Shown here one piece after another: positions 1-32,000 of a stretch of 32,000 bases of DNA. The notes beneath the pieces are model-generated. The model saw only the letters and a program-made list of their open reading frames with translations. It did no database searches and was not told where the DNA came from. How positions within the stretch are numbered: position 1 is the stretch's first letter; the number at the start of each line of letters is the position of its first letter. The position numbers and the translations under genes are program-made. Source of the stretch: Geobacter metallireducens GS-15 (GTDB taxonomy: Bacteria; Desulfobacterota; Desulfuromonadia; Geobacterales; Geobacteraceae); the NCBI RefSeq assembly GCF_000012925.1, contig NC_007517.1, positions 2,250,001 to 2,282,000 on the forward strand, in the 5' to 3' direction.

Positions 1-625
1 TGGTGTTGAACTGATGGCTTCTCCAGTGAGTCAAGACCCGGGGGTCATAATGAATGTCGTAACATCTGCTCAGGCGCAGATAAAAATCGTAATCATCAAC
101 TATGGGAAGCGATTCGTCGAACAAACCGAGCTGGTCGAAACATGATCTCCGAACCATGATCTGTGAGGCTGTTGTTATATAATTTCTGTAAAGAAACTTT
201 TCAAACATGCAGCCCCCCTCCCCTTGGCGATGAGGGTTGATCAAGCTGCCAGTCTGCTCATCGAGAATTTGAAAATTACAATAAGTCAGTCCACAGGATA
301 GATTCCGATCCAAGGCCTCAACCTGGAGTGCAACTTTATCGGGCAACCAGATGTCGTCATGGTCCAGAAAAGCAATGTACTCTCCCGTTGAATTGGTGAT
401 GCCGGTATTCCTAGCCGCCGCGGTTCCACCGTTTTTCCTCCGTATACAACGAATATTATCTGCTGTGATGTATGGCTTAATCAGTGTTGACACATCAACC
501 GTTGAGCCGTCATCAACAATTAAAACCTCAATATTAGTAAAATTTTGCGTTCTTACAGATAACAGAGTATCAATTAGATGTTCTCTAGGGTTATAAGTTG
601 GTATTATAATTGTAACTTTTACCAT
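1..625 (-). CDS. Family 2 glycosyltransferase (C-terminus cut by window edge)
   Basis: Absent from the ORF track because there is no stop in the window. My translation from the ATG (complement of 623-625) reads MVKVTIIIPTYNPREHLIDTLLSVRTQNFTNIEVLIVDDGSTVD...RNTGITNSTGEYIAFLDHDDIWLPDK. This is a GT-A fold N-terminus with DDGS and DxD (DHD) motifs. Confidence 0.85.
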   Translation of the reverse strand, partial: MVKVTIIIPTYNPREHLIDTLLSVRTQNFTNIEVLIVDDGSTVDVSTLIKPYITADNIRCIRRKNGGTAAARNTGITNSTGEYIAFLDHDDIWLPDKVALQVEALDRNLSCGLTYCNFQILDEQTGSLINPHRQGEGGCMFEKFLYRNYITTASQIMVRRSCFDQLGLFDESLPIVDDYDFYLRLSRCYDIHYDPRVLTHWRSHQFNT

Positions 626-685
626 AAAATCAAATGCCCAAGTTCGATTAGCCCGAGTTAGCTGTACACAAACAGAATAAACTAA

Positions 686-1348
686 CTAATCTTTTTGCAT
701 CCCAACACACGCAAATTGCCTATATTTCATATCATCGAAAGTATTGCCCAACAGCTGATTTATCATCCTGAATTTCCACGGAAACTGGGTTTCGCCTATT
801 CCTTTCATACTAATGATTTTATATCCACACATATCGAATAAATCTTTGATACTTTCGTTCGTAAAAAATCTTAGGTGAGTCTTGTCTAAAATGCCTTCGT
901 CATTGTATTTCCACTGTTTGTATTTAATGAGTTGTTTTATGTTATCGTAATATCTCACGTTCGGAATAGAAGCGACAACGCGGCAATCTGGTTGCATGAA
1001 TGCCTTAATTCCAACCAAAATAGCCCACGGGTCAACCAAATGCTCGAGGACATCATTAAACACTATACAATCAAAATATAATTCCGGTAACGACAGAGGC
1101 CCAGCTTCAATGCTTCCCACAATTACTTTGTCCAATTTTGTTTGAGCTTCCTTAGCAGCTTCATGACTGAGTTCAACCCCCCAGACCTCAACCGGCCTTT
1201 GTGACTTTAGGGCGTGGCCAAACTCACCTGCTCCGCAACCAACATCAAGTATCTTATTGACGTTATCTGGCATGAACCTCAGCATTTCTAACCTACTGCT
1301 GTTATAGTAATTAGCTGGTTTATGATTAGAACCGAGTAAATTTTCCAT
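686..1348 (-). CDS. Class I SAM-dependent methyltransferase
   Basis: 220 aa. SAM-binding motif I is ILDVGCGAGEFG, followed by the acidic GVELS and then DCIVFNDVLEHL. An AGGAG RBS lies 5 nt upstream of the ATG at 1348. Confidence 0.85.
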   Translation of the reverse strand: MENLLGSNHKPANYYNSSRLEMLRFMPDNVNKILDVGCGAGEFGHALKSQRPVEVWGVELSHEAAKEAQTKLDKVIVGSIEAGPLSLPELYFDCIVFNDVLEHLVDPWAILVGIKAFMQPDCRVVASIPNVRYYDNIKQLIKYKQWKYNDEGILDKTHLRFFTNESIKDLFDMCGYKIISMKGIGETQFPWKFRMINQLLGNTFDDMKYRQFACVGMQKD

Positions 1349-1372
1349 TAAAACTCCTAATATCGGTCAGCG

Positions 1373-2824
1373 TCACCTAACACCGAGTAGCATTTCACGC
1401 GCTTCACGAACCAACTTCCATTTATTAAGAAGACCATGGAGTACAAAATAAATAAATGCAATTACTATAACTTTTGCAACTACTCCCATCACCGACTCAG
1501 CAGAAAAATAATCTCTAAGAAATAAGGATAGCGCAATAATTACTGACGCCGAAAGGAATGCATCTTTCGTTGCTGATACAAATTCGCTAAATTGTATGTC
1601 TGTGGTTTTTTTAACTATCGGATAATAGATCCCATACTGCACAAGATAAGTAGCGGTTATTAGCAACGAAACACCCTCTATTCCATAAAATTTCAACATC
1701 GGATAGATAAGGACGACTTCAATGATTGCCGAAAGAGCCGTTGTTTTGAGAAGAACCTTGTTCATATCAAGGGCCATTAGTACGTTGCCCAACGGTTCGA
1801 GTAGAAAGCGAACAATGCCATAAGCGCACAATATTCTTAAACTCTGAAGCGCAGGTAACCATTTATCTGTTCCATGGCCCAGCACATGGACCAAAAAATC
1901 TCTCGAAATGAGAAGTAGGGTAACGTTAGCCAAAATACCTACAAAACTTACATACTCCAAAACTCTAAAATATGATCTTTTAATCCGCCCCCGATCCTGC
2001 TCCATGCGCGAGAAGGTTGGGAAAAGCACACTATTGACCACAGTACCAAGAATCACGCAGATGATAGATCCCCAGTTAAAAGCAATCATGTAATAGCCAA
2101 GCTCCGTAGAGCCCTTAACTGCACCAATGATGAAGTTGTCAACGTTAAATATCGTAAAAACAATAAATCCTGTCAGCGAAAGACTTGTTCCATAGCTCAT
2201 GAACTGGCGTGCAGACTCTCTATCGAACGCAAACTTAATTTTTACCGGTTTCAAATAGTTTAGTGTCAATATCATTGCAAGAGTCGCACAAATATTAGCA
2301 ATAACTATGCTCCAATACTTGAATCCTGCCAGAGCCAAAATCATAGCCAGCGACGAGTTGACCATTGTCTGACAGACGGTTGCTGATGCAATTTTTTTAT
2401 AGTCTAGTTCACGCTTAAGCATGGTAGTTGGTATAAAAGAAAAACTATTAATAATGAAATTGAGCGCTAACAGTTTGATTACACCAACAACACCAGGGTT
2501 ATCAAAGAAAAATACCGCCAGACCAGAAGCACAAAAAGCAATTATATAGAGGAAGAGGCCGATGCCAAGCTTCATGGTGAAACCCGTGTGCAGTGCGGTG
2601 TCATCAAGTTGCTTCCTATGGACAACGGCACTGTTCAAGCCTAAATCGCTAAACTGTGAAAAGAAATTCACAAAAATTGTAGCAAAACCTACCAAACCAT
2701 AGTCGCTTGAGGTGAGAGCCCTACTCAGAATTATGTTCGCAATTGATTGAAAAACTAACGCAACAATCCGCGCAACTCCTATATAGGCAACATTCTCGAA
2801 TGTTTTTTTCTTCAAACTAGTCAT
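1373..2824 (-). CDS. Polysaccharide flippase (Wzx-like, MOP superfamily)
   Basis: 483 aa and very hydrophobic, with a dozen or more TM-like segments. It is embedded among glycosyltransferase genes. Family assignment rests on overall pattern only. Confidence 0.75.
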   Translation of the reverse strand: MTSLKKKTFENVAYIGVARIVALVFQSIANIILSRALTSSDYGLVGFATIFVNFFSQFSDLGLNSAVVHRKQLDDTALHTGFTMKLGIGLFLYIIAFCASGLAVFFFDNPGVVGVIKLLALNFIINSFSFIPTTMLKRELDYKKIASATVCQTMVNSSLAMILALAGFKYWSIVIANICATLAMILTLNYLKPVKIKFAFDRESARQFMSYGTSLSLTGFIVFTIFNVDNFIIGAVKGSTELGYYMIAFNWGSIICVILGTVVNSVLFPTFSRMEQDRGRIKRSYFRVLEYVSFVGILANVTLLLISRDFLVHVLGHGTDKWLPALQSLRILCAYGIVRFLLEPLGNVLMALDMNKVLLKTTALSAIIEVVLIYPMLKFYGIEGVSLLITATYLVQYGIYYPIVKKTTDIQFSEFVSATKDAFLSASVIIALSLFLRDYFSAESVMGVVAKVIVIAFIYFVLHGLLNKWKLVREAREMLLGVR

Positions 2825-2829
2825 GAAAA

Positions 2830-3990
2830 TCAGCGATCCCCCGCGCGACGAATAAACTTTCGCGTCAACTCACCAGCCATATTCCAGACAGGGCTCACCA
2901 CACCAATCCGCTTAAGGGAAAAAGGGTCAGCCCCAGCGTCAACGGTTCCGAACACTACGGTTGCCACCGTATCGAAGCCTATTTTCTTGCAGTACGATCG
3001 CAAGTCCTCGGAAAAATCTTCTTTTCTCCCGTTGGGATACGCAAAATGTCGTACCTTACCGCCAAGTTGCACTTCCAGGACCTGCTTTGAATACCTGATA
3101 TCGTCCTGAGCCTCGTGAAGTGGAACACGGCTCAAAATAGGGTGCGTATGACTGTGGCTGCCGAAACTAATCTTGTTGGCAGACATCTCCTTAACTTCAT
3201 CCCAATTCAACATTGTTCTCTTGTTGGAGTTTTCGAGCGATGCCAGCGTAACGTCCAGTTCGCGAAAAATATTCACCAATCGTATTTTTCTTTCCGCATC
3301 GGGCATTCCCTTGAGAACCCTCGACAACTGGATACAGCAACTCCGCTTTTCCTCTATTGACTTGATCGGAGCACCGCAATCAGGCAGCAACCCAGGGAGT
3401 GACAGTGTCTGCTTTGTCGACGCGAGAAGCGCCGCTTCGATTTGGTCCGGCCATGTCCTGGCATTTGTTCCGATAAGCCCAGTTGCAAGGTAGATCATTG
3501 CAGGTACACCATGAGACTTGAGAACCGGGTACGCAAGGGTGTAGTTATCCAGGTACCCATCATCGAAAGTAATTGCGACGGAAGGTTTTGCAAAGTATTT
3601 CCCGCCCCGTATCGTGTCAACTACTTCATCCATGCTCAAGACCCGAAACCGCTTCTTCAGCCACGCTATCTCTCGCTCGAAATCCCTAATATGGTGATGA
3701 ACCACCGGCCCCTTATCCAGGTAAACGGTTTGATCATCAACAATGCGATGATAGAGGAGAATAATGCAAGGGTGCTCTTTTCGCAGCCATGACACCACCA
3801 CCAATGCCGCGTCGAACAGATGGAGATGATAGAGGATCAAATAGATGCCGCGTTTTACTGTTTTCTTGATTTTCATCACTGTTGATTCGGGTCTGCCTTT
3901 CTCGGCAATCAGTATTTTATCGGTTGTTGTCATAGAAAAGAGCGCGCCAACGCGCAATGTCTGCCAAATCATCCGGATCATCACGCTCAA
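2830..3990 (-). CDS. Polysaccharide deacetylase (NodB/CE4 family)
   Basis: NodB motifs are ITFDDGY, SHSHTHP and FAYPNG, preceded by an N-terminal hydrophobic segment. The codon at 3990 is TTG. ATG alternatives lie at 3981 and 3876, so the start is uncertain. Confidence 0.8.
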   Translation of the reverse strand: MSVMIRMIWQTLRVGALFSMTTTDKILIAEKGRPESTVMKIKKTVKRGIYLILYHLHLFDAALVVVSWLRKEHPCIILLYHRIVDDQTVYLDKGPVVHHHIRDFEREIAWLKKRFRVLSMDEVVDTIRGGKYFAKPSVAITFDDGYLDNYTLAYPVLKSHGVPAMIYLATGLIGTNARTWPDQIEAALLASTKQTLSLPGLLPDCGAPIKSIEEKRSCCIQLSRVLKGMPDAERKIRLVNIFRELDVTLASLENSNKRTMLNWDEVKEMSANKISFGSHSHTHPILSRVPLHEAQDDIRYSKQVLEVQLGGKVRHFAYPNGRKEDFSEDLRSYCKKIGFDTVATVVFGTVDAGADPFSLKRIGVVSPVWNMAGELTRKFIRRAGDR

Positions 3991-4009
3991 GAAGGGGAAT
4001 CCACGAACT

Positions 4010-4921
4010 CTACGTGGCCCTGCTGAAAAGAAACCTGGCGTAGCGCTTCAAAGCGAAATAGGCATTCATGTCGATCGGATTCGCCCTGATTGCCTTGACC
4101 TGATTGGTGAGTCCGTCAGCAAAGCGTCCCTTGGCATAGAATTCACGTGCCCACTCCTGATACATCTTCGACATAACAGCTCTTTTTGAGCTTTGGGGCA
4201 ATCCATACAGGCTGGTTATCTTCTCATATACATACTCTTGTCCCTTAATCATCCTTTCATAGTTCTGGCCTTCTGAATCGCTCCTGTTGCGGTACATGGC
4301 CAAAGGCTTGTTTACGTATCTGGCTTTGTATTTCCACAGAATACGCAGGAACAACTCTCTGTCTTCCGATCCGTACCGCGTCATGTTCTCGTCGAACATA
4401 CCTACATCATCGATGCAACTCTTTCTGATCATAACCGTAGTTGTCGTTATGATTATTTTTCTAAAATACAGGTTATCGAAAATATAGCCGGAATACCCCT
4501 GAAGCTGCTCTTGAGTCAACAGTGGCCCCCTCACTTGCACTTCCTGGTTTTCGCCAAAACCGTAAACGTTGCAATGAACCAGGCCTACTTCAGGGTCCTC
4601 TTCCATTGCTTGCACCTGTTCTCCCAGCTTCTCGGGCAACCATTTGTCATCGGAATCGATGAATGCGATAACATCCCCTGTGGCTGCCCTTATTCCCGTA
4701 TTTCTGGCACCAGCATGCCCCTTGTTTCCCTGCTTGATGTAACGGATATGACCATTATTGCATAAGTATGGTGCCAGCGCCTGATCTGTTTCATCGGTTG
4801 AACCGTCATTTACTATGATCAGCTCATAGTTGCTGTATGTCTGTTGCAAAACAGATTCGACAGCCACACCGACATACGTGCCACAATTATACGTTGGCAA
4901 TACAACACTGACCTTGTTCAT
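4010..4921 (-). CDS. Family 2 glycosyltransferase
   Basis: 303 aa. The N-terminus VSVVLPTYNCGTYVGVAVESVLQQTYSNYELIIVNDGSTDET is followed by the DxD motif FIDSDD. An AAAGGA RBS precedes the ATG at 4921. Confidence 0.9.
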   Translation of the reverse strand: MNKVSVVLPTYNCGTYVGVAVESVLQQTYSNYELIIVNDGSTDETDQALAPYLCNNGHIRYIKQGNKGHAGARNTGIRAATGDVIAFIDSDDKWLPEKLGEQVQAMEEDPEVGLVHCNVYGFGENQEVQVRGPLLTQEQLQGYSGYIFDNLYFRKIIITTTTVMIRKSCIDDVGMFDENMTRYGSEDRELFLRILWKYKARYVNKPLAMYRNRSDSEGQNYERMIKGQEYVYEKITSLYGLPQSSKRAVMSKMYQEWAREFYAKGRFADGLTNQVKAIRANPIDMNAYFALKRYARFLFSRAT

Positions 4922-4951
4922 ACTGATCCTTTACAGCGATGGTGTTCAATC

Positions 4952-5404
4952 TTATCTGTACTTTCTTTTGCTGAAAACAATTTTGTTACGCTCTAAAAAA
5001 GGTACGCCGGCCTCAAAAACAGCCTGCCTCCCTCCGCGCACTACATATGTTTTGGTAAAACCTCTTTCAATCAATACGAGCGCTACCCGAGCGCTTGCTT
5101 GTTCGCCAGCTCAACTACAATAGACAATTATTTCGTCTTTTTTGGTGAACGGTAGTTCCATCTGCTTAATTCTTTCAATGTCTGCAGGGCCATCATTAGG
5201 CAAGTTTATTGCTCCTACTGCATGGAATTTCTCGTAATCAACGACAGGCATCACATCTATAAGGATTGCATTATCATTTTTGTATTTGGTATGAGCGGCA
5301 AAGGCACTAATGTAATTAACCTTTGCGTCTCCTGCTTCGGCATAAGTGCCTCCAGTCATCATGATACTGAGGAGAAGAAGCGCCAGCGCAAATGTTCTAT
5401 TCAT
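4952..5404 (-). CDS. Exported rhodanese-like sulfurtransferase interrupted by an in-frame TGA at 5111-5113 (candidate selenocysteine codon, otherwise a pseudogene)
   Basis: The track ORF 5111..5410 starts at a TTG. The ATG at 5404 has an AGGAGG RBS 6 nt upstream and gives the signal peptide MNRTFALALLLLSIMMTGGTYA. The ORF stops after ...KDEIIVYCS. The same frame continues AGEQASARVALVLIERGFTKTYVVRGGRQAVFEAGVPF... to TAA at 4952-4954, which is the missing C-terminal half of the rhodanese fold. Confidence 0.6.
5079..5095 (-). promoter_or_regulatory. SECIS-like stem-loop downstream of the in-frame TGA
   Basis: On the minus strand the sequence is UGA, then 15 nt, then AGCGCU-CGGGU-AGCGCU. That is a 6-bp GC-rich stem and a 5-nt loop containing GGU, with the loop starting 21 nt after the UGA. 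Two further pairs are possible beyond an A-C mismatch. Confidence 0.4.
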
Positions 5405-5484
5405 TTTCAACCTCCTGTTGATTCTCTTTGTAATATCAAATGGTTACCCAAAAGCACCGATTTCACCGTCCTACCTTCCGAGCA

Positions 5485-6651
5485 TCACAAGCACTGACTG
5501 AATTCCGCGAGCATTATTCCCAGACTCTCCCTAGAAAGATCCTGGTGAACAGGAAAACCAAATACATTTGTTTTCAGATAAACAGCATCAGGGTATTTAT
5601 CCCACGGGACTGCCGGATGAAAATCCCCCCACCAATCATGTCCGGACAATCCCTGATCTTTAAGTTGACGGTAAACTCTGTCCCTATCCTGGACGATCAC
5701 CGGGAAAAACAATGGGCTAACACCTTCGGGAAGAGAAAGTATCGGCAACGTTATGCGATCATTCATTATCAACTTGTCGAGCAGGTGGAGAAAGTTCGCT
5801 CTGCGGCGCTCCTTGATTCGTTGAAATTCAGTTCCACGAAGTATTGCGGATGAAACGTCCGACATCATCCAATGCTTCACCTGCTCATTGAAATGATTAC
5901 CGCTTGGATAAACCAGATAATCTCCATGGTCCTGAAAAATTTTGTGAATTCCCCTAAGCCCCATTCGAGCCAGGCGTGCAAAGGCGAAATTGCACGAATA
6001 GGCCATCTGATTCACACGTTTTGGTTCAGTAGTTGATCCCCGCGCAAGCATTTCCGAAACAACGAAGTAGGTGGCGAATAGATTTGGGCGAACCCTTCGA
6101 GGCCGATTGACAGAGAAGGCCGGGTTATTGATCAACAGACAGCCGCCATCGGGAATGGGAACGGTCTTTCGAATGCTGAAGATTGCCATGTCACCCGTTA
6201 AGCCGAGAGGAACGTCGCCATCGTTACTAAGCAACGCATGGGCGCAGTCTTCGATAAGAACAATCCCCCGCTCGGTGCATATCCGGTGAATGTTCTCCAG
6301 GCGCTGAGGAAACCCGAGGTAGTGGATGACAAAGATCGCTGCCGTCTCCGGCCGGATGCGAGCCAAAAGATCATCTTCATCTATTGAAAAATCGGTCTTG
6401 ACCCTATACCAGTCAATCTTCGCGCCCGAACGCACAGCCGGTTCAACTTCAACCCAGCAGTTGTAGGAGGGCATGAGAATCGACTGCTGAGGAGAAAGCT
6501 TCAGAGCATCGAGTGCTGCCGCAAGGGCATACCGAGCAGAGTAAAAATACTCACATCTGCCGGTATTAAAGGGAAACACCTCCTGCCGGGGACGATCGGC
6601 TCGGGAGGTCAGAATTTCCCATGTCAGTGATGGCTTGCTGCTAACCTTCAT
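5485..6651 (-). CDS. DegT/DnrJ/EryC1/StrS-family PLP-dependent aminotransferase
   Basis: The core EDCAHALLSNDGDVPLGLTGDMAIFSIRKTVPIPDGG matches the family pattern (AHA...GD..FSxxxxK..xxGG, with Lys as the PLP site). The track start at 6678 is a TTG. The ATG at 6651 is preceded by GAGGAAGAAGG and is preferred. Confidence 0.8.
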   Translation of the reverse strand: MKVSSKPSLTWEILTSRADRPRQEVFPFNTGRCEYFYSARYALAAALDALKLSPQQSILMPSYNCWVEVEPAVRSGAKIDWYRVKTDFSIDEDDLLARIRPETAAIFVIHYLGFPQRLENIHRICTERGIVLIEDCAHALLSNDGDVPLGLTGDMAIFSIRKTVPIPDGGCLLINNPAFSVNRPRRVRPNLFATYFVVSEMLARGSTTEPKRVNQMAYSCNFAFARLARMGLRGIHKIFQDHGDYLVYPSGNHFNEQVKHWMMSDVSSAILRGTEFQRIKERRRANFLHLLDKLIMNDRITLPILSLPEGVSPLFFPVIVQDRDRVYRQLKDQGLSGHDWWGDFHPAVPWDKYPDAVYLKTNVFGFPVHQDLSRESLGIMLAEFSQCL

Positions 6652-7750
6652 GCCCTTCTTCCTCAAGCCGTTTGCCAAATCGTTTCACAATCGGGTTGAC
6701 TTTTGTGTAGGCAAAATGGGCCAAAACGCCCTTGATGGTTTTGTTAAACAGATAAAAATTGGTGTAATTCCCCTTAATTTCTGCCCAATCAGACTTGTAG
6801 GTTTCGTTGCCGGGACCAAAATCCACCATTTTGACCTGTTCGCTATCCATCAAATACTGCAATACATGATTAAGGAGAACCAGTCCCACGCTGTACCGCT
6901 TATAACGTGAGTCATAGGCAGTCTTCAGAAAAAAACATTTGTCTCCGCACAAAATGCGATACTGCGCCGCTATGGGTTGTCCATCAAGATACATCAAGGC
7001 CAGCAGCAAGTTGTTGCCACGCGCTGCAATCTCTCCAAGATCGACATGAAAACCGGGCCCCAGGTGCTCGGCCTGTTTCCAGCTTTTCTCATAAACGTCG
7101 CTGTAATCCGCCATATACGCGGCAGCTTCATGGCCTTTAACTATCTTAATTTCTATAGAGCCCAGTTCCCCGAGCTTTTTATTCCTTCGTTTAATCTCCT
7201 GCCGCACACCCTTGTCCCTGCATTTCAGATACCCTTCATAGGCCAAACCTTCACAGGGGAGTCGCCAGTTGCAGTCAACAGCTTTATGGAGCCAATTGCA
7301 TCCCGAATAATGCAGCAGATCCATAGCCTGGGAATACAGTTCCCCATCGTAAAGCGGACCAATCTGGGCGATATCCCAGCCGGGTACCTTTCTTAACGCC
7401 TGGAATAGAAACTCACCAAGCCTTTGCTTGCTCTCTGATCTGTCAATTATCAAAGATCTCAGGGGCGAATAGGCATTGCCTATGCTCTCCAGTTTCCTTA
7501 CCGGTATTCTCTTGATTCTCTCTACTTTGCCGAGGAAAGGCGCAATGGCGACCAGTCTGTCACCTTTATAAACGGTTACAATGCACAGTCTGCTACCTTT
7601 GAGGAAATAGTTCAGCCACAGGCCATACCACCCATGACTCAAGAAAAAATATTCGTCGTGGTACTGTGAAGCCAGCGCATCCCATTCTTGTTGGATCCTG
7701 CTGAATCCGCTTAAATTGTCGATGATAACTACAGAATATTCTGCTGACAC
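6641..7750 (-). CDS. CelD/FemAB-like GNAT-fold acyltransferase (PEP-CTERM-locus FemAB-related type), paralogue 1
   Basis: 369 aa and colinear with the next gene. Shared blocks include LVAIAPF/LVAVAPF, SIGNAYSPLR/SIGGNRSPLK, VYEKSWKQAE/VRAKSWKAAE, DGQPIAAQ/DGTPIAVQ and YKSDW/YKEEW. The GTG start at 7750 has an AGGA RBS. Confidence 0.65.
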   Translation of the reverse strand: MSAEYSVVIIDNLSGFSRIQQEWDALASQYHDEYFFLSHGWYGLWLNYFLKGSRLCIVTVYKGDRLVAIAPFLGKVERIKRIPVRKLESIGNAYSPLRSLIIDRSESKQRLGEFLFQALRKVPGWDIAQIGPLYDGELYSQAMDLLHYSGCNWLHKAVDCNWRLPCEGLAYEGYLKCRDKGVRQEIKRRNKKLGELGSIEIKIVKGHEAAAYMADYSDVYEKSWKQAEHLGPGFHVDLGEIAARGNNLLLALMYLDGQPIAAQYRILCGDKCFFLKTAYDSRYKRYSVGLVLLNHVLQYLMDSEQVKMVDFGPGNETYKSDWAEIKGNYTNFYLFNKTIKGVLAHFAYTKVNPIVKRFGKRLEEEGHEG

Positions 7751-7757
7751 GTCAGTC

Positions 7758-8870
7758 CTATTTATGAGCGTTTGTGGAATCGGTATTTTTCTTCACCAGT
7801 GGCAGAATCTTCTTCATAAGAATAGAGGCTGTGCATCCAAGCACTGATTTATTGTAAGCTTCTATGCCGATTCTGTTTCTGAGCGACGGGGTCCATTCTT
7901 CCTTGTACGGTTCATCCCCCCTCAGGTAATCCACATACGCGACCCGCTCGTTGTCGATTGCATGCTGAAACATCATAGAGGTCAGAATCTTGCCAGGGCT
8001 GTGCTTCTTGTACTCCTCATCATAGAGAACGTCATAAATATAGGCTCTGCCATTCGCAACGATCCACTTCTGGACAGCAATAGGAGTCCCGTCATAGGAA
8101 AGAATCCCAAGCCTGAGCCACCCCTTGCCCGCTGCTACATGCATGAGTTCACGGTTGAATTCCCGATCCTTCTCGGCAGCTTTCCAACTCTTTGCCCGAA
8201 CGGCGTCGTACACATCGAGGCACTGATCAAGCGAAGCAGCGTCCGTTATGATCTGAAAAACAAGGGAGCCGTTCTTTTCCAGACGGCGACGGCAGTAATT
8301 GATATCCTTGCGGGTGCTCTGGGGCAGCCTCTCGAAGAAGCCGTCAAAGGAGGCATCCGCCACATCGCAGTAGCGGTTGGCGCAACTGATGTAGGAGCGG
8401 AACGAGAGCCCCTGGCGCTCAATGAGAGTCTCAATGCTGTTGCCATCATTGGATCCGGCTACCGGTTCAAGCTCAAGAATATCCCAGTTTTTGAAGGTCG
8501 TGCGGAGGTACTCCAACACCAATGTGGTAACCTCTCGCTGCATATTTTCGTCTGCGTCCCCGAATACGATCCCTTTCAGGGGCGATCGGTTGCCGCCGAT
8601 GGACGAGAGAATGCGGGCCGGGACAACCCCTTTGTAACGCTCAGAGCGGACCGTGAACGGAGCCACCGCCACCAGACTGCCGCCACTCCTCACCATGAGG
8701 ATATGAAGCGCACGTGTCTCACCGTGGCGGAGGCAAAGATCGAACCACTCCCAGCAGAACCAGGGGGTGTAATAGCCGTTGATATCGGCAAGCTGATTCC
8801 ACTCGTCTAGGATTGCCTGAAAAGCCTCCCGATCAGTTATGACGGCTATGTCAAAACAACCACGGTTCAT
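7758..8870 (-). CDS. CelD/FemAB-like GNAT-fold acyltransferase, paralogue 2
   Basis: 370 aa, with the same blocks listed for paralogue 1. Its start overlaps the upstream stop as ATGA (8867-8870), and a GGGGAG RBS is present. Confidence 0.65.
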   Translation of the reverse strand: MNRGCFDIAVITDREAFQAILDEWNQLADINGYYTPWFCWEWFDLCLRHGETRALHILMVRSGGSLVAVAPFTVRSERYKGVVPARILSSIGGNRSPLKGIVFGDADENMQREVTTLVLEYLRTTFKNWDILELEPVAGSNDGNSIETLIERQGLSFRSYISCANRYCDVADASFDGFFERLPQSTRKDINYCRRRLEKNGSLVFQIITDAASLDQCLDVYDAVRAKSWKAAEKDREFNRELMHVAAGKGWLRLGILSYDGTPIAVQKWIVANGRAYIYDVLYDEEYKKHSPGKILTSMMFQHAIDNERVAYVDYLRGDEPYKEEWTPSLRNRIGIEAYNKSVLGCTASILMKKILPLVKKNTDSTNAHK

Positions 8871-10126
8871 CGACTCCCCATTTCCCCCATCAATCGGCAG
8901 GGACGCACGTCCTTCCCCTCAACCAAAAGCTCGCACGGCTCCCCATGCCCCAAAAAGAGCAGCGGACTCGCACTGTACCCATAGCTCCCCGAATTCAGGA
9001 ACCCGACCAGATCCCCCACCTCCGGCACCTCCACCGTCACCCCCTTCCCCATCAGATCAAGGGGGGTGCAGAGGGGACCGACAAGGGTGCAGATTATCCG
9101 TTCCGCACCGGGCCGCGAAAGGTTGCGGACCAAGTAGTTCTTCCTAATGGTCATGCCGAGATTGCCCGATGCCGACAGGTGGTGGTTCATCCCCCCGTCG
9201 AGAACATAGAACTGCTCGCCCCGCGACAGCTTTTCACTCACCACCCGAGTTACGTAGATTCCGGCCTCGGCAACCAGGAACCGTCCCAGCTCCAGGAGGA
9301 TGCGGGGTTTTGTCCCCGTGGCCTCGCGGTACCGGTCGAACTCGGCCCTGAAAAGGAGGGCCAGCTTGTCCAGATCGAGCCCCGGATGCTCTTCGTAGTA
9401 GGAGACCCCGAGCCCACCGCCGATGTTGATGACCCGGCACTCCATGCCGTAGTCGGTGGTAATCCGGGCCGCTATGGCCAGGGTGTTGGCGAGATTCTGT
9501 GCCAGGGCTTCCTCGTTCAGGCACTGGGTGCCGGCGTAGATGTGGATTCCCTTGAAGTCAAACGCATCGGCATTGGCCTTGATGAAGTCCAGGGCCGATG
9601 GCAGTTCTTCCTCGTCGATACCGAACTGGGAAGCCTTACCACCCATCTTCACCGCGAAGTCCCTAATGAGGAGCTGGGGGTTGACCCGCACCAAAATGTA
9701 AGCCCGATGCGAACCGGCCCGAACCAGATCGCGCAGGTCATTAAGCTCGCGCAGCGATTCGACGCTGATGCAGCCAACCCCGGCCTCCAGGGAGCGGCGC
9801 AGCTCGTCGCGGGTTTTGCCCGGACCGGCGAAGCTGATGCACCCCGCGTCATAGCCGGTCTCCAGGGCGCGCTCCAGCTCGCCGGCCGAGGCAATGTCGA
9901 GGCCGTCCACTTCGCCCCGCATGGCTGCCAGGAGTTCCCGGTTCGGGTTGGCCTTGACGGCGTAGAGGAGTTCGAGGCTGTCGCCGAAGGCCTTGCGGAC
10001 GGCAGCGCACTTCTCCTTCACCTTGTCCAGGTCGTAGAGGTAGAAGGGGGTGCCATAGCGCGCGGCAAGCTCCTCGAAGCAGATATTCCGCAGGCAGGTT
10101 TTGCCGTTTTGTTCCGTCAGGATCAT
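8867..10126 (-). CDS. PLP-dependent decarboxylase, Orn/DAP/Arg decarboxylase family 2 (exosortase A system-associated type)
   Basis: Motifs are the PLP-lysine motif YAVKANPN, GGGLGV, GPLCTPLD and SGSYGYS, in a DAP-decarboxylase-like layout. The track start at 10150 is a GTG. The ATG at 10126 overlaps the ligase stop (TGATG) behind AGGGAAG and is preferred. Confidence 0.85.
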   Translation of the reverse strand: MILTEQNGKTCLRNICFEELAARYGTPFYLYDLDKVKEKCAAVRKAFGDSLELLYAVKANPNRELLAAMRGEVDGLDIASAGELERALETGYDAGCISFAGPGKTRDELRRSLEAGVGCISVESLRELNDLRDLVRAGSHRAYILVRVNPQLLIRDFAVKMGGKASQFGIDEEELPSALDFIKANADAFDFKGIHIYAGTQCLNEEALAQNLANTLAIAARITTDYGMECRVINIGGGLGVSYYEEHPGLDLDKLALLFRAEFDRYREATGTKPRILLELGRFLVAEAGIYVTRVVSEKLSRGEQFYVLDGGMNHHLSASGNLGMTIRKNYLVRNLSRPGAERIICTLVGPLCTPLDLMGKGVTVEVPEVGDLVGFLNSGSYGYSASPLLFLGHGEPCELLVEGKDVRPCRLMGEMGSR

Positions 10127-11697
10127 CAATTCTTCCCTGCCGCCAGCCACTCTTTCTTGATCCCCGAGCGGTCAATCTTGCCGTTGGCGGTTTTCCTGAA
10201 CGCCTTCTCGAAGTGAATCTCCTGGGGGACCATGTAGGTGGGGAGCCGCTTGCGGCACTCCTTGAGCAGCTCCTTCTTGTGTTCCTCCTCGTGGTCAGTC
10301 TCCATGACCGCCACGATGATCTGGTCGCCCGACTCCACTTCCTTGCCGAAGACAACCACGTTGCTCACGCCAGGCAAGCCGATGAGCACCTCTTCAACCT
10401 CGGTGGGGCTCACCCGGTAGCCGGAGGTCTTGATCATCTCGTCGCGGCGGGAGACGTAGTAGAGGAAGCCGTCCTCGTCCTTCTTCACGATGTCGCCGGA
10501 GTAGACCACGGTCTCGTGCAGGTGGGGCTGATCGTGGAAACGGGGATTCTTCCGGAAGATCACCTTGGTCTTTTCCGGGTCGTTCCAGTAGCCGTGGGTG
10601 ATGAGGGCGCCACGGTGGACCAGCTCCCCCTCTTCGCCCGGGGCACACTCTTCGCCCTTGGCGTTCACCACCAGGATCTCCACGTTGGGAATCCCCTTGC
10701 CAATGGAGTCGGGCCGGCGGTCAAGCTCCTCGGGGGGAAGGAAGGTGGAGCGGAATGCTTCGGTGAGCCCGTACATGAGGAAGAGCCGGGAGTTGGAGAA
10801 AAACTCGCGGATGCGGGAGACCATGATCCGGGGCACCTTGCCGCCGCTGTTGGTGAGGTAGCGCAGGTGGGGGAAGTCGGAGTTGTAGGTGAGCTTGATC
10901 TTGTCGTTGAAGAGCTTGGCCCAGATAGGGGGCATGCCGGCAAAGCCGGTGATCTCTTCCTTGACGAGGAGGTCCAGGAGATCCTTGACCATGACGAACT
11001 GGTGCAGCACCAGGGTCGCGCCGTGGAGGACGGCGGTGGTGGCCTGGTTGAGGCCGTAGTCGAAGTTGAAGGGAAGGACGCTGATAATCCGGTCCTTCTC
11101 GGTGATCTCCAGGTAGGTGCTGACGATCTCGGCCCCGTCCACCACGGTGCTGTGGGGCACCACCACCCCCTTGGGCATGCCGGTGGAACCGGAGGTGTAG
11201 ATGAGGCAGGCGATGTCCGGGGAGAAGCCGGGAACGGGGGTGTAATCAGCCGGGAGCGTTGCCTTGAGCTTGGGCCAGCAGGGGTGCCCTTCCCGGTCGT
11301 GCTCCGGCTCGTCCACATGGATGAGCTTTCCGGGCGCGGCCAGGTGGTTCTTGCGGAACAGCTCGCTGGTGGTGATCATGAGCTGGATCTGGCAATCGTT
11401 GACGATGTATTCGATCTGCTCTTTCTTGAGGATGGGGTTGATGAAGACAAAGACCGCCCCGGCCAGGGTGGCGCCGAACATGGCGGTGAGCTGCTCGATG
11501 GACTTGTCGAGGTAGATGCCGACCCGCTCGCCCCGCTTGATGCCGAGCCCGCGGATAAGCCCCTTCATCTTGAGCGCTTCCTCGTGCAGTTGGGCATAGG
11601 TGATGGTCCGGTCGTGGTGCTTGACAGCAACCTTATCGGGCAACCGCGCGGCGGTGTCTTCCAGCAGATGGCCTAGCAGATACGGTCTCAGACTCAT
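10126..11697 (-). CDS. AMP-forming acyl-CoA/acyl-ACP ligase (adenylate-forming superfamily, exosortase A-associated type)
   Basis: Motifs are the AMP-binding signature IYTSGSTGMPKGV, YGLTE, SGDIVKKDEDGFLYYVSRRDEMIKTSGYRVSPTEVE and the C-terminal KTANGKIDR. The start overlaps the ACP stop as ATGA. Confidence 0.9.
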   Translation of the reverse strand: MSLRPYLLGHLLEDTAARLPDKVAVKHHDRTITYAQLHEEALKMKGLIRGLGIKRGERVGIYLDKSIEQLTAMFGATLAGAVFVFINPILKKEQIEYIVNDCQIQLMITTSELFRKNHLAAPGKLIHVDEPEHDREGHPCWPKLKATLPADYTPVPGFSPDIACLIYTSGSTGMPKGVVVPHSTVVDGAEIVSTYLEITEKDRIISVLPFNFDYGLNQATTAVLHGATLVLHQFVMVKDLLDLLVKEEITGFAGMPPIWAKLFNDKIKLTYNSDFPHLRYLTNSGGKVPRIMVSRIREFFSNSRLFLMYGLTEAFRSTFLPPEELDRRPDSIGKGIPNVEILVVNAKGEECAPGEEGELVHRGALITHGYWNDPEKTKVIFRKNPRFHDQPHLHETVVYSGDIVKKDEDGFLYYVSRRDEMIKTSGYRVSPTEVEEVLIGLPGVSNVVVFGKEVESGDQIIVAVMETDHEEEHKKELLKECRKRLPTYMVPQEIHFEKAFRKTANGKIDRSGIKKEWLAAGKN

Positions 11698-11930
11698 GCT
11701 TCCCCCCTCTTGGATGTGATCAGGCTCGAAATGGCCGTTACGGTGCCAAGCTTTTCGACGGTCATGTCATCAACGTCGAATTCGACGTCAAAGGTCTGCT
11801 GAATGAAGGTGATGAGCTCCATGACCCCCATGGAGTCGATGATCCCCTGTTCGATGAGGGGGGTGCCCGGAGTCACGTCGGCATCGAGGGTGTCTTTGAA
11901 ATAGGTGATGAGTTGGGTTTCGATGGTCAT
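11694..11930 (-). CDS. Acyl carrier protein
   Basis: 78 aa and acidic. GIIDSMGVMELI contains the DSx phosphopantetheine-attachment serine. It sits immediately upstream of, and is coupled to, the ligase gene. Confidence 0.85.
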   Translation of the reverse strand: MTIETQLITYFKDTLDADVTPGTPLIEQGIIDSMGVMELITFIQQTFDVEFDVDDMTVEKLGTVTAISSLITSKRGEA

Positions 11931-11972
11931 GCTCAGTACCTCTGGTTTTGGAATGACTACTTTTGTCTATCA

Positions 11973-12069
11973 ACCCTCTCCCCCAGGGAGAGGGTGCCCG
12001 AAGGGCGGGTGAGGGAAACTCTGGCCACCGTGCCCCCTCACCCCTACCCCTCTCCCTCAGGGAGAGGGG
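11973..12069. repeat. REP-like compound palindromic element (three hairpins)
   Basis: Hairpin 1 is ACCCTCTCCC-CCA-GGGAGAGGGT (11973-11995). Hairpin 2 is GGGTGAGGG...CCCTCACCC (12007-12043). Hairpin 3 is CCCCTCTCCC-TCA-GGGAGAGGGG (12047-12069). The element fills the only sizeable gap (146 nt) in the gene train. No T-run follows on either strand. Confidence 0.7.
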
Positions 12070-12076
12070 AAACTTT

Positions 12077-13060
12077 CTAAAACATATCAAAATCACCGCA
12101 ATGGACCACCCACCCTTTATCGGGCAGGTTGTCCGTGAATGCGTGGGTAAGAAAATCGATATCCCACCGCTTGAGAAACACCATCTTCCGCAGAAGTGGC
12201 TCATACCAGGCGTCGGGCGTGGCATAGATCACGAGCCGCTGAATCCCCTGCTCGCTGGCCAACCGCGCGAGGTGCGATATGGCCTTGCGGAAAAGTTCCG
12301 GGTCGTCCCCCTCCACAATGATGTCGAGGATCTTCCGCTCGCTGCCGGTATCGTACGTGACGCAGTAGCCGCAAACCCGGTCGCCTGCCATGATCTGATA
12401 GCCGGTGGTCTGGTAGTGGAGGTTACCGAGGAACTTCCAGTTGAGGAACGCGGCGGTCTTATGGAAGTAGGCGTGCTTCGACGCGCGGCGATACCGTTCG
12501 AGCACCGGGTCGAGCTGCTCGGGGGAGAAACGGGACACCAGGTTAAGACTCAGGTCGGCATGGCGTCTGCCGGGTTTGACAAAAGAAAGCACGCTTTCGG
12601 CATTGAGCCCCGAGGCATTGGTGATCTTCTTGTACACCCCCACCTTGGCGGTGATCTTCCAGTTGAAGTACTTCAGGTAATACTTCTTGGACTCCTCGTT
12701 GGCATAGGCAAAGAGGAGATCGACTTTTTGCTCAAGCTCATCGGTGGTGAGACGGCAGAGCTTGCCGAACACTCCGTGAAAGAGCCGGTAATCGGGGTCC
12801 ACCAGGGTATTGACCCCCATGGCACTGCGGTAGAGGGTACCTGCACATGCCACATCCTGGGGGATGTAGTTCTCCTGCCCCACGAGGCGTTCGCCGTCGT
12901 AGCAGAGCCCCAGGTACGACTCTCCTGCAGGGTTGCCTGCATAGAAGGAGTCGAAGAAGCGCTCGTTGCGGTGGCCGTTGATCCGCTCCCAGAAGGAGTG
13001 GATGTTCTGGCGGTGATCCGCGTAATTGGTCGTGAAGGTATAGTCAAGCGTACGTTTCAT
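12077..13060 (-). CDS. Hypothetical protein, probably a two-lobed GNAT-fold acyltransferase
   Basis: 327 aa with no TM segments. The call rests only on general resemblance to GNAT/FemX-like proteins and on context next to ACP and ligase. The start overlaps the upstream stop as ATGA (13057-13060). Confidence 0.45.
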   Translation of the reverse strand: MKRTLDYTFTTNYADHRQNIHSFWERINGHRNERFFDSFYAGNPAGESYLGLCYDGERLVGQENYIPQDVACAGTLYRSAMGVNTLVDPDYRLFHGVFGKLCRLTTDELEQKVDLLFAYANEESKKYYLKYFNWKITAKVGVYKKITNASGLNAESVLSFVKPGRRHADLSLNLVSRFSPEQLDPVLERYRRASKHAYFHKTAAFLNWKFLGNLHYQTTGYQIMAGDRVCGYCVTYDTGSERKILDIIVEGDDPELFRKAISHLARLASEQGIQRLVIYATPDAWYEPLLRKMVFLKRWDIDFLTHAFTDNLPDKGWVVHCGDFDMF

Positions 13061-13884
13061 GGATTGCTGATATTCCCTGTTCCGGAATCGTCGATGCGGT
13101 AGCAGAACCGGTAGAGCTTGCGGTAAGTGCCGTACCCCACCAGGCTCTTGACGAAGTTCTTGGCCTTCTTGTTGATGATCATGGGGAGGAGCACCGACCG
13201 GTCTCCCGCCACGATCCGGCCGAAGGTGGCGAGGTCATAGGACCCCGAAACGTTGATCCTCCCCAGCACTGCCGGGGTTCCCCCCCTGTGCCGGATCACC
13301 GGCTCTGAGGTGCTTACGGAGCGGTAGCCGGCCTGAGCGGCCATCTCTATGACGCGGCGGTCGAAGACCCCCTGGGGCATGCTGATGTGGTTCACGGCAC
13401 GGCCGATCCGGTCCTCAATGGCCTTTTTCGAATCCTCCAGCTCGGCCCGGATCTCCCCGTCGGTGAGAAGCCCCAGGGGGCGGTGACTGACCGTATGGGA
13501 CTGGATCGAAATGCCGGCATCGGCCAACTCCCGAACCTGCTCCCACGTCATGTAGCCGGGTTGCCCCATGAAGCAGGAAACCACGAAGATGGTGGCGGTG
13601 AGCCCCAGTCCTGTGAGAATGGGCCAGGCAGCGCTGTGGTTGTTGTCCCACCCGTCGTCGAAGGTGATGACGACCCCGTTCCGCTCGCCGTTTCCAGTCA
13701 GGAGATCATCCAGGGAGAGGGACCGAAAACCGCCGGCAGTCAGTTGCTCCATCTGACTGCGGAACGCATCGGCCGTCACGCAGTAGGCTGGGTTGGTCTT
13801 TCGCACCGCCTTGTCCTGCTCGCTGGTGGCGGTTACCTCATGGTACATGAGGACCGGGGCTGTCATTGCCGGAATCGTGTCCAT
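13057..13884 (-). CDS. Polysaccharide deacetylase (NodB/CE4; PEP-CTERM-locus subfamily type)
   Basis: Motifs are PVLMYHEV, ITFDDGWDNN, QSHTVSHRPL and HISMPQG. Confidence 0.85.
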   Translation of the reverse strand: MDTIPAMTAPVLMYHEVTATSEQDKAVRKTNPAYCVTADAFRSQMEQLTAGGFRSLSLDDLLTGNGERNGVVITFDDGWDNNHSAAWPILTGLGLTATIFVVSCFMGQPGYMTWEQVRELADAGISIQSHTVSHRPLGLLTDGEIRAELEDSKKAIEDRIGRAVNHISMPQGVFDRRVIEMAAQAGYRSVSTSEPVIRHRGGTPAVLGRINVSGSYDLATFGRIVAGDRSVLLPMIINKKAKNFVKSLVGYGTYRKLYRFCYRIDDSGTGNISNP

Positions 13885-13891
13885 CGTCGCC

Positions 13892-15862
13892 CTACCCCAG
13901 ATACTCGTTCAGGCTCGGCGGCGTGACGCCGAGGGGATCGTTGGCCAGGTAGCAGTGATGCCAGATGTCGAAGGTGAGCAGGAACAGGATCCGGTTCGCC
14001 TTCGAGTTGAGGAAGTTGGGCCAGCCGACCGCCCCCTGCTGGAACGACTCGTATTTCTCGAACAGGGTACGGAGATAATCGGTGCGGAAATACTCTCCCA
14101 TGACTTCGGACCGGAGCAGCTTCTCGTAGATCCGTTTCCTCAGGGCCGGGTCGTTGAGGAAGATCATGACCGGCACGAATCCCCCCTGCTTGGGCTTGGA
14201 CATGATTTCCGGGGGGAGGATCCCCTCCATGGCCTTGCGGTGCAGGAGCTTGCTCTTGAATCTCCCCCGGAGGTGGTCCACAAGCCCCCCGCCCCGTTTG
14301 ACGGGCATGGGGAGAGACACCAGGAAGTCGGCCACATCGGCGTCCAGGAACGACTCACGGAGCACCAGGCCAAGCATGTCGGCCATGCGGCCGGACTTGA
14401 CCATGACATTCTCGTTGACGTAGTGCCGCATGTCCTGCTCGATCTGGGTTTCCAGGTAAACCTGGGCAAAGGATTCCGGGCTGCCCGCGGGCTCGCCGAA
14501 GATACGCGGCACCCGGGCCAGGTTGCCGTTTCTGTAAAGTTGGCTCAGTTCGTGGCCGTCGTAACCGTAGAAGTACCAGTCGTTCAGATCTGCTGCCCGA
14601 TTCCAGAAGAGCCGCAACTGGAAGCCGAGGTTGTCGCGATCATAGAACAGGGGACCCCGGAGCAAGCTTGAGACGGTGCGGGCCGGACCGATCATGCCGC
14701 TCTTGCGGAACAGGTAGTGGACGGCAGCAGGTCGGCCGCCGGCGAAACCGCCGGTGCCGTACATCTGGTCGGCCCCTTCGCCGCCGATGACCGCCTGGAC
14801 GTGGCCGCTGGCCGATTTGAGCCCCATGTAGGTGAGGAAGAGGCCGAACTCGAAATAGGGCTCTTCCAGGTGCCACACCAGGGAAGGGAGATCGTCGATC
14901 TCGCGACCGGTGATGGTGTACTCATGGTGATCGGTGCCGAAGTGCTTTGCCACGATCCGGGCGAAGGGGCGCTCGTCGAAACGGGGGTCTTCAAAGCCGA
15001 TGGCGAAGGTCTTGACCGGCGTACTGGAGCAGGAGGCAGCCAGGGCCGCGTTGGCGCTGGAATCGAGCCCGCCGCTCAACATGACGCCGGTGCTGCCGTC
15101 GCTCCCCATGCGCCTGGCGATTGCACCGCGCAGTAGATCACGGTAGGCGGGAATCGCTTCTTCCATGGTCATGCCTGGGCGGGTCACGGCATCAAACTGC
15201 CAGTAGGGGGCAACCTCCGCTTTGCCATCACGGAAAGTGAGCATGTGCCCCGGCGGCAGCTTGTTGATCCCTTTGAGGATCGACCAGGGAGAGGTGATGT
15301 AGGCGTATTTCAGGAACAGGTTGAGGCCTTCGTGGTCCAGTTCCCGCCTTACCCCCGGACAGGCCAGGAGGGTTTTGAGATGGGTGGCGAAGATAAGCCG
15401 TCCGTCGGCCACGGTCCAGTAGAGCTGGTGGGCGAGGCCGAAGCGGTCGTTCATGAGGCGGAAGGTCTTTTCCCGTTCGTCGAGGATGCCGATGGTGAAG
15501 AGGCCGTTGATGGAGCGGGCGAAGGAGGCGCCGCTGCGCCGGTACATGCGCAGGACGAGGTCAAGGTCGCCGCAGCAGGGACGCCCCGAGGGTGGATGCT
15601 GCGAGAGGAGCTCCCGGTAGTTGTTGACCTCGCCGTGGATAACCGCCGCAAGACCGGCGTCGGGATCGTGCTCTATGCGGGTCTGGCGGCTCGGGGAGTC
15701 GGCGGCGCTCCGCCGCATGCCGATGAGATGGCCGAGCCCCGTGGAGACGGAGAACTCACCACTGCCACTCATCTTCAGGTAGGCCGCCATGGCATTACCC
15801 AGCACATCCCTGTCGGCAATGGCGTTCCTGAAATCGATTATCCCGAAAATTCCCTGGCTCAT
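13892..15862 (-). CDS. Asparagine synthase-family amidotransferase (exosortase A-associated type) lacking the N-terminal Cys nucleophile
   Basis: 656 aa. The PP-loop is VMLSGGLDSSANAA. The N-terminal domain is Ntn-glutaminase-like, but the protein begins MSQGIFGIIDF rather than MCG. An AAGGA RBS lies 9 nt upstream of the ATG at 15862. Confidence 0.85.
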   Translation of the reverse strand: MSQGIFGIIDFRNAIADRDVLGNAMAAYLKMSGSGEFSVSTGLGHLIGMRRSAADSPSRQTRIEHDPDAGLAAVIHGEVNNYRELLSQHPPSGRPCCGDLDLVLRMYRRSGASFARSINGLFTIGILDEREKTFRLMNDRFGLAHQLYWTVADGRLIFATHLKTLLACPGVRRELDHEGLNLFLKYAYITSPWSILKGINKLPPGHMLTFRDGKAEVAPYWQFDAVTRPGMTMEEAIPAYRDLLRGAIARRMGSDGSTGVMLSGGLDSSANAALAASCSSTPVKTFAIGFEDPRFDERPFARIVAKHFGTDHHEYTITGREIDDLPSLVWHLEEPYFEFGLFLTYMGLKSASGHVQAVIGGEGADQMYGTGGFAGGRPAAVHYLFRKSGMIGPARTVSSLLRGPLFYDRDNLGFQLRLFWNRAADLNDWYFYGYDGHELSQLYRNGNLARVPRIFGEPAGSPESFAQVYLETQIEQDMRHYVNENVMVKSGRMADMLGLVLRESFLDADVADFLVSLPMPVKRGGGLVDHLRGRFKSKLLHRKAMEGILPPEIMSKPKQGGFVPVMIFLNDPALRKRIYEKLLRSEVMGEYFRTDYLRTLFEKYESFQQGAVGWPNFLNSKANRILFLLTFDIWHHCYLANDPLGVTPPSLNEYLG

Positions 15863-15887
15863 TGGTGATGATCCTTCATGGCCGCGC

Positions 15888-16700
15888 TCAGATCAGCCTC
15901 TTGCCGTTCTGTTTGAATTCCCGCACGTGGTCTTTGGTCGGAAAGGAAAAATAGGACCCCTCGGACGCAGGATTCTCGCGGTACGTGGCGGTGCCGTCCC
16001 GCAGCGAGGCGATGGCCCGGGCCATGACGTGGGCGCCCAGGATCTTGGTCCGCCGGATGAGGGAGTCGAGGGTCTCGCCGGGGAGGATATCGACCATCTC
16101 CTGGCGGAGGATACGCCCGTCGTCAAGCTTCTCGTTCATCTCGTGGATCGTGATCCCCACCTGCCGCTCGTTGTGGTACATCTGCCAGAAATTGGGGAGC
16201 ATGCCCCGGTAGCGGGGAAGCGCGCCGTTATGGATGTTGATGCAGCCAAGCCGAGGCAGTTCCACCAGTTCCTTCTTGAAGATGACCGGGGCGGCAACGG
16301 AGGCGATGAGGTCCAGGTCCATCTCCCGGAGCGACGCGAGGAATTCAGGGGAGTTGACCCGGTTGGTACTGAAGACCGGCATTCCATGGTGGGCACAGAG
16401 TTGGCCAACGCTGTAGAAGTTCCCCCCGGCCAGGGCCGGTATCCTGGCCTTCACCTTGTAAGACGCATAGCGGGTGCCGACCCGAACGAAATCCAGGGGG
16501 CCGTAGAAGTCGTACATCTGCCGGGCCAGCTGCACAGGGCCCTTCTTCCCCATGGCAGCGGCGATTACGACCCCCTTGATGGACGCAAGATCGTTGAAAG
16601 ACTTGAAAAACTCCTCGAAGAAGAGCCTGACGTAGAAAGGGTCGTCCTGGGTGATGAACAGGACGTTCAGTTTTTTGCTTTTCGTGTCGCTCATGGGCAT
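15888..16700 (-). CDS. Formyltransferase-family protein (Fmt/ArnA N-domain-like)
   Basis: 270 aa. CINIHNGALPRYRGMLPNFWQ matches the formyl_trans_N HxSLLPxxRG-type motif, with DDGRIL downstream. There is no tRNA-binding C-terminal domain. Confidence 0.8.
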   Translation of the reverse strand: MPMSDTKSKKLNVLFITQDDPFYVRLFFEEFFKSFNDLASIKGVVIAAAMGKKGPVQLARQMYDFYGPLDFVRVGTRYASYKVKARIPALAGGNFYSVGQLCAHHGMPVFSTNRVNSPEFLASLREMDLDLIASVAAPVIFKKELVELPRLGCINIHNGALPRYRGMLPNFWQMYHNERQVGITIHEMNEKLDDGRILRQEMVDILPGETLDSLIRRTKILGAHVMARAIASLRDGTATYRENPASEGSYFSFPTKDHVREFKQNGKRLI

Positions 16701-16710
16701 CGTTATTCCG

Positions 16711-17868
16711 TCAGTTGGTCATCCAGTTCCAGAAGCCCTTTTTGGGAGGATCGGGAAGCTGTTTGCCGCCTTTATCAACCATCTTGATGAGTTTGAAGAG
16801 CTCTTCCATGTCGAGGCGCATCTCGCTGATGTTTGCATCGGTGCTGTCTATCCGCGACTGAAGGGCCAGCACGGTACCGTTGAGAATCTTCTCGAGCATC
16901 ATGATCTGCTCCGAAAGGTTCGCAAGTTCCGAAGAAGCAACGCCGCCATCACCGACGGTGGCCTCCAGCCGAGTTACTTTTGCGGACATCTCTTCGAGGG
17001 CTTTGCCGTTGGCGGCGGTCATCCGGGGTTTCTCGTCGACGCTCTCATCGCCCCAGAACTTGCTCTCCGATTCGATCTCGCCGATGACCTCCTTCACGAG
17101 ATCGGTGCAGATGACCTTCTTCTCTTCGACAAAGGCCGACAGGAGCAGGAAATCGCAGATGATGTTGATGAGCCGCGGCACTCCCCGGCTGAAGAGATAG
17201 ATGAGATCAATGGCACCCTCGCCGAATTCCACTGCCGTCCGGTTGCCCGCCTTTTCCAGGCGGTGGAAGATGTATTCCTCCACCTCCGCCTTGGAGAGAT
17301 GATCGATGTGGCAGCTGATGCAGATGCGCTGACGCAGCTGCCGGAGCCTGTCGTTTGCAAGGGTGCGCCGCAGTTCGGGCTGTCCCACGAGGATGATCTG
17401 GACCAGCTTGGACTTGTCGGTCTCCAGGTTCGAAAGAAGGCGCACTTCTTCGAGAAGGTCGATATCGAGATTCTGGGCCTCGTCGATGAGGATCACCGGC
17501 TGGCGGCCCGCCACGAATTCATCCACCAGGAATTCGTTGAGCTGGCGCAGGAGGGCGATCTTGTCCTTGCCGGCCACGTCGAGGCCGAAATCGTCGTTGA
17601 TCATGGCCAGGAGCTGTTCCGACGTGACCTTGGTGTTGAAGATCTTCGAAAGGGTCACCTGCTCGTCGAGGCTCTTGAGGATGTTGCGAATGATCGTGGT
17701 CTTCCCCGAGCCGATCTCGCCGGTGATCAGCAGAAAGCCGTTGCGCTCCCTGATGCCGTACTCAAGGTACGTAATGGCCTTCTTGTGGACCCGGCTGAGA
17801 TAGAGGAACTCGGGATCGGGAACCAGCTCAAAGGGCTTTGTGGTGAAACCGAAAAATTCTTCGTACAT
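16711..17868 (-). CDS. ExeA/GspA-like AAA ATPase (PEP-CTERM-locus secretion ATPase type)
   Basis: Walker A is GEIGSGKTT and Walker B is ILIDEAQNL. The N-terminus MYEEFFGFTTKPF is typical of ExeA-like proteins. The ATG at 17868 lies 11 nt after the upstream stop and is preferred over the track start at 17961, which would overlap by 80 nt. Confidence 0.85.
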   Translation of the reverse strand: MYEEFFGFTTKPFELVPDPEFLYLSRVHKKAITYLEYGIRERNGFLLITGEIGSGKTTIIRNILKSLDEQVTLSKIFNTKVTSEQLLAMINDDFGLDVAGKDKIALLRQLNEFLVDEFVAGRQPVILIDEAQNLDIDLLEEVRLLSNLETDKSKLVQIILVGQPELRRTLANDRLRQLRQRICISCHIDHLSKAEVEEYIFHRLEKAGNRTAVEFGEGAIDLIYLFSRGVPRLINIICDFLLLSAFVEEKKVICTDLVKEVIGEIESESKFWGDESVDEKPRMTAANGKALEEMSAKVTRLEATVGDGGVASSELANLSEQIMMLEKILNGTVLALQSRIDSTDANISEMRLDMEELFKLIKMVDKGGKQLPDPPKKGFWNWMTN

Positions 17869-17879
17869 GGTGAGCGCTT

Positions 17880-19316
17880 TCAGTAGGTTAGTTTGGCCTG
17901 CAACCAGACGATGTTGTTGAAGTAATCGTGCGCCTCCACGTTGGAGTCGTTGAAGTTCCACGTGTAGCCAAGGCCCATCGTCATGATTCTGAAGGTATAG
18001 TCAAGGCCCGCCTGGGCACTGTAGCGGTTGGTCTTCTCGGTGATGGGTGTCACGTTGTCGGGGGAAAACTTGTAGTGCGTGTAGTTGCCGAGGAGGTTTG
18101 CCGCCAGATTCGCTCCCAGGGGAATCCGGGCGGTCATGGTCGCTCCGGTGGAGGTATCCTCGCGATTTACAGTCTCATAGCTGCTCTTTGTGTGGAAACC
18201 ACCCAGGGTGGTCTCGATTGTATGGTTATATTTTATCGAACCACCGTACGTATCCCTCTTATACGCACCTTGATTCACCGAATCGGTAAAATCACGGGAA
18301 TAGTGCGCCTCCAGGGAAAGGCGGTCGGAGAGGAGGTAGTTCGCCTGGGCGTTCCAGATGAGGGAATCGGTGTCAGGAAGGCGGTATTCTTGAGACACCG
18401 GCGGGCCCTCGGCAACCGTGGTGGCACCAATGAAATACTGAGTACGCCCCGTCAGTGTTCCCGACTTGTATCGATAGTAAACCTTGCCGACAGAGCCATT
18501 CAAGGTCAGTTTCGGTGTGATCTGGAGCATTGCTCCAATCGTCCCGGTATGTGTATCATAGCCGTTCCAGCCGGTTTCTTGTAAAGACTCACCCGAGGGT
18601 ATCGAACTTGTTATTATGTATGTATCACCAACTCTTATAGCACCTGTCACAGTGCGGAATTGCGTAATAGAAATATTAATATTCTCCTTCGGCAGATGGG
18701 TGCGGAAGTCATATTCCCCATAAATCGACAATCTCTCTCCGAAGGACTTGGTGAGCCTCCCCGTAACGGTGTGGTCTTGGGCGCTCTGACCTTGCGGGTC
18801 ATCGTACCAGGTATTCTTGTAGGTATACCCCGCAGTGAGACTGATACTGCTGGTTATGGGGTAGACAAGGTACGGATTCGCGATGAAGATGTTGGAGTCG
18901 GTAGTGTTGACGAAATCATTGCCCACCCCCACCTGCCGGCGGTCGTCGATGGGTACCCGGGCGTACACGTCGCTCATCTTGAGGAACAGGATGTCCCGTA
19001 TGGGGTTGAAGGTCGAATCGAGGCGTATCCGCTGGGTCCTGGCCAGGGATGTATCGTCCTTTTCCGAGTGCTTCGCGAAGAGCTTGAAGTAAAGCCCGTA
19101 ATCCAGGTTCAGCTTCAAGAGATTGGTATCGATCAGCGCATTGAGCGACGGTACGATAGTCGTGATGAAGTCGTCGCGACGGTTTTCGTTCGTCAGATCA
19201 ATGTTGTCGTTGTACTCCTCGCGGATAATCAGGCTCGGCGTCAACTTGAACTCCGCGTGGGCAGTGGCTGCCACGCAACATGACATAAGCATTCCACCCA
19301 TGACCACTTTTCTCAT
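17880..19316 (-). CDS. Outer-membrane beta-barrel protein (PEP-CTERM-locus associated)
   Basis: The signal peptide is MRKVVMGGMLMSCCVAATAHA/EF. The body shows an alternating aromatic/polar strand pattern rich in Y, T, N and G. The C-terminus is ...WLQAKLTY, ending in an aromatic residue. The start overlaps the kinase stop as ATGA. Confidence 0.75.
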   Translation of the reverse strand: MRKVVMGGMLMSCCVAATAHAEFKLTPSLIIREEYNDNIDLTNENRRDDFITTIVPSLNALIDTNLLKLNLDYGLYFKLFAKHSEKDDTSLARTQRIRLDSTFNPIRDILFLKMSDVYARVPIDDRRQVGVGNDFVNTTDSNIFIANPYLVYPITSSISLTAGYTYKNTWYDDPQGQSAQDHTVTGRLTKSFGERLSIYGEYDFRTHLPKENINISITQFRTVTGAIRVGDTYIITSSIPSGESLQETGWNGYDTHTGTIGAMLQITPKLTLNGSVGKVYYRYKSGTLTGRTQYFIGATTVAEGPPVSQEYRLPDTDSLIWNAQANYLLSDRLSLEAHYSRDFTDSVNQGAYKRDTYGGSIKYNHTIETTLGGFHTKSSYETVNREDTSTGATMTARIPLGANLAANLLGNYTHYKFSPDNVTPITEKTNRYSAQAGLDYTFRIMTMGLGYTWNFNDSNVEAHDYFNNIVWLQAKLTY

Positions 19317-20164
19317 TGGGCACCATTATCCTTGTAGTATGCGTAGTAATTGCGGTACCGGTAGTTCTCGTCGAACCGGTTGATGCCGACGTTGTTATAG
19401 ACAACGCCGTAGACCTTTTCCTTCTTGAGATGACCGAGGGCGTCCTTGACGTTGCTCATGGTGGCGCCCCCCTCTTTCACCACGAACACGACCCCGTCGA
19501 CCATATTGGCCAGGGAGTAGGTTTCCGCAAAGGAAAGGAGCGGCGGCGTGTCGATGATGATATATCGGTCGGGGTAGCGGTTCTTTATTTCGGCAATGAA
19601 GCTTTGCATCCGACCGGAAGAGAGAAGTTCCACCGGGTTCTCCACCCTGCTGCCGGCGGGGAGTACCACGAGCTTCCCTATTCCCGTTTTAACCAGGGCG
19701 TCTTTTACATCGACCTTGCCGTACAGACAGTCGCTCAGGCCCACTTCGGCCCTGATGCCGAGATAGCTGCTGGTGCCGGGACGGCGCAGGTCGGCATCGA
19801 CCAGAAGCACCGTGTGGTCGAACTCCTGGGCCAGGGCCACCGCCAGGTTGATGGAGGTGATGGTCTTCCCTTCGCCGCTTACGGCGCTGGTGACCATGAT
19901 GGTGTTCTTGAACTGACCCGAATTTGTCAGTTTGAGGATGATCGACTTGAGTTTGCGATACTCTTCCGTGACCGGCGAACGGGGTTCGCTGATCGTAACC
20001 AGATAGGGGTTGTCCACTGCAATCCTGGTGTCGGGCTGAAACACCTCAGGCTCGATAACCGCCCTGGGCACTTCCCGCTGTTCCACCAAAACCCTGCTCT
20101 CCCCCGGGGTCTTGTCCTGCCGCATTTTCGCAGCTTTTTCAAGGATGCTCTCTATCCTGCTCAT
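19313..20164 (-). CDS. epsG: Exopolysaccharide tyrosine autokinase (BY-kinase catalytic subunit)
   Basis: Walker A is SAVSGEGKT, Walker A' is VLLVDADLRRP, and Walker B is the IIIDTPP type. The C-terminal Tyr cluster is YRYRNYYAYYKD. Confidence 0.9.
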   Translation of the reverse strand: MSRIESILEKAAKMRQDKTPGESRVLVEQREVPRAVIEPEVFQPDTRIAVDNPYLVTISEPRSPVTEEYRKLKSIILKLTNSGQFKNTIMVTSAVSGEGKTITSINLAVALAQEFDHTVLLVDADLRRPGTSSYLGIRAEVGLSDCLYGKVDVKDALVKTGIGKLVVLPAGSRVENPVELLSSGRMQSFIAEIKNRYPDRYIIIDTPPLLSFAETYSLANMVDGVVFVVKEGGATMSNVKDALGHLKKEKVYGVVYNNVGINRFDENYRYRNYYAYYKDNGAQ

Positions 20165-20199
20165 AGGTACTATGTTCCTTTCTCTGCGTCGTTGCGGTA

Positions 20200-21756
20200 T
20201 CAGCTCATGATGAACTGATCAAGCCCCAGTTTGGTGAGGACCTTCTCGATCAGAGTCAATCCCAGCAATTCATGGGTAAGCATCAAGCAGATGAGAGCGA
20301 AGTAACAGCCCGCGACCAGATATATCTTTCGATCTTTCTTCGCTACCTTGCTTGCTTCTTCCTGGTTGAAAATGGTCGGGATTACTGCGAGCACCTCAAA
20401 ACCAAGCTTCTTGAGAGAGGTGACATCCTTGACGGAGGAGTCGAACATCTCCATGACAAAGACTGAGGCGGCGCCGGCAACGAATCCCATGATGATGCCC
20501 ATAATGATCATCTTGACCCGGTCGGGGCTGACCGGTTTCATCGGCACGATGGCCGGGTCCACAACCCTGAACGTCGTGGCCTTGTCCTCTACCTCCATCT
20601 CCTTCGTGAGTTGAGCCTGTCCCTGCCGGGTGAGAAGCTGCTCGTACAACTGCCGATTGGCGTCGCGCTCCTTGATGAGGTCAGTCAGTGTCTTCTGGTC
20701 AGCCGGAACGTTTCGAAGTTCATGTTCCTTGCCGCCTATGGTTGCATGGAGCTGGCGCTGTTTGGCGTTGACCGCCTCAAGTTCTGCCTCAACCTGGTAC
20801 AACTGCTGCTCGAGATTCTGGTACACGGGGTTGGCCGTGCTGAATTCCTCTTTCGCCCCTGTATCAGCCTGATGGCCCGGCTCCTGCTTTTTCTTGAGCG
20901 ATGCGATGATACTCTTGATGCGAATTACCTCGGGATAGTTGTCGGTGTAATTGGCAGAGAGCTGTTTGAGCCTGCGCTCGAGCATCTCAACCTCGCTCGA
21001 GTTCTCCCGGGACGAGAGAGCGACGGTGGTGGGCTTGATGCTCTTGAGCTGGCGCCTGAGAGCATCCCGTGTTGCGGTCAACTCATTCCGTTTGATCCGC
21101 ATTGAGTCGAGTTCTCCCTGATATTGGCGAATGTCATTAACGAGAAGCGCCTCGTCAATCCCCACCGACACGCCCCGTTTCTGACGAAAAGCAACGATCT
21201 TGTTCTCGGACTCGTCAAGCTTGTCCTTGAAGGTTTTTAGCTGCTCGGAGATGAACCGATCAGCGCCAAAGGAATCCTGCCGCTTGCTGGAGACGTTTTC
21301 CTCCACATACTTTCTGACAAGCGTGTTGACGTAGTCAGTAGCGAGCTTCGGATCCTTGTCCCGGATGCTGACGATAAAAAGGTCATTACCCTTGATGCTT
21401 ATTTGCGTCCTTTTCTGGAAGTCTTCAACAAGACCTTCCATCTCTTTATCGTTCTTTACCTTCGTATCAGCATCAAGTGATTTCAGAACATTGGTCACGA
21501 AAGTGCGGCTGAGCATGGCATACCGCAGGATGCGAACCTTGTCCTCGACAGAAGGGGTAAAGGTGATCCCCTTCACCAGATCCTTGATGACGCTCTTTTC
21601 GATGAATACCGTGCTCGATGCCTCATATTTCTTGGGGAGGAAAAAGCTTCCCCAGGCAATAACAGACATCACCACAAGAGATACCACAATAAAGAGATAC
21701 CTCCTCTTCATGAGCATTTTCAGGTATTTATTCAACTCTTCCGTCTTTGATACCAT
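20200..21756 (-). CDS. epsF: Polysaccharide chain-length determinant (Wzz/GumC-like, PEP-CTERM-locus subfamily)
   Basis: 518 aa. An N-terminal TM segment (YLFIVVSLVVMSVIAWGSFF) is followed by the Wzz start PKKYEASSTVFIE. A long coiled-coil middle region leads to C-terminal TM segments. A GGAG RBS is present. Confidence 0.85.
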   Translation of the reverse strand: MVSKTEELNKYLKMLMKRRYLFIVVSLVVMSVIAWGSFFLPKKYEASSTVFIEKSVIKDLVKGITFTPSVEDKVRILRYAMLSRTFVTNVLKSLDADTKVKNDKEMEGLVEDFQKRTQISIKGNDLFIVSIRDKDPKLATDYVNTLVRKYVEENVSSKRQDSFGADRFISEQLKTFKDKLDESENKIVAFRQKRGVSVGIDEALLVNDIRQYQGELDSMRIKRNELTATRDALRRQLKSIKPTTVALSSRENSSEVEMLERRLKQLSANYTDNYPEVIRIKSIIASLKKKQEPGHQADTGAKEEFSTANPVYQNLEQQLYQVEAELEAVNAKQRQLHATIGGKEHELRNVPADQKTLTDLIKERDANRQLYEQLLTRQGQAQLTKEMEVEDKATTFRVVDPAIVPMKPVSPDRVKMIIMGIIMGFVAGAASVFVMEMFDSSVKDVTSLKKLGFEVLAVIPTIFNQEEASKVAKKDRKIYLVAGCYFALICLMLTHELLGLTLIEKVLTKLGLDQFIMS

Positions 21757-21771
21757 TAGTTGATCTCCAGG

Positions 21772-22620
21772 CTAAAAAATACTTTCCTTGACTATGACAA
21801 AATCGCCGGGCTTGAGGTGAACGTTCTGGGTCATGTCTCCCTCCTTCATGAGATCCTTGACCTTGGCGCTGATCTCCGTTGTGCTGGTTCCTTCCTTACG
21901 GACGATCAGAACATCATTCTCCTTGGCGAACTTGGTGAACCCGCCAGTCTCGATTATTGCATCGAGAATCCGGAGACCGTCACGGTAGAAGACATACTTC
22001 GGATTGGCCACGGCTCCCATCACGTAAATCTTGTAGGCTTCATTGTCGGGGATATAGATCATATCCTCAGGCTTGAGGGGAACGTCCTTGGCGACATCTC
22101 CCTTGACCAGCAGGGAATGGAAATCCACATCCATCTTCTTGCCGTTGCGAAGCAGATAGGCGTTCCCCAGATCGATCCCCTTGAAATTGCCATAGCGGAT
22201 CAGGAACTGAAGGAGCGTTGTACGGGAGGGGAGAACCGCCACTCCGGAAGGAACCCCGCCGCCGAACACATAGATCTTGTTGTTGGTGACAGTATTGACC
22301 GTTACCGTAACAATGGGCTTATTGACCACCTTGGCGAGCTTCTCTGCAAGGTCTTCGCTGAGCTTTGTGGGGGTAAATCCGGAAGCGATCACGTCGCCGA
22401 TGGCCGGCAGCGTAATCTTGCCGTCGGGCCGCACCGTAACCGTGCCGCTGAGTTCCTTCTCCCCCCAGACGGAGATCATAAGGGAATCCCCATCTCCTAC
22501 AACGTAATCCCCGTCGGAGCCTTCGGACGCCATAGCACTCGTGCCTGAAAGCATCGTCACGACAAGGACAACGGCAATAAATCCACAGCTAAACTTCAGC
22601 ATCCTTTGCAACCTTTCCAT
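21772..22620 (-). CDS. epsE: Polysaccharide export protein (Wza-like, Poly_export + SLBB domains)
   Basis: A signal peptide ends ...SGTSAMA. The Poly_export core is DYVVGDGDSLMISVWGEKELSGTVTVRPDGKITLPAIGDV, followed by SLBB-like repeats. A G-rich RBS is present. Confidence 0.9.
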   Translation of the reverse strand: MERLQRMLKFSCGFIAVVLVVTMLSGTSAMASEGSDGDYVVGDGDSLMISVWGEKELSGTVTVRPDGKITLPAIGDVIASGFTPTKLSEDLAEKLAKVVNKPIVTVTVNTVTNNKIYVFGGGVPSGVAVLPSRTTLLQFLIRYGNFKGIDLGNAYLLRNGKKMDVDFHSLLVKGDVAKDVPLKPEDMIYIPDNEAYKIYVMGAVANPKYVFYRDGLRILDAIIETGGFTKFAKENDVLIVRKEGTSTTEISAKVKDLMKEGDMTQNVHLKPGDFVIVKESIF

Positions 22621-22629
22621 TTCCCCCCC

Positions 22630-23994
22630 TTATCTGCTTCCTCTTCCGAAAAGGACCACTTTGATAGTCTCTAGAACGATTATGATATCGAGAAGCATCG
22701 ACATGTTTTTGATGTAGTAAAGATCGTAGCGGAGCTTTTCAATGGCGTCGTCCACCGAGGCCCCATAGGGATACTTGACTTGGGCCCAGCCAGTGACTCC
22801 CGGCTTGACGAAGTGACGTTCGGAATAATAGGGAATGACTTCTTTCAGTTTTTCAACGAATTCGGGACGCTCGGGCCGCGGCCCTACGAGGCTCATGTCG
22901 CCCCTGAGGACGTTGTAGAGCTGGGGCAATTCATCGAGCCGCGAGGTGCGCAGGAATTTGCCGAACCGGGTGACGCGAGGGTCGTCTTTCTGTGCCCAGA
23001 CCGCGCCGGATGACTTCTCGGCATCGGCACGCATGGATCTGAACTTGTAAAGGACAAAGGGACGGTCACCCTGCCCGACACGCACCTGTCGGAACAGAAT
23101 TTGACCGGGAGAAGTGATCCTGATCCCAAGGGCTATGAATGGGAGGATCGGGAGGACAAGGATGATCCCCACAAGCGAAAGAACCAGGTCAGTGCTTCTT
23201 TTCATGATCCTGCCGAAGCCTGTCCTGCGGAACCCGTTGGAAAATATAAACCAGCTTGGCGTGATGTTCTCGATCATCAGCTTGCCGGTGATCTGTTCGT
23301 AGAACGACGGGGCGTCAACGACTTCAATCCCGCTGAACTTACAGCTGAGCACTTCGCTGAGGGGAAACGAACCTCGCCGCTCGGAGAGGCTCACGACGAT
23401 CTTGTCGGTTCGCTCCCTGATGGCCGCGGAAACAAGGCCGTCACCATTACCGACGATGTGTTGCGAAGGAACATAGACAGGTTCGTTCGGGCAACTGAAA
23501 TAACCTGCCAAGACATGATTGTGGTTGGTGGCCGATACAAGGCCGCCGATCTCCCGAGCCAGGGGCCCCGTGCCGAGCACCAGGACACGGCGTGCAAGAC
23601 CGGGATGGTAAAGAGAAACCCGGCAGAACAAATGCCACAGGATCTGCAAAGAACCCCAGATTACCAGGGCCATGGCAAGGAGCCCCCTGCCGATGGTCAA
23701 GTCAGGCGCAAGATAGAAGATGGCTGAGAGAATCAGAAAGGAGACACTGAGGGAAATCGCTGAGTGGGCGATGCGCTCCCTCAGTTTCATATCCTTGTCG
23801 ACATTATAGAATTCAACCATGAACGAGGAGAAGATGACGGCAAGCACCAAAAGCACGAGTTGGACAGCTCCCGCGAGACTCAGGAAACTTTCCATGCCCG
23901 GTATGGTGCCGAACCTGACCAGGTAGGCGATTCCCAATGCCAGGACCGTACAGACAATATCGCCGGTTATGAGCAGGATGACCATCTTCTTCAT
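22630..23994 (-). CDS. Priming polyprenyl-phosphate sugar-phosphate transferase (WbaP/EpsB-like)
   Basis: 454 aa with N-terminal TM segments. The C-terminal bacterial sugar-transferase domain reads ...RITSPGQILFRQVRVGQGDRPFVLYKFRSM...DELPQLYNVLRGDMSLVGPRP...KPGVTGWAQV. Confidence 0.9.
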   Translation of the reverse strand: MKKMVILLITGDIVCTVLALGIAYLVRFGTIPGMESFLSLAGAVQLVLLVLAVIFSSFMVEFYNVDKDMKLRERIAHSAISLSVSFLILSAIFYLAPDLTIGRGLLAMALVIWGSLQILWHLFCRVSLYHPGLARRVLVLGTGPLAREIGGLVSATNHNHVLAGYFSCPNEPVYVPSQHIVGNGDGLVSAAIRERTDKIVVSLSERRGSFPLSEVLSCKFSGIEVVDAPSFYEQITGKLMIENITPSWFIFSNGFRRTGFGRIMKRSTDLVLSLVGIILVLPILPFIALGIRITSPGQILFRQVRVGQGDRPFVLYKFRSMRADAEKSSGAVWAQKDDPRVTRFGKFLRTSRLDELPQLYNVLRGDMSLVGPRPERPEFVEKLKEVIPYYSERHFVKPGVTGWAQVKYPYGASVDDAIEKLRYDLYYIKNMSMLLDIIIVLETIKVVLFGRGSR

Positions 23995-24010
23995 AGCTTC
24001 TTGTCCTCTT

Positions 24011-26662
24011 CTAGCGCTTCAGTTCGGCAAGAAGTTTCCTTGCCGCGGCACTTTCGGGGAATTCCCCATATTGAAGAGATTTCTGGACACTGACGCTGGC
24101 CTTTGCCCTGTCACCCATGTCACGATAAGCCATGGCAAGGTGATAGTGCACGGCGGGGTTGTTCGGAAGGAGAGAGACTGCCTTTTCGAGCACTCTGACC
24201 GATGCGGTCCTCTTGCCGTTAATCAGCAGCGCATAGCCGTAGGTATCCATGACCCCGGCGTTATTGGGTTGGAGCTTGTTTGCCCGACTGGCCAGGGACA
24301 ACGCCTCTGACTTGTTTCCATATCCTTCGGCAGCAAGATATGCCAGGTTATTAAGTGCGGGTACAAAATCAGGCGCTATTTTAAGTACGGCCCGATAGAT
24401 ACCGGCAGCTTCTTTTTTCTTGCCCGATTGATCGAAAGCCGCTCCTTTGGCAAACAGGGCAGGAATATTCTTGGGATTCTTCCTGAGGATATCGTCATAG
24501 GCGGCAATAGCTCTGGCAAAATCCCGTTTCTTCTCGTAGATCCCGCCTAAGGCCATGGACGCCCGGAGATTGCCGGGCTCAACTGCTATGCCGCTTCTGA
24601 CAGCCGAAATGGCACGGTCATAGTCTTTCTGGCTCTCGTAGATCGACGCAATAACAAGATGCCCGGCCGCAGACTTGGGGTTGGCTGCGACAACCTTCTG
24701 TGCCTGCTCCACGGCCTTGGGAATGTTTTTGGTTACCACCAAGGCTCCGATTTTCAGCGGAATCGCACGGGTCGGGGCGACCTTTTCCAGCTCATCATAG
24801 ACTTTGAGGGCCTCCGCGTACTTTTTATCGGCTGCGAGAAGTCCACCCTTCAACTCCAGTAGCGCAGCATTGTTCGGAGCCCCCTTCAACCCCTCGTTTG
24901 CTAAAGCAAGGGCTTTGGGCGCCTCCTTTTTCCTGATGTAGTAGGATGCAAGAGAGAGATAGCCGACGGGGTCCTTCGTTGCCTTGGCCTTGGTATAGTA
25001 GGCGACTGCCTCCTGCGCCTTCCCCTCCGATTCGCTGATGGCACCGAGGCCGATCAACGCCTTGAGGTTGGCCGGATCACGCTTCAGGATCTCGTTGAAC
25101 AAGCCGGCTGCGCGCCCATTGTCCTTTTTGCTGATGTAATAGGATGCCAGGTTGAAGGAAGCCGGGAGATATGCCTGATCGACTTCCCGCGCCTTTTGAA
25201 GATACAAAATGCCATCCTTCTCCCGCTTGTCGGCGAAGGCGGCAGCGGCCATTGTATTGTAGAGAGGAGCATCCTGCTTGCCTCCCCTCAGCCCCGCCCT
25301 GAGCACCTCGATGGCACGGGCCTGTTTGTTCAGGCGCATGTAGTAGCTTGCCAGCAGATACCGGCTATTGAGAACATCGGGAGCGACCTTCACTGCCGTT
25401 TCAAGCTCTTCCTCGCCTTCCGCCCTCTTTCCGCGCGCCAGGTTAACGATCCCCTTCTTCATGTGGGCACCGACCAGCTTCGGCTCAAGCTCGATCGCGC
25501 GGTTGAGCTCCCTGACTGCCTCGTCAGTCATCCCCTTGGCAATGTAGGCGCTGCCGAGGACGTTATGGGCAAAGGCATTCTTGTCGTCCAGCTCAATGAC
25601 TCGTTTGGCCTCGGTGATGGCATCATCGGTGCGTTTCTGCTGAAGCAGAACCGTCGCGGACATGAGCCGGGCCTGCAGATGCTTCGGGTTGAGGTCAATC
25701 ACTTTGCGGAACTGGCTCAGGGCGCTCTCAAGATCGTTGCGTTGATAGTAACTCAAGCCCAGATAGTAGTAGGCACCGGGATTTTGATAGTTTTTCACGA
25801 CACCTTGAAGTTCGGTGATTGCCTGGTCGTAGTTTTTCCTGGTATAGAGAGCAATCCCCTTAAGTTGGTGTCCTTCCGGCCGTTTGGACGCTTTCCTGAT
25901 CAGGTCATCGGCAAGGCGTTCAGCCTTGTCCACTTCACCCTTGCTGATATGCATCATGCCAATCCTGAAGGCCGCATTGGCATCATCGGGATCCGCCTGC
26001 ATGATCTTTTGGTAGTATTCAAGGGCCTTTTCACTGTTGCCGCGATATCCTTCATAGAAGGCGGCAAGATAGTATGCTTTGGTGTTTTTAGGGTCTTTCC
26101 GAACGATCTCGTTGAGGAGCCCCATCCCTTCCTGCTCCCGCTTCGTCGCCAGATAAACCTTTGCCAATTGCAGCATTGCCGAAGCACGGGCAGGTTCAGC
26201 CTGGAGAGACTCCTTCAAGTATTTCTCGGCCTCATCGAACATCTTCTTTTGGCCGTAGCTCGTGCCAATCACTTCCAGGGCATCCGCCGATCCGGCCCGT
26301 GCGGAGAGATACGCCTTGGCCTCAGCTATTGACTCGTCAGGCTTGTTGATTGAATTGTAGAGTTTTGCCAGATCAAGCCTTATCTCCGGATTGGACGGAT
26401 TTTGCCGGAGTGCTTTCTGGAACTCTTTTTCCGCCTGTTCGAATTTGCCCACTGTCATGTAGGCCTTCGCAAGCTTGTAACGGGCGTCGAAATAATTTTG
26501 ATCTTTTTCAACGGCATTTTTCAGAAGAACAATCGCTCCATTGGCGTTGCCCTTGTCCAGTTCCTTAACTGCCTCGGCGTAGAGCTCTTCCTTCGTTTTC
26601 CCCCCACAAGCGGAAAGAGTCGCCACAATAAGACAAATCAGTGCAATACGTCTGTTAAACAA
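24011..26662 (-). CDS. prsT: PEP-CTERM system TPR-repeat lipoprotein
   Basis: About 880 aa of back-to-back TPR repeats. The lipobox is LSAC in FNRRIALICLIVATLSACGG. I prefer the TTG start at 26662, which has a GGGAGGA RBS 8 nt upstream and gives a canonical lipoprotein signal. The track ATG at 26686 is the alternative. Confidence 0.85.
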   Translation of the reverse strand: MFNRRIALICLIVATLSACGGKTKEELYAEAVKELDKGNANGAIVLLKNAVEKDQNYFDARYKLAKAYMTVGKFEQAEKEFQKALRQNPSNPEIRLDLAKLYNSINKPDESIAEAKAYLSARAGSADALEVIGTSYGQKKMFDEAEKYLKESLQAEPARASAMLQLAKVYLATKREQEGMGLLNEIVRKDPKNTKAYYLAAFYEGYRGNSEKALEYYQKIMQADPDDANAAFRIGMMHISKGEVDKAERLADDLIRKASKRPEGHQLKGIALYTRKNYDQAITELQGVVKNYQNPGAYYYLGLSYYQRNDLESALSQFRKVIDLNPKHLQARLMSATVLLQQKRTDDAITEAKRVIELDDKNAFAHNVLGSAYIAKGMTDEAVRELNRAIELEPKLVGAHMKKGIVNLARGKRAEGEEELETAVKVAPDVLNSRYLLASYYMRLNKQARAIEVLRAGLRGGKQDAPLYNTMAAAAFADKREKDGILYLQKAREVDQAYLPASFNLASYYISKKDNGRAAGLFNEILKRDPANLKALIGLGAISESEGKAQEAVAYYTKAKATKDPVGYLSLASYYIRKKEAPKALALANEGLKGAPNNAALLELKGGLLAADKKYAEALKVYDELEKVAPTRAIPLKIGALVVTKNIPKAVEQAQKVVAANPKSAAGHLVIASIYESQKDYDRAISAVRSGIAVEPGNLRASMALGGIYEKKRDFARAIAAYDDILRKNPKNIPALFAKGAAFDQSGKKKEAAGIYRAVLKIAPDFVPALNNLAYLAAEGYGNKSEALSLASRANKLQPNNAGVMDTYGYALLINGKRTASVRVLEKAVSLLPNNPAVHYHLAMAYRDMGDRAKASVSVQKSLQYGEFPESAAARKLLAELKR

Positions 26663-27032
26663 TGCTGTATCCTCCCTGACCAGCATAAGTACCGGTCATC
26701 ATTTGTCGTACGACAGATGTAAACTTTTTGTAATCAAGAGGTTTGATCATGCAGATGGAATTTTCAAATCCCTCGAGCGCAGAGAGGAGATCCTTGCTGA
26801 TATGATCCGTCAGGACAATAATTGGGAGACTGAACCGGCAGATATCCTCAAAGAAACATGATCCGTAAGGGTAACTCGCTATTACTAACCCCACGCCATC
26901 ATTGCACACCGTTCGCGACTCGAGGCTTTCGTGGGGGATAGTTTCCGCACGATACCCCTCTGCCTCAAGAATTGCGGAACAGACCCGAGAGAAGCCGGCC
27001 TCGTCAATTATTAAAATCGTTTCTCGTTCCAT
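26655..27032 (-). CDS. Single-domain response-regulator receiver-like protein lacking the phospho-acceptor Asp
   Basis: ILIIDE corresponds to the acidic pocket, PIIVLTD to the conserved Thr, and MIKPLD to the conserved Lys. The acceptor position reads GLVIASYPYG, with Ser where Asp is expected. The ATG at 27032 is preferred over the TTG at 27041. The 3' end overlaps the prsT start by 8 nt. Confidence 0.7.
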   Translation of the reverse strand: MERETILIIDEAGFSRVCSAILEAEGYRAETIPHESLESRTVCNDGVGLVIASYPYGSCFFEDICRFSLPIIVLTDHISKDLLSALEGFENSICMIKPLDYKKFTSVVRQMMTGTYAGQGGYSIV

Positions 27033-27260
27033 GCCCAGCAATGGAGCAATATGGATACCTAATGGAAGCGTTTTATAAAATTATCTTTATTGGTCGTTCC
27101 ATAAATACTTTTATCATACTGTATTTATTACAATTATTAATTGCAGCAATAAGTGCAAATATTTAGCACAGCATCCCTCAGGGTTTAAATTCACACGGTC
27201 GATCATAAATGGAACGACGGTCACTGCTCCCTTTGGAAACACTTATTTGCTCCAGCACAG

Positions 27261-27296
27261 AAAATAAAAAAAAGGTGTATCCAAAAGATACACCTT
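27261..27296 (-). terminator. Rho-independent terminator of the kinase-prsR operon
   Basis: On the minus strand the sequence is AAGGTGTATC-uuuug-GATACACCTT (a perfect 10-bp stem) followed by TTTTTTTTATTTT. It lies 78 nt downstream of the prsR stop. Confidence 0.85.
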
Positions 27297-27373
27297 AAAT
27301 ACAAAACCGTAATTAACCGTTAGTTATCATCGTTAGTTATTGTATCCATCGGAAACACTCTTCTAACTCACCC

Positions 27374-28735
27374 TCAAAAAACCTCCATTTCACCAAGTCG
27401 CTTGTAGAGAGCCTTTCGAGAAATTCCCAGCATTTTGGCCGCATGCGACTTATTCCCACCGCTCTCTTCCAATGCCGCCAGTATTGCCGCCTCTTCGAGT
27501 TCACGAAGGGTACGCACCTGCTGACGGCTTTCAACCCGCACCACATAGGGCTTCAGCTCTTCGGGAAGCTCCTTGGTTGTGATTCGGTCCTTCTTCGCAA
27601 GAACTACGGCGCGTTCAATAATGTTGCCCAACTGGCGTATATTTCCGGGCCAGTCATAGTTCAGAAAGACCTGCATTACTTCGTCGTCGAAACGGAGCAC
27701 CTTTCCTTCTCGTGCGCCGTACTCCCTGACAAGTTCGGCGGCAAGGAGAGGAATGTCTTCCCGGCGGTCGCGAAGGGGAGGCACCTGCACCTGAACCACG
27801 TTGAGCCGATAGAAGAGGTCCTCCCGAAAGTTCCCGGCGGTTATCTCCGAGGGTATATTCCTGTTTGTAGATGAGATTAGCCGGAAATTGACCTTGATCT
27901 TCTTGTTGCTGCCAAGTCGTTCTATTTCCTTTTCCTGAAGGACTCTGAGCAATTTTGCCTGAAGCGGCATTTCCAGTTCACCGATCTCATCGAGAAAGAT
28001 CGTTCCTTCCGCCGCTTCTTCAAATCGGCCGATGCGACGGGAGAAAGCCCCGCTGAAAGCCCCCTTCTCGTACCCGAAGAGTTCCGACTCAATCAGCTCG
28101 CGAGGCATGGCCGCGCAATTTACCGCAACGAACGGTTTATCCCTTCGCACGCTTCCGTAGTGAAGGGAGCGGGCAATGAGTTCCTTGCCGGTTCCGGTCT
28201 CGCCACAGATGAGCACGCTGCTCATGGAATCCTTGACGGCCTCGACAGTTTCAAAGATACGGAGCATTTCCGGAGTGGCGCCAACAATGCGTGCCGGCGT
28301 TCCGCCAGAGACCCTCTTGCGCAGAGTTTCCAGTTCGCGCTTAAGGCTGCGTTGTTCCACTGCCCGAGCCAGGATTCCCTTGAGCTTAACGTAATCAGGG
28401 GGTTTGATGAAATAATAGAATGCTCCGCGGGTGATGGCATGCACGGCTGAATCCACGGAACCATACGCCGTCAGGAAAATAATCGGTATATCGGGATAGT
28501 GCTCCGCCATAAAATCCATCAACTGTATGCCGTCCTTGCCAGGCATCTTCATGTCGGTAATGACAGTGTCTATATCCTCTTTACTCAAGGCTTGCTCCGC
28601 CTCGGCGGCATCGCCGGCCTTGAATACAGAATAACCTTCCTCCCGCAGGATTGCAGCGAGCACCTTCAGGGCATTCGGCTCATCATCGACAATGAGCACC
28701 TTCCCGTGCGCTTTACCCTGCATGAGTTTCTCCAT
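27374..28735 (-). CDS. prsR: Sigma-54-dependent response regulator (PEP-CTERM-box regulator PrsR type, NtrC/AtoC family)
   Basis: The receiver domain shows VLIVDDEPN...ITDMKMPGKDG. The AAA+ domain has Walker A GETGTGKE, the sigma-54 contact loop GAFSGA, and FLDEIGE. The C-terminal Fis-type HTH is HAAKMLGISRKALYKRL. An alternative ATG at 28723 has a better GGAGAA RBS. Confidence 0.9.
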   Translation of the reverse strand: MEKLMQGKAHGKVLIVDDEPNALKVLAAILREEGYSVFKAGDAAEAEQALSKEDIDTVITDMKMPGKDGIQLMDFMAEHYPDIPIIFLTAYGSVDSAVHAITRGAFYYFIKPPDYVKLKGILARAVEQRSLKRELETLRKRVSGGTPARIVGATPEMLRIFETVEAVKDSMSSVLICGETGTGKELIARSLHYGSVRRDKPFVAVNCAAMPRELIESELFGYEKGAFSGAFSRRIGRFEEAAEGTIFLDEIGELEMPLQAKLLRVLQEKEIERLGSNKKIKVNFRLISSTNRNIPSEITAGNFREDLFYRLNVVQVQVPPLRDRREDIPLLAAELVREYGAREGKVLRFDDEVMQVFLNYDWPGNIRQLGNIIERAVVLAKKDRITTKELPEELKPYVVRVESRQQVRTLRELEEAAILAALEESGGNKSHAAKMLGISRKALYKRLGEMEVF

Positions 28736-29747
28736 GAGAACTCTCTACAGGAAGGCTGAGACGCACGGTCGCACCGTTTCCCTTGGAGTTTATTATTTCA
28801 AGACTTCCACCGTGATACTGAATGATCTCCCGAGAGATAAAAAGACCGAACCCCCGCCCCTTGTCCCGAGTGTTGCCACGTGGTGGTAAAAGCAGATTGT
28901 GGAAAGCCCCCTCAGGTATCCCCGGCCCGGAATCTGAGATATCGAGTGTCACCTGTCTCCTGTCCGCCATAGTGTCCAAACGGGTTCTGAACGTAATGGT
29001 GCCGCCGCTCCCCATAGCCTCAATGGCATTGTTGACAATGTTGAGTATTGCACTCTCCAGATGGAAAGCATCAAACTCGAGGAACGGAACATCCCCGTAA
29101 TCGCAGACAAACCGGATATCGCGTTCCTGTGCCTGAAGCGATGTAATCTTCAATACTTTTTCAAGAAGCACATGGAGGTCGCTGCGCGATTTTTCCATCT
29201 CCAGGAGCGACGTACTGAGGAACTTGGTTATGAATCCATCGAGCTTTGCAATCTCCTCGTCGATGATGTCCGCAAATTCCACAAATGTTTCATCGGAGCC
29301 ATAGCGGTGCTTGAGATATACTACTGCCCCCTTTATCGCGTTGAGCGGATTTCGAACGCCATGGGCAAGAGTGGCGGACACCTTGCCAATATCGATAAGC
29401 GTACTGGCCCCTTTCAACTCCAAGGCTCTTGAACAGGTTTCGGAAGCGCACACGGAAACCCGAACCGCCCCCACAGCGCTCTCCTGATTCAGGACGGGCT
29501 CTAAACGTATATCAGCCAAAGTCCTTCCCAAAATACAAATAACCGAATAATCTCGCAGCAATAGAGGAATGCCGCTTTGGACGACCTCCGCCACCGCATC
29601 GCGGTCCTGATACAATACTCGCGGGAACACTTCATAATAAGGCTTTCCGGCGAGAAGGGCTGCAGGAGTTCCGATTATTTGTTCCGCAGCCTCGTCACAG
29701 GAGGAAAGAGTTAGATTCGGTGCTACGTCGAATGAATAAAAAACCAT
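28713..29747 (-). CDS. Soluble PAS-domain sensor histidine kinase (occupies the PrsK position)
   Basis: The H-box is SATLAHGVRNPLNAIKG, the N-box is ILNIVNNAIEAM, G1 is DISDSGPGIP and G2 is GRGFGLFISREI. The N-terminal approx. 110 aa is PAS-like and has no TM segments. The 3' end overlaps prsR by 23 nt. Confidence 0.85.
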   Translation of the reverse strand: MVFYSFDVAPNLTLSSCDEAAEQIIGTPAALLAGKPYYEVFPRVLYQDRDAVAEVVQSGIPLLLRDYSVICILGRTLADIRLEPVLNQESAVGAVRVSVCASETCSRALELKGASTLIDIGKVSATLAHGVRNPLNAIKGAVVYLKHRYGSDETFVEFADIIDEEIAKLDGFITKFLSTSLLEMEKSRSDLHVLLEKVLKITSLQAQERDIRFVCDYGDVPFLEFDAFHLESAILNIVNNAIEAMGSGGTITFRTRLDTMADRRQVTLDISDSGPGIPEGAFHNLLLPPRGNTRDKGRGFGLFISREIIQYHGGSLEIINSKGNGATVRLSLPVESSHGETHAG

Positions 29748-29767
29748 TGGATTACCTAGGTGATTAA

Positions 29768-29800
29768 CAGAGAATGAATTTGTTCAGTATTCACTCTCTG
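29768..29800. promoter_or_regulatory. Imperfect 12-bp inverted repeat (operator-like) in a divergent promoter region
   Basis: The sequence is CAGAGAATGAAT-ttgttcagt-ATTCACTCTCTG, with 11 of 12 positions complementary and a 9-nt spacer. It lies between the kinase start (29747) and the CPBP gene. Confidence 0.35.
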
Positions 29801-29894
29801 CCTCGCCTTGAAAAGACACTATTTGACTTTACTAGGAGCAGCGGTTAAGGTTACTCAAAATTACCACAGTTCATTAACCCAAGTAAACCGCACA

Positions 29895-30581
29895 ATGCAT
29901 ACGAGAACTCTTGCCCATATACTCCCCTTCGCCGTTTTCATGTCATTCATCGCCATCGAAGGGTTATTGCCTTGGCTCGATAAAGACGGCGTCATTGCCC
30001 TCCAACCCGAGAGCCCACTCTACCTCTACCCCCTCAAGACAATGGTTGTGGGCTCATTGCTGCTCTATTTCAGAAAACATTACCATGAAATCAGTATTAA
30101 ACAAATCGTACGCCCGTCCATAGCCATATCCGCTATACTTGCAGGCATCATTGTTTTCATGCTCTGGATACAAATGGATTGGCTTTTGCCCTTCCAAAAA
30201 CCGGCTCCAGGATACAATCCCAACCTCATACCCAACGATATCCACAGAATAGTATTGATCGCATTTCGGCTGGCAGGCGCCTCCATTGTAGTGCCGGTCA
30301 TGGAGGAGATCTTCTGGAGGTCCTACATCGCACGGATGATCATAAATCAGGATTTTGAATCGGTACCGGTGGGGACATTCTCGTGGGCATCATTTCTGGG
30401 GACGGTTCTGCTGTTTGGGCTTGAGCACCAGTTCATCATCGCCGGCTTGATGGCCGGCGCCATCTACCATGCTCTTCTATGCAGAACCAAAAGCATAGCT
30501 GCGTGTATTACCGCCCACAGCGTGACCAATCTGCTCTTGGGAATCTTTGTCCTCAAGTCCGGAGCCTGGCGCTTCTGGTAG
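29895..30581 (+). CDS. CPBP-family intramembrane glutamic endopeptidase (CAAX protease-related, PEP-CTERM-associated type)
   Basis: The protein is multi-TM. Motifs are VMEEIFWRSY (EExxxR), FGLEHQ (FxxxH) and HSVTNLLLG (HxxxN). The track ORF begins at a TTG at 29808. The first ATG at 29895 gives MHTRTLAHILPFAVFMSF. The start is uncertain, since neither codon has a clear RBS. Confidence 0.8.
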   Translation: MHTRTLAHILPFAVFMSFIAIEGLLPWLDKDGVIALQPESPLYLYPLKTMVVGSLLLYFRKHYHEISIKQIVRPSIAISAILAGIIVFMLWIQMDWLLPFQKPAPGYNPNLIPNDIHRIVLIAFRLAGASIVVPVMEEIFWRSYIARMIINQDFESVPVGTFSWASFLGTVLLFGLEHQFIIAGLMAGAIYHALLCRTKSIAACITAHSVTNLLLGIFVLKSGAWRFW

Positions 30582-30641
30582 CCACCCTTACTCCGACAGA
30601 AGCTATCCGGACAGAACAAATTTTCCTCAGGGATATTTTCG

Positions 30642-30673
30642 TTGATTGAATCGAACAGAATGTGGTATATAAT
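30642..30673 (+). promoter_or_regulatory. Possible sigma-70-type promoter for the riboswitch-NAS transcript
   Basis: TTGATT (30642-30647) is followed 18 nt later by TGgTATATAAT (30663-30673), an extended -10-like element. This is a pattern match only. Confidence 0.3.
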
Positions 30674-30694
30674 AAAATCGAATACATAGATAGA

Positions 30695-30770
30695 CGACAA
30701 TACTCAACCATCCGTGAGGATGGGGCGGAAAGCCTATTGGGTCTCACCGAGACAGCCGGGTTGCCGAAAT
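30695..30770 (+). ncRNA. GEMM-I-like cyclic-dinucleotide riboswitch aptamer (c-di-GMP-I class; ligand not assignable)
   Basis: CAACCAUCC-GUGA-GGAUGG is a 6-bp helix with a GNRA loop (30708-30723). It is followed by GGCGGAAAGCC. A second hairpin is GUCUC-ACC-GAGAC (30741-30753). The element closes with CAGCCGGGUUGCCGAA. This order and these sequence blocks mirror the Vc2 pattern as I recall it: CAAACC-helix-GAAA-helix-GGGACGCAAAGCC...GCGGGGUUACCGA. Confidence 0.6.
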
Positions 30771-30804
30771 ATCTGACCAAAGATATAGGCCCCGGCTTTT
30801 TTTT
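30754..30804 (+). terminator. Intrinsic terminator forming the riboswitch expression platform
   Basis: AGCCGGG-uu-GCC-gaa-AUAUCU-gaccaa-AGAUAU-a-GGC-CCCGGCU gives about 16 bp, followed by T8 (30797-30804). Its 5' arm is the 3' strand of the aptamer. Confidence 0.8.
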
Positions 30805-30860
30805 GTCCATTTTGGGGGCCGCACAAATTCAAGGAAGAACCGTCAAGGAGGACACCAATA

Positions 30861-31673
30861 ATGACAGGAAGACTTTCAAGGCTCTCTCCCGAACCGGGGC
30901 TCGTCGATTACTTCAACCTTCTCTATTCAGTCATACCAGCTGAAACCGATGAACTCGTGAAGGAAACATTTCGTCTCAGGTATCAGGTTTACTGCATCGA
31001 AAACGAGTTTGAACCTCCTTCCGAAACTTCACAGCAAATGGAAACCGACGAATTCGATAAGAACTCGGTGCACTCCATCATTAAATACAACAAAACAGGG
31101 CACTCTATCGGTTCTGTCAGAATGGTTTTGCCGAATGAACGGGATCACACCCGCAGCTTCCCCATCCAGAAGATATGCAGCCACTCGATATTCACCGACA
31201 GAAAACTGTTCTCCCTTTACAGACCTATCGAAATATCACGGTTCTGTCTCTCTAAAGAACTGCGGACGATGGCAAAGCCATGCAAACATATGTGCGTTCA
31301 ACTGACATCCACAAGAGCCCCCTTTTCACCATCCTTGCTTAATCAGCATGGGCCAATACTTGGACTGATCAGAGGGCTTGTCCAGATGAGTAGCGAAAAT
31401 CATGTTACCCATTGGTTCGCCATTATGGAACCGTCACTTATCAGGTTACTGGCTAAGCTCGCGATATATTTCAAACCTGTAGGATCCCTCATCAACTATC
31501 ATGGCATGAGACAACCGTGCTATATAGAACTGTCAGAGTTATTGCGGAGGGTCTTTTCCGAGCAGCCACTGGTGTGGGAGGTATTGACCAACAAGGGGCA
31601 GTTTGACCTGAATCTCACCAACTACAATGAAAGCCTTTCTGGTTCCAATCTGAATAAAATATCACGATACTGA
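30861..31673 (+). CDS. N-acyl amino acid synthase (LuxI/FeeM-like GNAT fold), PEP-CTERM/exosortase system-associated family
   Basis: 270 aa. The N-terminal block ETFRLRYQVYCIENEFEP, plus SVRMVLPN and EISRFCLSKELR, is typical of this family. An AAGGAGG RBS lies 9 nt upstream of the ATG. Confidence 0.75.
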   Translation: MTGRLSRLSPEPGLVDYFNLLYSVIPAETDELVKETFRLRYQVYCIENEFEPPSETSQQMETDEFDKNSVHSIIKYNKTGHSIGSVRMVLPNERDHTRSFPIQKICSHSIFTDRKLFSLYRPIEISRFCLSKELRTMAKPCKHMCVQLTSTRAPFSPSLLNQHGPILGLIRGLVQMSSENHVTHWFAIMEPSLIRLLAKLAIYFKPVGSLINYHGMRQPCYIELSELLRRVFSEQPLVWEVLTNKGQFDLNLTNYNESLSGSNLNKISRY

Positions 31674-31731
31674 CACAAACCGGCTCTAATTTTTATTCGA
31701 GAACATCAACATCATGGCATAACCGGATTTA

Positions 31732-32000
31732 TCACAGCATGTTGCTTTCAATGAATTTAAAGCAATCAGGGTCTTTTCTCTCCATTCCCAGCCTTAGTTC
31801 CTGCAAATTACCAAGATACGGTGTCCTGAGCCCATGATAATCGACCTCTGGACCAACCGGATGATAAATCATTCCAACCCGCTTCAAAAGTATGTATAAT
31901 CCCCTCTTCATCGCAACATACCAATGAGATAACCCCATATTCACACTGCTCAACAAAAGAAATTTATAAAACTCATGTACATAATTGCACTTCCGCAGAT
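31732..32000 (-). CDS. Second N-acyl amino acid synthase paralogue (N-terminus beyond window edge)
   Basis: The reading frame stays open to position 32000 upstream of the track ORF 31732..31956. GLSHWYVAMKRGLYILLKRVGMIYHPVGPEVDYHGLRTPYLGNLQEL aligns with VTHWFAIMEPSLIRLLAKLAIYFKPVGSLINYHGMRQPCYIELSEL of the plus-strand gene. Confidence 0.7.
   Translation of the reverse strand, partial: LRKCNYVHEFYKFLLLSSVNMGLSHWYVAMKRGLYILLKRVGMIYHPVGPEVDYHGLRTPYLGNLQELRLGMERKDPDCFKFIESNML

Follow-up and report, generated by a model that had tools for sequence, protein, structure and literature searches.

Organization of the cassette

The genes described here belong to an exopolysaccharide locus of the XrtA/PEP-CTERM type in a Geobacter genome of 4.01 Mb and lie within a long co-directional array that has the XrtA core export genes on one side of the cassette and glycosyltransferase, flippase and exosortase genes on the other. 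The eight open reading frames that the first-pass annotation had placed together were all confirmed at positions 5485-13884, on the minus strand of the window (the whole stretch of 32,000 nucleotides that was analysed). Sugar-modifying enzymes flank the core of the cassette, namely a deacetylase, a DegT-like protein and a formyltransferase, and its neighbourhood contains no genes for a PKS, an NRPS or lipid synthesis. N-acyl amino acid synthase-like genes (TIGR03694) are also present in the same window.

Regarding the translational coupling that had been claimed for the eight genes, it is supported at six of the seven junctions, where the genes overlap or are at most 11 nt apart, but a gap of 146 nt (11931..12076) separates the GNAT gene from the carrier protein gene and therefore the coupling is not continuous. 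On reading the sequence, this gap, the sole real break, contains a palindromic REP-like repeat, which matches two further intergenic sites in the corresponding locus of G. hydrogenophilus (L009). As a further correction, the block conserved in related Geobacteraceae loci takes in an upstream AsnB-like gene and the formyltransferase gene as well.

Carrier protein, ligase and decarboxylase

The stand-alone carrier protein (78 aa, 11694..11930, PF00550) has its attachment serine within the motif GIIDSMG. Its best sequence matches in the PDB are PCPs, PigG, PltL and DltC, so by sequence similarity it is nearer to the peptidyl and D-alanyl carrier proteins than to the fatty-acid ACP.

The adjacent gene encodes a VinN-like adenylate-forming ligase (523 aa, 10126..11697; TIGR03098, 797 bits for a cut-off of 592). 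The protein resembles an NRPS adenylation domain and its best single-domain matches in the PDB include VinN (3wvn, 193 bits). Its A4 motif, FNFDYG, is of the NRPS type with the amino-binding Asp, and its A10 motif is GKIDR. Three residues of VinN have kept equivalents, D230 as D213, the bulky F231 as Y214 and S299 as S284; furthermore, R316, an arginine in the beta13-beta14 loop whose register relative to K330/R331 of VinN is uncertain by one residue, is present in 54 of the 55 family members. In VinN, the counterpart residues hold 3-methylaspartate by its amino group and its alpha-carboxylate (PMC11253843; PMC7756342). We propose from these motifs that the ligase loads the side-chain carboxyl of L-aspartate (or glutamate) on the carrier protein.

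The third enzyme is a PLP decarboxylase of the alanine-racemase fold (8867..10126; TIGR03099, 580 bits for a cut-off of 478). Its length, formerly given as 427 aa, is corrected to 419 aa, with a start ATG at 10126 that overlaps the stop codon of the ligase as TGATG. Since both family models are exceeded, the earlier assignment of ligase, ACP and decarboxylase to the exosortase-A-associated set holds. Among proteins of solved structure, BtrK is the nearest to the decarboxylase (276 bits, E 5e-81), whereas the best DAP decarboxylase reaches 161 bits and the lysA model scores 266 bits, under its cut-off of 298. BtrK is an L-glutamyl-[BtrI carrier protein] decarboxylase. Judging by this relationship, the proposed substrate is a carrier-bound amino acid; decarboxylation of a tethered substrate needs a free alpha-carboxyl beside the amine, and thus the loading would take place via the side chain. 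Nevertheless, the similarity to solved structures cannot tell aspartate from glutamate; BtrK takes the glutamyl-carrier, and no structure of VinO has been solved.

Related loci

The ligase and decarboxylase genes are adjacent in 70 of the 80 related loci. Around 22 of the 80 have the order ACP, ligase, methylaspartate mutase S, methylaspartate mutase E, GlmL and decarboxylase, that is, a B12 glutamate mutase lies between ligase and decarboxylase, and this arrangement has the logic of VinH/I-N-L-O in vicenistatin. The sole mutase copy of two genomes with such a cassette sits within it. The Geobacter proteins share a major group with the mutase-linked ones in the ligase tree as well as in the decarboxylase tree; the mutase-linked proteins score 504 and 415 bits, under the TIGR03098 and TIGR03099 cut-offs, and, at 41-51% identity, their sequences place them as a sister subfamily rather than as orthologues. 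The pocket code is DYNKTSMRSK in the Geobacter ligase and DYNKCTMRSK in the mutase-linked ones, which differ at positions 299 and 301 only, and Cys299 is confined to the mutase-linked ligases, being present in 18 of 18. Neither a glutamate mutase nor a methylaspartase was found in this Geobacter genome, so aspartate or glutamate remain as substrates.

Deacetylase, transferases and aminotransferase

The first gene of the cassette encodes a CE4/NodB-type deacetylase (275 aa, 13057..13884; PF01522, 95 bits) with the motifs TFDDG and HTVSH. Its N-terminus has no obvious signal peptide, the protein is probably cytoplasmic, and its proposed role is the unmasking of a sugar amine. A deacetylase is likewise found immediately upstream of the GNAT-ACP-ligase-decarboxylase genes in two of the related loci (L061 and L056).

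The second gene encodes a tandem-GNAT acyltransferase (327 aa, 12077..13060; PF13527, 28 bits for a cut-off of 25). Its AF2 model (pLDDT 93) has the Eis-family tandem GNATs as top PDB folds (E ~5e-15). The Eis-type tandem acetyltransferases use pantetheine thioesters as donors. The protein is a remote homologue of the GNAT family encoded upstream of the ACP in other phyla (hhalign 97.4%), a position that is conserved across three phyla, and within the order it occurs in the same 3 of 121 genomes as the decarboxylase. It is a candidate for the transferase that takes the acyl group off the carrier protein.

Downstream of the decarboxylase there are two FemX-like proteins that share 27% identity in alignment (370 aa, 7758..8870, PF13480, 138 bits; and 369 aa, 6641..7750, PF13480, 100 bits). 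The first of them, a tandem-GNAT protein modelled with a pLDDT of 90, has FemX, FemA, Sbb17/Sba18 and MprF as top folds, all of them users of aminoacyl-tRNA, and the model makes it a candidate aminoacyl-tRNA-dependent aminoacyl transferase. By profile comparison, the FemX-like proteins do not belong to the XrtA-associated FemAB family TIGR03019.

The last gene encodes a divergent member of the DegT/DnrJ/EryC1 aminotransferase family (5485..6678), which PF01041 matches with 84 bits in the N-terminal half only (residues 47-187) and which probably starts at ATG 6651. The lysine of its FS-x-x-K motif is invariant within the family, and the spacing falls short of that in solved DegT enzymes by two residues. 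DegT homologues are found a few genes from ligase-decarboxylase pairs in four related loci (L061, L075, L084 and L085). No sugar dehydratase or dehydrogenase that could supply this enzyme was found in the 48 kb examined.

Composite origin

The nucleotide homology of the window to the G. hydrogenophilus locus in blastn stops at around position 8928, some 60 nt ahead of the decarboxylase stop, which we take as an approximate recombination breakpoint. Protein identity to that locus is 89-98% upstream of this point and 32-37% downstream of it, and the GC content drops there from ~0.60-0.63 to 0.45-0.55. Given where the homology ends, we read the cassette as composite by sequence, the Fem-Fem-DegT half being a divergent replacement.

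Comparison with known systems

The first-pass annotation held that the set had no established chemistry. We found no paper that assigns it a chemistry in an exopolysaccharide locus, and the literature yielded no biochemical or compositional data on this locus or on any XrtA-linked homologue. However, the logic of ligase, carrier and decarboxylase has been put to biochemical or genetic test in vicenistatin (PMC11284099), in butirosin, fluvirucin and closthioamide (PMC11350588) and in bolagladin (PMC7756342).

In the vicenistatin pathway of Streptomyces halstedii, VinN attaches 3-methylaspartate to VinL, where it stays bound while VinO decarboxylates it (PMC11284099). The cassette shares with it a stand-alone adenylation enzyme, a carrier and an on-carrier PLP decarboxylase; the ligase has VinN among its best matches of solved structure and keeps the substrate-binding residues of VinN, and the glutamate mutase VinH/VinI has a counterpart in the relatives of the cassette. 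In contrast, a mutase is missing from this Geobacter genome, which rules out 3-methylaspartate as the substrate; the cassette lacks a VinM-type second adenylation enzyme, a VinK-type transferase and a PKS, and instead of a polyketide cluster its setting is an operon for exopolysaccharide in a Gram-negative anaerobe.

The butirosin system, BtrI/BtrJ/BtrK/BtrH, contains by far the nearest solved relative of the decarboxylase (BtrK, as above), and its final acceptor is an amino-sugar amine, with BtrH transferring to an aminoglycoside amine. It differs in its glutamate substrate; moreover, its ligase BtrJ is of the ATP-grasp type and its transferase BtrH is no GNAT, whereas the cassette has an adenylate-forming ligase and candidate transferases of the GNAT fold. 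The bolagladin (BolO/BolC/BolN, Burkholderia gladioli), fluvirucin (FlvN/L/O) and closthioamide (CtaD/E/F) enzymes load the beta-carboxyl of aspartate on a free-standing carrier and then make the beta-alanyl-carrier. By the published description, BolN is BtrK-like and BolO is VinN-like with D230/S299/R331 conserved; the products of the three pathways, however, are lipopeptide, macrolactam and polythioamide metabolites.

As in the NCBIfam TIGR03098/TIGR03099 set, the ligase and decarboxylase genes are adjacent in an XrtA-type locus. The top-scoring loci, of the Rhodocyclales type, have two alpha/beta hydrolases (TIGR03100 and TIGR03101) as partners, and in their place Geobacter has the NodB deacetylase, the tandem GNAT, the two FemX-like proteins and the DegT-like protein. 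In Nod factor (NodB/NodA/NodF) and lipid A (LpxC/LpxD) synthesis, the GlcNAc amine is deacetylated and then re-acylated from an acyl-carrier protein. The cassette resembles them in having a predicted cytoplasmic CE4 deacetylase translationally coupled to an acyltransferase, together with a dedicated carrier; nevertheless, those systems transfer fatty acyl groups with transferases of unrelated folds, whereas the donor here is predicted to be aminoacyl. As for FemX/FemAB and Sba18/Sbb17, the best folds of the first FemX-like protein use aminoacyl-tRNA and Sba18 acts on an amino-sugar amine, although the top ten fold matches share just 9-14% sequence identity and the donor is a prediction.

Proposed pathway and alternatives

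We consider it probable, with some reserve, that the cassette makes a carrier-bound beta-amino (omega-amino) acid, likely beta-alanine derived from aspartate, and passes it to amino sugars of the exopolysaccharide. The ligase would adenylate an acidic amino acid at its side-chain carboxyl, L-aspartate being likelier than L-glutamate, and load the 78-aa carrier; the decarboxylase would then strip the free alpha-carboxyl on the carrier, giving beta-alanyl-S-carrier (or gamma-aminobutyryl-S-carrier). The Eis-like tandem GNAT would move the aminoacyl group from the pantetheine thioester to a sugar amine of the repeat unit, which the co-transcribed NodB-type deacetylase may expose and/or the DegT-like aminotransferase may make. 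With aminoacyl-tRNA as donor, the two FemX-like proteins probably attach one or more further amino acids, whether at the newly introduced free amine or on a different amino sugar. The analysis establishes the families, the pocket residues, the fold matches, the gene neighbourhoods and the lack of a mutase in this genome, whereas we infer each catalytic step, which substrate and acceptor are used and how the late steps are ordered; no report of amide-linked beta-alanine or GABA in a Geobacter or XrtA-type polysaccharide was found.

The same on-carrier chemistry could start from L-glutamate and lead, as in butirosin, from gamma-glutamyl-S-carrier to gamma-aminobutyryl-S-carrier. The glutamyl-carrier substrate of BtrK and the lack of a mutase, which makes any common acidic amino acid possible, speak for this reading; we nonetheless think it rather unlikely, because ligase and decarboxylase group with mutase-linked enzymes of the C4-dicarboxylate type, with a pocket that differs at two positions, and the side-chain loaders of the adenylation-domain type in the literature covered, VinN, FlvN and BolO, all take aspartate or 3-methylaspartate. 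Besides, the ligase of butirosin belongs to the unrelated ATP-grasp enzymes.

The destination is a separate question. It seems improbable that the carrier-bound beta-amino acid ends up in a lipid, in a secreted small metabolite or as a modification on PEP-CTERM proteins instead of in the polysaccharide, since the cassette lies among export, glycosyltransferase, flippase and exosortase genes, with sugar-modifying enzymes at its flanks and no genes nearby for the other classes of product; on the other hand, every characterised homologous cassette makes small molecules, the window has the TIGR03694 genes, and the acceptor is wholly deduced.

The scheme first suggested for these genes, a fatty or simple carboxylic acid on the ACP and a free amine obtained independently by decarboxylation of DAP, Orn, Lys or Arg, joined by GNAT/Fem enzymes, is very unlikely. 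The NRPS-type A4 with its amino-binding Asp and the VinN-like pocket, with its invariant Arg and Ser, speak against the activation of such acids, even though the ligase carries the NCBIfam name of an acyl-CoA ligase and scores 311 bits on long-chain-fatty-acid ligase models. Similarly, and despite the lysA score, the match to BtrK far exceeds that to every DAP or ornithine decarboxylase, which speaks against a separate amine from a free amino acid. The relatives place a glutamate mutase between the two enzymes, the carrier is nearest to peptidyl and aminoacyl carriers, and, where such systems have been characterised, the free acid left by decarboxylation either is not accepted by the ligase or fails to rescue mutants. 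Finally, a meso-DAP-like diamino-dicarboxylate loaded by one alpha-carboxyl and decarboxylated distally to lysyl-S-carrier or similar would agree with a decarboxylase within the DAP decarboxylase clade of the fold and a ligase similar to alpha-amino-acid adenylation domains, but it hardly deserves credence, the route being redundant with freely available lysine, the pocket having VinN-type residues and the mutase linkage of the relatives indicating C4/C5 acidic amino acids.

Therefore, in a genome that has no mutase, the formation of beta-alanyl-carrier from aspartate is the most likely reaction of this cassette, and the best guess for the next step, already present in the earlier scheme, is still that GNAT or Fem-type enzymes transfer the product onto the amine of a sugar.

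Locus and gene content

The window (C1:2250001-2282000 in a genome of 4,011,182 bp in two contigs) belongs to an XrtA/PEP-CTERM exopolysaccharide locus and forms one long gene array on the minus strand. The XrtA core genes lie upstream of the cassette, at 16711-26686, and comprise PrsT, the priming glycosyltransferase (TIGR03013), an export protein, a chain-length determinant, a tyrosine kinase, an outer-membrane protein and an ATPase, all of them above the NCBIfam cut-offs. Downstream of the cassette there are glycosyltransferases, a flippase and further deacetylases, and about 8 kb past the window start there is an exosortase gene (C1:2241104-2241982; 7104-7982 in L089, the flank fetched from this genome) with its EpsI partner.

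All eight cassette genes listed by the first-pass annotation were found and belong to the families that it named, although some gene starts and the claim of unbroken coupling needed small corrections. In order of transcription they encode a NodB-type deacetylase, an Eis-like GNAT, a carrier protein, a ligase, a decarboxylase, two FemX-like proteins (Fem1 and Fem2) and a DegT-like protein.

Some other features of the locus deserve mention. The locus exosortase (180 bits) and a second homologue elsewhere in the genome (198 bits) both missed the XrtA cut-off of 208 bits; the genes around the sub-cut-off exosortase are XrtA-type nonetheless. Beside the locus, a sigma-54 response regulator and a histidine kinase (27374-29747) reached 385 bits against the PrsR cut-off of 503 bits and 64 bits against the PrsK cut-off of 300 bits, respectively, and the regulatory pair may be non-canonical. 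Two genes belong to TIGR03694, a PEP-CTERM/exosortase-associated acyltransferase family related to N-acyl amino acid and AHL synthases, the one at 30861-31673 on the plus strand being complete and the one at 31732-31998 on the minus strand being cut by the window end. Furthermore, the locus has three polysaccharide deacetylase genes (2830-3990 and 13057-13884 in the window and 9312-10154 in L089), one of them with DUF3473, and this number suggests that the polymer contains many amino sugars, N-substituted or free.

Ligase and decarboxylase

The ligase (10126-11697) scored 796.8 bits on TIGR03098 (ligase_PEP_1, cut-off 592) and the decarboxylase (8867-10126) 579.7 bits on TIGR03099 (dCO2ase_PEP1, cut-off 478). 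Both are therefore above the cut-offs of the exosortase A system-associated families to which they had been assigned, and their genes adjoin within an XrtA-type locus, the stop of the ligase gene overlapping the start of the decarboxylase gene.

Regarding the chemistry, the earlier proposal was that the ligase activates a fatty or carboxylic acid onto the ACP while the decarboxylase makes a separate amine. Fatty-acid activation is not supported, as the pocket is not of the fatty-acid type and motif A4 (FNFDYG) holds the amino-binding Asp; motif A10 reads GKIDR. Judged from its sequence, the ligase is an enzyme of the NRPS adenylation type, and VinN was second among its single-domain PDB matches (193 bits). 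LgrA came out as the top match with 302 bits, which is the sum of two adenylation domains (142 and 157 bits) and implies no special tie to its glycine domain.

The pocket positions of the ligase were placed against those of VinN by a motif-anchored alignment. In VinN, D230, F231, S299 and K330/R331 recognise the amino group and the alpha-carboxylate of the substrate, K330/R331 being the basic residues of a shortened beta13-beta14 loop that bind the alpha-carboxylate (PMC11253843; PMC7756342). The ligase has D213, in FNFDYG, as the equivalent of the amino-group-binding Asp of GrsA (D235) and VinN (D230), and Y214 and S284 correspond to VinN F231 (bulky, position 236) and S299 (position 301), the 299/301 register being approximate with a one-residue indel adjacent. 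R316 (in TEAFRS) falls at or next to the K330/R331 position, again in an approximate register, and 54 of the 55 family members have this loop Arg.

Throughout the ligase family, the ten-position pocket code hardly varies. It reads DYNKTSMRSK in Geobacter, DYNKCTMRSK in the ligases linked to a mutase and DASQATMRSK in those linked to hydrolases, so that the Geobacter and mutase-linked codes are unlike at only two positions. One of these is position 299, where each of the 18 mutase-linked ligases has Cys and none of the 37 others does, the window ligase having T282 there. On these sequences, Cys299 may be a marker of 3-methylaspartate versus aspartate specificity.

When the decarboxylase was compared with all solved structures, BtrK was the nearest (276 bits, E 5e-81), against 161 bits for the best diaminopimelate decarboxylase and about 50 bits for the ornithine decarboxylases. 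BtrK acts on glutamate that is thioester-bound via its gamma-carboxyl to the carrier protein BtrI (PMC7857480), and in the vicenistatin pathway VinN attaches 3-methylaspartate, activated at its side-chain carboxyl, to the free-standing VinL, on which the PLP enzyme VinO carries out the decarboxylation (PMC11284099). By homology, then, both enzymes suggest that the chemistry takes place on a carrier. The 78-aa carrier protein of the cassette (11694-11930) resembles peptidyl, prolyl and D-alanyl carriers more than fatty-acid ACP, and a carrier-protein gene was found near the ligase in 20-25 of the related loci, in searches that are insensitive for so small a protein.

We infer that the ligase, carrier and decarboxylase constitute a carrier-bound beta-amino-acid pathway. 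The ligase would first load the side-chain carboxyl of an amino acid on the stand-alone carrier, and the decarboxylase would then act on the tethered substrate. This order is favoured because VinN rejects the decarboxylated acid (PMC11284099), a bolN mutant is not rescued by beta-alanine (PMC7756342) and the ligase pocket appears to keep residues for a second carboxylate.

As for the substrate, aspartate, giving beta-alanyl-carrier, is favoured from the sequence comparisons. Both enzymes group with the C4-dicarboxylate (3-methylaspartate) type, the pocket differing at two positions, and the adenylation-domain-type side-chain loaders compared (VinN, FlvN and BolO) all take Asp or 3-methylaspartate. 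With BtrK as the closest decarboxylase of solved structure, glutamate, which would give GABA, has to be taken seriously as an alternative. 3-Methylaspartate itself is excluded, leaving a common acidic amino acid, since the complete Geobacter genome had no match to TIGR01503 or TIGR01502 (methylaspartate mutase, methylaspartase), the mutase search giving one match above the cut-off in each of two control genomes with the mutase (G001 and G002).

Related loci

We compared 80 loci from many phyla encoding relatives of the decarboxylase and clustered their neighbouring ORFs. The ligase was found in 70 of them, and several types could be recognised.

i) Mutase-type loci, around 22 in Acidobacteriota, Beta- and Gammaproteobacteria. 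They carry a 241-aa protein of unknown function, ACP, ligase, methylaspartate mutase S (164 bits, cut-off 110), mutase E (410 bits, cut-off 390), GlmL and decarboxylase, in this order, and the set reproduces within polysaccharide loci the whole of the vicenistatin logic. In two of these genomes the cassette copy of the mutase is the sole copy.

ii) Hydrolase-type loci, which are Rhodocyclales-type. These were the top scorers on TIGR03098 and TIGR03099 and carry two 'exosortase A' hydrolases (TIGR03100 and TIGR03101).

iii) GNAT-type loci, where a GNAT of around 340 aa is upstream of ACP, ligase and decarboxylase, in Acidobacteriota, Nitrospirota and others. The 327-aa Geobacter GNAT is a remote full-length homologue of this protein (hhalign 97.4%, E 1.4e-11).

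The tree of the decarboxylases (IQ-TREE quick search) and that of the ligases (FastTree) agree in placing the Geobacter pair in one major group with the mutase-linked pair, with branch supports of 93-99, and in both trees the hydrolase-linked group and the group linked to the c20 GNAT cluster fall outside it. The mutase-linked proteins scored below the TIGR03098/TIGR03099 cut-offs (504 and 415 bits). They are a sister subfamily, and function would be transferred by homology at 41-51% identity.

Other observations concern the neighbouring genes. With hhalign, the 241-aa c4 protein of other locus types was unrelated to GNAT and Fem proteins, and the c24 protein was weakly GNAT-like (78% probability). 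Two ligase-decarboxylase pairs stand abreast in L017, L029, L035, L073 and L078 (Acidobacteriota) and also in L024, L030, L032 and L038, one pair being accompanied by a glutamate mutase and the other frequently occurring with a GNAT and a GT4 glycosyltransferase, which suggests two different beta-amino acids for one polymer. In five loci of Archangium and other Myxococcota (L046, L053, L055, L062 and L080) we detected no ligase gene within the fetched flanks of the decarboxylase homologue, and therefore they may use another loader or a free substrate.

GNAT, Fem, deacetylase and DegT-like proteins

PDB sequence searches with the GNAT (12077-13060) and Fem1 (7758-8870) gave nothing useful, and folds were compared instead. 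The GNAT model (mean pLDDT 93) is a tandem GNAT whose best Foldseek matches were Eis-family acetyltransferases (E about 5e-15, TMq 0.62-0.69), followed by N-myristoyltransferases; both families acylate amines from pantetheine thioesters. Eis carries a C-terminal SCP2-like third domain, which the window protein does not have, its model ending after the second GNAT (327 aa against 383-409 for the Eis-family matches).

Fem1 and Fem2 (6641-7750) scored 138 and 100 bits on PF13480, both above the gathering score, and TIGR03019 (PEP-CTERM-associated FemAB, cut-off 260 bits) gave no match for Fem1, Fem2 or anywhere in the genome. The Fem1 model (pLDDT 90) has a tandem-GNAT FemX-like fold (E 6e-13 and TM 0.56-0.65 against FemX). 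Its matches were FemX, FemA, the streptothricin-type Sbb17/Sba18 and MprF, all of which use aminoacyl-tRNA as the acyl donor; the crystal structure of Sba18 includes the amino sugar streptothrisamine. Aminoacyl-tRNA as the donor of the Fem proteins is suggested only by these fold neighbours. The models suggest a division of labour, in which the beta-aminoacyl group on the carrier would be picked up by the Eis-like GNAT, with the FemX-like pair attaching ordinary amino acids supplied by tRNA.

The NodB-type deacetylase (13057-13884; Polysacc_deac_1, 95 bits) has intact metal-binding motifs (TFDDG and HTVSH) and no signal sequence, and there is a 4-nt overlap between its gene and the GNAT gene. 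A deacetylase also precedes GNAT, ACP, ligase and decarboxylase in two loci of other phyla (L061 and L056). NodB/NodA and LpxC/LpxD first deacetylate and then re-acylate, and the deacetylase and the GNAT might act in the same way.

The DegT-like protein (5485-6678) matched PF01041 with 84 bits over residues 47-187 only. Its candidate PLP-binding Lys is invariant in its own family and lies two residues nearer the Ser than in solved DegT enzymes, and from its sequence we regard the protein as divergent. In Nitrospirales, Accumulibacter and two other lineages the family recurs near ligase-decarboxylase pairs, at most a few genes away, and no sugar dehydratase to feed such an enzyme was found in the 48 kb examined. 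Both the acceptor and the sequence of these late steps are conjectural here.

A composite cassette

The blastn comparison with the G. hydrogenophilus locus (L009) showed DNA homology over 8928-19757, from the XrtA core across the NodB, GNAT, ACP and ligase genes to most of the decarboxylase, with 89-93% identity. The homology ends at 8928, around 60 nt before the decarboxylase stop. Past this point (5485-8927) there are the same kinds of genes in the same order, with only 32-37% protein identity, and the GC content drops. Because of this loss of homology and drop in GC, the Fem-Fem-DegT half behaves like the variable, serotype-like part of a locus and, on the sequence comparison, looks like an allelic replacement. 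The breakpoint is inside the cassette, and the late Fem/DegT half may therefore be a specificity module that can be exchanged.

Of the 121 genomes sampled from the order, three have the GNAT and these are precisely the ones that have the decarboxylase; 8 of the 9 other genomes of the genus have neither. Regarding the gap between the GNAT and ACP genes, its palindromic repeat (11974-12070) also matches two other intergenic sites of L009 (5975-6074 and 3876-3920), and therefore it is a mobile or dispersed element and not a conserved regulatory site of this junction.

Relation to known systems and implications

By analogy, the core of the cassette would work as do the cassettes known from secondary metabolism (Vin, Flv, Bol, Cta and Btr). 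Nevertheless, it is not strictly of the vicenistatin type, because it is without the mutase, VinM or VinK, and the PKS. Our literature search found no publication tying this chemistry to exosortase loci, no relevant one on exosortase/PEP-CTERM with decarboxylase, ligase or glutamate mutase, and none on beta-alanyl with O-antigen. What is new in the window is a version that lacks the mutase, is combined with the deacetylase, the Eis-like GNAT, the FemX-like pair and the DegT-like protein, and has an internal recombination breakpoint.

One further idea, to which we give very little credence, is that the free amine installed by the cassette on the polysaccharide (beta-alanyl, perhaps FemX-extended) is the nucleophile for exosortase attachment of cleaved PEP-CTERM proteins, in parallel with the pentaglycine bridge that Fem proteins build for sortase A in Staphylococcus. 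If this were so, there would be a reason why XrtA is accompanied across phyla by genes for ligase, carrier, decarboxylase and FemAB-like proteins, and the long-sought exosortase acceptor would be named.

The TIGR03098/TIGR03099 pair is widespread, the decarboxylase having more than 7,800 homologues with E <= 1e-40, and the family names give only a generic class ('acyl-CoA ligase', 'pyridoxal-dependent decarboxylase') and the label 'exosortase A system-associated'. XrtA-type loci underlie the floc and biofilm formation of wastewater and soil bacteria. The beta-amino-acid reading predicts an unreported class of exopolysaccharides, aminoacylated and positively charged, and for Geobacter, how charged and amine-rich the matrix is matters for metal binding and for the attachment to minerals and electrodes.

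Follow-up and report, generated by a model that had tools for sequence, protein, structure and literature searches.

The GEMM-I riboswitch family (RF01051) has Vc2 of Vibrio cholerae as its archetype. In Vc2, one c-di-GMP guanine is read by G20 on its Hoogsteen face (PMC6140456; PMC5888326), and the ligand is further contacted by the intercalating A47 and by C92 (PMC5888326, PMC6140456). [quoted passage not shown] The cGAMP-sensing GEMM-Ib subclass is defined by an A in place of G20 (PMC6140456). This A, which is A14 in Gs1761, makes a pair with the ligand adenine in cGAMP riboswitches (PMC6140456).

The closest described systems are the Geobacter GEMM-Ib elements Gs1761 (pgcA, PDB 4YAZ) and Gm0970 (pilM), which follow an ON logic and in which an overlapping terminator captures the ligand-pairing C. 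For example, the pilM element of G. metallireducens responds to cGAMP as an ON switch; its RNA forms either the aptamer or the terminator, and it no longer binds the ligand when the terminator sequesters C75 (PMC9262584). A total of 13 G. metallireducens loci are under cGAMP riboswitches (PMC9262584), and Gmet1914 is among the cGAMP synthases of the species (PMC12285248).

Here we describe Gm2037, an element of the same host species that precedes the gene Gmet_2037. Riboswitch control of this gene was proposed in the 2009 genome paper, according to which the sequence before Gmet_2037 overlaps predicted c-di-GMP riboswitches (PMC2700814). In Table S2 of a 2025 study, Gm2037 is given as cGAMP on the basis of Nelson 2015 and Kellenberger 2015 (PMC12285248); elements that are bispecific, undetermined or untested have categories of their own there. 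That this copy is selective for cGAMP is known second-hand, from this secondary table (PMC12285248). In the secondary literature covered here we found no description of individual biochemical work on Gm2037. From the element and its class to the listed ligand and the link with the gene, all is already known from the 2009 paper, the two 2015 PNAS papers and the 2025 table, a description that the first-pass annotation of this DNA had overlooked. What is new here is modest: a map of the two folds, corrected pairing partners, and a linkage of the riboswitch with the N-acyl amino acid synthase (NAS) gene that is Geobacterales-wide among the loci examined.

Based on our data, Gm2037 is very probably a GEMM-Ib (3',3'-cGAMP) riboswitch with an overlapping terminator, acting as a transcriptional ON switch for Gmet_2037. 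The evidence obtained here is family membership, the A at the G20 position (A20), two mutually exclusive folds and conservation together with the gene. The cGAMP selectivity and ON behaviour of the sister elements are taken from the literature and would extend to this copy by analogy.

The window, that is the whole stretch of DNA analysed, comprises 32,000 nt of G. metallireducens GS-15 (NC_007517.1, positions 2,250,001 to 2,282,000); all coordinates below are positions in it, on the plus strand unless stated otherwise. Gmet_2037 occupies 30861-31673. By protein comparison its product is 100% identical to ABB32266.1 / WP_004512914.1 of G. metallireducens, and a TIGR03694 match of 295.8 bits (cutoff 111.95) bears out the N-acyl amino acid synthase that had been proposed downstream of the element. 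By family and by its location in an XrtA/PEP-CTERM locus, the protein is a PEP-CTERM/exosortase-associated acyltransferase; some sources name its homologues 'N-acyl amino acid synthase of PEP-CTERM/exosortase system'. Directly upstream, at 29808-30581, Gmet_2036 (WP_004512915.1) encodes a PEP-CTERM-associated CAAX-type protease (TIGR03008, 331 bits with a cutoff of 81), so that the regulated gene is Gmet_2037; Gmet_2036 is context only and lies outside the switch. The two genes are separated by an intergenic gap of 279 nt (30582-30860), from the Gmet_2036 stop at 30581 to the NAS start at 30861. A Shine-Dalgarno motif, AAGGAGG, is read from the sequence at 30846-30852, 8 nt before the ATG and outside the switch.

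According to the first-pass annotation, the 279-nt gap contains a GNRA-capped helix, a junction, a second hairpin and a closing block; all of them are present, in that order. The assignment of these blocks to a GEMM-I-class aptamer is confirmed by RF01051 (c-di-GMP-I/GEMM-I), which matches 30692-30768 with 43.3 bits compared to a gathering score of 35 (Rfam 15). The match covers model positions 1-87 of 87, has an E value of 1.9e-05 for the 32-kb window and is the sole Rfam match in these 32 kb at gathering thresholds. The contrasting family RF01786 (c-di-GMP-II) gave no match at E <= 10 in 30560-30900.

The complete GEMM-I/GEMM-Ib aptamer, including P1, spans 30688-30774. Compared to the interval 30695-30805 proposed earlier, the functional element is slightly larger, with P1 beginning at 30688. 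P1 pairs AGAUA (30688-92) with UAUCU (30770-74) and CG (30695-96) with CG (30765-66). The GNRA-capped arm (30703-30728) is closed by the pairs C30703-G30728 and U30704.G30727 and carries the helix CCAUCC-GUGA-GGAUGG at 30708-30723, in which 30708-13 pairs with 30718-23 around the loop GUGA (30714-17). The junction GGCGGAAAGCC is read from the sequence at 30724-30734, and the closing block CAGCCGGGUUGCCGAA at 30753-30768. The P3 arm (30731-30762) pairs AGCC (30731-34) with GGUU (30759-62) and UGG (30738-40) with CCG (30756-58), has an AG bulge at 30754-55 in the model alignment and ends in the second hairpin, GUCUC-ACC-GAGAC (30741-30753; GUCUC 30741-45 with GAGAC 30749-53). With 12 pairs and a 3-nt loop, P3 is short. 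The two-arm architecture of the family is present, with a GNRA-capped hairpin, an AG-bulged hairpin, a (G/A)CG(C/G)AAAG junction and closure by P1.

The unconstrained minimum free energy (MFE) structure of the aptamer alone is limited to the GNRA-capped hairpin and a portion of P3, with a z score of -1.5 that is not significant. Such a weak MFE is expected because the fold depends on ligand and tertiary contacts, and the model-derived structure is used instead throughout the aptamer analysis.

Two further groups of matches in the leader were rejected. In a permissive scan of 30560-30900, the clan sibling RF03167 (c-di-GMP-I-GGC variant) reached 44.4 bits, marginally above the RF01051 score but far short of its own gathering score of 59; the RF03167 model includes P1 pairs, and the defining changes of the variant lie elsewhere in the binding site. 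The minus-strand matches (suhB/mmgR with E 0.33, and others) were put down to the terminator read backwards or to noise.

The bases that set ligand specificity can be located in the RF01051 alignment. A30702, which is unpaired and directly precedes the first junction pair on the 5' side, falls on model position 11 and is equivalent to Vc2 G20 and Gs1761 A14. C30764, within GCCGAA, is equivalent to Vc2 C92 and Gs1761 C75, and A30729, adjoining the GNRA-capped arm, corresponds to the intercalating A47 of Vc2. Both A30729 and C30764 are invariant in the 11 sequences of the alignment described below. The earlier opinion that the ligand cannot be called missed A30702 at the G20 position; with this base and the cGAMP entry in Table S2 (PMC12285248), the ligand can be assigned far better than had been supposed. 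A20 favours selectivity without ensuring it, as both cGAMP and c-di-GMP are bound by Vc2 G20A and by Cbe 1-2 via a protonated adenine (PMC6140456). Judged from its sequence alone, the element would be cGAMP-binding, possibly bispecific.

The earlier annotation had also listed two differences from the Vc2 type, UCAA versus GCAAA and GCGG versus ACGC, and had suggested that AGCC in the 3' strand may make up for the second. Both differences concern one set of pairs, seen from either strand: C30703-G30728 and U30704.G30727 stand in for the G-C and C-G pairs of Vc2, and in all 11 sequences it is CU at 30703-04 that pairs with GG at 30727-28, which excludes the compensation by AGCC. C30726 we take to be the equivalent of Vc2 C44, and C44/G83-type bases are presumably common to Vc2 and the G. 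metallireducens element.

Compared to Gs1761 and Gm0970, there is no difference in kind. Gm2037 has the same fold, the A at the G20 position, the ligand-pairing C and, as set out below, an overlapping terminator that captures this C; it controls an NAS gene rather than cytochrome or pilus genes, and its P3 is short. With Vc2 it shares the family, the three-helix junction, the GNRA arm, the A47-type A and the C92-type C. It differs from Vc2 in having A for G20 and C-G and U.G closing pairs for G-C and C-G, in its listed ligand, which is cGAMP and not c-di-GMP, and in its predicted action at a terminator, as an ON switch, while Vc2 has been described as acting on translation (PMC9262584). The element has every tested defining feature of the GEMM-I family and of the GEMM-Ib subclass; its ligand preference comes from the literature.

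Direct folding revealed an intrinsic terminator at 30754-30804 that re-uses the 3' strand of the aptamer. In this structure, AGCCGGG (30754-60) pairs with CCCGGCU (30791-97), GCC (30763-65) with GGC (30788-90) and AUAUCU (30769-74) with AGAUAU (30781-86), followed by T8 at 30797-30804. The hairpin of about 16 bp with T8 that had been noted at first sight is borne out: the stretch 30754-30797 forms 16 bp with a dG of -22.9 kcal/mol and a z score of -4.9, and none of 200 shuffled sequences was as stable. A rule-based terminator scan of 30400-32000 found nothing; it missed this hairpin because the internal loops fall outside its loop and stem rules.

The aptamer and the terminator compete for the same RNA. 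For the RNA 30686-30806, the terminator fold together with two local hairpins is computed at -38.5 kcal/mol, compared to -21.6 kcal/mol for the model-derived secondary structure of the aptamer. A total of 11 nt (30756-60, 30765 and 30770-74) are paired in both folds. The terminator fold also pairs the ligand-pairing C30764 with G30789, and the downstream AGAUAU (30781-86) rivals the 5' AGAUA for the UAUCU strand of P1. Since the terminator fold is lower in energy, termination at the U-run would be the default state. The two structures are mutually exclusive in these models, from which a transcriptional ON switch is predicted; the ON logic put forward in the first-pass annotation is in this way supported.

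For the promoter and for the behaviour of the Gm2037 copy in the cell, we infer the following course. Transcription probably starts just downstream of a promoter-like site, TTGAAT-16 nt-TATAAT at 30646-30673, about 7-10 nt before P1. This site is a consensus match only (10/12), from which its function is inferred, and several orthologous leaders have comparable upstream boxes of the TTGA(A/T)T...TATA type. The nascent RNA would then fold the GNRA-capped arm and P3. With cGAMP present, the ligand adenine would pair with A30702 and the ligand guanine with C30764, and P1 would close (30688-96 with 30765-74). Closure of P1, with P3 held in place as well, would keep the 3' strand 30756-30774 in the aptamer, so that the terminator could not nucleate and transcription would read through into Gmet_2037. 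Without ligand, 30781-30797 would invade by pairing with 30754-60, 30763-65 (including C30764) and 30769-74, and the resulting 16-bp hairpin with U8 would lead to termination.

Next, we looked at the conservation of the element upstream of NAS genes. Scanning genomes with 16 aligned NAS homologues as the query gave at least 80 loci, and their leader regions were then searched with Rfam at gathering thresholds. G. metallireducens itself and G. grbiciae are absent from the 80 loci listed, and the copy of strain RCH3 was obtained separately. Among the matches listed, all 10 loci from Geobacter, Geobacteraceae, Geobacterales or Desulfuromonadales have an RF01051 match upstream of the NAS gene, so that the element passes the conservation check named in the first-pass annotation. 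These 10 matches score 38.7-52.3 bits and lie on the coding strand, roughly 100-300 nt before the gene, while the identity of the NAS proteins ranges from 39 to 79%. None of the 70 loci from other lineages among the matches listed (0/70) has RF01051 upstream of NAS; by annotation, most of these loci come from Alpha- and Gammaproteobacteria, some are from Acidobacteriota and a single one is labelled Mycobacteriaceae. TIGR03694 genes elsewhere belong to the same gene family and sit in the same XrtA/PEP-CTERM EPS context, but the riboswitch accompanies them only in the Geobacterales-type lineage, among the matches listed.

The window element and the 10 orthologues from the matches listed were combined in an 11-sequence alignment. 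A20, the C92 equivalent, the C-G and U.G closing pairs, P1 and the overlapping terminator are found in all 11 sequences. Within P1, GAUA with UAUC is invariant (11/11) and the outermost pair is kept in 6 of the 11. The loop of the capped arm is of the GNRA type throughout (GUGA, GCGA, GUAA or GCAA in the 11 sequences). In each of the 10 orthologous leaders, a terminator with a U-run re-uses the 3' strand of the aptamer, with energies from -19 to -26 kcal/mol. Across the alignment, 95.2% of the cells are paired compared to 34-44% with slid partners. Compensatory changes affect three pairs of the GNRA-capped helix (C-G/U-A, A-U/G-C and U-A/C-G); the other helices, including P3, are nearly invariant and hence uninformative, so that a single helix provides all of the covariation in these 11 sequences. 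Selection clearly acts on the element together with the NAS gene, and only in the Geobacterales-type lineage, among the matches listed.

In the same alignment (columns 40 and 77), the positions 30725 and 30762 covary: they are G/U in 6 and A/C in 5 of the 11 sequences, and in the A/C group the A-U pair of the model becomes A.C. The first directly follows the GNRA-capped helix and the second ends P3. The two may be coupled through a tertiary or isosteric relation, or there may simply be two clades. As a tertiary contact, the coupled change could tune ligand selectivity.

Other readings of the element differ in their ligand or in whether it regulates at all. In the cell the aptamer might respond to both cGAMP and c-di-GMP, in which case Gmet_2037 would integrate the two messengers. 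There is precedent for this, as A20-type aptamers can bind c-di-GMP via the protonated adenine mentioned above: Vc2 G20A binds c-di-GMP at 53 nM and cGAMP at 120 nM, and several natural GEMM-Ib RNAs bind both (PMC6140456). In addition, several genes of the 'cGAMP' regulon are up in a high-c-di-GMP strain, and c-di-GMP binding to GEMM-I is a possible reason (PMC12285248). Nonetheless we consider such a dual response of Gm2037 unlikely. Table S2 gives 'cGAMP, c-di-GMP' for Gm0749 but cGAMP alone for Gm2037 (PMC12285248), and according to RNA-seq Gmet2037 is slightly down in the high-c-di-GMP strain (log2FC -0.36, non-significant) (PMC12285248). In a strain reported with more cGAMP, the log2FC of Gmet2037 is +0.43, also non-significant (PMC12285248). 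These two values are the sole direct expression data that we found for the gene; their direction fits a cGAMP switch but is not evidence for one.

A classical c-di-GMP-selective GEMM-I riboswitch is disfavoured and appears highly improbable, given that G20 is replaced by A in the window copy and in all 10 orthologues, and that Table S2 lists the element as cGAMP-selective (PMC12285248). The best family above threshold does bear the name 'c-di-GMP-I', and the 2009 paper tied the conserved sequence to predicted c-di-GMP riboswitches (PMC2700814); however, RF01051 spans both subclasses because cGAMP switches were first annotated as c-di-GMP switches (PMC9262584). Least probable, and hardly to be expected, is a decayed or non-regulatory copy in which the hairpin with T8 attenuates constitutively or terminates the upstream gene, and the likeness to an aptamer has no function. 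The expression of Gmet2037 is barely altered in the strains with changed cyclic dinucleotide levels, and the gene region is low in G+C and adjoins a transposase gene, which suggests recent acquisition. Against decay, the aptamer, its ligand-contact bases and the terminator are kept in 10 of the 10 listed Geobacterales loci despite a protein identity that falls to about 40%, compensatory changes maintain the GNRA-capped helix, and the model match is full-length and above the curated threshold. The reading that we retain for Gm2037 is the cGAMP-responsive ON switch.

As a discovery, this element matters little: its class is known, and the copy itself is catalogued and unremarkable. Its remaining interest is one of context, as it adds a synthase of N-acyl amino acids with a link to the exosortase to the cGAMP regulon. 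With the riboswitch-NAS link kept in Geobacterales-type genomes and absent elsewhere, among the loci listed, what N-acyl amino acids do in surface behaviour under cGAMP control becomes a defined and testable question. We tentatively suggest, as one possibility, that the riboswitch-NAS pairing is an old, conserved cGAMP output in Geobacterales, with cGAMP-controlled N-acyl amino acid synthesis in a programme of surface attachment; if true, an orphan lipid gains a physiological role. In the same genome, Gmet1452 encodes a PEP-CTERM sorting-domain protein and is listed behind the GEMM-I element Gm1452, which is classed as c-di-GMP-selective (Table S2, PMC12285248). Both cyclic dinucleotides may feed into the PEP-CTERM system, c-di-GMP through Gm1452 and cGAMP through Gm2037.

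The remainder of the window is an XrtA/PEP-CTERM exopolysaccharide (EPS) locus. Its genes encode PrsT, EpsB_2, a TIGR03013 glycosyltransferase, an export protein, a chain-length determinant and a tyrosine kinase, as well as a TIGR03016 outer-membrane protein, a TIGR03098 ligase and a TIGR03099 decarboxylase. The families represented among the neighbours of Gmet_2037 are TIGR03008, TIGR02917, TIGR03013, TIGR03027, TIGR03007, TIGR03018, TIGR03016, TIGR03098 and TIGR03099.

The 'prs regulatory genes' that had been placed here hold in part: PrsT is supported (675 bits compared to 312), and the kinase and regulator fall under the PrsK and PrsR cutoffs. These two genes, for a sigma-54 response regulator and a histidine kinase, lie beside PrsT on the minus strand (27374-28735 and 28713-29747). 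The regulator scores 385 (PrsR cutoff 502.6) and the kinase, which has just 344 aa, 63.9 (PrsK cutoff 300). The pair is NtrC/AtoSC-like and not the canonical PEP-CTERM PrsK/PrsR.

Gmet_2037 is followed, tail to tail, by a second NAS-family gene, Gmet_2038, whose product of 233 aa is 29% identical to that of Gmet_2037. It lies on the minus strand at 31732-32000, where it runs off the end of the window, and a DDE-type transposase gene comes after it. The two NAS-family genes are convergent, though the 2009 paper has them 'divergently transcribed' (PMC2700814). A covariance search of the upstream region of Gmet_2038 itself gave no GEMM-like match at E <= 1.

The G+C content varies along the window, from 0.40-0.50 at the glycosyltransferase/flippase end (1-8000) and 0.44 at the NAS end (31001-32000) to 0.58-0.63 in the central exosortase-associated genes (9000-16000). 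Four sizeable ORFs of the EPS locus, all on the minus strand (686-1348, 6641-7750, 7758-8870 and 12077-13060), have no NCBIfam match at E <= 1e-10. Finally, long ORFs of 420-490 aa run antisense to the genes for the TIGR03099 decarboxylase and the TIGR03098 ligase, in the pairs 8945-10216 (+) and 8867-10150 (-), and 10213-11676 (+) and 10126-11697 (-). These antisense ORFs are most likely shadow ORFs of the high-G+C region.
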